The translations under genes were made by a program, and so were the position numbers. The notes under the pieces are model-generated. The model did not search any database. It worked only from the letters and a program-made list of their open reading frames with translations, and was not told where the DNA came from. A DNA stretch of 62,644 bases, counting the filler, from Asterionella formosa (taxonomy: Eukaryota), in assembly GCA_002256025.1 (NCBI GenBank). It is 5 parts of 5 records of this genome, joined end to end, with 100 filler letters (N's around TTAATTAATTAA, not from the genome) between each part and the next. Parts side by side here need not be neighbours in the genome. Positions count along the whole stretch, not along the records: positions 28,586 to 57,038 come from NKIB01001221.1; positions 57,139 to 58,908 come from NKIB01001233.1; 3 more parts are not named here. One strand, given 5' to 3'. Shown here one piece after another: positions 1 through 62,644 of this stretch (its first letter is position 1; each line of letters opens with the position of its first letter).

Positions 1-729
1 GAAAAGGTTGGTTATGAAGAATTTTACATGTGGTGGATGAGTGCAGGGGCCTATGGAGCCGAACGTGGGGTATCGGTGTAAATCAAGTATGAGTGGATGT
101 TGAGTGTGATTGCGTAGAAGAATACATTGAAGTTATTGAATCTGTCGTGTTAATTTGCAAATGTAGCTCTGTCATTCTTCTGCCAACAACAGTTCAACTT
201 GAAGCTCGACGCAGCTGAAAATTAAATTTGAGTAGTGACCGAACTTGGTTTCACACAATTCCTTCAGTCCAACTATCTTGACAAAAGGATTTTATGTTCC
301 GTTGCTTGATCCATTTTTCGCAGGTTTTTCCATTTACTAGCAGACCAGAGTTGGTGTACCATTGTGATCGTTAACATAGCCACTGATGTCATATGGATAC
401 TAGTATTCAAAGCACAATGTACGTGGGAATTTTGATCCATATATAGCAGTGTTTTTGGCCAAATTCGCTCGCTTGAGTTCTGAACAAATGAAATGGAGTG
501 AAGTTTGTGGGTCCGTGCTGCATTTTACACTCCCGCATGTATTCGCACCATTTATCAATCAATGACAAGGTACGAGAATGCTGCTACCTAGGTTTTGTGA
601 TATCAAGCCTGCCGACGATGGACTAAATTTTAAATCATCACCATCAGCCATGAACTCTGTAAAAGTGCAAGAATGCATGTAGCTTTATATTTAACTCGAA
701 AGAAAAAATCTAATAGAACTCAAAAACCC

Positions 730-1497
730 TTAATCAGTTCGCTTCTTCTTTCGCTGAGGACCTCCGTCCTCCATGTCCCCGTCGTCGAAAGCGGCATCTG
801 CCTCATGCTCCAACTTTTTGGATCCAGCCCATACTCCAGCAGCTGGTGTTGGTCCATAATCTTCTTCTTCGTCGTCTGTCTCTTCATCTCCACCTTCGTA
901 TGTTTCTTCGCTTCCATCGTCGGGTTGATCTCCAGATTTCGCGGCTTTGGCCATCATTTCTTCCATTCTCGCCTCCCTCGCAACTTGCACAGCAGCCAAG
1001 TGCTGGCCATACTTGTTACCGAAAATGTTTCGCGGCCCCGCCCCTTTCCCAGAGGCACATCCTCGGCAACCAGTTGTTGGGTCCCGTGCTTCTTTTTGTT
1101 CTTCCGATCGATCCTTCCATGGGACACGACATAGACTGGTAGTGCCAAACTTATAGTTGGTTGGATTGATCACAAATGTCGAGCACAGTCGTTCGTATCC
1201 TGGTTTCTTCCACTTGGCCATTAAGGCACTGTCTACAATTTTCTGCCTGACGCAGTAGTCAAATACAAGTTTGTTAATTCGTTGAAAGGTGTAGTACATG
1301 TCGTAAATGTAGCGTGATCGTTGCCAGTTGATCTGATGAACAGGCCAGAGCGCTTCGACTTTGCGTTTGCCATCATTCGTTTCCTTCACTTTATCTCGTA
1401 GCTCATTCTCAAGAGCTTCCAGGATGGGTTCAACGACTTCATATCCCGGTGGTGGTGGCTTGCGCTTATTGTTGTTTCCCCAACGATGAGGCGGCAT
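730..1497 (-). CDS. BUD31: BUD31/G10 spliceosomal protein with acidic C-terminal extension
   Basis: LWPVHQINWQRSRYIYDMYY, LMAKWKKPGYERLC, CRVP and GCRGCASG are G10-family motifs. ATG at 1497 (MPPHRW); the C-terminus ends in a KKKR NLS-like motif. Confidence 0.92.
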   Translation of the reverse strand: MPPHRWGNNNKRKPPPPGYEVVEPILEALENELRDKVKETNDGKRKVEALWPVHQINWQRSRYIYDMYYTFQRINKLVFDYCVRQKIVDSALMAKWKKPGYERLCSTFVINPTNYKFGTTSLCRVPWKDRSEEQKEARDPTTGCRGCASGKGAGPRNIFGNKYGQHLAAVQVAREARMEEMMAKAAKSGDQPDDGSEETYEGGDEETDDEEEDYGPTPAAGVWAGSKKLEHEADAAFDDGDMEDGGPQRKKKRTD

Positions 1498-2145
1498 GTT
1501 TGAGGAAAATTGCAATTAATAATCATAAACTGAAAATATATATTTTCTTGTTGGTGAGGATGAATCAAAACTGAAATTTTATGATGTATGAATAATACTC
1601 GCTGTGGCCGTAGAAGGGAAGACCGACCTTTTTCTAGACAGTATGTACCAGCAGGCACACGGTATACCGTTTTATAGGCTGTTGCGAACAACGCACCTCG
1701 CTCTGGGTTTGTTCGTCCTGTTTTTCTTGCTGTGGAGCATAAATAGGAATCCAGAATCCATGAGTGTGGCTGTGTGATGCCTTCCATCAGGATTCCCTTG
1801 ATCCCTAAGGATTCCAGCCATTTTCTATCGACAGCAGGGTGCGGCTGATAGGATAGGTTTTTTATGTAGAACAGAAATGCCCTCTCACTACTTATGCCAC
1901 GAGGACGAAACCAAACTCCTCCATTGCTGCTGCTCGCTTACTTGATATGCATAAGATAGCATCGAACCAGCCGCTTTTGATTTAGACAGTCATCATCCTC
2001 CTTCGAACAGTACAGTACAGAACAGCGCATGCACTATAGTAATCATACAAGTTGATAGATAGTCAAGCAGTTCCATTTATAAATCATCATTGTCATAAGA
2101 ACAAGAAGCCCATAATTGTCAGAGCAAAACAGAACAGCAACAAGA

Positions 2146-3576
2146 ATGTTGAAATCATCGCTTTCCTCCTCGACGACTGCCACTGCCCAGCTCATCATTC
2201 GTCGGCGCCTATTGAAGCCAGCCAAACCGTTCTCGTCCGTCCCACCCAGCCACGCCCAAGACTCCTCTGACTCGGGCGCAACGAACAGCAGACGCCTGCC
2301 CAATCCACAAGACTTTGTCAAGGTCCGCCTAGAACCTGGCGAATGGGATCCTGACCGCAAGGATCCGATTCATCGACCTCCATGGAGGAACAATGCAAAG
2401 ATCATGCACCCCGACGACTTCTTCTTGCGCTCCAGGTCTGTCCTGGGCAATGGGGAGGTGGCGTCCGTCCATGATACCATGTCCTCCCTGGGCTGGTTGA
2501 GTGCCAAGGACCAAGATACCATGTACCAGTCTTACTTGGACATGTGTCAACGCATGACGGCGTCTACCAATGGGATCACATCGCACGAATACATTTTTAG
2601 GGTACTGGGACAAAAGTTCAACGTATCGTCGTCGAGAGTTGCGGCTGTGTGTGTGCTCAAACACAATGAAGAACAAATGAAGGCACGAGGAGAAATTATT
2701 TATTACGAACACCAGGACTACGCCGATGAAAAGATTGCAGGACATATACAATCCGTATACAGTATCTACAACGAAGTTAACCCTCACCAATTCGTGGAAG
2801 ATTCTCTTGGAAATCCTTCTTCGGAAGTTACAGATGAATCGTACACGGCCACTAATGACTTGATTGACGTTGATGCCAATTTGGACGAAGCCAACGTCCG
2901 GGCAAAGGAGGAAGCTAGACTTGTCATTGACTCATGGGTGTACAAGGAAGATATTGACGAAGACACCATCCATGTTTCTGTATCACCCGCTGTGAAGAAA
3001 CTCATGGCACAGCATGCCAGGTGGAATGCTCATGACCATGCTCAACGTCCAGGCGATCTGAAACCACTTCCAGGAGGGGGTGCTGAACCCAAGCGACCAA
3101 GGTACAAGTACGCAGCGCATTTTGTGGAAGCAAAAACAAAAACAAAGAAAAATCAAATTGTTACCAAGAAGAAGAAAAAGGAAATTGCGCTCAAACAGAC
3201 AGATAACACCATTGTGGAATTAGATGGCCAATTGCGAGTGGCAACTGTCAAGGAGGCCAAGGGCTGTTCCTGGAAACCAAAGCGAGATGGGAAATCCTTC
3301 ATGTACCAAGGGTTGCATGATGCTTGGTTAGAACGACAGTTGAGTGGCAGCATGACTGTGTGGGGAAGACAAGAGGCTCCTGCAGTGGTGGTGCCTGTTG
3401 TTGAAGCAGCTGCAGAGGGAGCTGAAGTGAATGACGACAATGATGAGAATGAAGCTGATGATGGTACTGAGTCTTTTGTCGAGGAGGATTCTGCCGAAAA
3501 GGAAGGATCCCCTACTACAGAAACGGACACTGAGGGTGTCAAGGATGGCAATGATGGTGACGACAAGAAGGAATAA
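2146..3576 (+). CDS. Probable mitochondrial protein, mS45/Bot1-like mitoribosomal family
   Basis: Ser/Arg-rich presequence-like N-terminus (MLKSSLSSS...RRRLL..FSS). RVLGQKFNVSSSRVAAVCVLKHNE resembles the Bot1/mS45 core motif. Acidic tail. Confidence 0.55.
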   Translation: MLKSSLSSSTTATAQLIIRRRLLKPAKPFSSVPPSHAQDSSDSGATNSRRLPNPQDFVKVRLEPGEWDPDRKDPIHRPPWRNNAKIMHPDDFFLRSRSVLGNGEVASVHDTMSSLGWLSAKDQDTMYQSYLDMCQRMTASTNGITSHEYIFRVLGQKFNVSSSRVAAVCVLKHNEEQMKARGEIIYYEHQDYADEKIAGHIQSVYSIYNEVNPHQFVEDSLGNPSSEVTDESYTATNDLIDVDANLDEANVRAKEEARLVIDSWVYKEDIDEDTIHVSVSPAVKKLMAQHARWNAHDHAQRPGDLKPLPGGGAEPKRPRYKYAAHFVEAKTKTKKNQIVTKKKKKEIALKQTDNTIVELDGQLRVATVKEAKGCSWKPKRDGKSFMYQGLHDAWLERQLSGSMTVWGRQEAPAVVVPVVEAAAEGAEVNDDNDENEADDGTESFVEEDSAEKEGSPTTETDTEGVKDGNDGDDKKE

Positions 3577-4253
3577 CGCTTCGTAGCAGCCAAAGTGCCG
3601 TTTGCTGGTTTGGGTACAATCAATCAACGAAAGCAATAAGTTCAAATACTCGGTAGACTATGTGGTGGAGGAAATCATGGCAATCGACGAATACTTGTAG
3701 TGGCAACTTGATATAGCTATTTGTAATCGAACCATAGATATAACAAAACGGTTGGACGAAAAAGTAATACTGCGGTTAGTAAGGTATACAAGTATGTACA
3801 CAAATTACTGGTAATGTACCTCATAGATAAACTACCGGTACCTGGTAGACTACTGTACTGATATGTTTGGGAGTGTAAGTACGTATTCATATTTGCATGT
3901 TTTTCGTTGATTGTCTTCTGTGTTGCTAGCGGTCTCCTGGTTTGATAATCTGCCATGTGAATGAATGATTATATATTGTTGTACATGTATTAGTTAGTGC
4001 AAGTACATTGACATATGTATGTGTGTCAGTATACATACAAGAAAGTATCCATTTTAGAGTCTCACCGGGAAACCGGTACTCACCACTGTCGTCCCAATTG
4101 CTGATGATCGAATGGGTGTGGCATAAGAGACGAGACCTTCTGTTACAGCATCGTCGTATGTATCGCAACTACTCCTAGTTTCTTATAAACCACTGACTCC
4201 ACTTCCCGTTCTGCCCTTTGGTGTGAATTAATATTACGAAGGAACGATCGATC

Positions 4254-6081
4254 ATGCCAGCCAATTTCATCATTGAAGAAGCTCCCTCCGCTCGCTCAAC
4301 CTGCAAGAAATGTAAAGAGAAGCTGCCAAAGGGAATCCTTCGTATTGCCAACATTAGCGAAAGTAGTGACTCCGACATGGTGTTCAAGAGGTGCGTAATG
4401 GCACAGTGTGGTCCTGTCTTGAAGGGCTGTGTACCGTCATGCATATTTCAATTGTATACAACACAGTTATAGCCTCATCTCTCTCACTCCTTCGAGATTT
4501 TTTTCACGTTGTATATGGCATCTTTTTCTGGATCCGATCCTCCATCCATTAATTTAACTATAGTTACTACCATACTTCATGTTTCAGTATTCCTAAATCT
4601 CAGGAGATCAAAGACGTGGCAGAATGGTGCGATGCTATACTTGTTGATGAAACGGAACATCAGATTATGAGTAAGGAAAAGGAGCGCGTCAAGATTATTG
4701 CTGACATCATGTCCAAAATTGGGAAGAGTGAGAAACCATCATCAGTTGTTACTTCTAAAAGTAGTAGTAGTACTACTACTTCTTCTAAAGCTACTACTAC
4801 TACTACGAATACAAAGCTTGAAAAATTCAAGGCTGTGGCTGAGCAAGAGAGAGGTTCGAAAAAAAAGAAGAAGAAGCATGCAGATGAGAAAGACGCCAAT
4901 GACGAACCTACCTCCAAAAAGGTAAAATTAACAAAAGAAGAAGAAGCGGAATATGATATTTACAGTATGTACAGTGACATGAGTGTCGATGCACTTCACG
5001 ATGTTTTGCGGTACGTTCACTTTGAATAAAGTTTTTTTTAAATGATGGACATTATGGTTCCACTCAACTGATGTTGTTCCATATTTTTATTCAACTTCTC
5101 AGTTGGAATCTACAATTGGTGGCCGGGAACAAATCAGTCTTATTAGCTCGCGTCACTGATGGACATTTACGAGGTCGCTTGACTCGTTGTCCCCTATGTA
5201 CGGGTGGGAAGATCGCCATCCGTGATGAGGTTGGTATGGATGCATCATGCAATGGATACTTTGATGAAGACAAGGGCATTCGGATCAGCTGTTCATTCAA
5301 GGCACCAGTGGAGAAGTGCCCAAGAATTCATCCATGGTTTGCTGAGAAACCAACAGATGAAGAAATGGAAGATATTAAACAGAAGGATCTGGATACAAAG
5401 GCAGGCAAGTCAGCATCATCCAAGTCGTCCACAGAAGCCATCAAGGTACTGTTGGGCAAGATTAAGAAATTGGAATGGAAGACAACCACAAAGGCAGATA
5501 TCAAGGCTTCCACAGCAGCAATGGTTGCTATCCTGAAAGATGGTGAAGTTACAAAGGTAGATCTCCCAGAAGGGCGAGAGACCATGGCTGTGGGAAAGAT
5601 TGTTGCTGCAAATCAGGTATGTAGATAGGTATTGTTCAAATATGCAGCTCATTTTTTATCCCAATTTAGCTCACTAAAGTTTCATTGATTGCAGAGCAAA
5701 TCTTCAGAAGAAGTATTCACCATGATTGTTGAACAGTATGGGTTTGCTGATGATTCAAAGGCTAATGATGCACAGAGAATAGAATTGTTGGAGACCACTT
5801 GCATCATACCTGCCAATGCTCCCATTTTGATGGTCCTCTTGGAACTCAAGAATGTGTATGATAAAGAAGGCAATTCTCAAGCTGGTAGAACCTACAACCA
5901 TGTTGCAGACGCCATCAAGAATCTTGACTTTGAAGTTACCACTGCGAATGTTATGGCCATGTCCAAGGGCAAAACAAAGGTTGCTGGGATTGGGAAGTCA
6001 AGTGCAGAAAAGATCAAGGAGTTTTTAGAGACAGGGAAGATTACAAAACTGGAAGAGAAGCGTGCCGCACAAGCTGTTTAA
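4254..6081 (+). CDS. PARP-type Zn finger + PADR1 (Zn3) + PolX/pol-beta 8-kDa HhH domain protein; exons 4254-4390, 4564-5010, 5103-5616, 5695-6081
   Basis: Three GT..AG introns (4391-4563, 5011-5102, 5617-5694) join in frame. Motifs: APSARSTCKKC...LRI...YYHTSCF (zf-PARP); LLARVTDG..G.LTRCPLC.GG...C.GYFDE...SC (PADR1); GIGKSSAEKIKEFLETGKITKLEE (HhH_8). Confidence 0.85.
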
Positions 6082-7221
6082 CTAGTGTAAAAGTGAAAAT
6101 CTACAGGTTTTGAGTCTCATGTTTAAACAAACAGGAAAGATGCTTATCAATGTTGTGAGGAAATCTAATATTTTAATTTCAAATAGCTTTCTCTAGTTGA
6201 CTGAAAAAATGATTTGATGCCGCTATTGACAGAAAGAGAATTGCATCATCTCAAAGATGGTGTCATCACAAGATTCACTAGATTTTTTAGAATAGGACAC
6301 AAGCCAACAAACGACCATGACAAAATTGAATGGATAGGCTCTTTGTACCGGATTTCAGAACCTAGTCTGTCATCAACACAATTGCAAGAACGTTGAGAAA
6401 AATAAGTATTGCCAATGGCAAATATATGTAGTACAGCAAGATGATATCTAGTTGAAAAAAGTAAAAGTAACATGGCACCAATGGTTAACACCATTTAACT
6501 TGGTTAACTGAAGCAACTTGGGCAAGTCAGCATGGGTCAGCCAGATTTCAAGGAAACGGCTTGGACTGAGTTTGCTCTTGGAGAAATTCACTAGTGATGA
6601 TTTCTACCGGATTTCTGGAGGAGATCGCATTGTTGATGCTGAAGGTAAAATCCAAGCCTTTGATGGGTCCCAAGAATGGCTTGGTCATGCATAGGAGGCT
6701 AACATGCAAATATCGAATGAGAAGAAGTGTCATTTCATTCAGTTGTGATGATTATGGTTGAGTTGGCTAATGTAAGTGTCACTAATAATTCATGAAAGGG
6801 ACAGGGGTAGTGATGCTGTCTCACTATCTGTGGGTGTTTTGGTGCTGGCTGCTAATGCATACTACTATCGTGACATGATAGTTGCTATAGTGGAACTTTA
6901 TGCTGGTTTCCCAAGAATTTACATAGAAGGCTCTGATGTTCTTCATGTTTTTCCAGGTTACTCAGCCACCATCATCCCTTTGCATAGTGGCTTGAATCTA
7001 GTGACGTTGTGAGGGATGGCACTTCTCACTGAAGGTTTAAATAATCAGGACTTGCATGATGCTAGTATGCACAACGGGGGATACGATTAACAGTAGTAAG
7101 AGAAAGAAAGAATGCATGACCATCATTAAAAACTCACTTCTAACGCACTTTCTAAGACCACGGAGTTAAATTTCATAGCATGGCCTGTCAACTAGGAGAC
7201 CATGGTGTGCTTCCCTAGTTT

Positions 7222-7495
7222 TGCTAGTATCGGTGAGTCCCCAACCATCTTTTGAGAAAGGTGATCGTCTTAGCCTTAGCTGCTGAGTTAGGGGAAACTT
7301 CGACCGCCTGGGAAAGAGGGACAATGCTTGTAGAGAGGGGTACACTTTTCCTTGCACACCAAGCAAGCAAAAATGCGAGGGATGGTGCGGAGTGTGGGAG
7401 TAGAATCCAACAATTGCTTCTCAAAATATTTGCGGGAAGCAAACCACGCTATTTCAAATCAAAGGCAATGTGCCCAACCAACTGAACCATTTCCC
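7222..7495 (-). mobile_element. Putative tRNA-derived SINE, copy 1
   Basis: The minus strand begins GGGAAATGGTTCAGTTGGTTGGGCAC (A-box/D-arm-like) followed by GCCTTTGA, and aligns over ~270 bp with 48563-48830. Confidence 0.55.
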
Positions 7496-8704
7496 ATTGT
7501 TCACGCCACCATAGTCATTGGTTTTTTTGATAGGAGATGTTGTGGTACTGCTAGTATCATGATGGTCTAGGGCGATTGAAGTAGCAGCAATGGCGCGGGA
7601 ACAGCCATCATGGCTGTTCCCGCAACCCTATGATAGGCCATAAACCAGAGAAATATAATTATGAAAGGGCAAGTCATGATCCTGAAAGATCAATGTTGCA
7701 CTGTTGGAAAAGGTATTCTACAAGGTATGGATAGTTTATTATCCAAAATTGGGTTTCATGTCCCATTCAAGGTGAACCTTGCTTATATTGGTTTTTAACT
7801 TATTTTCGCATCCCCCTTGTATTAATAAACTAGCTAATCAGATCATCAATTCCGATTTAAATTTTGTTTTGTTTTGGACATATCCATACAAGGGGTGCCT
7901 TGATTAGACCCAATACAAGATAGCACTTGAATTGGTCCCAATAACTCATTTGCGAAACCCATTAATACAGTATCAGGATAATCCTTTTGAGGTCAATAGT
8001 GAACTAATATCTATCTATAGTACTATTTTCTTTTACGACGAATGTCCATGTTTTTGGCTATTTTAACAAGAAACAAGCACATAACAGATTCTGGCGCAGT
8101 GCAAAATCGAATTTCTGAAAATGTTTAAATCATCTGTGGGTTCTTCTCAAGAAGCTCCCCCAGCGTTTTCTTCGTCGCAATTTCCAAATCCTTCATCAGT
8201 CAAGCAAGAAGATCGGAGCGCGGAGAAAGATGGTGTTTACATTGAAGCAGCAATAAAGAAAACTACAACAACAAAAAAGCATTCTCAAATTCGGATAACT
8301 TACATCAGTTTGCATGATTCAACTGGAGCTGGCTGGCTGTTCCCTTTCTAATCACTCTACAATTCACGGATCCTTCAATTACATAGAAAGTAAACTGAGG
8401 CAGGGATGGGGGTCCTTCTGAATTTTTCCTCAATGGAACAGAGTCACAATGACCGGTGAGAAAAATAGGCAATTCTTTTAGCAAGTTCAAGAAACTGAAA
8501 GGACCTAAACTCTATGGCTTGAAACAATTTCTCCTCTTCAAACACAGCACTTTGTCAATGATTTTGCGAATTCCCTATTCAGGTTTGACCTTGTATTGGA
8601 ACCTAATGTATTACAGACAGAAACAATGTGAATTGTGAATTATTGTCCCCTTGTATTGGCACTTATGGCTTTGAATTGGGACATACATCTAAGCCTTGTA
8701 TTAC

Positions 8705-8960
8705 TACATGAAGTGATCATCACGTAAATAAGCCTAGTTGATTTTGAATGCATCACATGAATTAGATGAACATATCAAAATGCTTACTTGAATATATCTA
8801 TATATTATCCGAATACATCACACTAATTATTTGATCAGAGTATCATGCATGCATTCCTGATCATCACTATATTACGTGATCACCTTCACGTAATTATTTG
8901 AAATACTTCAATTAATTCTGTAATTTAGTTCACATTGCCTTATAATTTTGTTCACGTAAT
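8705..8960. repeat. Dispersed AT-rich repeat, also at 56712-57037
   Basis: The shared sequence GAAGTGA.CATCAC.TAAATAAGCCTAGTTGATTTTGAATGCATCACATGAATTAG...TATCATGCATGCATTCCTGATCATCACTAT occurs at both loci. Confidence 0.85.
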
Positions 8961-10623
8961 TCTATAATATAGTTCACGTAATGTATTAAATTTGTTTACA
9001 TAATTTAAAAGTACTATCAAATAATGTTGATTCTTAATTCAACTACCGGTATTTCACATTACATTGGAAACAAATCTCGATATGCAATCAAACAAAGCTG
9101 TTCTATCAGAATGGAATCTTCAGTCTTGAGAAGGCGCAGGCATTATGAGACATCTGTAAGGACATTGCAAGACAAAGAGAAGCCATTCATTCAGAAGGGG
9201 AAAAATATTCACTCTTGAACAGGCATCATTGTACAAAGTTGAAACATGAATGCATCACACACTGGCTTCCTTCTTGTCCTTGAAATGACTTCTTCGTTGA
9301 CCTGCAAAGATTTACATAACAACAGTGTGTCAGTATTTCATATGATAGAACTAGCAACAGCAGAAAGCAACACACACATGTAGTAGTATTCAACTGTTCC
9401 TTGGGGCAGTCGAATTGAAGCAACAAACCGGCAACAACCAGGCAGCTCACTGATGCGTTCATAAGAATGCTCCTGTTGTGAAATGGACGGCTAAAATGTA
9501 AAATAAAATAAATGTAGACAACAATAACAGAACCATGTGATTTATCGCTCGCTTTGCTGAAACAATGACAAAAACTGAAGATTGAGCTTACCTTAAAGGC
9601 CTCCATTGCGGGTCTCCATTTTGTATCATTTCACCCTCTATCACTCATGCTTTCCAAAGAACACTACTTTTTTGAAAAGGCCTGTTCAAATGTCAAATGA
9701 ATTTTGAAAACAACAGCATATCAGTATGAGTTATCCTTCACTTGGTGATATGATAGCAAAAATAGTAAGCAAATAAATCTTACCTTAAAAGCATCGATTG
9801 CTTACGATCTCAGTGTTGTGTCATTCCACCTTCTGTTGTGGTTGCAACAAACAATATGTGAGTTCTTGGCTGATGAAGGATTTGTTAATGGTGAGGCGCT
9901 GAAAAGCTAGAAGCGGGATACTGCTTTTAAGGGTCGTCCCCATGTTGAAAACATTTTGTGCACAGTGGTGGTTAAATGTTGTCTTTATGAATTCAGAGGG
10001 GCTCAAAAATCCTGGCGCAGCCATGACTTCATCTTTGTACCAACAGAACCTAGCTACAATCTACACGAAAAAACCTGGCGCAGTCTTGTTACTTCGTCGG
10101 GACAAATTCTGATGCTACAAGTGTGACCTAAAACAAATATGACAAGAAGGAGAGGACACAGCCAATGGTTACTCTTAGTATACCGGTATTCACAGTGCGA
10201 ACGCCATAGTCTATTGTAACAAGGGAAATACGGGAATGCTGGTAGGGCAAAGCAACCTACAGTTCCACAGTACGCACGTAGAAATGAGTACAGTTTCACA
10301 GTACGAACGGTATAATTCCTATTGTAACAAGAAAGGGGAAGACGGAAATACTGGTAGGGCAAACCTACAGTCTCACACTTGAAACAACGACCTGGTTCCT
10401 ACCAGCCAGAAGTACCTGGTGGTACCATACAATATAGCTATTTGTTACCATGTCTGAGTGCAGGGTCCAAAGACCCAAGGTACCAGGTACCTGGTACCTG
10501 GTAGCCCTCGTACCTGGTACTGGTAGTATGTATCATAGCCCTGTGTAGGCCTTCGATACCGATACCTGGTCACAGGTACCTGGTGAAGTATCTAACTAGA
10601 AGTAGTAGTATTTGTTGAATATA

Positions 10624-10752
10624 TGAGCTAATTAATCTTATGTATCCCAAGTTGACATCAAAGTATACAATAGGTGTTAGTCGAGCGAGTTCTGATATAT
10701 TTGATATAACCTTAACCCTATATACATCTGTATCGATGTGCAGGATCGCTCA
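10624..10752 (-). repeat. Putative 3' LTR of the Gypsy element (~129 bp)
   Basis: Bounded by TGAGC...GCTCA inverted ends. On the minus strand it follows the purine-rich GTGGGAGAG (PPT-like) just after the integrase stop. Confidence 0.55.
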
Positions 10753-10769
10753 CTCTCCCACACTTCAGG

Positions 10770-12250
10770 GAAAACCTTTTACCTATGAAAAGGTTTGATA
10801 CAACGAATATTAATTCGTTCTGTAATATGCATAGTGCATTGAAAAGTAACTGTACCATTGGCATGGACTTGAATTATAGTATAAGGACCTTGTCCACGAT
10901 CATCCAAAGTAGTAGGATTATCCAAAAGTATTAAAATCTTATCGCCACTTTGTAATCATAAGATCGACGACGGAAATTAACACGACGTAAGCGTTCGTCG
11001 ATGATAACTTGTCGACGTTGATGTATCAATTGTAAATCTGTAATCAAAGGAATATTTAATATCATATCATGTTGAAAAACCCATCACCTGGTGAAAGACG
11101 TAATATACTATGAATAGTAGTTCGAGCTGCATATGATGCAGTTGCAAAACATGTATCCACAATGTTTTGGGCTTGAAATTCATTCATTGGAGGGTGAGCC
11201 TTCAACATAACTCGTAGACTATTACTGATAGATTGATGTAAACGTTCACAGATGGCATTTGCTTGTGGATTCTTGACTGTAGTAGTCACATCTTTAATTC
11301 CATTCAACACCAACATGTGTAAGAGAGGAGCACCAGTAAATTCACCTCCATTGTCATGTATACAACGTTCTGGACGGGGATATCTGGCTAACCAATCATT
11401 TTCAAATTTCAATGCAATATATTCTGATGTTTTGTTATTGATAGATGAAATTTCTGCCAAATTGATGACCGTATCAATACAAGTTAGAGCACGAAATTCA
11501 ATTGCTTAAGTAGCCACTGTTATCTTCCATGGACCAATTAAATCTAATGCGACTTCTGACCATGGTAATAATAATGCATTCCTGGGTGGAAGTTCACCAA
11601 AACCAGTACCAGGTAATTTTGTACGTTCTTGACATGCTTCACATACTCTTACAATATGTTCCACTCTTGTTTTTAATGTAGGATGATAAAAATGTGTAGC
11701 GATTGTAGCATTTAATCTTGTCATACCCACATAAGCTAACATCTGATGATACCAATTAATAATAGAATCCAATAATGATGTAGGAATAGCAATACGCCAA
11801 GTATCTCCTGGATTCTTCACAAAACATATTAAAAATATATCATGAAAATTGATAGAAGGAAATTTTAACGGATGTGTTTGTTGGTTGAGAATCAATTGTA
11901 TATCCAGCAGTTGTCTATCATGTATTAAATTATAATCCAGAGGATATTGAATATTGTCTATCAAGATTGGATGATTAAGGAGACAGGTATTTTGCTTTTG
12001 CTTTGGAAGGGGGAGATTTTATATCAAGTCTATCAGATTCGATAGACTCAATTAGACGTTCTGAGGCAGTAGAAACAAGATCTACCACGGGCATACAAGC
12101 AACACGATCTTTACTTCTCGGAATGGTATTGAGATAAGATGAACTGGCATCAACTATTTCGTTTTCACTCGCCTGTGTCAATGCATTAACGGAGAATACA
12201 CGACGTCGGTGATCTTTATTTGGAATGACAGGTATAACGAATTCCATCAG
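10770..12250 (-). mobile_element. Ty3/Gypsy LTR retrotransposon remnant (integrase, frameshifted)
   Basis: Zn-binding region (WYH...C..CQ), DLIGPW, HDNGGEFTG, PQANAICERLH, and a C-terminal GQGPYTIIQVHANGTVT (GPY/F) motif. Multiple frameshifts. Confidence 0.9.
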
Positions 12251-12984
12251 CTTATCAGGACCATATCATTTTTCTATAAGACTGAGATCATCTTCGTCCC
12301 CGCAAGAAGGTAGCTTGTAAGGGATTGTTCAACAAACGCACATGGCTTGTAAGAAATTCGATTACTGATATGCGAACGGAGAGATAATAACGAATACTAC
12401 CGGTACAAGAATTGGATCAAAACATGTACCGGTAGAGCATTCAAATCAGAATGGCAACAAGGAACACACCGTTGCTGCACAGAATTCATTCTGATAGCAT
12501 CGGTGGGTACAAGGTTTACATACACGTAAGGTGATCTCTGTAAAGTCATAACCTTCGCTAAAACAATAATTGATCAAATAGCAACAGCTATTGATCAATC
12601 AAACAACGTAATAATATATCAAAACATTTGGTTAGCAGATTATATTTAATAACTAATATATATGCCTTCAATCTATGCGTAACCTGACGTGTATAAGCAA
12701 ATAATCTGACAAACAAATTTGATTAACCACACTGACACTGTCATTGATATATCAAAATCATCATCAAGATAACAAAACATTTGATCAATATATCAACAAT
12801 TTTGGTTAACCGATTAGATTTGGTAACTAATATATACGACTTCTTATAGAAGCATAACCCAACGTTTGTCTGATACAGACACTCCCATTGTTATATCAAA
12901 ATTATCATCAACATGTCAAAATATTTGAAAAATCAGTCAGGTTTTTAACGTATGCTGAGTAAAACGTTAGATCTAATGAAAAAT

Positions 12985-14052
12985 CTATTCACAGACAAAC
13001 TCTTTGTTTGTTTTGAAGTGGTATTGGTCATGAATGACTTTCCAATCCATTGCAACAAAGAAGCATTTTTCTAGTGCTAGGGCACCCCCTGTTGTATAGA
13101 GGAGTTGCCCCCAGTATTGAGCAATGTGTTGCATTTCCTCTGCCAATGCATGTATATCGCCGTGATCCACTGCTAGCATTAATTCTGTGTCATCTACATA
13201 TGTTTCTGCAGCCCGTGTTATGATAAGAGAATTTCGCAGGTTGTAGAAAGTGATCCCTCTCGATTTGTCAGAAATTGCCCCCAGTAATATGCATGTTATT
13301 GCTAGCTAGCCATAAAGCTGAAGAAGCGCTAGACCCCTGCAGTGTTCCCAATTGTGAAGATTCAAGTAGCTCTCCTCAGAAACTCCAATTGTTGTTCTGA
13401 TGCGAAATGGCATTTTCTCTAAAGTGAGCAATAATGTCTGAACTGCAATTTTGCTAGCCCCAAGTCGGCGTAGTGCAATACCTCCCACTGATGGTACCAT
13501 GCGATCGAAGGCAGCCTTGCCATCATTATTGAAAATATCCCGATCTTCTTACAAATGCATATGCCGGCGTATGCGTTTCATCAGTATTGCATCCTGGGAA
13601 GATCGGTTGGGTCGAGAGCCCCATTGAAGTGGAGAAGCCAAGTGTTTGTCCTCTGCTCTGTGGATTAGTCTGCGTCCAAATATGATACGCAACATCATGT
13701 TCAGATCTGCCACGACCATCAACTGAATACTAACCCTAATTTTTTTCGAGGTGGGCTGTGCCTTTAAGAATTTCCAACATAACTTGGTGGGCATTCAACC
13801 ACCTATTGAGTGTAAAGATTAATTCAAAAGGAATGGACATCACAGTCGAGGAAACATGGTAGATAATGTCATCCTTGGAGATGAGGAAGTTTTTTCTGCA
13901 ACTGATTTGAATCCTTGTTTAAACTCATCAATGGTGATGAAAGATTTAATAGGCTCCTTACCATTTTCGCCTGGCGGATACCTCATTTCCTTGATACATC
14001 TCTTAATGGCTGAATTAACCTCATACTTTTTCAGGTCTATGGTACCCTCCAT
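12985..14052 (-). mobile_element. Non-LTR retrotransposon (LINE) reverse transcriptase remnant
   Basis: Fragmented motifs: SSP, QWGSRPNRS, NDGKAAFDRM, TYVDDTE (~13185-13205) and TTGGALALEKCFF. Confidence 0.85.
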
Positions 14053-14136
14053 ATGTTTGGGACTGTTGCTACTGCCACTGGACAGTAAATCATCATAGTT
14101 TCAGGATGGTATAATCGTATAATTGAAAACAAGATA

Positions 14137-14776
14137 CCGCATACTTCATTGTCCTGGACCCCCAATGTACACTGCCGTGACTGAATTTGACTGATTTTAC
14201 TTAAGGGGGGCCCAGGACAATGAAGAGATTTCCCTTATAATGGACCTAAGTAAATTTCTTTAGTTCTACATGATAGCGCACATTTTTCTAAGATGTATTA
14301 ATATGACAATTATTTCCGTCTTGTGAAAAATGAGAGAGTTCTTCACCTCGCAAGAAAAACGCGACTTCATGTTGTTATCGGCGATCTCAATTTTCGTTGT
14401 CATTATTAGTGTTATTACTTTACATCTTTTACGATTGTATTTTCCATGTCATTCTTAATACAGGTAGCAAAGTAGCAAAGCGTCGTTCTCTATTTTCGTG
14501 GAGATAATTCGTATTTTCGTCATGGTCAAGGTTGCGACAACATCATGAAGGATTCTCCAGCTGCTCACAGCCACTACCTGTCGTCTCTTGTGTTTTGTAT
14601 GCACAAAAGAATCGCAAAATGGTAGCTAAATAATTATATACCAGTGCCTACGAGGACAAAAAGAATTATGGCACGTTACTTTGTCTATGACAAGAAAATT
14701 ATTGGGTGTTTGGTTCCACCTCGAGAAAAATGTACAGGGAGGGGGTCCGGGGGGTCCAGGACAACGAAGTATACAG
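14137..14776. mobile_element. MITE/non-autonomous Tc1-mariner/pogo-type element with TA target-site duplication
   Basis: TIRs CCGCATACTTCATTGTCCTGGACCCC ... GGGGTCCAGGACAACGAAGTATACAG, with TA on both sides. An empty site is present in the paralogous sequence at ~59850. Confidence 0.85.
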
Positions 14777-16499
14777 TATGCTATTTCTCAAACTTGGTTC
14801 TGATTTTGTATATGATAATGTAAATAGCACTGTTGGTTTTATGGTATCATATCTAGACAGCATAAAATATTATATGTAGTGGCTGATGATTCATTTCATT
14901 GTAGCTAGCAACACCTGATTTTAAGATCATCAAACTTTAAGGAAGACAACAACAACAGTCATCTAGTAGTACAATGTCTTCAAAAAACCATAAAAAGGTT
15001 CATGGAACAAACAAGCGACATGTGGCAAATTCTGCTGGTATGGAACAAAGAAGCAAGTACCAAAATAAGTTAACAAAGAAAAAGCGAATTGGTGATTATC
15101 CGAACAAGGAACCCAATTGTCGATGGGGACACCATCAGCTACTAGTACAAAGGATCCCGTAATTGATACTGAAAGCGATGATGACGTTTATTTTTCAGAT
15201 GTTGATACAAGAAAAATGGCTCCTGTCGATGATACCATTAATAACTCCCCGATGCAGATGGACGACATGGTACCATATCATAAATTTTCTAATCGCACGG
15301 ACCAACAGGTACATGACAAAATGAGGGAAAAACATTTTGCACTTGCCAAAGGATAATATCATTTGGTCAATGAACTCAATCATTACAAAGGTCGTTATTG
15401 TAACAAAGGTTAGGTTGTGAGTTTAATTTTCAAGACCAAGAAGTTTTGCTGTGAACATGTAAGTTTGAGGTTATAGTTCGTGAATTGCAGGTAAAATTGA
15501 ACCATCAACTGTAACAAAGGTTGTGAGTTTTATTTTCAAGACCAAGAAGTTTTGCTGTGAACATGTAAGTTTGATGTTATAGTTCGTGAATTGCAGGTAC
15601 TGTGAAACAGAATATCAATCAAATGTGCTTTTTTCTGGCTGGTGGTCCCAAAAAAGAATCAAACATCCCACCATGCCTATCTGGTCCAAGTAGTATGAAA
15701 GGCATTTCCAATCACAAACAGGATTGGTTTGCCCAATGTTGCCTAACTCGGCTATACACAGTGAAACCGGAGTTAGGCAAAGAAGTGGAGAGTGACCCAG
15801 AGCTTACCGATTTCATATGGAATGGTTCTGATGCACTACTTCTGATGAATCAGACCATTGAACGTACCAACAATGCACGTTTAGATTATATTCAATCAAC
15901 ATTTGGTGGCATGTGCATAAAAAAGTTGAGAGAATGTCAGAATGTATTGAATAATCAATTTAAAGGAATCTTAGGTAAGTTCTTGCAGGGAGATGCTCTG
16001 CCCGAAAGCATGATGTTTTGAGTCGGTTATTATATTCTTATCAAATATGTTTGAAATAAAATGGCTAACATAATTCATGACACACCAGCTGGTCTAACAG
16101 AATATAACTTCCAGACTTGCTGCTAAAAGGAAAATTCCGACTGCAACAAAAATATTTGTGTTTCAATCCAGATACTCATGAAATTTCAGAGAAGCAACGA
16201 TATTCGTCATTCTACTGTTTTCGTCAACATTGGTGGGAAACCACTTATCAAATCATATCATAGATAGTAGGAAAACATTGATGATGCTCTATACTACTAG
16301 TAGTGGTGCCTGTACTGTATGTAGCGGTATACCTCCATTTTTACTACTATGGTGGAGTGATAATTTCACGACTCTGTATTGTCCAGCACAGCATGATCCG
16401 AATGATGCTAAATTTATTATTATTGATTTATTTTCATTCTAACCATTTCATATCCTAACTTTGTTATCATTTGAAATTTGCAATGTCTTCTTTGCGGAC

Positions 16500-18830
16500 A
16501 TTGCAATGGTGTTATCTGTGTAACTACAAATTTCGGAAGAACAAATATCCATCTGAGTGGTCTCACAATCGAAATTGTAGCAACAGTGTTTTTGAGGACA
16601 TGGTCACTGTCAACATTGCATGCAAGAACAACGAGTTCCTGGAATACATAGTGAAACTATGTATTGCGGTAGTGCATCGAATCGTTCAAGGAAAGAAGTT
16701 AATGATGGCAGTGTAACTGCTGCAGCATTTAGGGAGAGTAGACAAGAAGAAGAGATTATGTGTCCTTTTCTTGAATCAAGTGACCATAATCATCCATTTC
16801 ATGACGACAGCGACGAGTCAGTATATAACAATATTCAGTCACAACAAGACGAACAATTGAGGCTTAACACTCTCCTAGGATTGAATTCAGAAACCATGAT
16901 GCAATATTCAGATTTTCAATATCACACCGGCTTTCACCCTGAAAATGCATTGGATATGCCCCTTCCTCCTCAATTTCAATTTCCAAGTAAACATTTCCTA
17001 AACATCCATGTATTCCTTAACGAGAATTGCCTTCCACCAGTTTACTTTGATTATCTAATGAATACAATTATCGGACTATCCCTGAAGAATGGACATGTTT
17101 TTTTAAGAAAGAAAATCTCCAGATGTTCCAGAGATCATCTCCGATCATAAACGTATCACTGAAACAACAGAATCTGCTTTTCTTGATCAAGAGCAACCGA
17201 AGAAACGGGCAAAGACCAAAAAGAAGCGACACACGCACCAGTTATCAAAAATGTCTACTCTACACTGGCAAAAATCAAGACCCAACACTTGTAACAGTAC
17301 CAGAAATGTAGTTTTTTTCGAAAATATACTTCGAACAAAGTGGCTGCTAGATATATCAATAGTCATTTGGAAAGGCAAAGCGATCGTGATATTCCAAAAT
17401 TGTCATACAGATCTGGGATGACAGCTTTGTCAAAAATGTCAGGGCAAGAAATTCCCGGATTATGTCTGTGAACTTTTTTTTCATTTGGTGGAATGATGGG
17501 TCCAGAGAAGATGCACCTAGAAAAGGATTTCACATTGCTATTAAGGTTATGTATATCTATCAATGACACTTTATTCATACAGCAGTATACATCAACATGT
17601 ATTGATATTTTAGAGGAAAGGGTTAAGAGATTTATGTTAGTTACTAAGATTATGATTGGTCCCCAACGGGAAATAATATCTCAAATTGGCTTCTTACAAA
17701 TGGCAAAATTTCATGGATTGATACATTACCCTCATCTGATTAGGGAGTTCGGATCGCCTGCCTTTTAATTTCTTTGGTGGATAATTGGAGTCTTTTTTGA
17801 AAGACAAATTGAAACGAGTGACCCAGTAAGCGTGTCTATGGACAATTACATCGATTAAAGCATGACATTTTAACAAGGTCATATGAAACAAGGCAGTTTG
17901 CCTTGGCACGAAGAATTGTTTTTCCAAGTGATTCATTACATACAGAAAAGGATGTTGCCTAGTACTAGTACCTCGCCTGATAAAAATTTGGGAATATCGC
18001 CTACCAAGATCCATGCACCATCCCTTCCTGTTAAATTTCAAATCTCTGCTTCATTATCAAATGGTCTATGGAATTTAGCAGGTGTCCCTAATAAGATTGG
18101 GCATGTATCACGGAGTAAGGATGCACCCTTGTCTCAATTGGTTCATCCTGATATACCGAAGGGGGCCAACTACGGTAAGAGCATTGCGAATTCAGCAATA
18201 GAAATAGCAAGAATTAAAAGTCTTGAAGATGGGGTTGGGCCTGTTTCCATTGTAATGATTGACTTTCATTATCATGTTAAAATTGAAAGTAACCTTCCCG
18301 GCCAAACTACTATTTTCAGATGCCATCCGAAATGGAATAGTGATTCAAATGCAGGAATCTCTGGTGGTCATGAATGGTTTGACTGGGTTGAAGTGAACTG
18401 GGAGAAAGTAGATCATGGATCAAGATCATACACAGTTCCAGCAAAACTAATTCTTTAGGGAAATGTTATTTTACTCCAACACAACAACCATTATCTTAGC
18501 GTGTATTCGTTCCTTGAAAAGTTCAACTGAAATAAAAATTCATAAACGTATTTTTTTTACAAGAGGGGACACGCACCTTATGCAATGATACAACTGAATT
18601 GAGCGTTGCTTGTTGTTTTTTATAACATGCTTTTGGCAGCATTTGTTGTATTTGCTTTGAAACCACCGAAATCAAGGAAATCTCTGAAACCGCAAGAAGT
18701 TCTGGAACAGATAGAGAAAGATAATTTTTATAGGGCCATGCCTCCACGTCGCTCATTTATGGAAATCATTCGTGTGGGACCAAAAACTAACAAGCGAACG
18801 TTAATAAAGATACAAGAATAATATAAATGG
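16500..18830 (+). pseudogene. Plavaka-like transposase, disrupted
   Basis: KFHGLIHYPHLIREFGSP..F.GG.LESFLKDKLK, IFRCHPKW and WFDWVEVNW...VPAKLIL; stops and frameshifts. Confidence 0.7.
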
Positions 18831-18989
18831 TAATGATAATATAATTTCACATACTAGTTAAGCTATTAAGGAGGCTTTCACAAACTACAATGTCCTATCA
18901 AATGATGACATTGGATGATCCCAATGGTCCATTATTTCTTCTTTTTCACTCCCAAAGAACCTAAGATGGTCCTTCTCGTTTCGTCCGAA

Positions 18990-21060
18990 ATTTTTGTTCT
19001 CAAATTTTCAACTGCAGATCGATATGAGCGAGTCTTTAAACTTATTCAATTTGATTCCAGAAGGGCTTTGATCAGATACAAAATTTTCTTTCAACATTTT
19101 GTCAAATTTTATGCATCCAGAAATGTGGCCAAGATAGGCATAATTTTTCCATTTGAAGGGAGCAACTATTTCATTCCTTTGTTGGATCATGGATTTTACG
19201 TAGACAACATCATCCTTCTTGAAAGAAGAACTGCAAGGAACTCGTTCAAATACTTCGTTCAAATACTTCGTTCAACATTTTTAAATCTAAATAGTAGGTC
19301 AGATTTTTGTCGATACAAAATTGAAGTACAGTTAATTCCAACTGAAACATATCCTCACGAGAATTTGTTGTTGTCACTTGAGGCCATACTGTTCCAAGAT
19401 GAAAGTATGTTGACTTGGTCGGTGGGTCAAATGTAACAGATAACAAATTGTCTGTTCGATCTGTTGCTACCACCTGACGTTTTAAAGCTTTCCAGCACTC
19501 AGTCTCCAAACGGAAATGTGCCCGCCGTTTGCCAAGAAATTTGGTTTTGCCATTCCTTTCTAATCGCAATAGAGTTTCCAATACTTTCAAAATTGTAAAT
19601 GGTCCACATGACCATTCACTATCATCTTCTGGTTGAAATAACATGGAATCATGTTCAGTGGCCATAATGATCTGCAATGGTGCCGTGCTTTGGTGCCAGT
19701 ATAGAAAGATTCCGATAAACCAATTTCTTCAGATATATGGGATTCTTGTGGAAGATATCCTGTATCGGTGCATAACAATGATTCCAATTATTTGGTGCAT
19801 CCAGGGATGATGCAGTACTTACAGGCAAGGTGAAATACTTAATCATAATGTTCATCCAAACTTGCATCTTTTCCTGGATCACGGACTTGACATAATCCAT
19901 CATTTATAGCAAAAAGATAATGCACAAAATTGTTGTTTTCCTCCTCATCTGATCTTTTTCAATACACAATTAGCACATAGTTACTGTCATGATGAAGTGG
20001 ATGACAATCACCTTGGTATATATACGGTTTGTTATTTATTACCCCTTTTTCTGGATTCTTATCCAGATCAATTATAACCTTTACATCAGTTGGATGAAGT
20101 TCATGAATTATATAATGGATCATAGAGGTAATTGTTTCAAGGTCCCAATGTGCAAGATCTTTAAAGTTGTCCATTCAATTTCGGTAAACTTAAGGAAAAT
20201 GCCGTTTGCTTTGGCATAATAAGCAACTCTACACATTTCACATGCCGACTCTTCACAAAAGTAGCTAGCTGCCTTCGGTATTGTTTTCGATGAATTTACA
20301 AAGAAATCCTAATCTTTTTCTTCCCTGTATGATCAGGAAAAAGATTCAATTTTGTGCTTCAAACTTCGTTCCTGACTCAGTGCATCAACTGCCTTAGCCA
20401 GCATGGTCATCACATCTCTTTCTGTATTGAATTCGAGCTCTTGATCAGCCAAGCGCAGACTTTTTCTTGAATATCTTTTCTTTTATAAATGCAATAGTTT
20501 CTCTGCTTTCATGATGGTCATCTTGATGTTCTGGACGAATAGTGAGACATATTTCTTGGTTTTGCAACTTTTCAACCATTTCTACTTCAGAAGTTATGTC
20601 TCCCACATTTCCGCCGGGTTTTTCATTGATCGCATGAATTTGTTCATCAAATGAATGAGAATCACTGGGTTCTTCTTCATTATCAGCGATTTCGGGAGAC
20701 TGAGCAAAATACGACACTGGATGGTGGAACTGCGACTCTGTAGGAATAGAATCTTCATCTGCGAAGAACAAATGTTTGGGTTTCCTTGGCTCTTCGAAAA
20801 CAATCTTTCCTTCTTTTCAATCTCTGCCAATATTGTATCGGCATACTTCATTATTTTTTCTGGAGTATTACAAATCTTTTCAAATTCATCTGATCTTTGA
20901 GTGTATTCAAAGGAATCTTCGATTGATTTCATAACTTTCTTCATCTTTTTTCTCAAAACATAAAATCGTGTAGTGTAAACGATGGAAGTAAGTCATGTTT
21001 CTTGTTTGACTGATCCTTTCCATGAAATCCATTAAAACCATGAAATGCCATTTGGAAAGT
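18990..21060 (-). pseudogene. TE-borne ORF with Ulp1/C48-like protease remnant
   Basis: Fragments YFTLPV...NNWNHCYA..QDI and FQPEDDSEWSCGPF match the His and Gln-x-Cys motifs of Ulp1-like peptidases. The N-terminal part is duplicated at 34080-35200. Confidence 0.55.
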
Positions 21061-22833
21061 TGTCAAAAGGCCAGAAGACTATGATGTAAAACAGTTGAAG
21101 GGAAACGCGGAGCTTTCGTGGCGCTTGTTGAGGTGCAACTGGTGTGATGGCAACTGAGTGTAGTATTTGTTGAACAGAGCACAGTGTAACATGCATGTTG
21201 CGCCAGCATAGTGTTTACACAATACATATGCCAGTATATATAGGTTGATGATACAGATACTGGGCGGGTTTTCAATGAGCAAACAACAATGAAGAGAGCC
21301 ACTTGTCACTCTATTGATGGTAACAAAGATGTGGATACGTTCAACAGTGAATACAAGTACAGCATCCCAAATGTGGAAACAAGCAATATGAAAAAGAAAT
21401 TGTAATCAGAATCATTCTATAACTATAACTATATGAACAGCAGTCTGTTACATTTTCGTATCGCCTTCTATGCTGAATCTCAATAGTAGATGTAGTATCA
21501 TCATGTGAGAATTGAAAATGTCAACAAGAACAAGTAGAATGTGTTCATTTATGAGTTGATTGGCAAGATTGTAATGCTGGTGGTTGACCAAATGGATTTA
21601 CTATGTGCACTGTGTGCGGAACCATTCCGAGTTTGAATGATATCTTCTCTGTAAACTCTTAATTGAATGATTATGAACATAGGTTCACTGTACATGACGA
21701 TTACTCAAAGATATAATGATCACTCCACCAAAAATTGAACATGTTTTCGCAAACAATCATTCCACTTGTCATTGGTAGTATTTTGTTATTGTTGCAAAAA
21801 TAGGCGTCAGGACTGATGAAGATGATGAGCCAAGGTAAATTACTTTAGCTGGTACATTATCCTACCAAGAAATTTAAATACAGGAACCTAATGGAAAAAA
21901 TATAGTCAAAGGGGCGGTTTTTGTTTAAAAAGGAGTGCATTTATCAAAATTATTAGATGATATAACGAAAAATTATGATCAGATGATCATAATCCTATGA
22001 TCATGCATCATAGGAATATGATGGTTTTCATTTGCAGATTTGATGCTGTGGCCAATGGAATCTCAATGATCTGACCATTGGACATGAAAGCTGGAGGAAC
22101 ATCATGATAGTGGAAGGTGCGGCATGATGAATATATGTTTTTAGTGAAATCAAAAACACATATCCAGTTCTGGTTTGCCACCTTGTCCACAACATGCAAT
22201 CTACCATCCTGGTTCCACTCCCAACCCAACATTTTTGTATATTCCTATCAGCAGCCATTTTTCATCCTCCACCAGTGCCCCAACAACAAATGTGCTACTC
22301 CCACGCTACTCCTCCTGCTCCTCCTCATCATGGATACTATCACCTGCTGCCTCTGGCCAGCAGTCAACCAGCACCAGCCAACTCCAACTGCATCCTCAGC
22401 ACCCACCCACCCTTCCACCACAACAAGCAGCATTTATGATTACCCAAGCTCCTCCTCTGAATTGAAAAATTCATTTTCTGCCTGTAGTAATGTGACAGAA
22501 AGAAAAAAGAGATTCAATTTCTGTGACCTTGAACAAGGTAAACCTTTTTTTTGTTCATGATTTTCTCATCCAATCTAGATTCCTTTTCTCTTTTTTCTCT
22601 CTCTCCCTACTTCAATAATCATCTTGTTGCTTACCTTTGTTGTTGATGAATCATATTTGGGCTAGAAAGAATGATGCACAATTTTCGACATTTGATAAAT
22701 TGAAAAAACCAATATTAACTGTTATTCTGGCTGTTATGCTAAAATCATCATTGTATTACCAAAAATTTGAATGTGCCCCATATTGCCAATAAATAAAAGT
22801 TAGTTAAGAACTTACTTAGAAATACCCAAATGG

Positions 22834-25800
22834 CTAGAAAATAATTTGAGCAGGTTTTGCTGTAGTAATTGCCACACTGAAGGAGTCATTCACAGCCAAG
22901 TTGCTAAGTGCTGCACAACCATAGCGCTGCATGTCAGCATTTGATGAATGAATCTTCATCGCATCCAGAATTGTAGTGATACCCCCTGCTGCAGTAATTG
23001 CCTCACTGAAGTAGTCATTCACAGCCAAGTTGCTAAGTGCTGCACAACCATAGTGCTGCACATCAGCATTTGATGAATGAATCTTCATCGCATCCAGAAT
23101 CGAAGTGATACCTCCTGCTGCAACAATTGACACCTTGTTGTTGTCATTCAAAGTTAAGTTCCAAAGTGCTGCACAGCCATTACATTGCACATCAGCATTG
23201 GATGGATGAGTGTTCATGGCAGACAGAATCATCATGATACCTTTTTTGTAAACAATCTTCTCCTTGTTGTTTTCATTCTCAGCCAACTTCTGAAGTGCTG
23301 CACAACCATAGTGTTGCACCAAAGCATTCTTTGGATGTTCTTTCATTGCAGACAGAATTGTAGTGATACCTCCTGCATCAGCAATCAACACCTTGTAGTT
23401 GTCATCCACAGACAAGTTCTGAAGCGCTGCACAACCATAGTGTTGAACAGAAGCATTGTTTGAAGGATTCTTCATAGCAGACAGAATGATAGCGATATCT
23501 TCTTCAGCAATCATCACCTGGTTGTTGTAATTCCCAGCCAAGTTTGCTATCTCCATGAGATTTTTTTCTTGGATGTCAGCATTCTGCTCATTCCTTTGCA
23601 TCTCTGAAAGAAGTTCAGCAATTCGAGACAAAATAGAAGTTGCAGTAGGCCCTCTTGTTGCAGCAATAGTCACATTGATGTTGTCATTCACAGCCAAGTT
23701 CTGCGGCTCTGGAGCTGCTATCTTTATTGACCCACCTATGGAAATGGGCTCATAGCAATTGCCACTGCTTGGAGTTGGGGAAGAAGGATGCGCTGCATTT
23801 GTTGTTGATGTTGAGATTGGCTGAACAGTGTTGCTTTCTGTTGGTTGGCGGTTCTTGTTGTCATTATTCAAAATCAAGTTGTGAAGCTTTACAAGACCAT
23901 TTTGTACAGTAGCATTGGTTGAATGAATCTTCAATGCAGACAGAATTGTAGTGATACCCCCTGCTGCAGTAATTGCCTCACTGAAGTAGTCATTCACAGC
24001 CAAGTTGCTAAGTGCTGCACAACCATAGTGCTGCACATCAGCATTTGATGAATGAATCTTCATCGCATCCAGAATCGAAGTGATACCTCCTGCTGCAACA
24101 ATTGACACCTTGTTGTTGTCATTCAAAGTTAAGTTCCAAAGTGCTGCACAGCCATTACATTGCACATCAGCATTGGATGGATGAGTGTTCATGGCAGACA
24201 GAATCATCATGATACCTTTTTTGTAAACAATCTTCTCCTTGTTGTTTTCATTCTCAGCCAACTTCTGAAGTGCTGCACAACCATAGTGTTGCACCAAAGC
24301 ATTCTTTGGATGTTCTTTCATTGCAGACAGAATTGTAGTGATACCTCCTGCATCAGCAATCAACACCTTGTAGTTGTCATCCACAGACAAGTTCTGAAGC
24401 GCTGCACAACCATAGTGTTGAACAGAAGCATTGTTTGAAGGATTCTTCATAGCAGACAGAATGATAGCGATATCTTCTTCAGCAATCATCACCTGGTTGT
24501 TGTAATTCCCAGCCAAGTTTGCTATCTCCATGAGATTTTTTTCTTGGATGTCAGCATTCTGCTCATTCCTTTGCATCTCTGAAAGAAGTTCAGCAATTCG
24601 AGACAAAATAGAAGTAGCAGTAGGCCCTTGATATATGGATGCTTTGGGACTTCCACCACCAACATCAGGATATGTTTGACTCACAAGTCGACCCAATTCT
24701 TTAACCAATTCTCTAGTCTTTGGTCTCTTCGTGCGATTGTTCTGAATGCAATGAATGGCTAATGTACACACCGAGGACAGAATTCCATCTTCCCATTCCT
24801 CTGCACAAGGATCAACATCCTCCACCAATTTTGGAATTGCCAACTTCAATGCCTCTGCTGGAGTTCCTTCAAAATCGATTGGGAAGTAGCGTTTAAAGAA
24901 ATCTCCCAACTTCACACTATCATTTTGGAGGCAGCCTGTCACAAGCTCAATCATGACAATACCAAATGAGTAAACATCACATGATGCTTCATATTCGTTA
25001 CCCCTGGAATGATTTGGACATATGTAGCCCGGTGTCCCATGTACTCCATCACCTGCTGTGTAACAAACTGAAGAAGGAATTGGATTGGTTTTTACTGAGC
25101 TACCCTTACGCACAAACTTGGCTAGGCCACAATCAACCAGCTTGGCAGTATAGTTCTGATCAAGGCAGATATTAGATGACTTGATGTCACGATGAAACAG
25201 AGTGTGGCCGTCCATTTTTGTAGTATGAAGGAAGTGGATGGCAGAAATAATTTCGTTCATGATTTTAAGTCGGATCTTACTTGAGAGACTTGATCTTTTT
25301 TGTTCACTCTTATAGAATGTATCAAGTGACCCATTGGATAATAACTCATACACCAGGTATTGATCAGATACCACGTGTTGATCAGATAAAACAAGGGACA
25401 AATGATAGCCATACAAAGTTACAATATTGGGGTGTCGGAACAACTTTAATACCTGAAACAGTAAGATAGAAGAATGAGAAACATAAAGACTTGAAACAAC
25501 AGGCAATAGATGATACTACGGATGAGCTTACCTCCAATTCTATTTTAAAAGTCTCTCTTTTGAAAGTCTTCCTAATTCCTTTTTTCTGATCTTCCAAAGA
25601 AAATAAATTGAAACGAACACATTTCACAGCAAAATACCGATTGTCATCCTCGCCTTTGTAGACAGCACCAAAAGCTCCTTGACCAAGTTTCAAGGCATCA
25701 TCAAAGTTGTTTGTACAATTATTAATGAATTCAACAGGAAGCTCGATTGGTCTTGAATTCACATTGTCCATAGCTTCCTTCATTTTCGATCGACCAATGG

Positions 25801-27097
25801 AAATGAGATCAGTTGGATTGCTACTGCTTGGTGTTGGAGGTGTTGTTGAGATTGGTTGTAAAATAGAAAGTGCTCTTTTAGCTTGTTCAATCACACCAGC
25901 ATTGGCTGAGTGATATCGCATAGCAAACTCAATTGCGACTTTTCCACCAGCATTGGAAATCTTCAACTGGTTGTTGTCATTCACAGGCAAGTTCTGTAGT
26001 GCTACACAACCATATCTTTGGATATTAGCATTCTCTGGATGTTTCTTCATTGCAGACAGAATCGCATCGATACCTCCTGCTTCAGCAATCATTGCTTGGT
26101 TGGTGTAATCATTCTCAGCCCAGGTTCCAAGCTTCAAGAGACCATCTATTTGAATGTCAGCTTTCCACTCATTCTGTTGCATCTTTGAAACAGTTGTAGC
26201 AATCTGAGACAAAATTAAAGTGGCAGTAGGCCCTTCTGCTTCAGGAAGTGGCACATTGTTGTTGGCATTCGAAGGCAAGTTCTGATGCTCTGTAGGTGCC
26301 TTCTTTATCACTATAGAAATGGATTCAGTGTGATTGCTATCGCTTGGTGTTTGCTTTTTTGGGGAAGTAGCTGTCTTCTTTATCGACTCATCTATGGACA
26401 TGGATTCAGTGCGATTGCTATCACTTGGTGTTTGCTTTGTTAGGGAAGAAGGTTGTTGTTTGCGGTTCTTGTTTGCATCAACAAGTTTTTGAATATCATT
26501 TAGTAAATAAGCACCAATTGAATTACGACAGAGAATAAGTTTATTCAAGACATTATTGACCTTGAGAGCCTCTGCAATGGCCTTGGCGCCGTCATTACCA
26601 ATTGAATTATCTCCGAGATCAAGTGTAGTCAAGAAAGTATTGTCCTCGAGAGCCTTTGCAATGGCTTTGGCGCCATCATCACCAATTAAATTATGATCGA
26701 GATGAAGTCTAGTCAAAACAGTATTGACCTTGAGTGCATCTGCAATGGCCTTGGCTCCGTCATCACCAATTGAACTATCAAAGAGAATAAGTTCATTCAA
26801 GACAGTATTGACCTTGAGAGCCTCTGCAAAGGCCTTGGCTCCGTCATCACCAATTCTATTGTTGAAGAGATGAAGTGTAGTCAAGACAGTATTGACCATG
26901 AGGGCCTCTGCAAAGGCCTTGGCTCCGTCAACACCAATTGAATTACTATGGAGATCAAGACTAGTCAATCCAGTATTGACCTTGAGAGCCGCTGCAATGG
27001 CCTTGGCTCCGTCATCACCAAAACTATTGAGAGAAAGGTAAGTCAAACTTGGATCATTCGCTTTCAACCGTTTGACACCTGCTTCCCAGCTAGGCAT
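22834..27097 (-). CDS. RI-like LRR + ARM + Pelle/IRAK-like kinase + ARM-repeat protein (~1394 aa); exons 27097-25532, 25452-22834
   Basis: 28-aa LRRs (IGDDGAKAIAEALKVNTVLTTL.L). Kinase motifs GQGAFGAVYKG, FAVK, HRDIKSSNI, DCGLAK, GTPGY and DVYSFG. Intron 25453-25531 (GTAAG..TTTCAG) joins FKIELE|VLKLFRHPNIV. ARM repeats (AGGITTILSAMK.H..NA.VQ.YGCAAL.NL). Confidence 0.9.
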
Positions 27098-27526
27098 TGT
27101 CAATATAGTCTTGGATGTAATGGAAGTTGTTTATAGTGATTGAAGAGCGACTTCTTTTTTGGTTCTTGTTCGAGTGAAAAGTGTTTTTTGTTTTCTGTGT
27201 TGACACTCCTTTTCTCGTGCTGCCAAAATAGTGTCTCGACAACTTGTCGTAGAATTCTACGCAACTCATTCCTCAGGCATGACATGTATACCTTCATCGT
27301 CGTCAATTCTGATTGATTACAAACTTAAGGTTGCTGCATTTGAACCCCTAGCTCGAGGTAGGGTTAAAAAATAATATTCAGTCAGACTAATCAAACACGT
27401 ACTTTTCAAGTATAAAATAGATATCTATAACGCTCAACGAAGCTTTCACCAATACACACCCTTTCCATACAGTCTTCGGACAAAGTAGGGGTGTTGGTCC
27501 ACTCTATATATCGTCAGTATGTAGGA

Positions 27527-27654
27527 TCTGGTGAGAAACTGCAGAAAGGAACTTCGGTTTTTTAACTAGGAAAAAAGACTCGAAAATTCGGGGGAAATCT
27601 GTTTATTTGGCAGAGTAAAAAAAGCGAAGTTCCTTTCTGCAGTTTCTCGCCAGA
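27527..27654. repeat. Short inverted-repeat element (hairpin/MITE-like)
   Basis: TCTGGTGAGAAACTGCAGAAAGGAACTTCG ... CGAAGTTCCTTTCTGCAGTTTCTCGCCAGA; arms of ~30-40 bp. Confidence 0.75.
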
Positions 27655-27875
27655 AGTTATATAAAGATGCTATTTGAAAGTTACCTATGTATCTAAATCG
27701 CCGTCAGACCCAGCCAACGTTTAGCTATCGTCGTCCAAAAAAAAGATGAGTTGCATTTCAGTTTTACCGGACACTTCGACATTTATGTAGGTCAGATATG
27801 AATATGCTAAATACGATAAATTCTACACACGAGTGTACCACAAGACGGGATCCAGAATCCATTCGTATGCTATCC

Positions 27876-28235
27876 TTTGTTGAAAGGTCTCGTACTCCTT
27901 CCCGTCTGAAGAACTTACCTACTATACCACTAGTATTGTTTTTTCTGCTGCTAGCCTTCGTGCTAGTTTTCGCTATTGACCTTACTCTGTCAATTCTCAC
28001 TGATTCTTAATTATAAGATTAAACTAAAACTAAGTTTCAATCCCATTCATCACACTTTGAGAACCTGTTCTTCGTGTTCCCTTTTCGTTGATGTAAACCT
28101 TCTTCTGATTGATCTAAGACATCAATCTCGTTAGCAAGCTTCTTGACATGGGAACGCATCATTTGACTCATTGGACTATAGTCGAGTCCACAGTCCTTGT
28201 GACTCATTATAGCCATTGATGCTATATTCTTGACA
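27876..28235. repeat. Dispersed repeat (~360 bp), near-identical copy at 58182-58568
   Basis: Direct alignment of TTTGTTGAAAGGTCTCGTACTCC...GATGCTATATTCTTGACA at both loci. Confidence 0.9.
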
Positions 28236-28485
28236 ACGGTATACCGTGTGTCCCTCATTCATCGGAATGTTGTAGGTAATTGCGGCTAGGAGTTGTAATA
28301 TTGCCCCTTGCTAGGCAGGTAACTGTTGAATGCAATTGGAATTTGGACGGGAACTATCAATCGCACATTATTTATCTTGTCGCAGTCATGCTCGTCCAAT
28401 GGGGTTGAGTCATGTATGCTACCTCATGGTACCAGGTACACAACATTTTTATATGGTGGTCACATTTTTGCCAATCTAAAATCAG

Positions 28486-28585
28486 NNNNNNNNNNNNNNN
28501 NNNNNNNNNNNNNNNNNNNNNNNNNNNNNTTAATTAATTAANNNNNNNNNNNNNNNNNNNNNNNNNNNNNNNNNNNNNNNNNNNN
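28486..28585. other. Artificial contig linker (N-TTAATTAATTAA-N)
   Basis: 100-nt spacer with stops in all frames. The same spacer occurs at 57039-57138, 58909-59008 and 60779-60878. Confidence 0.98.
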
Positions 28586-31500
28586 CTTCCGTGATCGATA
28601 CCCACTCTTCTTCAGAACATCGCGAACAATCATCGTGACGGGTGGTACACTCCATTTCCAAGCCAACAACGAAATCATCAACAATGATGACAAAGCAACT
28701 AATAATGAAAAAAGAAGCGTTGACGATGCTACCCTTCGCTTTTGTCTCATGCCATCCATAAGAGCAACTCTTGCAAACAGATGGCCCCAAAACGCAGTCC
28801 AAGCAAGACAAACGAAGCATACCCAGGACTCAATTGCAGATGCTGAAATAGTGCCGGCCCCTCCAAGTACTAGGGAAACAGATGTAACAATAAACTCGGC
28901 AAGGAACAAGATACCTCCAGAGCTGCCAACAATATGGCCCATCATGAAGAAAGCGATGACAGTAGTGTTCATGGAGAAAAGAGTTAAGATTGATCTTTGG
29001 TTCGGAAAACATTCATAATGAATTCCTCGTCCAGCTTCCATAAATTGTAATGCCATGCTCATGCCCAGACCAATGCTGGAACCAAACACAATCATCAAGT
29101 TCAACAGGATATGTGGGGAACATGCAGTAAAGCTTCCGAGGGCCACCAAGCCACCTGTGATAAACTTTTGAAATGAAGATTCTTCAACGATTGCAGATGG
29201 CTTACCATCTCGTATACTCCCTCCAAAGTCCATCGTTCCACGACAGGCAGCACTTTCAAGCAAAGACCTGTGCTCGCGAAGGTCTTTGCTACGGTAGGTC
29301 GAAAAATGTGCTTGAACAACATTGTATGTTCGCTTATTCCATCTAGGCATAAAAATTAGACATTGAAAAAAGAAGGGGCAATCTCGATCCCAACGACGTT
29401 GCCAATGATCCACGACAGAACGTGTGATTCTACCAAAACTTCCGAGACTTGAGTCTTTCGAAATGTGCTCTTGCATGGCTCGTTCGTAAGTGCGTCCTAG
29501 CCTTCTTTCGGCATGACGTCCCAAGCGTAACCAAATGTGGCAAACCACCATCGCTGCAATCGCACATTCAGTTGAGGAGAGATATCTCATTTCTTTATCC
29601 AGATCGTATGGCAATCCCTCCAGATGATACTCGATTGGTCTTATGGTAATTCTATTGGTGGCACGAGCTAGGAGAGTGAAGAGCAAAGGTAGCATAGAAA
29701 TAGAATTTGCAACCCATTGAGTGGCAATCAGAAAACGCCGATCCACCGTGATACATGCCTCACCGCTCTGCTCTCCATCGACATTCCATCCGAGATGAGC
29801 CGAAAGAGTCCATAGGAGATTGAATAGTCGAGGACCCCTCCCGTTCCCAACGATCAATGGGTTGAATCGATCATTATGACGGTGACGGTTTCCGTGGTTG
29901 ACACGAGTGACATTTTCTTGAGATCGTTGATCATCAAGTTCAAGAAAGGAAAAGTTTGCCAAAGTGAGTACTGAAATGTTTCCTTCCTCCCCCAAAGTAC
30001 TGATTGGGAACTGACCGACACCAAGAGGAGGCACATTGTCCAGATAGTCTCGCAGGAACGATTTGTGCTCAACGCTTTCAAAACCTGATTTTTGGATGTG
30101 CAAAAGTTCATGCCCATCGGGATCCAAGTCACTAAAATCCAGGCAACAATAATGGGTTGCACACACGACATGGGGCCGAGATTTGGTATTACTTGAAATC
30201 TTTCCCTGCGGCAAAGACCAATTCTTAATACGCGACGAGGCATCGTCGATCAATTTCTCCTCGATTCTTGGACCAATTCTTTCAAATAAGTGAGTTGTAG
30301 CAGCAGGACATCTAATCAGGGTGCCAGGTCCTCTTACTCGGTCGAATACCCCATGCACAATCAAAGACCTTGGGCAATTCAACATGGAAAGGGCACCACC
30401 AACAGCTAGTAGTGCCTCGTCCATAAAAACATCTGTGCCAATCACTCTGTTCTTTGGTAGAAAAGGGTAAAGCGCTCTTTCTGAAATGGCGTCGAAAATT
30501 GGGATTGCATCACGATGATTCGGGTCGTGCTGAATACCTAGGCAATATCTGCCCGGAGAATGGCATAGGCGACGAAACCAGTCCAAGTCATCTGGCTCGT
30601 CCTTGCGCTCAAATTCGTCGGCTCGGTCTGACGGTAACTCGACCACCTCACCGTAGATAGAATCGGTGCACAATCGATGCCGATAGACCCCACCCTCTCG
30701 CCATGGTTCGGAGTACCAAATTGGACCGATAAACGCAGTCTTTTCAGCGTGCAATGATCTGTTAGGGTCACGCAATCTACCATGAACAATGATACACAAT
30801 CTGTCCAAAGTAATTTCCAACTGCGATAAAGCTTGACATTGTTTCTTTCCAAGCAAAGGAACAGCTCGTCGTTGCACTACCTGACAGTGCAGCTTATACA
30901 GAAGCCTGTAAACGTCATGCCAATCACAACAAGCTCCATGTACGATTCGGTACACCACTCGAATCAACGAAATTAGTCGATCCATTTCCTGTCGACGATG
31001 TCGTCGGTAGCCTTCGCATATCAGCAGTTGAAGGAGGTGAGTGCGACCGAGTTCTTCCGAACGAACACCCCAATCAGTGGAGCACAAGCGACAACTCTTC
31101 TCCGATCGATACGATTCACCCTGGTCTGAAAATTCCGTTTCTAATTTCGTATTGTTAATCGCTGCAAACAATTTTGCACTTCTGTGTTGCAACTGTGGCG
31201 CTACATGAACAAGTGCGGTCGATGAAGCAGTAGGATGACCCCATTTGTCTGTCGGTCGAATGGCGAGGTCAAAGGGGAAAAGGCTTGCTAATTGAAACTC
31301 TTCGAATCGATAGTTCGCATGCACATGAGCCGACAGATACTGCGTTCTTACTAGTACTTCTGTAGCCACATGCTCCCACAGATAGTCGATAACATGTTTG
31401 TATTTTGAAATCGCAGCATGTGGCATGGCTGGCCTTGTTAGCGAGGGGCGTGACTCTCCCCGAGACGTAAAGGCAGGAGGAATGCAGGGCGATACGGGTG

Positions 31501-33031
31501 CATACATGTACCTCACGGAAAACGGAGCATATGGCAAGTGGGCCTCGTGCGCATACACATTGGCCAAAAAAGGGTCAACTTGTTCTCGTTGGACGTTTAT
31601 CGCTTCGTATGCTTCGGCTATCAAACTACCCAAAAGGCGAACACCCAGGACGATGTGGCAAGTCTCACCTGGTTCCAAATAACCCTCCGAAGGATACACA
31701 GTGAAGCAATCGCATCGTTGTACGAAGATACGAAAAGTCAGGGGTCTGCAAAAATCTGGATTCGTAAATCGGACCACGTGCCAAGTGTGCCGGGCACTTT
31801 CGTGGTGAGGCCCAAGGTGCGCCACAGTATTGGTCACTCCAGGAGCGGTAATATTATCATTTAAATATAGTTCCTTTTTCATCGACTCTAGTTCCGCTTG
31901 AGATGCCAAAGAGCTGCTGAGTAAGGATTCGCCCGTTGCAAAAAACAGGGAATCCTTAAGGAAGTTCAGCGAGTCGGACGAATATTGCTTCGAATCGATC
32001 GTTCTATAAAATGTCGATGCTGCTTTGAATGCTCGTTCGGCACGCTTCTTGATTGATACTGCAGCATGGTTGGATTCATTTGGATGTTTCGTTACATTAT
32101 GACACCACTTGGCAACAGAATATTGAGCAGACGCAAAGGTGGCCTGGGCTTGAGTTGTTGTCATGTTGCTGCATGTTTGTGTGCTATTCAGGAGCAATCC
32201 ATGTGCTGCAGCAGAAACTTCAACCTGATATACGGTATCTGAAATATCCGTACTCAATCGCTGTTTTTCTTCCATGTCTCGCACCATGGGGGGCAATCGA
32301 AACGTATTGTCACGAGAATATCGGCAGCTGGGACAGTACCGACTCCATTGCTTGTCACCGCGATCCCCAAATTCCTTTTCTACATATTCTGGAACGCAGC
32401 ATCTGCCGGGACTATCTCCATCCATGGGTAGTACAATATTCCAATGAGTAATCCAAAGATCGTGGTTGTTTTTGTAGGCGCGTTGATAGGCTAAACACCA
32501 ATCATCTTGTTCTCGAACAATGTCTGTATTCCATCGTCCAAGAAATTTCGATTTCCACAGAGCGTTACTCCTTGATTGTTGGAACATGGTGCGGGAACAT
32601 AAGGCGACAGAGTGCAGATCTTGAACTGGCAAATGTGCTAGAAGGAGTGCAGACACATCGGGAGGGAGTTGTTCCAACAACGACTCGTGTTGTTGTTTTG
32701 AAGGCATTCTTGAGTCTCCTTCGATAGAGCTTTCATCTTCAGTGTCATAGTCGTCTTCTAACCAATCTGGTATTATTATTTCCACCTTGCTGTCATCACG
32801 AGCATTACAGGTTGCTTCTGTGATCTCGGATACTGAAAAGCCCCCCCGTGTTCTCGTAGCATAATCAGGCTCAACAAGCGACACCAGGTGGTCATCGTTG
32901 TCCTTCTTCTGCTGAGCCTCAGACACTCCAGTTTCTATTCCAAATGACAAGGCCATCACCGATTCTTCTGGTGTAAGGATACTCGATTGACTCATCATGG
33001 TTATCAGTTCAGCCATGGAATGACATGACAT
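28586..33031 (-). CDS. F-box + MSP-like domain + C-terminal multi-pass membrane protein (3' end cut by gap)
   Basis: LLEQLPPDVSALLLAHLPVQDLHSVALCSR..LWK (F-box); FTNPD..PLTFRI....FTVYPSEGYLEPGET (MSP/PapD-like); several hydrophobic helices at the C-terminus. Uninterrupted ORF of ~1480 aa. Confidence 0.8.
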
Positions 33032-33336
33032 GCGAACAAAAAATAATAAAGTGGATGATCATTCCTTCGCTCATTTGCAAAAGACACGAAACAGGTAGGT
33101 GTATGAATGATCATTATAAACCGGTAATACCAACTAATAGAATACAGTACCTGGTACATACCGGCACGCAGCAGCATCGCTCACATAAGCAATGCTGTAC
33201 ATTATTACTTTAAGTTGAAACAGATAAGTCAAATGAATCCTGTTTGTACAGCATCTCCAAAATCAGCCCAGTCATGACCTTTTGTGTCTACTGGTACCAG
33301 GTAGTCATGAACATGAATCAATCTTTACTCATATTG

Positions 33337-33670
33337 TTTGCTACAAAAGCACATGGTGACCATTCCATGGCCTTGGTCATTGTTCTAAGAATGTGATGTG
33401 GATACCATCTTATTCTCTACTACTCTTGAGTCAATTGTGCTGTCCAACATCATGGAAAGGTCTCATAGTCGTCAAGTTATTGAATAACAACCAGTAGTGG
33501 GAACATATCATTTTATTTTGCTTGCCTTTGCTACAAAAGCACATGGTGACCATTCCATGGCCTTGTTCATTGTTCTGAGAATGAGATCATATGGATACCA
33601 TCTTATTCTATACTACTTTCTGGTCAATTGAGCTGTCCAACATCATTGAAAGATCTCAAAGTCATAAAGT
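33337..33670. repeat. Tandem duplication, ~190-bp period
   Basis: TTTGCTACAAAAGCACATGGTGACCATTCCATGGCCTTG...GGATACCATCTTATTCT occurs at ~33337 and ~33527. Confidence 0.85.
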
Positions 33671-33939
33671 TTTTGATTAATCATAAAGTATATTTGTTAA
33701 TATAAATATTCGACTTAAAATGTATACAGTAAAAGCAAATGGTTAATATGATAGTATTATATTGTGAATAGGATCTAAGTATATGGATGCGCTGATATAT
33801 ACATCATCAAAACATGAATTATGATATTGATTGATGCATATCAAATACTGGTATCCTCCACAACCAGCCATCACGTTCATCGTCGTGTCGTTTTTCCTTG
33901 TGATATAGTATATTATGAAAACACTATAGCTCGTGTCGC

Positions 33940-36900
33940 TGGCGCAACATGCATATTACACTGCGCTCTGTTCAACAATTACTACACTTGGTTACCATCA
34001 CACCAGTTGCACCACCACAAGCGCTGCAAAAGCTCCGCATTTCAATTCCACTGTCTTACATCATAGTCTTCTGGCCCATTGACAACTTTCCAAATGTTAT
34101 TTCATGGATTTCATCGAAATGATCAGTCAAACAAGAAACATGACTTACTTCCGTCATTTACACTACACGACTTTATGTTTTCGGAAAAGAAGATAAAGAC
34201 ACTTATGAAATCAATCGAAGATTCCTTTGAATACACTCAAAGATCAGATGAATTTGAACAGATTTATAATACTCCAGAAAAAATAATGAAGCAAGTATGC
34301 CGATAAAATAGTGGCAGAGATTGAAAAGAAGGAAAGATTGCTTTCGAAGAGGAAACCCAAACAGTTGTTCTTCGCAGATGAAGAGTCTATTCCTACAGAG
34401 TCACAGTTCCATCCGGTGTCGTATTTTGCTCATTCTCTTGACATCGCTGATAATGAAGATGAACTCAGTGATTCTCATTCATTTAATGAACAAGTTCATG
34501 CGATGAATGAAAATACCGGCGGAAATGTGGGAGACATCACTTCTGAAGTAGAAATGGTTGAAAAGTTGCAAAACCAAGAAATACGTCTCACTATTCGTCC
34601 AGAGCATCAAGATGGGCTGAACATCATGAAAGCAGAGAAACGATTGCATTTCTAAAAGAAAAGATATTCAAGAAAAAGTCTACGCTAGATCAAGACCTCG
34701 AATTCAAGAAGATCCATGCAGACAGAGATGTGGTGATGCTGGCTAAGGCAGTTGATGCACTGAGTCGGGAACAAAGTTTGAAGCACAAAATTGAATCTTT
34801 TTCCAAATCATACATGGAAGAAAAAGATTAGGAATTATTTTTAAAATCATCGAGAACAATCCCGAAGGCAGCTAGCTACTTTTGTGAAGAGTTGGCATGT
34901 GAAATGTGTAGAGTTATTATGCCAAAGCAAACTGCATTTTCCTTGAGTTTGCCGAAAACACATGGACAACCAAAATTGTGGAAAGAATTGTACACATGTA
35001 CGCACCCCACAAGAAATATGAAATTACGCCTCTGTATTTTATGAAGTCAAAGGTATCAAAAAATCATCTTCAGATTTTAAAGATCTTGCATATTGGGACC
35101 TTGAAACAATTACCTCTATGATCCATTATATAATTCATGAACTTCGTCCAACTGATGTAAAGGATATACTACATTTGATCTGGATGAGAACCCAGAAAAG
35201 GGTAATAACTTAACTAGTATGTGAAACTATATTATCACTATTATTAATATTATTCTTGTATATTTATCAACATTCGCTTGTTAGTTTTTGGTCCCACCCA
35301 GTTGATTTCCATAAATGACGTGGAGGCATGGCAACATAAAAATTATCTCTCCATATCTTTTCCAAAACCTCTTGCTTTTTTAGAGATTTCCTTGATTCCT
35401 GTGGTTTCAAAGCAGGAACAACAAATGCTGCCAAAAGTATGTTATGAAATTCAACAACGCTCAATTCAGTTGTATAATTGCATAAGGTGTCTCCTCTTGC
35501 AAAAAACATACATTTATGATTTTTCATTTCAGTTGAACTTTTCAAGGAACGAATACACGCTAAGATAATGGTTGTTGTGTTGGAGAAAATAACATTTCCC
35601 CAAAGGAGTAGTTTTGCTGGAACGGAACTTTGTAGGAACTTGATCCATATCCCTTCTCCCAGTTCACTTCAACCCAGTCAAACCATTCACGACCAGAGAT
35701 TCCTGCATTTGAATCATTATTCCATTTCGGATGGCATCTGAAAATAGTAGTTGGGCTGGGAACATAACTTTCAATTTTAACATTATAATAAAAGTCAATC
35801 CTTACAATGGAAATAGGCCCAACCCCATCTTCAAGACTTTTTATTCTTCCTATTTCTATTGCTGAATTCGCAATGCTCTTTATGTAGTTGCCCTTCTTCG
35901 ATAAATCAGGATGAACCAATTGAGACAAGGGTGCATCCTTACTCCGTGATATATGCCCAATTTTATTAGGGACACCTGCTATAGTCCATTGACCATTTGA
36001 TGATCTGCCTTGATCAAGAATAGCAATGTCTGTTGTTTCCGTGCTTTGAAACCAAGAAAAAAAACATATTGTTGATATAATCCATTACCACCCCTGAAAT
36101 CGCAAATTTTGTTGTGCTCTTCTGTATCACTAATGATCATTCCAATCTGGAAATAAACTTTTGTCATTCCAAGACCATGAACCCAAATATCGTATTAGTA
36201 CTTGTTTGGATCTTCGAAAGGCAACAATAGAAATCCTGTAACAGAATGGTATAACTTGAGTCTACACAAGGACAACACATCACCAGATAACTTATTATTC
36301 ATTTGTTTCTCCAGATCACTGACTTCAATGTCTGGCAAAAGAGTTACCAATTGCCATCCATCAACTTTGTTCCTTCTTTCTAACGTTAAGTTTAACATTG
36401 TCAACAAAAACGGATGCTTGGAATGTTTCATTTGTTTATCAATAGGTGAACCATCACTGAAAACTGCTAGGGCAACAAATAAACACCCTGTCTTGCCTTC
36501 AGCACTCCATTTTCTGATGCAGGAGATTTGTTGAACGCATTTTCAAACCAAGTCGCGGAAGTTACTTTGTCATGTATGCGTTCTCCACAAGTTGTAAGTT
36601 TCACTTGTGGGTGATATAAAAAATGTTGCATGATATCGGAATAATAATGGGGTGTGTGTGGGATGACCATGTTTGAATTGTTGTCAATCTGTATTTGTTT
36701 GGTCAAGAGTTGACCACCAGCTAATGATGGTGGAAATGAAACATCCATGCGTTTCTCCAAAGTCTGGTAGGATTGATCTTGATACCTTCTATCAAAATAT
36801 TTCATTGCCTTTGCCTTGAACAGCCATTTCATTAGTGATCAAAGTACACTGGTGGAAGTTTATTCTCGTTAAGGAATAATATGAGTTCTAGTTCTAATTC

Positions 36901-37075
36901 GATTGGATGCATGTTTAGCAAAGGTTTACTTGGAAGTTGAAATTGAGGAAGGAAGGGGCATTTCCATTGCATTTTCAGGGAGAAAGCCGGTGTGATCTTG
37001 AAAATCTGAATATTGCATGGTTTCTGCATTCAATACTTGGAGAGTCTTTATTCCATTAGCAAGTTCTTTCTTTTT
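33940..37075. mobile_element. Plavaka-like element, copy 2 (inverted, internally deleted)
   Basis: 33940-35200 is the reverse complement of ~20040-21205. 35205-37075 (-) carries transposase pieces, including TSATWF, VFSDGSPID, HPFLLTMLNL..R....GWQLVTLLP and LKLYH. Confidence 0.75.
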
Positions 37076-37079
37076 ATCA

Positions 37080-37800
37080 TCATCCATGAGTAGGCAAAAA
37101 TTTTGTAAGCGGGAACAAGCAGAAAGAATTGCAACTGATTTCTTCATCCTGAAGTACAAGGATGTTCCATGAAGTACAAGGATGTTCCAGGATCCTCCAT
37201 TTATTGGTGAGCAATCCAAACGTCATCTCAATTACTATAATGCAGAGTTGTGAAAGGAAATGGTTGTGTTTATCTTTATTTGTTGATTCCCTTTGACTTC
37301 CAACAAATGGAAAGAGCACTTGATCAGTCAATATGTAAGCAGTATCACCTGCTATGTATTGTCCTGGACGAAGGTTGGATACAATCTGAAGAAGCTGTGT
37401 TCTTTCAAATGCCTTCCAATCTGGACATTTTCCTGGTGCCACAACATCAAAGCATAGTAGGAAACAGCAATTGCTGTCGCAAACAGCTTGGACATTCAAT
37501 CAATACGACATATAATGCCCAGACCAATGTGCTTGAGGGAAGCAATCAAAATCCTTTTTTCTTGGTTTAGATATAGGCTGTAAATATCCATCCTCTATAG
37601 CACCAATGCATCCACGAAATAGTTGCTGCTTGCTTTTTTCAAGGAATCCATTCATCACTGTTTGTTGTAGGGAATTTTATTGATAATGCTGTGCAGAAAT
37701 TCACCACATCAAGGAATGTTTTAGTGATGTCATAAACAGATGGATAAGAAACTCCAAAGATATGATGAATGTCTAGGGAGGTTTCACTCCACATATACAC
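37080..37800 (-). mobile_element. PIF/Harbinger DDE_Tnp_4 transposase remnant
   Basis: GCIGAI.DG, NVQAVCD, PG...D..AF, YIAGDTAY and IEMTFGLLTNKWRIL; degraded. Confidence 0.85.
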
Positions 37801-38158
37801 ATACCGGTATATGTCTAGGATACCATACATACACACTTAACAACCAGTATACGGCCAGTTCTGCTACGTTCCATGGCCCATACTATGTAAGAAGATTTGT
37901 ATACAAAGAAAACTGATGATAATATCTGCATATCATTGACGTCATCGAGAATTCATCGAGAACTCATCGCAAACTTATCATTCTACGATACGTCTCTTCA
38001 TGCTTGCATGCATACCGGTAGCTCCAGCATCATATCAATACTGCTACCATCAAGTGACTGCTATTGAATAGGCAGGGCACCGCACAAAGCTCAGTTTTGA
38101 ATAGAGATCGAACCGTCAGCCTCAACTCGACACACAGCTTCCTGCTTGTTCCACACAC

Positions 38159-39223
38159 ATGACAGAAGAATCAAGCAGTGCCCATAGCTCGCTGTGGGGC
38201 CTAGTTGTAGGCCTCTTCGTCATTCTCCTACTGTTCTTCTTTCACGCAGTGTTTAGCGAGACGTGCTCCTTATGTTCTAGATTCTGCACCATTCGCCGAT
38301 ACGCCTGCTTCTGTTGTTGTTGCACCTTGGATATGCAAGGTTACCGGCGAGAACGAGAATCCCTTCTTCGACTGCGTGAATTGCATAGGATTCAGTTGTT
38401 CCGACACCAATTGGCGCTTCAAACATTCTCTCAAATACCTGGACCAGTTCCGAATTCTCTGGACTTGTCTCCGTCCACAACGGCGTCCCTCTTGCGCGCA
38501 TATCAAGCCTTGGGGTTTATTATTGTTCCTTCCACGCCGACGAGGCAAATTGTTGACTTGACGAGTCCGCAATTTAGGGATCAATTAACGATGGAACAGC
38601 GAAGAACTATTCTGGAGCAATTGGTCGTGTGCCATGAGTATCATGACGACAAGGTACTACACCGAGGAATTACAGGAGGAGGTTCACCTGACGACTGTGG
38701 AGACGAGATTGCAGTAGTTGAAACAAACGAGTCGGACCCAGAGTCGATCGTGGTGTCTACTGAACCACAACCTACTATAGTACACATCCATTCGCTGACA
38801 ACAAATCCGGGATCCACAGTGCAACCTTCAGTATTATTTCCGTCCGTGGAAACAGTTGATGAGGAGGTTGAGAGAAGCACCAGCTTTATCTTTCCTTTTC
38901 ATGAAGAACCTGATGAAGCAGCTTGTGCCATTTGTTTAGACCCCTTCCTAGAAGGGGAAGCAATTACATCGCAATCTCGATGCACTCACGTCTTTCACAA
39001 AAACTGTTTACTATCATGGTTAGACCAACATGATGTTTGTCCATGTTGTAGACAATTAATGATAGGCGAAACGGAGTGGAGACAAGCGGCATTAAGTAGT
39101 GGAATATCTTCCCAGACAATGATCCAATTTGGAACACCTGTCTTGCCAGCGAGCATCATGACCAATACTCAGATGTTCCAGAGAGCAAATGAGTTACTGA
39201 GGTCTGCGGATTCAAGAGTATGA
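38159..39223 (+). CDS. Membrane-anchored RING-H2 E3 ubiquitin ligase (ATL/RNF-like)
   Basis: N-terminal TM helix; CAICLDPF...C.HVFHKNCLLSWL....CPCCR. Confidence 0.88.
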   Translation: MTEESSSAHSSLWGLVVGLFVILLLFFFHAVFSETCSLCSRFCTIRRYACFCCCCTLDMQGYRRERESLLRLRELHRIQLFRHQLALQTFSQIPGPVPNSLDLSPSTTASLLRAYQALGFIIVPSTPTRQIVDLTSPQFRDQLTMEQRRTILEQLVVCHEYHDDKVLHRGITGGGSPDDCGDEIAVVETNESDPESIVVSTEPQPTIVHIHSLTTNPGSTVQPSVLFPSVETVDEEVERSTSFIFPFHEEPDEAACAICLDPFLEGEAITSQSRCTHVFHKNCLLSWLDQHDVCPCCRQLMIGETEWRQAALSSGISSQTMIQFGTPVLPASIMTNTQMFQRANELLRSADSRV

Positions 39224-39405
39224 TGAAATCTTTTTGTCTAAATTATGCTTCCAATTCGTCACACCAATTACCTTTCCTTATGATGGTGTATGATATCAAA
39301 TAGGTAAATAATATGTTTTATTTTCATCAGATATTATTTCCTGTCGCCAAAAACGACGATAGCTTTATGAATGTGGAATTCGCTTATTTTTGTAAGGACC
39401 ATGCA

Positions 39406-40314
39406 CTACAACTTGGATCTTGGCCCTTGAGCTCTGCTCTTGGCTTCCACCTGTCGCGACAACTCTGCCACCATTTCTCTCGGGACCATGGGTGGTTTGT
39501 ACAACCACTGTCCGCCATCCACTACCAGCACATCTCCCGTCACATAGCTCCCAGCGTCACAACACAGATATACTGCCGCCATTCCAATATCCCATGTTGT
39601 TCCCATTCGTCCTAAAGGAATGCCCTCCTTGATCATATCGTCTAGACCGCTGTCGCTGGGAGCCAATTTCGTCGTCCCCGGTGTATTCGCAATAGGCCCT
39701 GGAGCAATTCCCACCACACGAATCTGATGAACTCCCCATTCAAGTGCCAATGTCCGAGTTAACGAGTCCACTGCGCTTTTGGCAGCACTGGCGTGGACTT
39801 GGTACCATGTCGCACCATATTGGAGCGTAGCGGAAATGTTCAGTACCACTCCCCCTCTAGCTTCACAAAGGGCAGGAAAGGATGCATGACACATGTTAAA
39901 GGTTCCTTGAGCGTCAATCTCCATCACAGTCTTGAATCCCTTGGGTGACAATTGCGACGCTTCTGATAAGAAATTACCAGCGGCTCCATTGACCAGAATG
40001 TCCAACCTTCCAAATTGCTGCACTGTGTATGCTACGGCATTGGCACATGCCACACTGTCTCTGACATCCACCACGTGATACAACACCTTGCCATTCGTGT
40101 CTTGCTCCAACATACGCGCCGCCTCGATCAGGAACGTTTCTCGACGCCCGCAAATCACAGCGCCCGAGCAACCATGAAGCAGCAACTGACGCGTGATTTC
40201 AAAGCAAATACCAGAGCCTCCACCTGTTACCAAGACGACCTTGGACCGGAGGCAGTCAGAATTGAATGGGGAAAGCGGGGACATGTGGATGCTTTGCTTG
40301 CTTGCTTGTTGCAT
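39406..40314 (-). CDS. DECR2: Peroxisomal 2,4-dienoyl-CoA reductase (SDR)
   Basis: TGGGSGI, LVNGAAGNF, HASAAK and IAPGPI motifs; C-terminal SKL (PTS1). Confidence 0.93.
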   Translation of the reverse strand: MQQASKQSIHMSPLSPFNSDCLRSKVVLVTGGGSGICFEITRQLLLHGCSGAVICGRRETFLIEAARMLEQDTNGKVLYHVVDVRDSVACANAVAYTVQQFGRLDILVNGAAGNFLSEASQLSPKGFKTVMEIDAQGTFNMCHASFPALCEARGGVVLNISATLQYGATWYQVHASAAKSAVDSLTRTLALEWGVHQIRVVGIAPGPIANTPGTTKLAPSDSGLDDMIKEGIPLGRMGTTWDIGMAAVYLCCDAGSYVTGDVLVVDGGQWLYKPPMVPREMVAELSRQVEAKSRAQGPRSKL

Positions 40315-40758
40315 GCAGAATCTTGCTGATCCATGGATTTATACTAGCGATGACACATCACCATCATGCGGACGCACAGCATTGCAGCATGAGGATTGAA
40401 GTGCCATCAGTGCTGATGACGATTCCAGATTTAATTAATGCATTCTTTGTTACTGAGTCTGATGCATATGTACTGAACAATGCAGTACAAACCTGTATGT
40501 AGGCTACTACATCATCAACAACCCTCCGAACTAAATAAGATGGCCCGCCTCCGTAATTGAATTGACTACCGGTATGTCCAATCTTTTATATAGACATGCA
40601 GTCTTGTTTAACGTTATTCATAACGGTCGTTGCTTGTTTCACTGCATCTCTTCCTCCTACATGCATGCACAGCCATTCCATGGTGTTAATACATAAAACA
40701 GACCTTCGAGGATCAGCTATCAATCGTTTCGGCTTTCGATTCCTCCAGCACCCTCAAC

Positions 40759-43700
40759 ATGGACGACCAAGGCAATGCAAATTCAGCTACCGGTGAGGTA
40801 CCCGAAGAACCTACCAATGCCATGACAGAGAAACCGCCAGCGGCTGTCGAACAGCAAGGCACCAATGACACGGAATTTGACTCTGGTGAACACAAGCAAG
40901 GGGCAGCCAAAGACGACTACGTTATTGGATGCGACAATGCATTTACTATTCAGGTCAAGGCAGTGGAAGAACAAAATACGGAAATTATCACCGCTATTCC
41001 ACCGACGAGCACTGAAGTTGGAATATCATTCGACGAAACGACGGCCAATGAATTGCTTCCAGATGCCGTGCTTCCAACGGATTCTCCCTTGAGCGGTTCG
41101 ACTCAAATAGAATCAACGAAACAAAACGATGCTTTGTCTCCTAGTGAATTATCGAGACAGCTGTCACGTGAACACAGTCTCATGGACAATGAAAATGAAG
41201 AAGAAGATGATCCTGGCACGGACTGTCCTGCAGTAATATCTGTCGACAATGGTGAAGCCATGAAGGAGCACGACCATACCAAAAAAGAGGAGCAAAGCTT
41301 GGGAGCTCAAATACTAATGAATCGATTTTCTAGTTGGCGACAAATTGCAACGGAAACTGTCACCACAAACGCACAAACAATTTTGCAGTCCAAGGTTGGT
41401 CAGCAACTTGCCAACAGGGCAAACGAAACCACAAGAACATTGAACGCCACAACGAAAACGTTATTCGCAAGTAAACACACTCCATCTTCTTCCACGAGTG
41501 AGGAAGTCGAAGAATCGTCGTCCTTGGAAGAAGAGGGCACAGCCACAGAGGAGGACCGCGTGGATGAGGAGATTAGCCAAGGGTCGACCGACGACGACGA
41601 GGGTCCTGCAGTGGTGGCAGCCGTGGCCGTCCGATCGGCTGCTCACGTTGCGACGAGTGTGGTGGAATCCGTAGCCACTGGATTTCGTGGTAGATACAAT
41701 GCACCCGACGGAGAGCAGCTGCCACCATCAGCACGCGGTGGGACACAGTCCCAGACTGCCTTGATTTTGCAGAGTCGGGCTGCATCTCATATGCAAGGGA
41801 TTTTAGGATCTCTGGATGAGTCACATGAATACGTCATGTTACTTGGGAATGGAATGCTTGGTGTCACTTTGAAGCAGTCGTTTCTAAAAAATCATGGTGT
41901 TTATGTTGATTATCTAGTTAGAGACGGACATGCTTACAAATCGGCTGTAGTGCACGTGGGAGACACAATTGTCAAGGTCGGAGATCAAGATGTGACGCGA
42001 GGGTCTATTTTAAATATCCCACAAACCATCGCAAAATCGAAGAGGCCTGTTGTATTGGTGTTGAGCACTGGTCAAAAGACGACATTAGATAGAGTCAATT
42101 ATGTTGATATCGCCATTGCCATGATGCACAGGATTCGTGCCGATCAAAATCAGCGACGAGATATTTCTCGAATGCCGCTCAATATTTCAACTAATTTGGT
42201 TGGTGATACAAGAAACGCAAATCCGGAAAATGACGATGAGCCACCACTTGACTGGTCGGTTCCTGCTCATTCACTCGATTCTCCAAATCCTGCTAATGTT
42301 CCTTCATTGCCAATCGCGGCGAAGGCAACTCTATCAAGACATTTGCCGAAGAGAGGCAACGACAAATTTTCTCTCTCCATGCTATTGCAAGCCAAAGCCA
42401 GCATAAGCAACTTTCAAACTATTCTGAAATACGCCTTTATCATGTGCGCAATGGATGGACGGCGACTTCCTTTCTTGTCGGCTCATTTGTCATCAGAAAA
42501 TTCAATAGAAGCCGAGGACCTCAAGGCCAACGAAGATTCACAGAAAACAACTGCAAGTACGCAGCTCATGTTGTTTCTTGAGCTCATTTCGTTTGTAGAG
42601 CTGTATGATGCGACGCCTTTAGGAAGACATAGAGATATTGCCAAGAAGATCGCTTATAAATTTTTTCTACCAACTCGAATCGGAACCAAAATGGAGCAGC
42701 CCATGTTTGACTTTTCGCATATCGTGACCAAGGCCGATTTAAATGCACTTGTCATGGCGATTAACGACAAGAATGCGTCCATACCACGCAGCCTATTCCT
42801 GTCATTTCAGCATGCTACGGTTGAGGCACTGTCCGGAGCTCCATTTCTGAATTTCCTGATGTCGAATGATTGCGCTAGAATGAGGGGCTATCTTCGCAAC
42901 ACTGCTCCATACCAAACCATTTCTCCAACAGCAATCATTGACGCCATTGTTCAAAAAAACAGTCACGACGCGCACAATCATTTCATGTATACTTTACTAC
43001 ATTTGCTCTGTCAGAACGAACGAGATGTCGGGGGAGAAAATAGCGATATCATGCCTGAAAAGGCAGAACGTGTCCTTGGAGCGGCAGGTGGACTCTGCTG
43101 CGCTGTGTTTATAAAGACGAGATTGCATCGTATCATTGAAATGTCAAGGCCATTGGTCGATACTTCGTTGTCGACGAATTTTCATTCCGAGGATTTTAGT
43201 GCATTGATTACCGCATTTGATTTTCTTTGGGAAGTCTTTGTATCACCGGATGGTGGTGCTGTCTCGACGTTGCCTCATTCCAATGAAACGGATGACTCGT
43301 TGGGAGTAGTAAGAAGGATTCTGGAGGATGCTGCGTCCTTGGATAAGACAGCTCTTTCTCCGTTCCTTGTCGATTCGAAACTCCACTTAGCCCTCGATAG
43401 GCTTGCAGGCGACTTGGTGTATGATTACGCAGTCAATACTTACCCAAAATTCAAGGAGCACAAATTCCATGAATGGCTGTGCACCGAGGTAACAAACGGT
43501 AGCTCCTTGAAGCAAGATAACATGGAAGCAAGTATCCCGCCAATGTTAGAAGGATCTGTGAAGCGCCTACTGCGCAAGGCTGAGCTTCCAACGGGACTTT
43601 CGGCTCACAAGCCAACTCGGCAAGTCACAATGATACAAGAAGGCATTGGTGGTTCAGTTGAACCTGTATGTGACGCGAAGACAGAGTCTAGAGGGGCTCA

Positions 43701-45555
43701 ATCATCGGGCCCCAACGAGATGTCGACGTATCCAAACGCACAAATTGCCGTCGTTTTTGGTACCGATGATGGTCTCGACGCCGAACGAGTGCCAAATCCA
43801 GCAATGGACCACTATGACATAAGGCGCTACGTTGTTCAGGCCGTGGAATTGGAAGGGCTTGCTTCCAAATCAGTCACCACTTGTCGAATTCCTCCTACAT
43901 TAGAAAGTTATGCTACCGTCCCACTTCTAAGACGTACGCCTTTTTCCAAAGTTGCGGATCAGGCGAGAGTCAGTGCCGATGGATGGGAAGTTTCACTCGT
44001 TGATTTCATGATTCCTAGTGCAGACTCATCAGGAGTTGAGAATGCTTCTCTATTCGGTGTTTCGCTCGTATTTCAAAGAAAGGACTTGGTTGGCATTGAT
44101 GTTACTAATAATCAGCTGCCCAGCATGAAACTGATTTTTGATTCTGACTCAGTAGGTAACCCAGAAACACCCGCGAAGCAAAATACTGAGGAAGTAGTAT
44201 ACGACAAAGATTCAGGAGAAACCATTGAAATTGGCGCCTTTGCATCTCCCATTTCTTTCTTTTTCTCGGAGGAGGCTGGTGCCGATGAGCCACTCCAAGA
44301 TTCGGAATGCACAATTAAAGTCTCAACTGACACGCCAACTTTCAATCGTAGGCTTGGTAGTGGGTCGTGGTTAGCAAGAATTGAGCGACATCGTGCTACA
44401 TTAGTCAAAAAACCGTCGGTTACAATCGGAGTCGCTCTGGTGAGCTCTCAAAACGTCATCTTCGCCATGAGAAATACTTTGTCGCGTCTTCTTATCGACT
44501 TCAAGAAAGCAAGCGGACCAAACTATTCAACGCTGAAATGCACTCCTCTGGTGGAAATCCTGGGAAATTTCTCTCATCAGGATGTCGAGAAATATTCATT
44601 GAAATGCATCCTTGAACCGTACCTTCGCTTCGGGTCCAGACCATGGATTGAGAGACCCTTAAGGAACCAGATAGCAGAATACGATCTCGCCGCCGGGCAG
44701 CAGCTCGTTGAGAGTCTTCCCCATATTCCACTGGGTTTGCTTTTCGTGGCTATGTTGCTCGAGCAAAAGATAATTATTTCATCGAGCCGCCGGAGCAGTC
44801 TTCTGGCAGCAATGACTGGAGTTATTCAGTTGCTGCAACCTTTGAAATGGGCACACTTGTTGGTGCCGTTGGCCCCTGTCGCCCTCGCTAGAGATCTTCT
44901 GCAATATCCTGCTCCCTTCATAATTGGGCTACCCTCTGAAGATCCCGGTAACATGACTTTGTTAAATAATCTTCCCGATGATGTCACGCTAGTCGACCTT
45001 GACGTTGGCCGCGTAATTTTGGCTCCTACAATTGCCTACGACGAGGCACTGTTGCGGGAAAGTGAAGACCGGGTCACAGCCGGAGGAGCCCTTCGGTCCC
45101 AGATACTTTATTTGGCTCAATCACTTGGAGTTTTGTTTGGGTCGAAGCTTCGAGCACGGACATGGTGCAGTGACAGCCCATTATCCGTTGTTGTGCCCAA
45201 ACAAATTGAATTGAAATCCGACTTTGAAGTGTTAAAAGAGGTTTGTCAAGCATTCGTGACCGAGTTGCTGGCAGGAGCATCATCTTGCTGCTATTGGATA
45301 GAAGAAGCAAAACTTGTTGCAGCCCCAATTTCTGGCGATCTGGAGTGTACCGTCCTCTTTGATGAAGATAGATTCTTCAACGTCAAGAACTTTCGCGCAC
45401 TACACGGCAGCGTATCTTTATTTGGAAGCAAAGCCGCGGCTGATTTTGCAATGAGTCTCGATGATTTTGACTTAATTATTGAATGCTTCCTGAGATGCCA
45501 AAGTATGAGTACATTTATCAGTTCTAGAAAAAAAACTGAGATGGCTTTTTGCTGA
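40759..45555 (+). CDS. PDZ + RGS-like + DENN domain protein (putative Rab GEF)
   Basis: PDZ (MLGVTL...VHVGDTIVKVGDQDV); RGS-like (LMLFLELISF...AKKIAYKFF); cDENN (LLEQKIIISS...LLQPLKWAHLLVPLAP..LLQYPAPFIIG...LVDLD). Confidence 0.85.
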   Translation: MDDQGNANSATGEVPEEPTNAMTEKPPAAVEQQGTNDTEFDSGEHKQGAAKDDYVIGCDNAFTIQVKAVEEQNTEIITAIPPTSTEVGISFDETTANELLPDAVLPTDSPLSGSTQIESTKQNDALSPSELSRQLSREHSLMDNENEEEDDPGTDCPAVISVDNGEAMKEHDHTKKEEQSLGAQILMNRFSSWRQIATETVTTNAQTILQSKVGQQLANRANETTRTLNATTKTLFASKHTPSSSTSEEVEESSSLEEEGTATEEDRVDEEISQGSTDDDEGPAVVAAVAVRSAAHVATSVVESVATGFRGRYNAPDGEQLPPSARGGTQSQTALILQSRAASHMQGILGSLDESHEYVMLLGNGMLGVTLKQSFLKNHGVYVDYLVRDGHAYKSAVVHVGDTIVKVGDQDVTRGSILNIPQTIAKSKRPVVLVLSTGQKTTLDRVNYVDIAIAMMHRIRADQNQRRDISRMPLNISTNLVGDTRNANPENDDEPPLDWSVPAHSLDSPNPANVPSLPIAAKATLSRHLPKRGNDKFSLSMLLQAKASISNFQTILKYAFIMCAMDGRRLPFLSAHLSSENSIEAEDLKANEDSQKTTASTQLMLFLELISFVELYDATPLGRHRDIAKKIAYKFFLPTRIGTKMEQPMFDFSHIVTKADLNALVMAINDKNASIPRSLFLSFQHATVEALSGAPFLNFLMSNDCARMRGYLRNTAPYQTISPTAIIDAIVQKNSHDAHNHFMYTLLHLLCQNERDVGGENSDIMPEKAERVLGAAGGLCCAVFIKTRLHRIIEMSRPLVDTSLSTNFHSEDFSALITAFDFLWEVFVSPDGGAVSTLPHSNETDDSLGVVRRILEDAASLDKTALSPFLVDSKLHLALDRLAGDLVYDYAVNTYPKFKEHKFHEWLCTEVTNGSSLKQDNMEASIPPMLEGSVKRLLRKAELPTGLSAHKPTRQVTMIQEGIGGSVEPVCDAKTESRGAQSSGPNEMSTYPNAQIAVVFGTDDGLDAERVPNPAMDHYDIRRYVVQAVELEGLASKSVTTCRIPPTLESYATVPLLRRTPFSKVADQARVSADGWEVSLVDFMIPSADSSGVENASLFGVSLVFQRKDLVGIDVTNNQLPSMKLIFDSDSVGNPETPAKQNTEEVVYDKDSGETIEIGAFASPISFFFSEEAGADEPLQDSECTIKVSTDTPTFNRRLGSGSWLARIERHRATLVKKPSVTIGVALVSSQNVIFAMRNTLSRLLIDFKKASGPNYSTLKCTPLVEILGNFSHQDVEKYSLKCILEPYLRFGSRPWIERPLRNQIAEYDLAAGQQLVESLPHIPLGLLFVAMLLEQKIIISSSRRSSLLAAMTGVIQLLQPLKWAHLLVPLAPVALARDLLQYPAPFIIGLPSEDPGNMTLLNNLPDDVTLVDLDVGRVILAPTIAYDEALLRESEDRVTAGGALRSQILYLAQSLGVLFGSKLRARTWCSDSPLSVVVPKQIELKSDFEVLKEVCQAFVTELLAGASSCCYWIEEAKLVAAPISGDLECTVLFDEDRFFNVKNFRALHGSVSLFGSKAAADFAMSLDDFDLIIECFLRCQSMSTFISSRKKTEMAFC

Positions 45556-45950
45556 AGAACTGGCAAGGCGAGTTCATCCTAGTATCTCTCTTCTTCGCGT
45601 ATTTCTTGGATGAACGAGTCAATCAGACACTTCAATCGACCTGAAGTTGACGGCTGGGTGTGAATGGCGACTCTTGAGCTATTTTCAGTTGATGACAAAG
45701 ACAGCACTAGAAATTGTGGATGGCATTTACCAGTTATCGCCAGTATCAAGCAATTGATCACTTCCCAACTGTTCTCTGTCCGAGTCGGCATAAAGTCCTG
45801 CAGTAACATAAATCGCAACAAAATCAGGCACTACATATGTACACTATTGAACATCAGGCATTGTATTTACATTCATGTTTCTAGACGTTGTAGAGGGTGA
45901 GCCAGGAGGGAGTCGATAGACTATAGACCTATACTCATCCTCTACTCAAC

Positions 45951-47592
45951 TCAATATGGTAAATTATGAATTGCACGATCATCGGAAAACAACTGTCGTG
46001 GCTTTTTGGTGGATGAGAATGGTGTGAATGGGGCAACGGTTGTTGTAAAAGGAGAAACGAAAAACTCGTCAACTTCAAAATATTGCTCGGATGTGTGTGT
46101 GGATTGGGAACACTCTTGAGTGATGGAACGTGGAGAAAAATACAATTCTTCTCGCGAGCGCTTGCCACTGCTGTATTCCCCAATAGATGGAATCTTAATC
46201 TTCGGAGCAGCGGACATGGACGAGAAAGAGGCGGTCGAAAGACACAATGTTGAATCGGTCGAAGAAGGAAAAACTGTCTGGATCCGTTCATGCTCGGGAA
46301 CCAAAATGGTGCTCTCGGGATGAGAGAAAAAGAACACCGAATTCAAGGCCTCTTCAACAGTTGGCCGTTGCTCGGGATTCCACTCTAAAAGGTCCTTCAT
46401 CAACTGGATTGCAGCAGATGGGATTTTGTTGGGGTTCGCGTTGACACGTTTCTCGAGAGTAGCACGGACAGATTTGGCTGGTGACTGGGGAAAACAAAAG
46501 CCGATCTTGGAAGCAAGTTCTAGGCCATAGGGCCACGTTGATGATGTTGGGCTACCAAGAACTTCGCAGAGCTTGTGCAACTGATCGATCTCATTTTCTC
46601 CAGGAAAAAGTGGAATGTGACTGAAGAGTTCAAAAGTGATACAACCAACTGCAAATAGATCAACTGGTTTACCGTAGTGCTTGCTCTGCAGCAAAATCTC
46701 GGGAGCGCGGTACCAACGGGTCGATACGTACTCGGTAAAGGTTTCGTGATTATTACTACATTCACGGGCCAAACCAAAATCTGCAACTTTGATCTTGTCG
46801 CCATGGCACAAAATGTTTTCTGGTTTGATGTCGCGATGAATATAGCCATTTTGGTGAAGGTGAGCAATGCCCTGGAGAATTTGATTCAAGATCGATTGGA
46901 TCCTCATTCCTGTCAATAAATTAATAGGATGCTTACTAGAAGCTGTCACAGGCATAGTACATTTCTTAATGAATTCGTAGAGATTGCCATCTGGCATGTA
47001 TTCAAAGACAAAATAGAGCTGCTCGTCTCTCTCACGAATGACCTCATAAAGCTGCACTATATTCTCGTGCTGACTTAGTTTCATTAAAGACTTAAGCTCG
47101 CGAAGCTCAGTACACTCTTGCCAAGTCGGAAAGGATCGTTTCATGTGCTTAACAGCAACCTGCGATAAAATTATACATGAATAATTATGTAGAAAATTGT
47201 GAGAAAAGGGGGACACGAGTGATGGATTATGATATTGAACAATAAAACTGAATCACGTTTTCTTATTAGTCGCTTCAAAATATCATTATATCTTTGTGAA
47301 TGTGCAACGAACTAATATAGTCGTTCCGACAAACATGTTTCAACATTGTGTAATGGAAGCTGCGGATCGCCTCGATCGTGTACCCCTGCCCTTCCATCTA
47401 GCTGAATTGGCTTCCATGTCCTCTTTTACAAATGATTCGATCCACAATATACTCGTTATAATGATAATACAAGCAAGGAATGAACAGGAAAAGAAATGGG
47501 CTTACCTGGTGTCCACGGAGCTTGTGATTCGCCAACATGACAATGCCGAACGAGCCCACGCCCAATGGGTTCATGATATTGTATCGATCCAT
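45951..47592 (-). CDS. MAK/ICK (RCK family) Ser/Thr kinase; exons 47592-47506, 47159-45951
   Basis: MDRY..LGVGSFG; intron 47160-47505 (GTAAG..GCAG); VAVKHMKR.F..WQEC..LRELKSL, HRDIKPEN, DFGLARE and TEYVSTRWYRAPE. Confidence 0.92.
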
Positions 47593-48562
47593 TTTCCGTG
47601 GTCCGTATCAGCCAGATACTACGAAAGAAAAGAATATGCAGTATAGCAAGGGTCAAAGAGGGCAAGATGAGACGGCAGACGGGATGAGTTGTCGTTTTCG
47701 ACGACAGATCATACAGTTTCACAGTATATTTATATATTCCGGCAGGTTGCCAATAAGAAATTAAGCAAAATACAAAAAGCGAATTTATGTACGGGGACAT
47801 TTCATAGTACAGATCTCCCATCTCCCATCAGAACAAAATATTCGGATCGGTATCACTATATACCGGTATCAGGTACCTGGTACCTGTACTCCGTCCGCGT
47901 ATAATAAAATATAGCGGTATACCGTATTTCTTTACTTTACGTAAAATGTGTATTCATTCACCAATATGCCGGATATTTTTTATACTTGCATACCAGGAAA
48001 TGATAAGAATATCATTCCTCCAGGAGTTGCATACCGGTAGTTGTGCCGCTGTAGATTTTGCATACTGAATAGTAAGTATATGGTGCGAACTTCAAATACT
48101 ATCAAGACAAGCCACCTCCTTACAGTGTACCAGTTTATCTATTGCTGTATATATGGTATTCTATGCATTCTATACATACTCGTTTTAATGATGATCTTAA
48201 GTATTTACGACATTAGGTGTCACGTACTTAATGCTTCCACAAATGCATATGTACCTGTAGTCTGCCGGTTCTTAAATACCGGTATGTAGGGAGTATCTAT
48301 TAGCAAGAAATGAATTACGATGATACTATCGAATAAGTCGAATCTTATCGTTGGGTGGGTTTTTACTTCAAAATAGACTGCAGCACTGTACAAGGATGTA
48401 TGTATGTACCGTTAGGCATCTAAATGTTTGTGATGATTTTATTTTTTATCATCATTAAAGAAATACTCGTACATATCATTTAGCATACAGTATACATGAA
48501 GCCAAGCTATGGCAAAAGAACCTTCTATCGGGTATCTTTCAGTATCGGGAATCGCTTACATT

Positions 48563-48830
48563 ACCGTAGTGATTTAGCCCGTTGCCTTTGATATGAGGTT
48601 GTGAGGGTTCGATTCTCGCAATTTTTTGAGAAGCAATTGTTGGGTTCGATTCCCACACTCCTTACTGTCCCGCATGGTCTTGCCTGGTACGCAAGAAATA
48701 GTGGGTTCCCCCCCCCCCTTACATGCAGCTGGTGCCACCTTCCTAGGTGGTCAGAGTTTCTCCTAATGCTGTGGCAAGCAAAGACAATCACCTTTCATGA
48801 AAGGTGGTTGGATACTCACCTATGCTAACA
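48563..48830 (+). mobile_element. Putative tRNA-derived SINE, copy 2
   Basis: TTGCCTTTGAT followed by two B-box-like motifs (GGTTCGATTCTC and GGTTCGATTCCC). Homologous to 7222-7495 (-). Confidence 0.55.
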
Positions 48831-49887
48831 CAGGTCTTGTTGGCAGGTAGCACAAAGAAATACTTGCTATAAAACATACTAGTATCTTTATTATTGTATT
48901 CTTACTGGTCACCATGATGAAACAACAATCAAGACCAACAGAAGCGATGCCAATGACATTTGCGATGGTGATATCCTTGGCCTGAGATCTATTTCAACAG
49001 CCAAAGCTGTGAGTTGCAAGCATGTTGTGGCACGATTATCAAGCTGAATGCTTACAGGCTTATAGGCAGTGCTGGCCTTGATGTTGTAGGCTTGCCGAAA
49101 GCATTCATAGAATTATTTTCGTCTGCTGCCTCATGATGCTGATGCAGAAATATTTCATGAATGTCATGATTCTGGTCCAATAATCATGTAAGTGATGTGA
49201 TAAGCTCATCTCAATTTCTATCACAATCCAAGTCGTAGAACCTACACAAATGTTAACCATTGTCGGAATAGGTACACAAGAGTACACACTTCTCTAGGAC
49301 TTACTATAAATGCCATCACGAAACACCAGAGCACCAAAAATATAAATTCTATCATTGATCCTAGAAACTGTTGGAACCTACAACAATACCATTACTATAT
49401 CTTTTAATGTTGCCATTGACGTTTCAGACTAATAAAGGAAAAAGTGGTGAAGCTGGTTTGCTAATATTATTTGATGATCAAAAAAGGTCCAATATCTTAT
49501 TCGCCCCAGTAAGTAAAACCAGTCGTTACTTTCTGCATTGAGGGATACGAGACACCACAGGTTTGACGGTACTGGTACCTGGTACCAGGTACCACAGATA
49601 TGGGCAGAGACGACCGAAGAAAGGCGAACATACGGACGAGACGCGCGGTAATTGTCGTGTCGAACTTGCTTCGACTGATTCCATAATAACAGTGTGGTGA
49701 ATACCGTAGTGGTGTTTCCTGTAAATATATATTTTACCAACGTACAAAATGATTTGACTTCTGTTATAACCTTTCTCTTTTCTTCGAATAAGAAAGCCGG
49801 TTTTCCAATCATCTCAACAACTGCATCAGCCTTGAAACGACAGAAACATCAATACTACCCAAAGCAAATCCACTTCATAAGAGAACA

Positions 49888-51564
49888 ATGAATGAGCCCG
49901 CTGACAAACTTTCACTGGAAGCAACGCAGAGCGAAGACGACGATATTTGTCCCATCTGCCTCTGTCCTCCTTCCGATGAGCTCCTGTTTGTGAAGGCTCC
50001 TTGCCAACATGAGTACTGCACGCCCTGTATTGAGCGTATACTTTTGAACAAACAACGCCCTCCTCCTTTCAGAGGCTTTTCCGAAAGCCCCGATTCGCAT
50101 CTTGCTGCTCCAACAAAGGCACGATGTCCTTATTGTCGCACAGAAATGACACTCTTCGAGCTGAAGGACAAGGAAGGAAACTATGCCTTCAAAACGAACA
50201 AAGAAATTGCCACTAGCCCAATTAGTGGGCTGGAATATGTGGAACTTGGTCGACACGATTCTTCGATCAAATACACTTTTCCCACGACTCCAGGGGTTCT
50301 TCCCTCATTGGCCGTTGTTCTAGGGGAGGAAAGCGAACCACAACTCACGCACTTTGACGAAGGGTGCCACTTTCACGAGAAATCTAATTCATTCCACGGT
50401 CGTCTCACTTGGCCAAGTGATAGACATGGGAACTTTCCTGAGGCTGCATGGATAGAGTCTACAGAAGTCATTTTTCAGTTTTCTTCTGATTTTAGATATG
50501 TTGCTTGGGGTGCACTTATTCACAAACCAAAACAAAATTATAGTGAGCTGTTTCCACTGGATGGTCGGTGGCGAGTGGAATGGGTCAATTCAGGAACTGC
50601 TCATATTCAAGTTCGATGTTCTATCTTTATGCACCTGGGATTCACTTACCAAATTGACACTTCCAATCCAAGACAACCGCAATTCTATTGGCCTTCAGAA
50701 CTTAATAGTGTCCTGCAAAAGGCACTTTCTGGAATCGACCTGGAGGCTCAACCCAAGGGTCCAAGAATTGGTCAGAGTGTAACTTGGAAAACAAGTCCAC
50801 ATGACGAGACCATAATCTGGACTCGAGAATCATTTTCTTCACTTGAACCAGCAGTGGAAATTATTGGGCCTGGTGCACGCTTGTTGAAGTGTCACAATGA
50901 TTCAATTGCTGCGCGGTCCATGCCTACTTATCATGCAAATGCATTATTTGGAAACACTTTTTGTCAGGCTCTTAAAGTGGGACTAGCTTCATATCATTTC
51001 TTGGAGGATGAGACTGCGTACATTAGCTATGAACACTCTGATTGTGGTCGCTGGCCACCACTTGATGATGGCACAATCGTTCCCTCTCGCGTTCCATTCC
51101 GAGAGACTCACTTTGACGCAGAAACACGATTGTTTCGAGGCAAAATTAAATGGAATGAAGACTATGCAACTTCTTGGCAAGGTTGCTCTGAATGGATGTA
51201 CGAAATGTATTTCGATGTGGAGTATACATGCATTCTGAGTGGTCGAGTCCTCTCGCAACTGATTCATGGAAACGAGGTTCCCCTAGAAATGTCAACTTAT
51301 GGTTTTGACCTGGTTTATATCAATGCCGCTGTCAAGGATTATTTTGATGCTATTGCAGAAAAAGACAATGAGGCGACACCATTGTTGGAAAGCACACACG
51401 ACCTTGATACTCAATTGATGCGCAGGTATACCAACATCCAGAAAACTGTCCGACACCGACTGCAAGTTCATAGGGCATCAGTTCGGACCATTGCACTTAT
51501 GTCTCGTGTTTTGACTGCAGTATATCAACCAGGTGTTTCTAATCCTATTGATTTCAACTTGTAG
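49888..51564 (+). CDS. RING-HC finger protein with uncharacterised C-terminal region
   Basis: CPIC...PCQHEYCTPC...CPYCR (C3HC4); 558-aa uninterrupted ORF. Confidence 0.82.
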   Translation: MNEPADKLSLEATQSEDDDICPICLCPPSDELLFVKAPCQHEYCTPCIERILLNKQRPPPFRGFSESPDSHLAAPTKARCPYCRTEMTLFELKDKEGNYAFKTNKEIATSPISGLEYVELGRHDSSIKYTFPTTPGVLPSLAVVLGEESEPQLTHFDEGCHFHEKSNSFHGRLTWPSDRHGNFPEAAWIESTEVIFQFSSDFRYVAWGALIHKPKQNYSELFPLDGRWRVEWVNSGTAHIQVRCSIFMHLGFTYQIDTSNPRQPQFYWPSELNSVLQKALSGIDLEAQPKGPRIGQSVTWKTSPHDETIIWTRESFSSLEPAVEIIGPGARLLKCHNDSIAARSMPTYHANALFGNTFCQALKVGLASYHFLEDETAYISYEHSDCGRWPPLDDGTIVPSRVPFRETHFDAETRLFRGKIKWNEDYATSWQGCSEWMYEMYFDVEYTCILSGRVLSQLIHGNEVPLEMSTYGFDLVYINAAVKDYFDAIAEKDNEATPLLESTHDLDTQLMRRYTNIQKTVRHRLQVHRASVRTIALMSRVLTAVYQPGVSNPIDFNL

Positions 51565-52318
51565 AGTGAACACAGACAGGAAGCAACAGAGCTTGTATTC
51601 TGAAGCTGTTGAAAATTGCATGAACCATCTCACATTATGGTTGCTTGGTTATCTCAAATGCAAAATTACTTTGTGTGCATTTTGAAGTAGAGGAATGTGT
51701 ACATAAATTGGTTCTAGGAAATTGAAGACTTGATATACATAATGAATGAAAAACTTTCAATCAATGATCAAGGGGTAACCTAAGTTCTTGGTACTACTAT
51801 TTAGTAGACACTGTAGTATCCTTTTCTTTATAGCAATGTACACTGATATTTCACTTTCTACTTTCCTCTTTATCATGAAGTATTCTGTGGGGATGGTCTA
51901 CTCTATTAGTCTATTGGCATGCAACACAACTATTGTATGAATCATCATAGTATGAGTTTGATGATGAGTCATCCAGAAAGTGGATTCCATTCAACATTTT
52001 GACATCATGTCAACATGGCATTGTTAGGAAATGATTTCCTCATTGATTCACAACACGTTTGTTGTAATCATATTGTCGTGAAAGGAAACTTCAGTCGTGC
52101 ATGAAAACATTATTTTTTATTATGATTGTGCATATTATTATTATCGCCCGGATGTATTCCCTACGAATACTGGTATATGTGTTGATTGAGAATATACTGT
52201 GGTAATGATATGCCCGTTGTCTAAACATAAATGATGATAGATTCATGTACCTGTCAGGAACAGGGCGAACTCCGTCAAAATTTTGACAATGAGGACATCA
52301 CACATCTGATGCACAATC

Positions 52319-53560
52319 ATGTCATCACGCTCGAACAAAACAAAAGAGGCTCCAATTCACCCTCGAAGGCGTCTCTATAGGCTTTTTGAGCAAATATCTG
52401 ACAACTACGACCAGCTTTCTAATGTTGAGATCCGGTACGAAGGGTTGGAGGACGACGAGTGCACAAAGCTGGGACTTGCCTTGAGCAACAACGAATTTGT
52501 GGAAATCTTAGATTTGACTTCCAACGAAATTTCAGAATCAGGATCGTCGCAAATTATTCGAGGCTTGCAGCATGATACATCACATTTATCATCATTGAAT
52601 TTGTCGTCCAACTCCATCGGCCTTGAAGGAGCTACGGCGATTGGAAATTTGCTGCGAATTAATACTGCCTTACGAACACTAAATTTACACGAGTGTAACA
52701 TTGGAAACGATGGGTTAGTAGCACTCAGTATTGGACTGGGGTCAAACACTGCCATTGGCAAAATTGTATTGAGCAAAAACCAATTGAATGACGAGGTCGC
52801 TCTAGCTGCCTTGGGACGGGCACTCCAAACATCGCAAGTATCGATTCTTGATCTTAGTTTGAACAAGTTCGGATCGCAGGGGGTACAATCCCTTGATTTG
52901 CACCGAAATTCGTCGATTCGGACCATTCTACTTTGGGGGAATGAAATTTCCATCTCTGGTGGCCTTTTCATGGCAGATGCATTGAGTTCGCCGTACTCAC
53001 AAATATGCAACTTGAACTTGAGAAACAATAGAATCGGTGACTTTGGTGCTGAGAGTATAGCATTTGGATTAGAGCACAATACTTCGTTGCGCAAAATTTG
53101 GCTGTCTTCAAATCTTATTGGTGACGAGGGAGCAATACATTTGGCTAGAGCAATAAGGGGACATTCTCTTCAATCAATTTATTTATCTAATTGTAGCGTT
53201 GGCGACGACGGTGCCAAGGCATTTGCTGAGTTGCTATGTGATCCTGCCACGCAGCTGCAAGTGCTGGACCTATATAGAAATCATATTGGCGACCTCGGAG
53301 GCAATGCCCTGTCCAAGGCCATGCGTCAAAATGTAAGTATTCAAGACCTCAGCATAGCTAGCAATCGGATACACAACTTGATGGCATTGAGGCAGGTTCG
53401 ATTCTTGTGCAAGTGCAACTTGGCAGGCCGATATTTACTGAGAAAAGTTGATTTGCCAACTGGACTTTGGCCTCGGGTGTTGGCAAAAGTCAATTTTAAG
53501 GCTGACGTGCGATTTTTTCTCCTCCGCGAAAAGCCAGATCTATTCATTCGGCACACTTAA
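52319..53560 (+). CDS. RI-like (NLRC3-like) leucine-rich repeat protein
   Basis: Repeated L..L.L..N.IG..GA..IA..L units; C-terminal N.AGRYLL...LWPRVL cap. Confidence 0.88.
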   Translation: MSSRSNKTKEAPIHPRRRLYRLFEQISDNYDQLSNVEIRYEGLEDDECTKLGLALSNNEFVEILDLTSNEISESGSSQIIRGLQHDTSHLSSLNLSSNSIGLEGATAIGNLLRINTALRTLNLHECNIGNDGLVALSIGLGSNTAIGKIVLSKNQLNDEVALAALGRALQTSQVSILDLSLNKFGSQGVQSLDLHRNSSIRTILLWGNEISISGGLFMADALSSPYSQICNLNLRNNRIGDFGAESIAFGLEHNTSLRKIWLSSNLIGDEGAIHLARAIRGHSLQSIYLSNCSVGDDGAKAFAELLCDPATQLQVLDLYRNHIGDLGGNALSKAMRQNVSIQDLSIASNRIHNLMALRQVRFLCKCNLAGRYLLRKVDLPTGLWPRVLAKVNFKADVRFFLLREKPDLFIRHT

Positions 53561-53612
53561 GCTATTTGATAGAATGGACGACTTTAACCAAAAGGGACGT
53601 TAAAAAATTAGA

Positions 53613-55766
53613 TTATCTAGTTCCAATCAAAGTCGTTGCAATTAGAGCATCCCGACCGGCTTCTGCTAGCTGGAGCCTTTTGCTCAAATGGGAAATCTTG
53701 GTATGAGCTTCATCCAAACTTGCTTTCAAAGCATTGTTGGTTTTTTCAAGTTCCATTTGTCGTTGCTCCACTGCTTCTAGAATTTTACTCACTTCCTGTA
53801 GGAGACTATCTTTCTCCTCCAGTTGTCGCTGCAAAAATGAGGAGTCTGCTTTTCTCAGCGATGTAGTGACTTCGTGTTCGTAGAGTTGAGCCCGGAGTTG
53901 CTCGACCTCCGCATCTCGAGTTGGAGAATGGTACTTTTGTCGAATAGTTCCTCTAGGAGAAGCTGCTCCCTTGCTCTTTTGTTGCAACACATTGGATAAA
54001 AGTCCTTGAATTCGATGCATTTCCTTCAAGACCTCGGCGTCACTCAAGTTGGGTACTTGTTGTTGTTCGCCTTCCAGTAGGACCGATTTAAGAAAGTCTT
54101 CTGGATCTGGGGAGAGCAACAAGTCTTCGTCATCGATCCTTCGCTGGTTAATTGTTCTTGTTTTCAAAATCAGTCTTTCCATCTGCTGAATTGCTTCCAC
54201 GAGATCTTGAATATCATCATCACTTGTTTCTACTTGAACTTTAGCTACCTGGTTAGTCCTTGCTTCTTCTAGCTGTTGCTTGAGGTTTTGAATTTCGTCT
54301 CGATAGGTTTGAAGCCTTGTTGGTGAATGAAAGATGAACAAAAGATGAGTGAACGGCACATTTTATTACAAAGCACTCAAGGAAAGTAAACATATTCCAT
54401 CAAAACAACCATCACAAGGCGCACAGGAAAGTTTTAAAAATTCCATCCAAAAACGTACATGGTCTTTTCATCTGAAACTTCCGATACTGTCGCATGTTGC
54501 TGAATCCGTTTCGCTCGAATGGCAAATTTCAATGTATTGTGGGATTCTTGCAAATGCGATACTTGAGGAGAAATACATGAAATCAAGACAATTTGAGCAT
54601 TGCCCGACAGGCTTGGTTGTAACAGCCGTGTCAACTTTGAGTCTCTATAGGGAATATGTGACTTCATGGTATTATCATCGTGTCGTCTTTTCAATTCTGA
54701 TAGCTTAAAGACGACTTGCCCCAACGTAGTTAATGACTTGTTAATATATTGCCCCTCCTTCTGACGGTCGCCAGTGTTTCCGGTCAATCGCACAGATTCA
54801 CTTCCTGCTAGATCTACCAAGGAAAGAGATGATACTCGTACACCACCTTCTGGACTCTTGCTTTCAATCCATAGTCTAAATATTGCATGAGATCGAGAGG
54901 AGTGCTTATTCATATTGGTACTTCCAACTTGTCGCCTCAATTCTCCTTGAGCCACCCAATCATATACATCTTGAGGTGAAGTAACAACTTCTTCTCTCAA
55001 CCCTCGCACCACCACCCCTTCCTTGGGACTTTCAAATATGCGCACCGCGTGTGGTGTTTCGCTCAGTAAATCGATGATTTGTTCATTGTAAATTTCGAGA
55101 TATGATATCCTCAGTAGGTATTCTCTGATTTCGTCCTTCCCGGAAGCGACGAAACGAAAGCAATCTTGGACTGCTAGAGGGAGAATACCAGGAGCTGCCT
55201 TTGAGCCAGTCATAGTGTGAGTCTTTCCAGTCGATGTTTGCCCGTACCTGTGTGATAAAGGAGCAGGGAATAACCGAGTTAGTTTCCTTCCGGCATCAAC
55301 CAAACATTCCCAATGTATATATGTTCCATTTACTGTTACCTCTTCCAATTATGAGTGTTTGACTGTACCCATTACTCACTTACGCAAAGACAGAAGCATG
55401 ATATCCCTCCATAGCCGAAATGACGACAGGCTTCACTGAATTAATGTAAACATCTTTTGATGCCGAGTCCGGTCCATAAATTCTATCCAATGTGTAACAT
55501 TCGGTCCGGCCTTGAATGTGCTCAGTGTGATGTGCGGATTGCTGCACTGTCGCCTCTCCCACCACATCCCAGGCAGTGTGGGGATCCACCTCGGGTTTTC
55601 GGGTGACTGCCTCTCCTGGCGGTGGCAAGCGACTGACAAATCGTCGACCCCGTGGAACGTTTGGTTTTGTGGAAGCGAAGAACGGCGCAGTGGTCGTCGT
55701 CTCCACTAATAGGGGTCTGATGCGGACGCAGACTTCGATATTGGTGTCCTTGATGTCGCTTGCCAT
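53613..55766 (-). CDS. Kinesin motor protein (kinesin-7/CENP-E-like); exons 55766-55384, 55247-54459, 54315-53613
   Basis: VCVRIRP, FAYGQTSTGKTHTM (across intron 55248-55383), SYLEIYNE, SSRSH, LVDLAGSE and HIPYRDSKLTRLLQPSL; coiled-coil tail. Confidence 0.92.
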
Positions 55767-56889
55767 GGCGGCGGGAAGGGTGGAACGGGAAGGATAATCA
55801 AGGAACTTGTGAAGTGAATCAAGGGATGAACATAAAGGGAGTACCGGTATTACAAATGCGGTATGATGATGGTCGTTCCTGTTCCAAACATTCGGACAAA
55901 TATTTATAACAACACGATATCATGCTGGTCAGCTTTATATTACGGTATACCTGTGACGGTAAAATTCGGACTTTCCGGAACTCCCTCGTAATTCTAGCTC
56001 CATCCACATCAACATATTGTGTTTCAAATTAGATGCGACTAAAAGGGCAATTAAGTTTGGTGGTAAAAAAATCTAACTTCTTCTCATTGTTTAAAGCTAT
56101 ATAAATTTCATCTCGTCGCAGCAATCAAGAGAAAGGAAATGAGGGGTCAATCGAAAACGATTTCTTTCAGTTGTCAGCCAATCTTGGCCACTGGATAATT
56201 ACAATGCTGCAAGGATTATCTTTTTGAACTGTATTCATGGACCTGAAGTCTCAGTTTCTCAATCAGTGGCAACCACACTATAAGTTAATGAGTGGTGAAG
56301 TGCAAAGCTAGAAGATGCAATCACATTGGCCAAGTCTGCAAACTTACCTAGTTGGGAACATCTCCTTCAGATTCACATTGCTAATGCCTTTCCTGCATCT
56401 GTTCCTAGTAGTACTGGAACTGCTTTCGAGGTGGGAAACAGTACTAGCATTTCCTGTACTGGCCATTCAGATGAATTAACTTTCATCAATAAAACATTGA
56501 ATGCTGATGTTGCTGTATGCTCTCCTGATGACAGAAACTCATCATCTGAGGAAGAGGAGAATGAAAATACTGGTAGCATTTGTGAATGATTTAATAATTA
56601 TATATTTAATTAGCTCCACACAATTTCATTTCTTTCGATTGCCTGTCTGGTGCAGTAATGAACTAAATTCGCTCTCCTATTTATATAAGCTTACATCTAA
56701 GCCGCGTATTACGTGAAGTGACCATCACATAAATAAGCCTAGTTGATTTTGAATGCATCACATGAATTAGTTGAATACATCAAAATACGTAGTTGAATAT
56801 ATCTATATATTATCTGAATACATCACGTTAAATATTTGATCAAAGTATCATGCATGCATTCCTGATCATCACTATATTATGTGATCACG

Positions 56890-57030
56890 TTCACATAATT
56901 ATTTGAAATACTTCACATAATTATTTGAAATACTTCACATAATTATTTGAAATACTTCACATAATTATTTGAAAATACTTCACATAATTATTTGAAATAC
57001 TTAACATAATTCTGTAATTTCGTTCACATA
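56890..57030. repeat. 22-bp minisatellite (TTCACATAATTATTTGAAATAC) x~5-6
   Basis: Direct tandem copies just before the contig end. The paralog at ~8885 has a single unit. Confidence 0.9.
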
Positions 57031-59008
57031 ATTCTAGANNNNNNNNNNNNNNNNNNNNNNNNNNNNNNNNNNNNNNNNNNNNTTAATTAATTAANNNNNN
57101 NNNNNNNNNNNNNNNNNNNNNNNNNNNNNNNNNNNNNNAGTGTCAATATATTTTCGCCTCTAGTGACCTGATTAGGAACATGTACCACAATCCACTAGAT
57201 GATTGATTCAAGATTACATGGTTAAATATCGCGTGTAAAATGCCACAGTTGAGAGAGGAACTTTCTGGAGAAGTTCTCTCTAACCTGTTAATTGGACTCT
57301 AGAAGACGATCAGACCTAGAAGCCAAATCAATAAATGATTGACTAGACAATTACAGATATGTCCGTAACATCAAGGAACATTAAAGAAGCAAACTAGATA
57401 TGATCTAGTTATGATTAACAGGATCATTCTGTAAGCAGTCTTCGATCAAACAGCATCTGGCCTAAGTTGAGACAGGCCAAGATTAAGACAAATGTGTATT
57501 TAGGAAGAGGATGTAGTTTATTCTCAGTTCAAGTTGGGAACACAAATGAACCTCGCCTCCGAAGATCACCTCTATTTTGAAACATGCATGAGCTTGGAAG
57601 TTTCAAAATCATACATTCAAATTTACATTTACATTAAGCTCACTCTTTTATAAAAACAATTATTAGCAAACAAAGTAAAACAAACAAATTGTGTAGAAAC
57701 ATTTTTCTAGCAAATTTTACTGCGTGAGAGCTACAGATACGTAGCATCTTCCAACTTTTTACACATCAATTTACCGGTATTACCGGTATTTATTTTGATG
57801 ATGTACCGGTATACGGTATATGTAGACCCAACTCGCATCAAACCACCACGAAAGCAACAGGATTTTCATGTCAGCTTGTCATGTAGGATATTCTGAGTAC
57901 CGGTAAGAGTGAACACGGAGTGCCTAGACTTGGCGAACGCTAAGGAGCTTTTCGTAGGACAACCTTGTGGTTGCTTGGTGGTTGTCCCAACATCACAAAG
58001 AGGAAGGTCCGGTAAAACACGTTTTTACTTCGGAAAAGACTAAGCTAAATAGCTCGATACCGGACCTTCCTTAGGTCCCCTACCGGTAGTCCCCAAATGT
58101 AGATTACCGTAGGTACCTGGCACCTGGTACCGTAACTACCGTACCTGGTACCAGGGTATACATAGCAGGACCTGGTCTAGGTTTGTTGAAAGGTCTCGTA
58201 CTCCTTCCCGTCTGACGGGTTCCTCTTACGTAGAACTTACCTGCTATACCACTACCGGTAGTATTGTTATCTTCTTTCTGCTGCTAGCCTTCGTGCTAGT
58301 TTTCGCTATTGACCTTACTCTGTCAATTCTCACTGCTTCTTAATTATAAGATTAAACTAAACCCAAGTTTCAATCCCATTCATCACACTTCGAGAACCTG
58401 TTCTTCGTGTTCCCTTTTCGTTGATGTAAACCTTCTTCTGATTGATCTAAGACATCAATCTCGTTGGCAAGCTTCTTGACATGGGAACGCACCATTTGAC
58501 TCATTGGACTATAGTCGAGTCCACAGTCCTTGTGACTCATTTTAGCCATTGATGCTATATTCTTGACATAGGTTGTGACTGTCAGTCACCATGTACCCTG
58601 GACCAGGTACCTAGTACCAGGTTCTCTACCTGGTGGTACCTGGTACCAGTACCTGGTACCTGTTATCCAGGTTAGCTACCTGGTACCTGGTTCTGTTGAC
58701 AATTGGCTTCCGCTCACTGCCAGCTTGTTCGATCGTGCTCCCATATCATGGCATATCACCTACCGGTACATACCGGTACCTGGTACCTGGTACGCAACTT
58801 CGGACTTGTGCAAACAAGAAACACAAACGCAATTGAACCTAAGTTACCCCATCGGCAAAAAGGGATCAGTCTCCTTGAACTATCAAAAGTTTCAATCTTG
58901 GTCAATGANNNNNNNNNNNNNNNNNNNNNNNNNNNNNNNNNNNNNNNNNNNNTTAATTAATTAANNNNNNNNNNNNNNNNNNNNNNNNNNNNNNNNNNNN
59001 NNNNNNNN

Positions 59009-59407
59009 TTGAATATCCTCCATCAAGCGGAATGAAGCCATTCCGGCATTCCTCTTGCTCTTCTTTTTCATCATAGAATTTTCATTGTCATCATACAGTT
59101 CTAGCACCTGCGCAAACTTGTCGATGTACTTGCTCCGTTGTGAAGGCAATGCTGCAACTTCTCTGCCCAGAAACCCAACAGTGCAAAGTTCCGTGCCATC
59201 CTTGATGAGGACAGCCTTGATCGTCTCCAATGGCTTGCTCAATACATCCTCCACAGCAGCCAGCTTGAACCTGATCACATCATCAGCCTTAACCGCTTTC
59301 CCGCAGCATTCATGTTGCTCACATGAGCGCCCATTGCTGGAAGCATTCAGTCCAAGCAACTCCCCATCTCGGCGGCTGTTGATTGTTGCTGATCTTGTTG
59401 TTGACAT
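59009..59407 (-). CDS. Small HIRAN-like protein inside a TA-type TIR element (3' end cut by gap)
   Basis: LLGLNASSNGRSCEQHECCG...IKAVLIKDGTELCTVGFL; the ATG lies ~205 bp inside the TIR that ends at 59613. Confidence 0.55.
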
Positions 59408-59479
59408 GATTAATATGTAGTATGCATTGGTAGTACCGATATTACTGGTAGTTTATACTGGTAGCGTCATTCAATTTCC

Positions 59480-59613
59480 GCCACAAAAATCAGAATTATT
59501 ACACGTTACTTTGTCTGTGTCTAGAAAATTATTGGGTGTTTGGTGCCACCTCGAAAAAAATGTACAGGGGGGTCCAGCAACCTCAGGGGGGTCCAGGACA
59601 ATGAAGTATACGG
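59480..59613. mobile_element. Terminal region/TIR of the same family as the 14137-14776 MITE
   Basis: Aligns with 14655-14776 and ends GGGGTCCAGGACAATGAAGTATACGG followed by TA. Confidence 0.85.
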
Positions 59614-59627
59614 TACTGGGGATAATT

Positions 59628-60735
59628 GGAGTAGTAAGCAAGCAACAGAACACCACATGTTCAGGACTGTTGCTACTGCAGTAGGACAGTAAATAATCAT
59701 AGTTTCAGGATCAAATGATCATAAAATTGAAAGGGGATGGTCGGAGTAGGAAGCAAGCAACAGAACACCACATGTTCAGGACTGTTGCTACAGCAGCGGG
59801 ACAGTAAATCATCATAGTTTTAGTATCATATGATTGTAAAATTGAAAGCAAGATATCCTATTACTCAAACTCAGCTCTGATTTTGTATATGATAATGTAA
59901 ATAGCACTGTTGGTCTTATGGTATCGTATCTAGACAGCGTAAAATTTATATGTAGTGGCTGATGATTCATTTCATTGTAGTAAGATCACCGAACTTAAGA
60001 CAACAGTTATCTAGGAGTACAATGTCTTCAAAAAACCATAAAGAGGCAGGTTCATGGAAACAAGCGACATGTGGCAAATACTGCCGGTATGGAACAAAGA
60101 GCAAGTGCCAAAATGACGATACCATGGGTACCACGCTAAGCAGGTTTGAGGCAACGGACAGTTCCAACAAGCAACCGACAATACAGATATCAAATTTTTC
60201 CTGCGGCAAACCACAATGATAATGATGAAGGACATTTGTCTCTCGTCTCTTGTCTCTCGTCTCTCGTCTCTCTATTGTTGATGATATGGATACTAGGCGG
60301 GTTTTCCATGAGCAAACAACAATGAAGTGAGCCACTTGTTGCTCCTTTTGATGGTAACAAAGATGCGGACAAGTTCAACAGTGAATACAAGTACAGCATG
60401 CCAAATGCTGAAACAAGCGATATGAAAAAGAAATTGTAATCAGAATCATTCTATAACTAGCTATAGCTATGTGGACAGCAGTCAGTTTCACTTTCGTATC
60501 TCCTTCTATGCTGAATCTCAATTGTAGATGTAGTATCATGTGAGAATTGTAAATGTTAACAAGAACAAGTAGAATGTGTTTGTTTACGGGTTGATTGGCG
60601 AGATTGTAATGCTGGTGGTCGACGAAACAGATAAACGGATTTACAATGTGTGCTGTGTGCGGAACCATTATGAGTTCGAATGATTTCTTCTCAGTGAACT
60701 CTTAATTGAATGATTATGAACAAAGGTTCACTGCA
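59628..60735 (+). mobile_element. Non-autonomous deletion derivative of the Plavaka-like element, copy 3
   Basis: 59770-60115 matches 14053-14136 + 14779-15065, and 60275-60735 matches 21245-21692. It includes a ~115-bp tandem duplication (59628-59850) and a (GTCTCTC)n run at the deletion junction. Confidence 0.8.
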
Positions 60736-62384
60736 TACGGCAACAAACAAATGATGCAAGTTCCTCTGACTGTCTTTGNNNNNNNNNNNNNNNNNNNNNN
60801 NNNNNNNNNNNNNNNNNNNNNNTTAATTAATTAANNNNNNNNNNNNNNNNNNNNNNNNNNNNNNNNNNNNNNNNNNNNTCAACCCGGTTGCATTGACGGT
60901 TGATTTTGTACTCCCTTTTTGGTTGAAAAATCAACTCTGATTAGTCGTAGAAAGGCCGGGATGTGCGTGATGATGCATAAAAATATGCACATGAAGCAAG
61001 ATGGTGGTACCAGGTACCAGGTACCTTTCAGCTTACCGGCAAGTTGCGGTAATTTTGCTAAACGAGCAGTATCCAAACTTTAGTGCTACATACGTCATCG
61101 TGCTGGCAATAGTGATTCCAATTCCAAATTGATTCATGTGTATCTCTTTTGATTTTTCATTTAATAAACCACCTGACCACCTGGTTGTTTGGAATTGTCT
61201 GTAACTTTAATCTGATTTAGCCTACAATATTGAGACCTAGGATCTTTTTACTTATTCTGCCAGTTGGTACCATAGTAGCTAGGATTTGCTTAATGTTTGA
61301 CCATTTTGATTAAAGTATCAATTTCCCTTGATGTGTGATGTCATCATTTCAACCCAAATGCCATCACAGCCGCATACCAACATAACACTGTAGTTAATGA
61401 TGATACAACATACCGGTAAACATAAGGTGAAGTAAGCAATGTATTGCCCATGAAACATGCAATATATCATACACCTTTTGATGGATTCATGTAGCTACAG
61501 GGTACCTGAGGTAGCCCACATAGGCACTAGAATGTAATTATTTAGCTTAGATTATGCTTTTTCTATATTTAATACACTACAGTGTAGTCATTCTGAATGG
61601 CTGGAGAGCGAATATTGCATAATGTTGTCTCAGTCTTGACCATGACAATGAAAATCAGAACGACGCTTTGCTATTTGGTATGTACAATAATGACATCATC
61701 GACAATACAATCAAAACAATTATACTAATTACAATGATATTGACAACGAAAATTGAAGACGCTGATGGCACGTTTTTTCATGTAAATCAGTGATGCACCA
61801 TTTTTAAAAATGACATGTTACAAGGAGCTTTGACACTTTTACAGTAATTACTCAACAAATAAGACTACGACTACGTCGATAACAAGAATAAGTGGAGCAA
61901 CAGATGTTAAATAAGTTTTTTATCTACTGAGAATTGATTGATTACGAATTGGCATGTGAAAGCAAGCTGACAAATGTCAAATATGCTGTCAAAACTACTA
62001 CTAGCTAGTAATACCCTATAGTTAATGTTTGACAGCCCCTTCATGCAGCATACATGTGAGTGCTTAAAGGAGTACAGAACATCATTATGAAATAATGCTA
62101 CACATAGTGATCCACTGTTATTACCAGCATATTGTTAACATAGTACCAGTAGACTAATGCTGGTAAATCTCTTTCCTTCTGTAGTGACACATGCAGTCAT
62201 CTACATATGAATTAAGGACTGTGCATGCTTGTCTACAAAGTTTAAGAAAAATATTGCTTAACGTTGTCTTGATTAAATTAGATTCCATCATTTGCTTAAA
62301 CCTAAATAGTCTTTCAGTACTTTAACCCAAAGTAAAACGATTTGGAAAGTAAAATGGCTGTTGATCCAGTCTAGTACAATAGTA

Positions 62385-62644
62385 GTGGCTAAGACACCAA
62401 AGATGCTAGTTGTTCTTTGACAGGAATGGGAGGTTGGGATTGGAGGGCAAAAGCCAGAAAGGCTATTTACAAGGGTTGAAAGGAGTAGACTGAAATTTAT
62501 TTACTGCTGGTGCTAAATTCTGTGGGAGACAGTTGCAATGCTAGTTTGTGCTGGTGATACTACTCCTGCAAACACAGCAATAGACCGAATTTATGAGCCA
62601 TATGGCCAAGACCAAACAGTGACATACATACTCATGCATCTGAT
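62385..62644 (+). pseudogene. Crypton-like C-terminal (GCR1_C-like) domain remnant
   Basis: Hand translation gives KTPKMLVVL*QEWEVGIGGQKPERLFTRVERSRLKFIYCWC*ILWETV..LV.AG...AIDRIYEPYG...VT.I, with in-frame stops. Confidence 0.55.

Follow-up and report, generated by a model that had tools for sequence, protein, structure and literature searches.

The window analysed here is a stretch of 62,644 nucleotides, filler included, from Asterionella formosa (assembly GCA_002256025.1), consisting of five parts joined end to end. The gene lies in the first part (NKIB01001217.1), and it and all its features are on the plus strand. Its coding sequence begins at position 4254, the first in-frame ATG downstream of a stop, and extends to the stop codon at 6079-6081. 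The initial annotation had proposed four exons splicing in frame into a protein of about 494 aa, and this model proved exact: the coding part of exon 1 (4254..4390), exon 2 (4564..5010), exon 3 (5103..5616) and the coding part of exon 4 (5695..6081) sum to 1485 nt, giving 494 aa and a stop, and all three introns (4391..4563, 173 nt; 5011..5102, 92 nt; 5617..5694, 78 nt) are bounded by GT..AG. Exon 1 encodes aa 1-45 plus two nucleotides, including the first half of a PARP-type zinc finger (zf-PARP), which is split by intron 1. Exon 2 holds the second half of the finger, a Ser/Thr-rich and Lys-rich linker and the beginning of a PADR1-like helical part, exon 3 the remainder of the PADR1/Zn3-like module, an acidic linker and the N-terminal half of a middle helical domain, and exon 4 the end of that domain and a PolX-type 8-kDa HhH domain.

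All three splice joints were present in one contig each of the RNA runs X1, X2 and X4, that is, in three of the four runs and in both studies (P1 and P2). The joints in the contigs, at 4388/4562, 5009/5102 and 5613/5692, are compatible with the GT..AG cuts. The spliced contigs spanned positions 3966-6158 (X1), 3928-6200 (X2) and 3966-6193 (X4), placing the 5' UTR at 3928..4253 and the 3' UTR at 6082..6200, both with approximate outer limits, as the contigs are unable to fix the true 5' end of the transcript. Beyond the stop codon the contigs of these runs continued for 77-119 nt and ended there, and none of them included a joint to any downstream exon. The introns and the 3' end of the model were thus confirmed by RNA, and splicing on to a downstream PARP or PolX exon, named in the initial annotation as the observation that would overturn it, was not seen. 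The fourth run, X7, produced six short contigs of low depth and no joints, two of them (4131-4483 and 5056-5730) entering or crossing introns. These intron-containing contigs are unspliced RNA or DNA carry-over, and the contigs of this run were taken as no evidence against splicing. A protein sequence in the databases, P0001 (494 aa; source contig 1889 nt), is also identical to the gene model except for V166I, which corresponds to a G4922A variant present in X2 and X4 as well.

The zf-PARP domain (4275..4624, aa 8-66, with intron 1 inside) was detected in P0001 by Pfam (PF00645) with 43.5 bits against a gathering cut-off of 39.3, and exon 1 alone reached 33.7 bits (E 6.5e-8). Foldseek matched the finger to PARP1 Zn1 (3od8; E 1.8e-4). 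All the CCHC zinc ligands are in place, C17 and C20 within the CKKC motif of exon 1 and H49 and C52 in exon 2, so that intron 1 does interrupt the motif and splicing brings its two halves together, as had been noticed from the sequence. In the family alignment the cysteines are almost invariable (C17 in 55/55, C20 in 54/55 and C52 in 82/87 sequences), and the histidine position holds His, as in A. formosa, in 67 of 86 sequences and Lys in 13.

The Lys-rich linker following the finger includes a run KKKKKK at aa 145-150 and KKVKL at aa 164-168; in alignment, its Lys-rich stretch falls on the linker that separates Zn2 from Zn3 in PARP1. The PADR1/Zn3-like module (4922..5328, aa ~166-270, with intron 2 inside) is composed of three helices and a subsequent four-Cys zinc ribbon; in the AF2 model the helices at aa 170-218 come before the strands. 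Its landmarks are RWN at aa 195-197 and the ligands C224, C227, C244 and C258, conserved across the family in 139/139, 126/140, 142/144 and 141/143 sequences, respectively. The assignment of this module is supported by profile similarity, and the module lies below the Pfam thresholds. A profile built from ten family sequences matched the solved PARP1 Zn3 structure (2riq) with E 9.7e-7, profile positions 142-234 aligning with chain positions 5-99, and Foldseek gave E 1.1e-2 and a target-normalised TM of 0.55 against the same structure. The Pfam scan, which recovered zf-PARP and the 8-kDa domain, found no PADR1 match (PF21728 and PF08063) at E ≤ 1 in P0001 or in exon 3 alone. No relative scanned reached the PADR1 cut-offs either, the top score being 22.8 bits against 25.1 for Zn_ribbon_PADR1 (P0140), and P0131 scored 21.3 bits with PADR1_N against a cut-off of 25.7. 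The Foldseek match to PARP1 Zn1-Zn3 fusion chains (E 2.2e-7) was partly driven by Zn1. These fusion-chain matches had an rmsd of ~18 A, the AF2 placement of the finger and the Zn3-like module differing from that in DNA-bound PARP1; in a model such a misplacement would be expected without DNA, and it is uninformative.

Between the PADR1-like module and the 8-kDa domain lies a family-specific helical domain of ~100 aa (5422..5799, aa ~302-401, with intron 3 inside), overlooked in the initial annotation. The AF2 model shows five helices, and the domain includes a conserved motif, VDLPE (aa 347-351). Of the 162 aligned sequences with at least 70 residues in this region, 128 conserve it. Its top structural matches were a clamp-loader chain (Z 6.2) and an acyl carrier protein (Z 6.1); such values are within noise for helical models, and no fold was therefore assigned. 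A second 8-kDa-like domain was also considered for this region and was ruled out, as hhalign gave a probability of 0.9% against the HHH_8 part.

The C-terminal domain (5812..6039, aa 406-481) is a PolX 8-kDa, lyase-type HhH domain, as had been read from the sequence: Pfam HHH_8 (PF14716) passed its cut-off of 30 with 44.1 bits, phmmer aligned the region with pol beta residues 17-89 (E about 2e-4), and Foldseek superposed about 83 columns of the protein's own model on pol beta (rmsd 1.8-1.9 A). For a relative, P0116, the model matched the pol beta lyase domain with Z 13.6 and an rmsd of 1.4 A over 81 aa (VIA), and a relative's model matched the pol lambda lyase domain with Z 12.8. Also the family profile matched the 8-kDa domains of pol lambda (1nzp; E 6.3e-7) and pol beta (1bno; E 7.6e-6). 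The basic hairpin SKGKTK/GIGK is strongly conserved (K461 in 92/93 and G466 in 92/92 sequences). The lysine that had been noticed in the AEKI motif is Lys472 (codon 6010..6012), and it aligns with pol beta Lys72, the Schiff-base nucleophile of the dRP lyase. Two further basic residues, Lys35 and Lys68, belong to the 5'-phosphate pocket of pol beta. Their positions are occupied by Thr432 and Ser468 in the A. formosa protein, and the neighbouring lysines K459, K461 and K467 are conserved in the family instead; position 432 is T, S, A or V in 106 of 107 family sequences, and just 11 of 92 have Lys at position 468.

The protein ends 13 aa after HHH_8, and the earlier statement that both catalytic domains are missing was upheld at each level at which it was examined. 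Pfam found no PARP catalytic (ART) domain, WGR domain or polymerase palm in the protein, nor did any of the 60 family members of at least 400 aa that were scanned contain a PARP, WGR, BRCT or PolX palm domain. Among the ORFs scanned downstream (14 of the 16 of at least 70 aa at 6082-12000) neither PARP nor PolX families turned up, a retroelement integrase domain being all that was found, and the same families were lacking from the 19 scanned of the 26 ORFs of at least 160 aa in the window. One of these 26, ORF 5026-5628, lies inside the gene itself; ORF 2116-3576 had no family match, and ORF 11506-12018 had the integrase domain only.

The layout is common to at least about 150 cluster representatives, and 284 representatives were found at E ≤ 1e-30. 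Both zf-PARP and HHH_8 were detected in 31 of the 61 scanned proteins of at least 400 aa. Of the best 150 representatives, 149 are at most 615 aa long, the exception being the ZDP-like P0126. Judged only from the few members that are labelled in the protein Atlas, the taxa are mostly diatoms and red algae. The initial annotation had named an already characterised family as an outcome that would refute it. The family is widespread and already exists under an automatic name, but it is uncharacterised; a search of the main text of papers outside subscription journals found no account of HHH_8 together with zf-PARP or PADR1 and no description of the whole architecture. Neither was the expression 'PARP-type domain-containing' found in the literature searched. 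In published accounts, PADR1 is described as restricted to PARPs, and PARP genes are listed as missing from diatoms, brown algae and red algae (PMC2964712, PMC4245714).

Among the closest known systems, the N-terminal DNA-binding region of PARP1 resembles the N-terminal part of the protein, with the same order of finger, Lys-rich linker and Zn3-like module and with both the CCHC and the four-Cys ligands. Full-length human PARP1 matched the family profile with E 1.1e-23, in separate stretches on Zn1, on Zn2 and on the linker with Zn3. There are differences too: the protein has one finger instead of the two of PARP1, divergence keeps its PADR1 part below the Pfam cut-off, and the BRCT, WGR, helical regulatory and ADP-ribosyltransferase domains are absent. 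Since it has no ADP-ribosyltransferase domain, the protein cannot signal by poly(ADP-ribose). The 8-kDa domain differs from those of pol beta and pol lambda in being C-terminal and followed by a stop, with no fingers, palm or thumb. DNA ligase III alpha shares the single N-terminal PARP-type finger (family profile against the Lig3 finger 1uw0, E 1.7e-9) and the logic of a nick sensor combined with a downstream repair module, but in it a ligase core serves as effector where the present protein has an 8-kDa HhH domain, and it has no PADR1. Plant ZDP-type proteins likewise join one or more PARP fingers to an end-processing module of base-excision or single-strand-break repair; in them, however, the effector is a proven type of phosphatase (PNK 3'-phosphatase), and neither PADR1 nor HHH_8 is present. 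Proteins of the ZDP kind were represented by P0126 and by entries in the protein Atlas. The N-terminal HhH domain of Mus81 also shows an 8-kDa-like fold outside a polymerase (Z 8.1, rmsd 2.6 A), but it is much more distant, has an ERCC4 nuclease attached and lacks PARP-type modules. The A. formosa protein is a further case of a fusion of zf-PARP with a repair module.

On these grounds the locus is a genuine, expressed nuclear gene, and its product is probably a protein that binds DNA strand breaks (nicks or gaps) and neither ADP-ribosylates nor polymerises. Domain identities, expression, splicing and conservation in the family are established here; binding to DNA and a nuclear location are predictions, the former from homology. 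The N-terminal half has the layout of the PARP1 sensing front end, with one finger, an NLS-like Lys-rich linker and a Zn3/PADR1-like module, and the family-specific helical domain and the PolX 8-kDa HhH domain stand where PARP1 has BRCT-WGR-ART. The finger, aided by the Zn3-like module, would bind on the 3' side of the break, as in PARP1 and DNA ligase III, and the opposite, 5'-phosphate side of the nick or gap would be held by the 8-kDa domain in the manner of pol beta and pol lambda, so that one polypeptide would clamp the single-strand break from both sides. Partner recruitment would most likely fall to the middle helical domain.

In one alternative, enzymatic activity would come first: the protein would be a 5'-dRP/AP lyase acting on its own in short-patch base-excision repair, brought to incised abasic sites by the finger and the Zn3-like module and forming the Schiff base through Lys472. 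It would thereby provide the lyase activity that the gap-filling polymerase of some algae does not have. The initial annotation had likewise proposed a stand-alone nick sensor and dRP lyase for base-excision repair. The close superposition on the lyase domains of pol beta and pol lambda agrees with this, and the isolated 8-kDa domain of pol beta has lyase activity. Also the Lys72-equivalent is kept in 73 of the 91 relatives with a residue at that position. It is missing, however, in the other 18, and among the 87 relatives on the tree it has been replaced (by L, Y, R, H, T, M or V) in 17, at about 11 scattered positions. The substitutions at the Lys35 and Lys68 positions likewise speak against the enzyme reading, and the related HhH domain of Mus81 shows that the fold also serves as a pure binder of DNA or protein. 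The incomplete retention of the lysine and its scattered losses indicate break or gap binding as the likely conserved role, and across the family the role is more probably binding than catalysis. The same retention figure might also reflect a family whose main function is catalysis, lost in some lineages. For the A. formosa protein itself, 5'-dRP or AP lyase chemistry is plausible, though less likely than not, as it retains the counterpart of pol beta Lys72; that such chemistry is what the protein mainly does appears somewhat unlikely.

A role without any chemistry could also take a form other than the strand-break binding favoured here, that of a break-capping or regulatory factor in which a catalytically dead PARP1-like module protects nicks and ends or competes with sensors; a role in chromatin or transcription unrelated to damage belongs here as well. 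The lack of a catalytic domain and the likeness to the DNA-binding region of PARP1 would fit such a factor, and other proteins with zf-PARP and PADR1 but no listed catalytic family exist in the protein Atlas. The fusion to a gap- and 5'-phosphate-binding domain is nevertheless strictly conserved, and the conserved helical domain points to the building of a repair complex and not to mere capping; this alternative is quite improbable. A functionless decayed remnant or a mis-assembled gene model might account for the missed PADR1 cut-off and the unspliced contigs of X7, but the same full-length splicing was observed in two studies, the 494-aa frame is open, and hundreds of homologues are conserved from end to end with invariant ligands. 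That reading has scarcely any probability left and is, as far as sequence data allow, refuted.

Beyond the strand-break binding protein preferred here, a more speculative and rather doubtful extension is that the PARP1 sensing front end survived in algae reported to have lost PARP enzymes (diatoms, red algae) and, fused there to an 8-kDa lyase domain free of any polymerase, was turned from signalling to acting directly on the lesion. This would give a self-contained 'sense and clean' enzyme that would locate nicks or incised abasic sites and remove the 5'-dRP block by itself, while its helical domain would recruit a non-PolX polymerase or a ligase. If true, single-strand-break and base-excision repair would have a route that needs neither PARP nor PolX.

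The family places a PARP1-type finger and a Zn3-like module in proteins without any PARP domain, and it extends the series of zf-PARP fusions, with a ligase, a 3'-phosphatase and a glycosylase, by a lyase-type domain. It also offers a natural experiment in which the DNA-binding module of PARP1 and the 8-kDa domain of pol beta occur without their enzymes. Most of the labelled members belong to lineages for which PARP is reported to be largely missing, and the family is a candidate for the detection of single-strand breaks in such algae.

The gene at 4254-6081 on the plus strand consists of four exons (4254-4390, 4564-5010, 5103-5616 and 5695-6081, the last ending with the stop codon), and all three introns have GT..AG borders. 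The joined exons give 1485 nt in frame, encoding 494 aa and a stop. When RNA contigs from four runs were mapped to 3900-6700, all three splice joints were found in one contig each of the runs X1, X2 and X4, representing two studies (contig extents 3966-6158, 3928-6200 and 3966-6193, respectively). The in-frame four-exon reading of about 494 aa in the initial annotation is thus borne out by the transcripts, which confirm the three introns and end 77-119 nt past the stop codon, the contigs fixing neither the true ends nor the strand. A public protein, P0001 (494 aa; source contig 1889 nt), is identical to the window protein except for V166I, which corresponds to the variant G4922A present also in X2 and X4. 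The fourth run, the metatranscriptome X7, included six short contigs without joints (depth at most 5.5). Its contigs at 4131-4483 and 5056-5730 enter or cross introns 1-3 unspliced, with several substitutions and small indels, and may represent pre-mRNA, DNA carry-over or a related strain. The public model of a relative with 68% identity, P0002 (363 aa), looks like a mis-prediction rather than a different protein, because it runs on across the sites of introns 2 and 3, includes extra non-homologous residues and ends prematurely.

The Pfam scan of P0001 identified zf-PARP at aa 8-66 (43.5 bits, cut-off 39.3) and HHH_8 at aa 406-481 (44.1 bits, cut-off 30), both above their cut-offs. The finger is indeed completed across intron 1, with ligands C17 and C20 in exon 1 and H49 and C52 in exon 2. 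The PADR1 module proposed earlier stands in substance, although the Pfam threshold is unmet, with no PADR1 match on P0001 at E ≤ 1. A family profile built from ten homologues, A1, was searched against solved structures and matched the isolated Zn3 domain 2riq (E 9.7e-7), the DNA ligase III finger (E 1.7e-9) and full-length PARP1 (E 1.1e-23), the last in one stretch each on Zn1, Zn2 and the Lys-rich linker with Zn3. Also the AF2 model of the window protein (mean pLDDT 74.6) matches the PARP1 Zn1-Zn3 chains (E 2.2e-7), Zn1 alone (1.8e-4) and Zn3 alone (1.1e-2). The protein's Lys-rich linker lines up with the NLS region of PARP1. In the relatives P0031, P0111, P0114 and P0151, the helices preceding the Zn3-like ribbon give weak SAP-domain matches (E 1e-4 to 8e-4, all short of the cut-off), hinting at a SAP-like subdomain.

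The C-terminal domain is of the PolX 8-kDa type. A1 matched the 8-kDa domains of pol lambda (E 6.3e-7) and pol beta (E 7.6e-6), and the AF2 model superposes on the latter with an rmsd of 1.8-1.9 Å over about 83 columns at about 32% identity. A second model, of the C-terminal half of the relative P0116 (pLDDT 82.6), matched pol beta best (Z 13.6; rmsd 1.4 Å, 81 aa), followed by bacterial PolX and pol lambda (both Z 12.8) and the Mus81 HhH (Z 8.1). The initial annotation overlooked a conserved domain of five helices (aa ~302-401, with a VDLPE motif) that separates the Zn3-like module from HHH_8. Its best structural matches, with Z about 6, are noise for helical proteins, and a second 8-kDa domain was ruled out (hhalign probability 0.9%).

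Residue conservation was counted from all 163 collected proteins aligned to the A1 model, among the sequences with a residue in the column. The finger ligands C17 (55/55), C20 (54/55) and C52 (82/87) are more constant than H49 (67/86, with Lys in 13), and the Zn3-like ligands C224 (139/139), C244 (142/144) and C258 (141/143) more than C227 (126/140, with Asp in 13). Judged from these replacements of H49 and C227, zinc may be bound differently or not at all in some lineages. The HhH hairpin retains K457 in 83/93, K459 in 81/93, K461 in 92/93, G466 in 92/92 and K467 in 75/92 sequences.

Within the limits of the data, the gene has no catalytic 'head', either ART or polymerase, in agreement with the earlier reading that both catalytic domains are missing. 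The protein stops 13 aa beyond HHH_8, the transcripts end shortly after the stop codon, and none of the RNA contigs over 3900-6700 joins the gene to downstream sequence, a catalytic exon included. Within the 6 kb downstream, 14 of the 16 ORFs of at least 70 aa were scanned and contained no PARP or PolX family. The only domain they showed was an Integrase_H2C2 zinc-binding domain (E 3.6e-9) in a 169-aa ORF about 5.4 kb downstream (11506-12015, minus strand), probably a piece of a retrotransposon.

The surrounding DNA is nuclear and of an ordinary eukaryotic kind: the 19 scanned of the 26 window ORFs of at least 160 aa, likewise free of PARP and PolX families, included BUD31 (730-1512, minus), protein kinases, one with ARM repeats adjoining an LRR protein (22834-27127, minus), other LRR proteins, a RING protein, a short-chain dehydrogenase, a DENN protein and an intron-split kinesin motor (54434-55916, minus). 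Directly upstream of the gene, an intron-free open frame of 486 aa (2116-3576, plus) with an acidic, Lys-rich C-terminus had no Pfam family at E ≤ 0.01, and the long open frames at 28538-33055 (minus, 1505 aa) and 49792-51561 (plus, 590 aa) had none at E ≤ 1e-5.

The A1 search over 1.84 billion representatives found 284 proteins at E ≤ 1e-30; the number rises to 908 at ≤ 1e-10 and to 2560 at ≤ 1e-3, with true PARPs and PolX enzymes surely among the weaker matches. A catalytic fusion would be expected to match the whole profile and to be long, and so to show among the best 150 matches (all at least 194 bits). None was found there: 149 of the 150 are at most 615 aa, and the sole exception, P0126, is ZDP-like, with several fingers and a PNK3P domain. 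Among the 61 of 163 collected proteins with at least 400 aa, Pfam found both zf-PARP and HHH_8 in 31, HHH_8 only in 22, zf-PARP only in three and neither in four, the remaining one being P0126. The 22 are N-terminally cut models, since their start falls inside the profile, and the three are C-terminally cut. PARP, WGR, BRCT and PolX palm domains were absent from all 60 family members of this size. The family is visible in databases but uncharacterised. In the protein Atlas the query falls into a purely eukaryotic cluster of 78 members that bears the automatic name 'PARP-type domain-containing protein'; 31 of them carry a phylum label, most often Bacillariophyta. In a second cluster, Rhodophyta is the most frequent label among six labelled members. 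The labels fall short of the full taxon range.

The conserved core combines two putative DNA-end-recognising devices in one chain, joined by the family's own helical domain: a PARP1-type finger accompanied by the Zn3-like module, and an HhH domain of the PolX 8-kDa type, which would bind the 5'-phosphate or gap. Together they would recognise nicks or small gaps in nuclear DNA from both sides, which appears the most economical mechanism in the light of established facts on PARP1, DNA ligase III and pol beta/lambda. DNA-break binding is somewhat favoured as the main function. dRP or AP-lyase activity is possible because the lyase lysine, Lys472, is kept in the window protein, where phmmer places it opposite residue 72 of the pol beta chain; it is retained in 73 of 91 relatives in the A1-model alignment.

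Catalysis is nevertheless the less secure part of this reading. The observations of the initial annotation were confirmed, and its interpretation was upheld in part, for the architecture and the missing catalytic domains. The pol beta residues Lys35 and Lys68 have no equivalents, being opposite Thr432 and Ser468, and Lys472 has been lost repeatedly. In a midpoint-rooted FastTree tree of 91 sequences with at least 150 aligned C-terminal residues (P0126 removed; four gapped at this column), 70 have Lys, and the 17 with L, Y, R, H, T, M or V appear scattered over about 11 separate places. A primary lyase role is therefore rather unlikely, and a capping or regulatory role appears improbable. The gene is expressed and conserved, which all but rules out a dead remnant.

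Lacking a catalytic domain, the window protein is not a PARP, and lacking a nucleotidyltransferase it is not a PolX polymerase. In joining zf-PARP to a repair module it resembles, and would work like, DNA ligase III, plant ZDP and the viral HhH-GPD fusions of the protein Atlas. No published description of the zf-PARP, Zn3-like and HHH_8 architecture was found, supplements and subscription journals lying outside the search. Citarelli et al. (2010, PMC2964712) restrict PADR1 to clade 1 PARPs and include Phaeodactylum, Thalassiosira pseudonana and Cyanidioschyzon among the organisms listed without identifiable PARP genes; Perina et al. (2014, PMC4245714) restate this but name exceptions, T. oceanica being one. 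The gene offers PARP-poor algae a candidate sensor of DNA breaks that can be put to the test, and pairs two well-studied DNA-damage recognition modules in a naturally 'catalysis-free' form.

What the first reader, a model, noticed from the sequence alone, without database searches (positions are those of the whole stretch)
22834..27097. Cytosolic LRR-ARM-Pelle/IRAK kinase-ARM protein: candidate algal innate-immune receptor kinase
Seen: NLRC3-like LRRs, an ARM block, a complete RD kinase with DCG in place of DFG, and many further ARM repeats. No signal peptide or TM is evident, and the gene lies among TE debris. Known: RLK/Pelle/IRAK kinases drive plant and animal immune signalling, and RI-like LRR and ARM repeats act as sensors. 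Inference: a one-chain intracellular sensor-kinase from a fast-evolving, domain-shuffling family.
Basis: partly seen in the sequence, partly recalled or inferred. Interest (0 to 1): 0.7.

Follow-up and report, generated by a model that had tools for sequence, protein, structure and literature searches.

The report
Diatom shuffled-repeat IRAK-like sensor kinase
This is an intact, spliced gene of a probable freshwater diatom that joins an IRAK/plant-receptor-type kinase to leucine-rich and armadillo repeats whose binding faces are diversifying fast, so it looks like an intracellular sensor of foreign molecules, although what it detects is untested.

Summary
Two exons (27097-25532 and 25452-22834, minus strand) join over a 79-nt intron, skipped in RNA-run contigs from 3 of 4 runs laid. 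The 1394-aa product has 7 RI-type LRRs, 3 ARM repeats, a kinase and two ARM blocks, the second a 688-nt tandem duplicate of the first. No signal or membrane segment is evident. The kinase groups with plant RLKs and holozoan IRAKs (99/95), apart from Raf/MLK-like kinases, on a branch of its own whose named members are diatom proteins. That branch reads DCG and mostly lacks the APE glutamate. The genome holds 55 close matches on 51 contigs, with at least 10 domain orders, and this copy is a mosaic. Diversifying selection falls on the LRR strand face (omega 4-5) and ARM helix 3 (omega about 3), well above recombination controls. Best reading: a cytosolic non-self sensor-kinase (about 55%). Ligand, kinase activity and immune output are untested. 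It is not an NLR, a ROCO or a true IRAK. The scan has already noted this family on other contigs of this genome; 9 literature searches found no description.

The parts
25532..27097 (-). Exon 1 (522 codons): start codon, LRR block, Ser/Thr linker, ARM block, kinase N-lobe
   Evidence: several paralogues start with the same N-terminal cassette
26465..27097 (-). Seven 26-28-residue RI-type (LRR_6) repeats with caps; all seven differ at the four variable strand/loop positions
   Evidence: Pfam PF13516 E 1.7e-32; units listed; seven strand-helix units at pLDDT about 90
26231..26464 (-). Ser/Thr/Pro-rich linker, predicted disordered
   Evidence: pLDDT under 50 for residues 215-289
25859..26230 (-). 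Pre-kinase ARM block, three repeats including the cap
   Evidence: closest loci C12938 and C13121 at 83-84% DNA identity
25532..25858 (-). Pre-kinase linker and kinase N-lobe: TNNF segment, glycine loop, Lys492, helix-C Glu520
   Evidence: best PDB match IRAK1
25453..25531 (-). 79-nt phase-0 GT-AG intron, conserved across the family
   Evidence: 46 of 47 loci; skipped in X1, X3, X7; not seen in X6
22834..25452 (-). Exon 2 (872 codons plus stop): rest of the kinase, ARM block A, linker, ARM block B
24691..25452 (-). Kinase hinge and C-lobe: gatekeeper Tyr557, HRD 609-611, DCG 629-631, CPN in place of APE
23941..24628 (-). ARM block A, five clear repeats including the cap
23654..23940 (-). Linker between the blocks: a degenerate repeat, then a relic of the LRR-end/pre-kinase linker of paralogues, with no kinase after it
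   Evidence: 76% identity over about 140 nt to paralogue pre-kinase linkers; alignment
22834..23653 (-). ARM block B: 22966-23653 duplicates block A (687 of 688 identical), followed by one further repeat and the stop
   Evidence: junctions covered by RNA-run contigs (table 8, records 2, 3, 17, 26)
16254..22039 (.). Dispersed repeat downstream of the gene, class unknown (context, not part of the gene)
   Evidence: matches on 25 other contigs at 75-95% identity, 26 of 2350 candidates scored; no informative Pfam hit

Best explanation
A cytosolic, single-chain sensor-kinase from a fast birth-and-death family that detects variable foreign molecules, most likely proteins of parasites or other invaders. 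SHOWN: an intact spliced gene; LRR and ARM arrays on an RLK/Pelle/IRAK-clade kinase; no membrane or signal segment; many paralogues with swapped modules; excess amino-acid change at four LRR and four ARM positions that lie on the LRR strand face and ARM helix 3. FROM ESTABLISHED KNOWLEDGE (recalled): these are the ligand-binding faces of RI-type LRR and ARM folds, and IRAK4 and plant cytoplasmic RLKs are switched on by being brought together and phosphorylating each other's activation loop. INFERRED: a ligand bound on the repeats relieves fold-back inhibition or clusters the chains, the RD kinase then autophosphorylates and signals to a defence output, possibly cell death. New specificities arise through point change at the exposed positions and through recombination between shared linkers and repeats inside large exons.
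For: Splice and transcription. Intron conservation. Clade. Family size and turnover: 55 close matches on 51 contigs; 12 of all 56 matches carry stops. At least 10 domain orders among 29 loci. Mosaic ancestry: different segments have different closest paralogues. Selection: LRR M2a class omega 5.2 and 4.3 in two random 60-unit subsets (2dL 120 and 96), with positions 21, 23, 25, 26 in both; ARM omega 3.3 (2dL 99) at 32, 36, 39, 43. Thirteen neutral simulations with recombination reached at most 2dL 18.7 and omega about 2.1. A tree-free test gave 2.8-fold (LRR) and 1.7-fold (ARM) more diversity than fourfold-degenerate sites, with the framework at 0.26-0.28. Positions map to strands and helix 3 in the model. 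About half the kinase codons are constrained (omega 0.11). Relatives on the same branch carry ankyrin, LRR, Kelch, CHAT and NB-ARC domains. Outside the near-identical group the kinase's best matches are 46% or less, whereas a Raf-like control kinase of the same genome keeps 61-82% in most of its 120 listed matches, many from named diatoms.
Against: No ligand, partner, phenotype or expression under challenge was seen; RNA contigs show presence only. The kinase has DCG and lacks the APE glutamate in every own-genome locus where the motif could be read, so its activity is unproven. The overall kinase omega is high (0.72 by M0, median pairwise 0.78), which also fits relaxed selection. The codon tests are my own implementation on repeat units with unreliable trees; recombination alone gave nominal p under 0.05 in 6 of 13 simulations. 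The positions in the tree-free test were picked after seeing the data, and the ARM neutral reference rests on 7 noisy sites. Selection was measured on the family, not on this copy alone. Diversifying binding faces also occur in mating and self/non-self systems.
Confidence: 0.55

Rival explanations
1. Variable recognition that is not anti-parasite defence: the family discriminates self from conspecific non-self (mating compatibility, colony or allorecognition) or manages bacterial partners, with the same repeat-plus-kinase logic.
For: Every sequence result shows diversifying recognition, not its target. Fungal NLR-like genes with highly conserved internal repeats serve allorecognition (abstracts in listings).
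Against: A cytosolic location suits intracellular invaders better than cell-surface partner choice. Dozens of dispersed loci with broken copies fit an arms race better than one compatibility locus. Relatives carry CHAT and NB-ARC domains.
Confidence: 0.17
2. Bait or scaffold: the kinase is weak or inactive and acts as a decoy or adaptor, as plant Pto/ZED1-type kinases or IRAK2/3 do (recalled). An invader's protein attacks or binds the kinase surface and a separate protein carries the signal.
For: DCG and loss of the APE glutamate. Five kinase sites under apparent positive selection, two right after the altered APE motif (class omega 4.8). The five oomycete IRAK-like proteins are predicted inactive (PMC3019232, passage).
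Against: The glycine loop, Lys, helix-C Glu, HRD, Asn and the metal-binding Asp are kept in this copy and most paralogues. DCG is stable across the branch (71 of 105 non-window hits). Some plant kinase hits also lack that glutamate.
Confidence: 0.13
3. A largely neutral, recombination-prone repeat family: copies multiply and shuffle in repeat-rich regions, and most have no selected function.
For: Many truncated or stop-bearing copies. Pairwise kinase omega of this copy against paralogues is 0.73-1.19. The downstream flank is a dispersed repeat.
Against: Repeat frameworks and half of the kinase codons are under clear purifying selection. Variation is concentrated on the binding faces, far beyond neutral simulations. 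This copy is open over 1394 codons and spliced. None of the 25 other contigs carrying the flanking repeat is among the kinase contigs (only 26 candidates scored).
Confidence: 0.1
4. An ordinary conserved signalling kinase (development, nutrient or abiotic stress) with repeat domains as fixed adaptors.
For: RLK/Pelle kinases, RI-type LRRs and ARM repeats have many non-immune roles; the best PDB matches of the repeats are ciliary proteins and Vac8.
Against: No one-to-one orthologue with this domain order turned up (word-limited searches). Rapid divergence, module swapping and surface diversification.
Confidence: 0.05

Closest known systems
RLK/Pelle/IRAK kinases: plant receptor-like cytoplasmic kinases (PBL2, BIK1, RIPK), animal IRAK1/IRAK4, Capsaspora 'TKL/IRAK' proteins
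   Same: Same kinase clade (99/95). All 41 PDB sequences at E up to 1e-15 are plant RLK-type or IRAK kinases by name or position in the list; all 36 listed fold matches of a close relative are too. Tyr gatekeeper and TNNF segment before the glycine loop.
   Different: Its own branch (100/99), outside the plant group. DCG, no APE glutamate. No death domain and no TM or ectodomain. Sensor-type repeats are fused on both sides of the kinase in one cytosolic chain.
Unnamed diatom kinases annotated 'serine/threonine kinase' (Fragilaria crotonensis, Amphora, Epithemia, Pseudictyota)
   Same: Same DCG branch; expanded in Fragilaria; several share a RING-like segment and tail with some paralogues here.
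   Different: They carry ankyrin, Kelch, LRR, CHAT or NB-ARC domains; no LRR-ARM-kinase-ARM protein was found among them; identity 46% or less.
Ectocarpus LRR-ROCO, LRR-kinase and NB-ARC-TPR candidate receptors (Zambounis et al., PMC3341825; passages read)
   Same: [quoted passage not shown]
   Different: There each 24-residue LRR is one exon. Here 28-residue RI-type LRRs and 43-residue ARMs lie inside two large exons. The signalling domain is an IRAK-clade kinase. The text has no occurrence of 'Pelle' or 'armadillo', and its LRR-kinases show little duplication and no obvious pseudogenes.
LRRK2 and other ROCO proteins
   Same: ARM, LRR and a TKL kinase in one cytosolic chain; the best ARM Pfam match is ARM_LRRK2.
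   Different: No Roc-COR, ankyrin or WD40 domain; different order; the kinase matches RLK/IRAK.
NLRs (NLRC3, NOD2, NLRP; fungal NLRs with highly conserved internal repeats)
   Same: Cytosolic; RI-type LRRs; near-identical repeats with a few hypervariable positions.
   Different: No NACHT or NB-ARC domain in this protein; a kinase takes the place of the nucleotide switch.

Membership tests
RLK/Pelle/IRAK kinase clade | Kinase groups with RLK and IRAK to the exclusion of other TKL kinases | tested here: met
   SH-aLRT 99 in a 90-row tree; 99/95 in a 41-row careful tree. Outgroups were Raf/MLK-like kinases of the same genome (3 labelled by PDB) and unnamed TKLs. No RIPK, LRRK, STKR or tyrosine kinase rows; only one animal and one Capsaspora protein; ingroup references were hits to the query.
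RLK/Pelle/IRAK kinase clade | Closest solved structures by sequence and fold are RLK/IRAK, not RIPK, LRRK, Raf or MLK | tested here: met
   41 of 41 sequence hits at E up to 1e-15; 18 of 20 N-lobe hits, the other two being GCN2-type; all 36 listed Foldseek rows for relative P0004
RLK/Pelle/IRAK kinase clade | Tyrosine gatekeeper and TN(N)F segment before the glycine loop (definition recalled) | tested here: met
   Tyr557 here; Tyr in 29 of 37 own loci, Phe in 7, His in 1; alignments to IRAK1 and RLKs
Canonical active ePK | Glycine loop, beta-3 Lys, helix-C Glu, HRD Asp, Asn, metal-binding Asp | tested here: met
   all present
Canonical active ePK | DFG phenylalanine | tested here: not met
   DCG in 33 of 37 own loci, DYG in 3, unread in 1
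Canonical active ePK | APE glutamate | tested here: not met
   Asn here; absent in all own loci where the motif was readable; present in 28 of 105 non-window hits of the branch
Canonical active ePK | Phosphotransfer activity | not testable with these tools
   needs an assay
Animal IRAK/Pelle proper | N-terminal death domain | tested here: not met
   no such Pfam match; the N-terminus is LRR
Plant receptor-like kinase (LRR-RLK) | Signal peptide, ectodomain and TM helix; nested in the plant group | tested here: not met
   no hydrophobic segment; outside the plant group
NLR | NACHT or NB-ARC domain | tested here: not met
   none in either exon
ROCO/LRRK | Roc-COR tandem | tested here: not met
   none; the 1394 residues are accounted for by repeats, linkers and the kinase
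Ectocarpus-type exon-shuffled receptors | One repeat per exon | tested here: not met
   all repeats lie within two continuous reading frames
Immune receptor (functional class) | Diversifying selection on ligand-binding surfaces; birth and death of copies | tested here: met
Immune receptor (functional class) | Recognition of an invader ligand leading to a defence response | not testable with these tools
   no challenge data among the runs laid

The most novel reading that the evidence does not exclude
Diatoms have their own intracellular immune-receptor class: an IRAK/Pelle-clade kinase branch used as a plug-in signalling core, fused to interchangeable LRR, ARM, ankyrin or Kelch sensors and, in some lineages, to CHAT or NB-ARC modules. 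It would do the job of NLRs without a nucleotide switch and be the molecular basis of strain-specific parasite resistance and hypersensitive death in freshwater diatoms. It would also extend the IRAK/Pelle link with defence beyond plants and animals.
Probability: 0.35. Interest if true: 0.85.

Novelty: new variant of a known kind. Interest (0 to 1): 0.62.

Why it matters
Strain-specific resistance of freshwater diatoms to chytrids is long known, but a 2023 review (PMC10643281, passages) says conclusive evidence for host-parasite coevolution is lacking. A concrete family of intact, spliced sensor-kinase candidates with measurable hypervariable positions makes this testable by genotype-resistance association and infection transcriptomics. 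It also places an expanded IRAK/Pelle-clade branch in diatoms, where an earlier kinome survey found none in Thalassiosira pseudonana (PMC3019232, passage). This copy is a good test article because it is complete and carries both repeat types.

Tried and rejected
Assembly artefact for the ARM duplication: rejected as unlikely. RNA-run contigs cover kinase-to-A (X1 record 3), linker-to-B (X1 record 2, X7 record 26), A-to-linker (X3 record 10; only 30 letters on the A side in X1 and X7) and B-to-end (X6 record 17). No record spans the whole gene. Alternative splice sites: six in-frame GT/AG pairs were possible; only 25531/25453 fits the paralogues and the RNA skip. Two separate genes: rejected for the same reason, and the uninterrupted relative P0004 reads straight through the joint. 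Neighbouring genes right of 28485 as context: rejected, they are other contigs. Link between the family and the flanking repeat: no shared contigs among those scored. Classifying the flanking repeat: no informative Pfam hit in 59 frames of the flanks. The first FastTree run left the RLK grouping unsupported (0.35); the IQ-TREE runs resolved it. L074 had no PDB match at 1e-30 and stayed unlabelled. The Atlas feature search returned generic kinase clusters, mostly plant; it was not weighed separately. A search for long proteins sharing the pre-kinase ARM plus N-lobe gave 1 hit of 1369 candidates, ARM only, which is weak evidence. A Roco-like identity for the tail domain of some paralogues was considered from memory; Pfam gave no match and it was not pursued. 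Runs X7-X15 had small word shares; only X7 of these was laid. No complex prediction was run, as no partner is known. Supplements were not consulted; those of PMC3341825 may classify the Ectocarpus LRR-kinase domains.
Full report
VERDICT. The gene is real, intact and spliced. Its kinase belongs to the RLK/Pelle/IRAK clade, and it is one member of a large, module-swapping family whose repeat binding faces are diversifying. An immune role is the best reading (about 55%) but is not shown.

1. GENE MODEL. Two minus-strand frames overlap near 25.4-25.5 kb. Of six in-frame GT/AG pairs, the pair 25531/25453 gives a 79-nt phase-0 intron and a 1394-aa protein. The same intron (76-82 nt) lies at the same codon in 46 of 47 loci where the start of the kinase exon could be placed, this one included. 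I laid 4 of the 17 runs listed. A 79-nt skip at this place appears in X1, X3 and X7 and not in X6. The X7 (polyA) record matches 120 exon-1 letters with no difference. X3 is only guessed to be RNA. These are contigs, so they show presence and splicing, not level, and a very close paralogue or allele could supply a joint. The window is a concatenation of contigs; this gene's contig is window 1-28485. Named relatives are pennate diatoms and the metatranscriptome runs that hold the stretch best are from lakes and fresh water, so the host is probably a freshwater diatom (inference).

2. ANATOMY. Residues 1-211 hold seven RI-type LRRs (PF13516), modelled as seven strand-helix units at pLDDT about 90. 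A disordered linker follows, then three ARM repeats, the kinase (about residues 450-776), ARM block A (five clear repeats), a linker and ARM block B (six). Block B repeats block A over 688 nt with one mismatch. RNA-run contigs cover all four junctions of the duplication, so a mis-assembly is unlikely, though no record spans the gene. The linker between the blocks resembles the LRR-end/pre-kinase linker of paralogues (76% over about 140 nt) but leads into ARM repeats instead of a kinase, which reads as a recombination scar. The highest 19-residue hydropathy is 1.45, inside the kinase, and 0.51 at the N-terminus. A cytosolic location is inferred from this.

3. THE KINASE. All 41 PDB sequences matched at E up to 1e-15 are plant RLK-type or IRAK kinases. 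The N-lobe, searched alone, gives IRAK1 first and RLK/IRAK in 18 of 20 hits. A model of the uninterrupted relative P0004 (69% identical) matches only RLK and IRAK structures in the 36 rows listed. In trees, the family and its diatom and environmental relatives form one branch (99; 100/99). That branch joins plant RLKs, a Capsaspora 'TKL/IRAK' protein and an Artemia IRAK4-like protein (names) at 99/95, apart from Raf/MLK-like kinases of the same genome. Limits: no RIPK, LRRK, STKR or tyrosine kinase rows; ingroup references were hits to the query; most 'RLK' rows are labelled by tree position and motif, not by name; the trees used 90 and 41 chosen rows. A first FastTree run did not support the grouping. 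The catalytic set is complete. DCG replaces DFG in 33 of 37 own loci (DYG in 3) and in 71 of 105 non-window hits picked by that motif, so it marks the branch and is not decay of this copy. The APE glutamate is absent in every own locus where the motif was readable and present in 28 of the 105 hits. Activity is therefore likely but unproven.

4. THE FAMILY. The kinase exon has 56 matches in the genome at E up to 1e-10; 55 are close (58-100% identity) and lie on 51 contigs; 12 of the 56 contain stops. Some near-identical short contigs may be alleles, so this is not a copy number. The LRR block has 167 matches and the ARM block 224, with only 150 candidates scored each. Among 29 loci with a kinase exon of 235 aa or more (18 of 47 were shorter and left out) I count at least 10 domain orders, such as LRR-kinase, ARM-kinase, kinase-LRR, LRR-kinase-ARM, LRR-kinase-tail and LRR-ARM-LRR-ARM-kinase-ARM. 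This copy is a mosaic: its pre-kinase ARM block is closest to C12938, its N-lobe to C5148, and its first C-lobe half and ARM cap to C14393. RNA-run joints that skip the pre-kinase ARM block suggest other architectures are transcribed too. Outside the near-identical group the kinase's best matches are 46% or less, while a Raf-like control from the same genome keeps 61-82% in most of its 120 listed matches, many from named diatoms. Of 26 proteins scanned, relatives on the branch carry ankyrin, LRR, Kelch, CHAT, NB-ARC, HA or MLLE domains.

5. SELECTION. I pooled 260 distinct LRR units and 310 ARM units from the fetched loci. In LRRs the variable positions are 21, 23, 25 and 26 of the 28-residue unit; 21 and 23 lie on the modelled strand and 25-26 on the loop after it. 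Their first and second codon positions are 2.8 times as diverse as fourfold-degenerate sites (bootstrap 2.5-3.1), while framework positions stand at 0.26. In ARMs, positions 32, 36, 39 and 43, one face of helix 3 and its end, give 1.7 (1.6-1.8) against 0.28. These positions were chosen after seeing the data, and the neutral references rest on 9 and 7 sites. A codon model (my own M1a/M2a code), which chooses sites itself, picked the same four LRR positions in two random 60-unit subsets (omega 5.2 and 4.3; 2dL 120 and 96; position 28 also in the second) and the same four ARM positions (omega 3.3; 2dL 99). Controls: one neutral simulation without recombination gave 2dL 2.1; thirteen with recombination gave at most 18.7 and omega about 2.1, but 6 of the 13 were nominally significant. 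No such controls were run for the ARM or kinase sets. For 25 kinase exons, omega is 0.72 overall, with 49% of codons at 0.11, 48% at 1 and 3% at 4.8 (2dL 88); two of the five top sites follow the altered APE motif. The high overall value counts against uniform constraint and fits either relaxed copies or a surface under attack.

6. MECHANISM. Shown: variable binding faces, a constrained kinase core, module swapping, no membrane segment. Recalled: RI-type LRRs bind on the concave strand face, ARMs in the helix-3 groove, and IRAK4 and plant cytoplasmic RLKs activate by proximity and activation-loop phosphorylation. Inferred: a foreign ligand on the repeats releases or clusters the kinase, which signals to a defence output. 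Rivals are non-parasite recognition (0.17), bait or scaffold (0.13), neutral repeat family (0.10) and ordinary signalling (0.05).

7. SURROUNDINGS. Window 16254-22039 is a dispersed repeat found on 25 other contigs, with 26 of 2350 candidates scored. It has no informative Pfam match. An integrase zinc-finger fragment lies at 11509-12018. None of those 25 contigs is among the kinase contigs.

8. WHAT IS KNOWN. PMC3019232 (12 of 21 passages shown) reports five predicted-inactive IRAK-like kinases in Phytophthora infestans and none in Thalassiosira pseudonana. PMC3341825 (passages) describes exon-shuffled, positively selected LRR and TPR receptors in Ectocarpus, the closest conceptual precedent. 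PMC10643281 (7 passages) reviews strain-specific chytrid resistance in Fragilaria and Asterionella; the hypersensitive reaction appears there only as a reference title. PMC9054022 (passages) reports secreted LRR proteins in Nitzschia putrida, a different class. PMC11378527 was seen as a search listing only. Nine searches returned no description of this family; the library holds only open-licence PubMed Central papers and bioRxiv. The scan has 52 notes fitting 'kinase LRR ARM' in this genome, of which 8 were shown; they are not independent support. No note lies near this gene.

9. SCORES. New variant of a known kind: RLK/Pelle/IRAK-clade kinase by phylogeny and fold, not a true IRAK, RLK, NLR or ROCO. 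Interest 0.62. The most novel reading, a diatom intracellular immune-receptor class, has probability 0.35 and interest 0.85 if true.

Noticed in passing
window 28486-28585, 57039-57138, 58909-59008, 60779-60878: Artificial spacers (44 N, a 12-base AT word, 44 N) join separate contigs; frames and repeats that cross them are artefacts.
   Followed up: yes
window 16254-22039 (another copy at about 33900-37000, inverted): A multi-kilobase dispersed repeat on at least 25 other contigs with no informative Pfam match; class unknown.
   Followed up: partly
window 4227-6078 +: Pieces matching zf-PARP and HHH_8, suggesting a multi-exon DNA polymerase X or ligase-like gene.
   Followed up: no
window 8857-9005 and 56862-57033: Two related 22-nt tandem arrays, each preceded by a shared stretch of about 230 nt, on different contigs.
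   Followed up: no
L040:2830-4569, L027:717-2372, L044, L045, L068 and many diatom relatives: A RING-like cysteine segment and a tail domain of about 250 residues after the kinase, with no Pfam match; shared with Fragilaria relatives.
   Followed up: partly
P0149, P0186: Relatives on the same kinase branch are fused to CHAT, and to CHAT plus a weak NB-ARC match, hinting at a link to protease-based cell death.
   Followed up: partly
window 25134-25020 (residues 630 and 667): The branch keeps two cysteines in the activation segment (DCG and CP-x), which could allow redox control; recalled analogy to CPE-motif kinases, untested.
   Followed up: no
L050, L039, L043, L069, L066 exon 1: A short Cys/His-containing N-terminal cassette precedes ARM arrays in several paralogues; not identified.
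   Followed up: no
L052 (contig C13145): Kinase pieces in tandem, suggesting a two-kinase arrangement, with a broken second copy.
   Followed up: no
window 52310-53560 +: A separate RI-type LRR protein, only 37% identical to the family's LRRs, on another contig; it looks like an ordinary divergent-repeat gene.
   Followed up: no

What the first reader, a model, noticed from the sequence alone, without database searches (positions are those of the whole stretch)
57770..58800. Pervasive TA-CCGG-TA / TA-CCWGG-TA palindromes in non-coding DNA: accumulated footprints or an insertion process
Seen: TACCGGTA occurs roughly 20 times in the window (e.g. ~3833, 9044, 10181, 12398, 12427, 37802, 38013, 40567, 47861, 48031, 48277, 55842, 57773, 57781, 57804, 57898, 58081, 58253, 58761, 58771, 61411), against about one expected for an 8-mer. 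The sites I found lie outside intact CDS. TACCTGGTA/TACCAGGTA form nested arrays at 10390-10585, 47865-47890, 49570-49592, 58110-58155, 58590-58795 and 61005-61025. Known: Tc1/mariner excision leaves TA + terminal bases + TA. A TA-targeting family with CCG...CGG ends exists in this window. Inference: repeated insertion/excision cycles, each creating new TA targets, or another templated-insertion process, are writing these arrays.
Basis: partly seen in the sequence, partly recalled or inferred. Interest (0 to 1): 0.75.

Follow-up and report, generated by a model that had tools for sequence, protein, structure and literature searches.

The report
Transposon scars stacking into diatom repeats
The non-coding DNA of this freshwater alga is dotted with tiny identical insertions at TA sites that are best read as scars left by two kinds of cut-and-paste jumping gene, one of which tends to land again in its own scars and so builds short repeat arrays.

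Summary
Observation confirmed. TACCGGTA occurs 28,528 times genome-wide (reversed control 1,718). TACCWGGTA arrays are equally real, non-coding, present in independent runs and different between alleles. Both are derived insertions at a TA, shown by empty paralogues, including the LTR site at 58253.

They are two processes, not one. TACCGGTA has nearly random flanks and matches young pogo/Passer-like DD35D families with TA|CCG...CGG|TA ends (415 exact ends; ends present in this window). TACCWGGTA needs (G)G-TA-C(C) flanks and matches a different family with TA|CCAG ends, whose insertions sit at RG-TA-CY. Its scar recreates and doubles that target, which explains arrays with near-random A/T order. 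Three other MITE families then insert at the array centre.

Excision itself was not observed, the CCAG family's transposase was not found, and scars outnumber donor ends 70 to 700-fold. The mechanism is textbook; the scale, uniformity and self-targeting are not described in the papers searched. It bears on oomycete TACATGTA/TACCGGTA motifs, which are read as transcription-factor sites. The scan noted the same phenomenon earlier on many other pieces of this genome.

The parts
57772..57788 (.). Two adjacent TACCGGTA units
   Evidence: identical in allele L007
57804..57818 (.). TACCGGTA followed by TA-CGG-TA
57898..57905 (.). TACCGGTA; one more 6-base unit is stacked here in run X5
   Evidence: table 4 (one contig, depth 7.7 of 7.7)
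58002..58070 (.). MITE1, 69-bp hairpin element GGAAGGTCCGG...CCGGACCTTCC; its inner TACCGG words are part of its inverted repeat, not scars
   Evidence: 185 candidates, 42 matches listed; ends aligned
58081..58088 (.). TACCGGTA; TACTGGTA in the other allele (C-to-T at the CG)
58105..58160 (.). Degenerate CCWGG/CCG/CCAGGG array
58184..58568 (-). Solo LTR of a copia-type retrotransposon (TG...CA), 6-bp target duplication TAGGTT at 58178-58183 and 58569-58574
   Evidence: 523 candidates; boundaries from 30 copies
58253..58260 (.). TACCGGTA inside the LTR: derived 6-base gain at a TA
   Evidence: absent from 28 of the 30 fetched copies (the other two are this locus and its allele) and from the copy at 27878
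58596..58695 (.). Main CCWGG array; net 17 bases shorter in allele L007
   Evidence: folds at -28.9 kcal/mol, z -5.2
58761..58792 (.). Mixed CCGG + CCTGG array; one 7-base unit fewer and one 6-base unit more in L007; one more TACCGG in X2 and X5
59009..59613 (-). End part of a pogo family B copy, terminus CGG|TA at 59613
   Evidence: 92% to L237 over 613 bp
49139..49592 (+). Decayed end of pogo family A (to 49569, CGG|TA) with a CTGG-CCTGG-CCAGG array grown on its TA (49570-49592)
14137..14776 (.). Decayed internally deleted pogo B copy with both CCG-type ends
10181..10188 (.). TACCGGTA absent from paralogues (plain TA)
   Evidence: vs L050, L109
33289..33303 (.). TA -> TA-CTGG-TA-CCAGG-TA (+13) against paralogue L219
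10584..10754 (-). MITE3 (GGTGA...TCACC type) abutting the centre W of a GGTACC-W site
61008..61062 (.). CCAGG x2 array and a MITE2 end (GCAAGTTGCGG); the array differs by 11 bases in L114

Best explanation
Both words are excision footprints of TA-targeting cut-and-paste transposons, repaired almost always to one product.

(1) TA-CCGG-TA: a pogo/Passer-like element with CCG...CGG ends inserts at TA and duplicates it. On excision 2-3 terminal bases stay on each flank, and joining (blunt CC+GG, or pairing of the CG in two CCG overhangs) leaves +6.

(2) TA-CC(A/T)GG-TA: a second family with CCAG...CTGG ends prefers RG-TA-CY. Two CCAG overhangs pair over CAG with a central A.A mismatch, resolved at random to A or T as in Sleeping Beauty's CAG/CTG, leaving +7. 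This scar turns one target TA into two GG-TA-C sites, so the family lands again in its own scars and arrays grow unit by unit. Pogo ends and pogo scars supply GG-TA seeds. Slippage probably adds some pure runs. G...C-ended MITEs use the array centre as a landing site.

Shown: enrichment, derived insertion at TA, allelic length change, donor ends, target preferences. Inferred: excision, overhang lengths, repair route, that these particular families are the donors.
For: Empty versus filled sites: LTR 58253 (28 of 30 copies empty). Exact empty paralogues exist for 7 of 362 TA-CCGG-TA sites (2 of the 7 in array context) and for 0 of 6, 3, 12 and 25 TA-GGCC/CGCG/GATC/CATG-TA sites. De novo CCWGG at TA: +14 in L179 (7 empty copies), +7 in L170, +14 and 5 units inside MITE2 copies, +40 in L103. 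Allelic change.

Donor 1: 93 DDE_1 matches; TA|CCG ends, copies 99-100% identical; 415 exact ends, control 0; DD35D and DDE_1; purine at -3 in 40 of 53 insertions and 66% of scars against 49% background.

Donor 2: complete 498-bp copy L070:261-758 with TA|CCAG ends. 47 genome matches; by hand tally, of 45 visible ends 40 have TA, 43 have C next, 44 of 44 have C/T after that, and 10 abut a CCWGG unit. Scars have G at -1 in 78% and G/A at -2 in 81%. Asymmetric side product CCAGGG/CCCTGG 55 against CCCAGG/CCTGGG 2 is what a CCAG overhang predicts. Neighbouring units share W in 50 of 89 (p 0.29), and T-then-A makes up 595 of 2,186. Sleeping Beauty precedent: PMC6943129.
Against: No excision was seen in progress, and no site was seen both with an element and with a scar. 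Scars vastly outnumber ends: 28,528 vs 415 exact pogo ends, and about 34,000 (extrapolated) vs 47 CCAG-family matches. No transposase could be tied to the CCAG family (only 4 loci held; one search shows no clear ORF), and that family is absent from the window. T at -1 is rare beside TACCGGTA (12%) but not beside pogo ends (12 of 53), so other donors may contribute. TA-CCG-TA, the expected minor product of a 3-base overhang, is enriched (42 vs 17) but had 0 of 200 empty paralogues. 5 of 45 CCAG-family ends lack TA. Pure runs (5 x CCAGG in L144; AAA x4, TTT x2) and the slight T-then-A excess (p 0.018) point to some slippage. In rice, excision sites are mostly heterogeneous (8 of 94 'perfect'; PMC4423477), unlike this uniformity.
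Confidence: 0.72

Rival explanations
1. One donor only: a family with CC...GG ends (for example CCGG or CCAG ends) makes all units, and pogo A/B are bystanders.
Against: Flanks differ sharply: G at -1 in 24% of TACCGGTA (background 26%) vs 78% of TACCWGGTA. No recurrent CCGG-started element end among 216 candidate sites in about 0.9 Mb. Contigs of another eukaryote carry 332 CCWGG but only 18 CCGG units.
Confidence: 0.1
2. The arrays are a 7-bp microsatellite that grows by slippage and hairpin template switching from a few seeds, with no repeated transposition.
For: Arrays fold strongly (z -5.2); pure runs exist; similar heptamer runs occur in high-GC contigs of unrelated origin.
Against: Units appear de novo at lone TA sites with no prior repeat; A/T order is near random, not homogeneous; W is not predicted by the flanking base (26/23, 51/50, 26/42, 18/17); slippage does not explain the 55:2 asymmetry.
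Confidence: 0.08
3. A host repair or terminal-transferase/telomerase-like activity writes fixed words into breaks at TA, with no element ends as source.
For: Scar-to-donor ratios are very high; W could be an untemplated A on either strand; the uniformity is unusual; telomere-like TAACCCTA is also enriched (19 vs 2.8).
Against: Each word equals the ends of a resident TA-flanked family and shares its flank preference; the TA is duplicated; polar addition predicts one junction order, but both T-A and A-T occur (23 and 16).
Confidence: 0.05
4. The words are selected transcription-factor or chromatin sites, as proposed for the same words in oomycetes.
For: 7 of 21 TACCGGTA lie within 500 bp upstream of my inferred starts vs 15% of non-coding TA (p 0.028; CCWGG 6 of 20, p 0.066). 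TACCGGTA is a high-confidence promoter motif in Phytophthora (PMC3597505) and Plasmopara (PMC10031896).
Against: They arise as whole-word insertions, also inside dead transposons and LTRs, and decay freely (61 CG-deaminated copies per 117 intact). Passer itself prefers promoters (PMC9976928). Later co-option of some sites is not excluded.
Confidence: 0.05

Closest known systems
Sleeping Beauty canonical footprint TA-C(A/T)G-TA (Tc1/mariner; PMC6943129, passages read)
   Same: TA kept twice, terminal bases of the element between, central A/T from a mismatch; footprints of 2-4 terminal bases are stated for the superfamily.
   Different: Here the unit is 4 or 5 bases, is fixed in tens of thousands of natural sites, and the 5-base scar rebuilds the donor's preferred target.
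Passer (pogo superfamily, DD35D; PMC9976928, passages read)
   Same: Family A is DDE_1 with DD35D, a weak Brinker-type domain hit, short inverted repeats and TA duplication. Passer leaves 0-4 bp footprints, prefers promoters and the AAG-TA-CTT target, which resembles the RG-TA-CY target of the CCAG family.
   Different: Described from animals; footprints there vary; no tree was built, so placement within Passer is untested; families A and B carry a second ORF of no Pfam family.
Stowaway MITEs re-inserting at one site beside old footprints (PMC1925063, passages read)
   Same: Repeated insertion and loss at the same TA, with 1-4 bp end fragments left.
   Different: One locus with varied footprints; here genome-wide, uniform and building arrays.
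Oomycete promoter motifs TACATGTA (motif-1, M93) and (G)TACCGGTA (motif-9, M94, streme-5) (PMC3520976, PMC3597505, PMC10031896, passages read)
   Same: Identical word, abundant in non-coding DNA of related stramenopiles.
   Different: Read there as transcription-factor sites; PMC3520976 names the Tc1 footprint and rejects it because of abundance and conservation. Here the word is shown to be a derived insertion. Oomycete DNA was not examined.

Membership tests
Tc1/mariner/pogo excision footprint | Net insertion at a TA with the TA present twice | tested here: met
Tc1/mariner/pogo excision footprint | Inserted bases equal the terminal bases of a resident TA-flanked element | tested here: met
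   CCG...CGG families; CCAG...CTGG family
Tc1/mariner/pogo excision footprint | Scar flanks match the donor's target preference | tested here: inconclusive
   Met for the CCAG family (-1 G, -2 purine) and at -3 for pogo; mismatch at -1 for pogo
Tc1/mariner/pogo excision footprint | Same site seen with the element and with the scar, or excision observed | not testable with these tools
   no such pair in about 0.9 Mb held; needs population or assay data
pogo superfamily (families A, B, C) | DDE_1 transposase with DDxD triad | tested here: met
   PF03184 E 1e-21 (A), 3e-35 (C); DD35D and DD34D; the B copy scanned was truncated, E 1.5e-4
pogo superfamily (families A, B, C) | Terminal inverted repeats and TA duplication | tested here: met
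   complete copies L105, L110, L224, L237, L086
Passer family | Phylogenetic placement of the DD35D domain | not tested
   no tree built
Tc1/mariner/pogo (CCAG family) | Cognate transposase | tested here: inconclusive
   no clear ORF in the one long copy read; DDE_3 and Transposase_1 searches empty (the control of 43 rang nowhere)
Tc1/mariner/pogo (CCAG family) | TA duplication and inverted ends | tested here: met
   L070 complete copy; TA at 40 of 45 ends
Slippage microsatellite | Growth by exact copy of the neighbouring unit from a pre-existing repeat | tested here: not met
   39 of 89 neighbours differ; de novo units at lone TA
hAT/P-nucleotide footprint | Inserted bases are an inverted copy of the flank | tested here: not met
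   fixed word regardless of flank; W not predicted by flank
Transcription-factor site | Protein binding or effect on expression | not testable with these tools
   only a weak upstream bias

The most novel reading that the evidence does not exclude
A transposon whose excision scar recreates and doubles its own preferred target writes repeat arrays by positive feedback. Together with several other uniform scar types (TA-CCGG-TA, X-GC-X) this makes hit-and-run transposition a main source of small insertions and of promoter-region sequence in diatom-like algae. The arrays serve as landing sites for MITEs with a 1-bp target duplication, and the abundant TACATGTA/TACCGGTA 'promoter motifs' of oomycetes have the same origin.
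Probability: 0.4. Interest if true: 0.8.

Novelty: new variant of a known kind. Interest (0 to 1): 0.6.

Why it matters
Intact units alone make up about 0.6% of this genome (28,528 x 6 plus about 34,000 x 7 bases of 68.4 Mb), one unit per kilobase, and they differ between alleles and populations. That is an insertion-biased mutational process which leaves a countable record of past jumps far larger than the surviving elements. It offers a route to repeat arrays that is not slippage. It also makes a standing question testable: the same words are catalogued as transcription-factor sites in Phytophthora and Plasmopara, where the footprint idea was dismissed for being too abundant. An empty-versus-filled paralogue test like the one done here can decide that.

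Tried and rejected
Assembly artefact: rejected.

A pogo family with CCA/CCT ends: 70 of 93 DDE_1 places were fetched; of the second set 39 of 40 map to families A, B or C, with CCG or CAG ends.

Harbinger as donor: the young DDE_Tnp_4 family starts AGGGTC after varied T-rich flanks, no match to the units.

MITE1/2/3 as builders of the arrays (W -> W-GGTACC-W): rejected because de novo units appear at TA sites with no CC-W-GG and W is not a direct copy; the search for their empty sites gave no clean case.

Snap-back templating of W by the flank: no correlation.

A 4-bp GTAC duplication with a CWG scar: contradicted by de novo events at ATAC and GTAG.

The 89 of 418 'empty paralogues' for CCWGG are arrays matching each other and were not used. 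A long autonomous partner of MITE2 was sought in 20 stretches and not found. Species-level identity was not established: exact protein look-up empty; nearest Atlas clusters of BUD31 are oomycete and green-algal. Runs X1, X5 and X8 cover parts of the locus thinly or not at all; gaps were not read as absence. A larger genome sample could not be obtained, which leaves the CCAG family's full structure open.

Full report
Setting. The window is five contigs joined by N spacers, from a 68.4-Mb eukaryote assembly (G000). Runs holding the locus are freshwater and lake samples. I take the organism to be a diatom by inference from gene content and earlier notes; my own tests did not settle it. The finding lies on contig 57139-58908.

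Observation. TACCGGTA occurs 21 times and TACCWGGTA 20 times, against order-2 expectations of 0.35 and 0.44. None lies in my mask of intact coding sequence. Genome-wide TACCGGTA occurs 28,528 times against 1,718 for the reversed word, and the two-unit array word 2,186 times against 0. From 130 sites in 261,858 bases I extrapolate about 34,000 TACCWGGTA. The same extrapolation gives 30,570 for TACCGGTA, so the sample is only slightly enriched. One site, 11607, is ordinary retroelement sequence shared by 3 of 3 paralogues.

They are insertions. 58184-58568 is a solo copia-type LTR. Of 30 fetched copies, 28 have a plain TA where this locus and its allele have TACCGGTA at 58253. Further TA -> TACCGGTA pairs include 10181, L049, L113, L121, L180 and L205. 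With strict 9+9 base flanks, 7 of 362 sites have an empty paralogue, against 0 for four control words with 3 to 25 sites each. Among insertions polarised against young reference copies, 2 of 13 six-base gains were exact TA-CCGG-TA, so these are a minority of all indels inside old repeats. CCWGG units also arise at lone TA sites: +14 in L179, +7 in L170, two and five units inside MITE2 copies, +40 in L103 and +13 at 33289. L007 is the other allele, since two of its differences stand at about half depth in run X1. It differs by whole units at 58612-58650 and 58761-58792 and by a C-to-T change at 58084. Independent runs add a unit at 57896 (X5, one contig) and at 58760 (X2, and X5 at low depth). 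All four runs were contigs, not raw reads.

Two classes. Beside TACCGGTA the base at -1 is G in 24% (background 26%); beside TACCWGGTA it is G in 78%, with G or A at -2 in 81% (both strands counted). The two words therefore have different sources.

Donor of TACCGGTA. A DDE_1 search gave 93 matches. I fetched 70 places; they fall into families A and B, with TA|CCGTA...TACGG|TA ends, and C, with TA|CAG ends, apart from one unassigned locus. Family A has copies 99-100% identical and a DD35D transposase. A and B ends occur 415 times exactly, and in the window at 14137-14776, 49569 and 59613. Their insertion sites share the purine at -3 with the scars (40 of 53; 66%; background 49%) but not the lack of T at -1. 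Retaining CC and GG, or pairing the CG of two CCG overhangs, gives TA-CCGG-TA (inference from Tc1/mariner chemistry; PMC6943129). TA-CCG-TA is enriched 42 vs 17 but has no empty paralogue in 200 sites, so the overhang length is open.

Donor of TACCWGGTA. A scan for recurring ends found a family starting TA|CCAG with G-rich flanks. L070:261-758 is a complete 498-bp copy with inverted ends. A genome search gave 47 matches (the pattern excluded one base at its last place, so some are missed). By hand tally, 45 show the end: 40 are followed by TA, 43 by C after that, 44 of 44 by C or T next, and 10 abut a CCWGG unit and 2 a CCGG unit. The target is thus RG-TA-CY, close to the AAG-TA-CTT of Passer (PMC9976928). 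Two CCAG overhangs paired over three bases give CC(A/T)GG; paired over two they give CCAGGG or CCCTGG but never CCCAGG or CCTGGG. The counts are 371, 55 and 2 in about 720 kb of non-redundant, repeat-biased sample. The scar leaves a GG-TA and a TA-CC, each a better target than most TA sites: units follow GG-TA at 73 per 1000 against 5 or fewer per 1000 when -1 is not G. Neighbouring units share W in 50 of 89 pairs, and T-then-A is 595 of 2,186, as expected for independent events with some slippage. The array at 49570 grew on the TA of a pogo end, which shows how one family seeds the other. Weak points: no transposase was tied to this family, it is not in the window, and 47 ends are few for about 34,000 scars, so other CCAG-ended families or lost copies must be assumed.

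Users of the arrays. Three G...C-ended MITE families insert at the central W. MITE2 has 935 exact end matches; of 58 ends the preceding bases are T 37, A 41, C 39, C 48 and A/T 51, with the same W on both sides in most complete copies. MITE1 (58002-58070) and MITE3 (10584-10754) behave alike. They do not build the arrays (see Tried and rejected). A further scar class, X-GC-X, makes up 27 of 45 derived four-base insertions.

Beyond this genome. In 31 hand-picked loci of 41-47% GC (73.5 kb, chosen by array match, organism not identified) TACCWGGTA was 332 vs 5 expected, TACCGGTA only 18 vs 4, with TACTA, TAGCTA, TAGACTA and TACAGTA also enriched. The CCWGG class thus occurs elsewhere largely without the CCGG class. 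High-GC contigs with similar heptamer runs are probably unrelated tandem repeats.

Position. 7 of 21 TACCGGTA and 6 of 20 TACCWGGTA lie within 500 bp upstream of my inferred gene starts, against 15% of non-coding TA (p 0.028 and 0.066). This fits promoter-biased insertion as well as co-option.

Literature. Passages only were read, no supplements: PMC6943129, PMC9976928, PMC3520976, PMC3597505, PMC10031896, PMC4423477, PMC1925063; bioRxiv 116012 held the words only in a primer. Nine full-text searches (listings seen) found no report of genome-scale uniform footprints, or of these words as footprints, in diatoms. The library lacks most subscription papers, and motif tables in supplements could bear on this. 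The names CACTA, Harbinger, copia and the role of CG methylation in C-to-T decay are recalled knowledge. Earlier scan notes describe the same phenomenon on many other pieces of this genome; they are not independent support. One of them prompted the end search that found the CCAG family.

Verdict. Real, ongoing micro-insertion at TA sites, most likely footprints of two transposon groups (0.72). Known chemistry, unusual scale and self-targeting; interest 0.6.

Noticed in passing
L036, L052, L053, window 14700-21750 and pogo copies: Very frequent X-GC-X insertions (1-3 bases duplicated around GC): 27 of 45 derived 4-base insertions; probably scars of G...C-ended elements with short, unspecific duplications.
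   Followed up: partly
L118, L121, L129, L137; window 61039: MITE2 (about 90 bp, 935 end matches) shows a 1-bp target duplication at the centre of RTACC-W-GGTAY; I know of no superfamily with a 1-bp duplication (recalled, not searched); no autonomous partner found.
   Followed up: partly
window 10584-10754; L012, L038, L049, L052: MITE3 contains telomere-like TAGGGTTA repeats and also targets TACC-W.
   Followed up: partly
L105:781-1218; window 59009-59410: Pogo families A and B carry a second, oppositely oriented ORF (about 135-145 aa, Cys/His motif) with no Pfam match.
   Followed up: partly
window 57139-57756: Part of another very high-copy repeat ending in CA; absent from allele L007, so a hemizygous insertion. 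Not classified.
   Followed up: no
L145, L155-L174: Young Harbinger-type family (DDE_Tnp_4) with about 45 near-identical copies, end AGGGTC.
   Followed up: partly
window 16000-21700 and 33900-37050: Two inverted, decayed copies of a long element with a CACTA/Plavaka-like transposase remnant (label recalled), riddled with small insertions.
   Followed up: no
window 22834-27130: Gene with LRR, kinase and ARM-like repeats including a near-exact internal duplication.
   Followed up: no
L304, L307, L309, L329: Metagenome contigs of another eukaryote whose intergenic DNA is almost wholly made of TA-separated units (TA-C-TA, TA-GC-TA, TA-CAG-TA, TA-CCWGG-TA).
   Followed up: partly
L036-L055: TAACCCTA is enriched (19 vs 2.8) and TA-GGG-TA appears as an insertion in pogo A, possibly telomere-like filler.
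   Followed up: no
window 8700-9000 and 56700-57030: Two copies of a repeat with a 22-bp tandem array.
   Followed up: no
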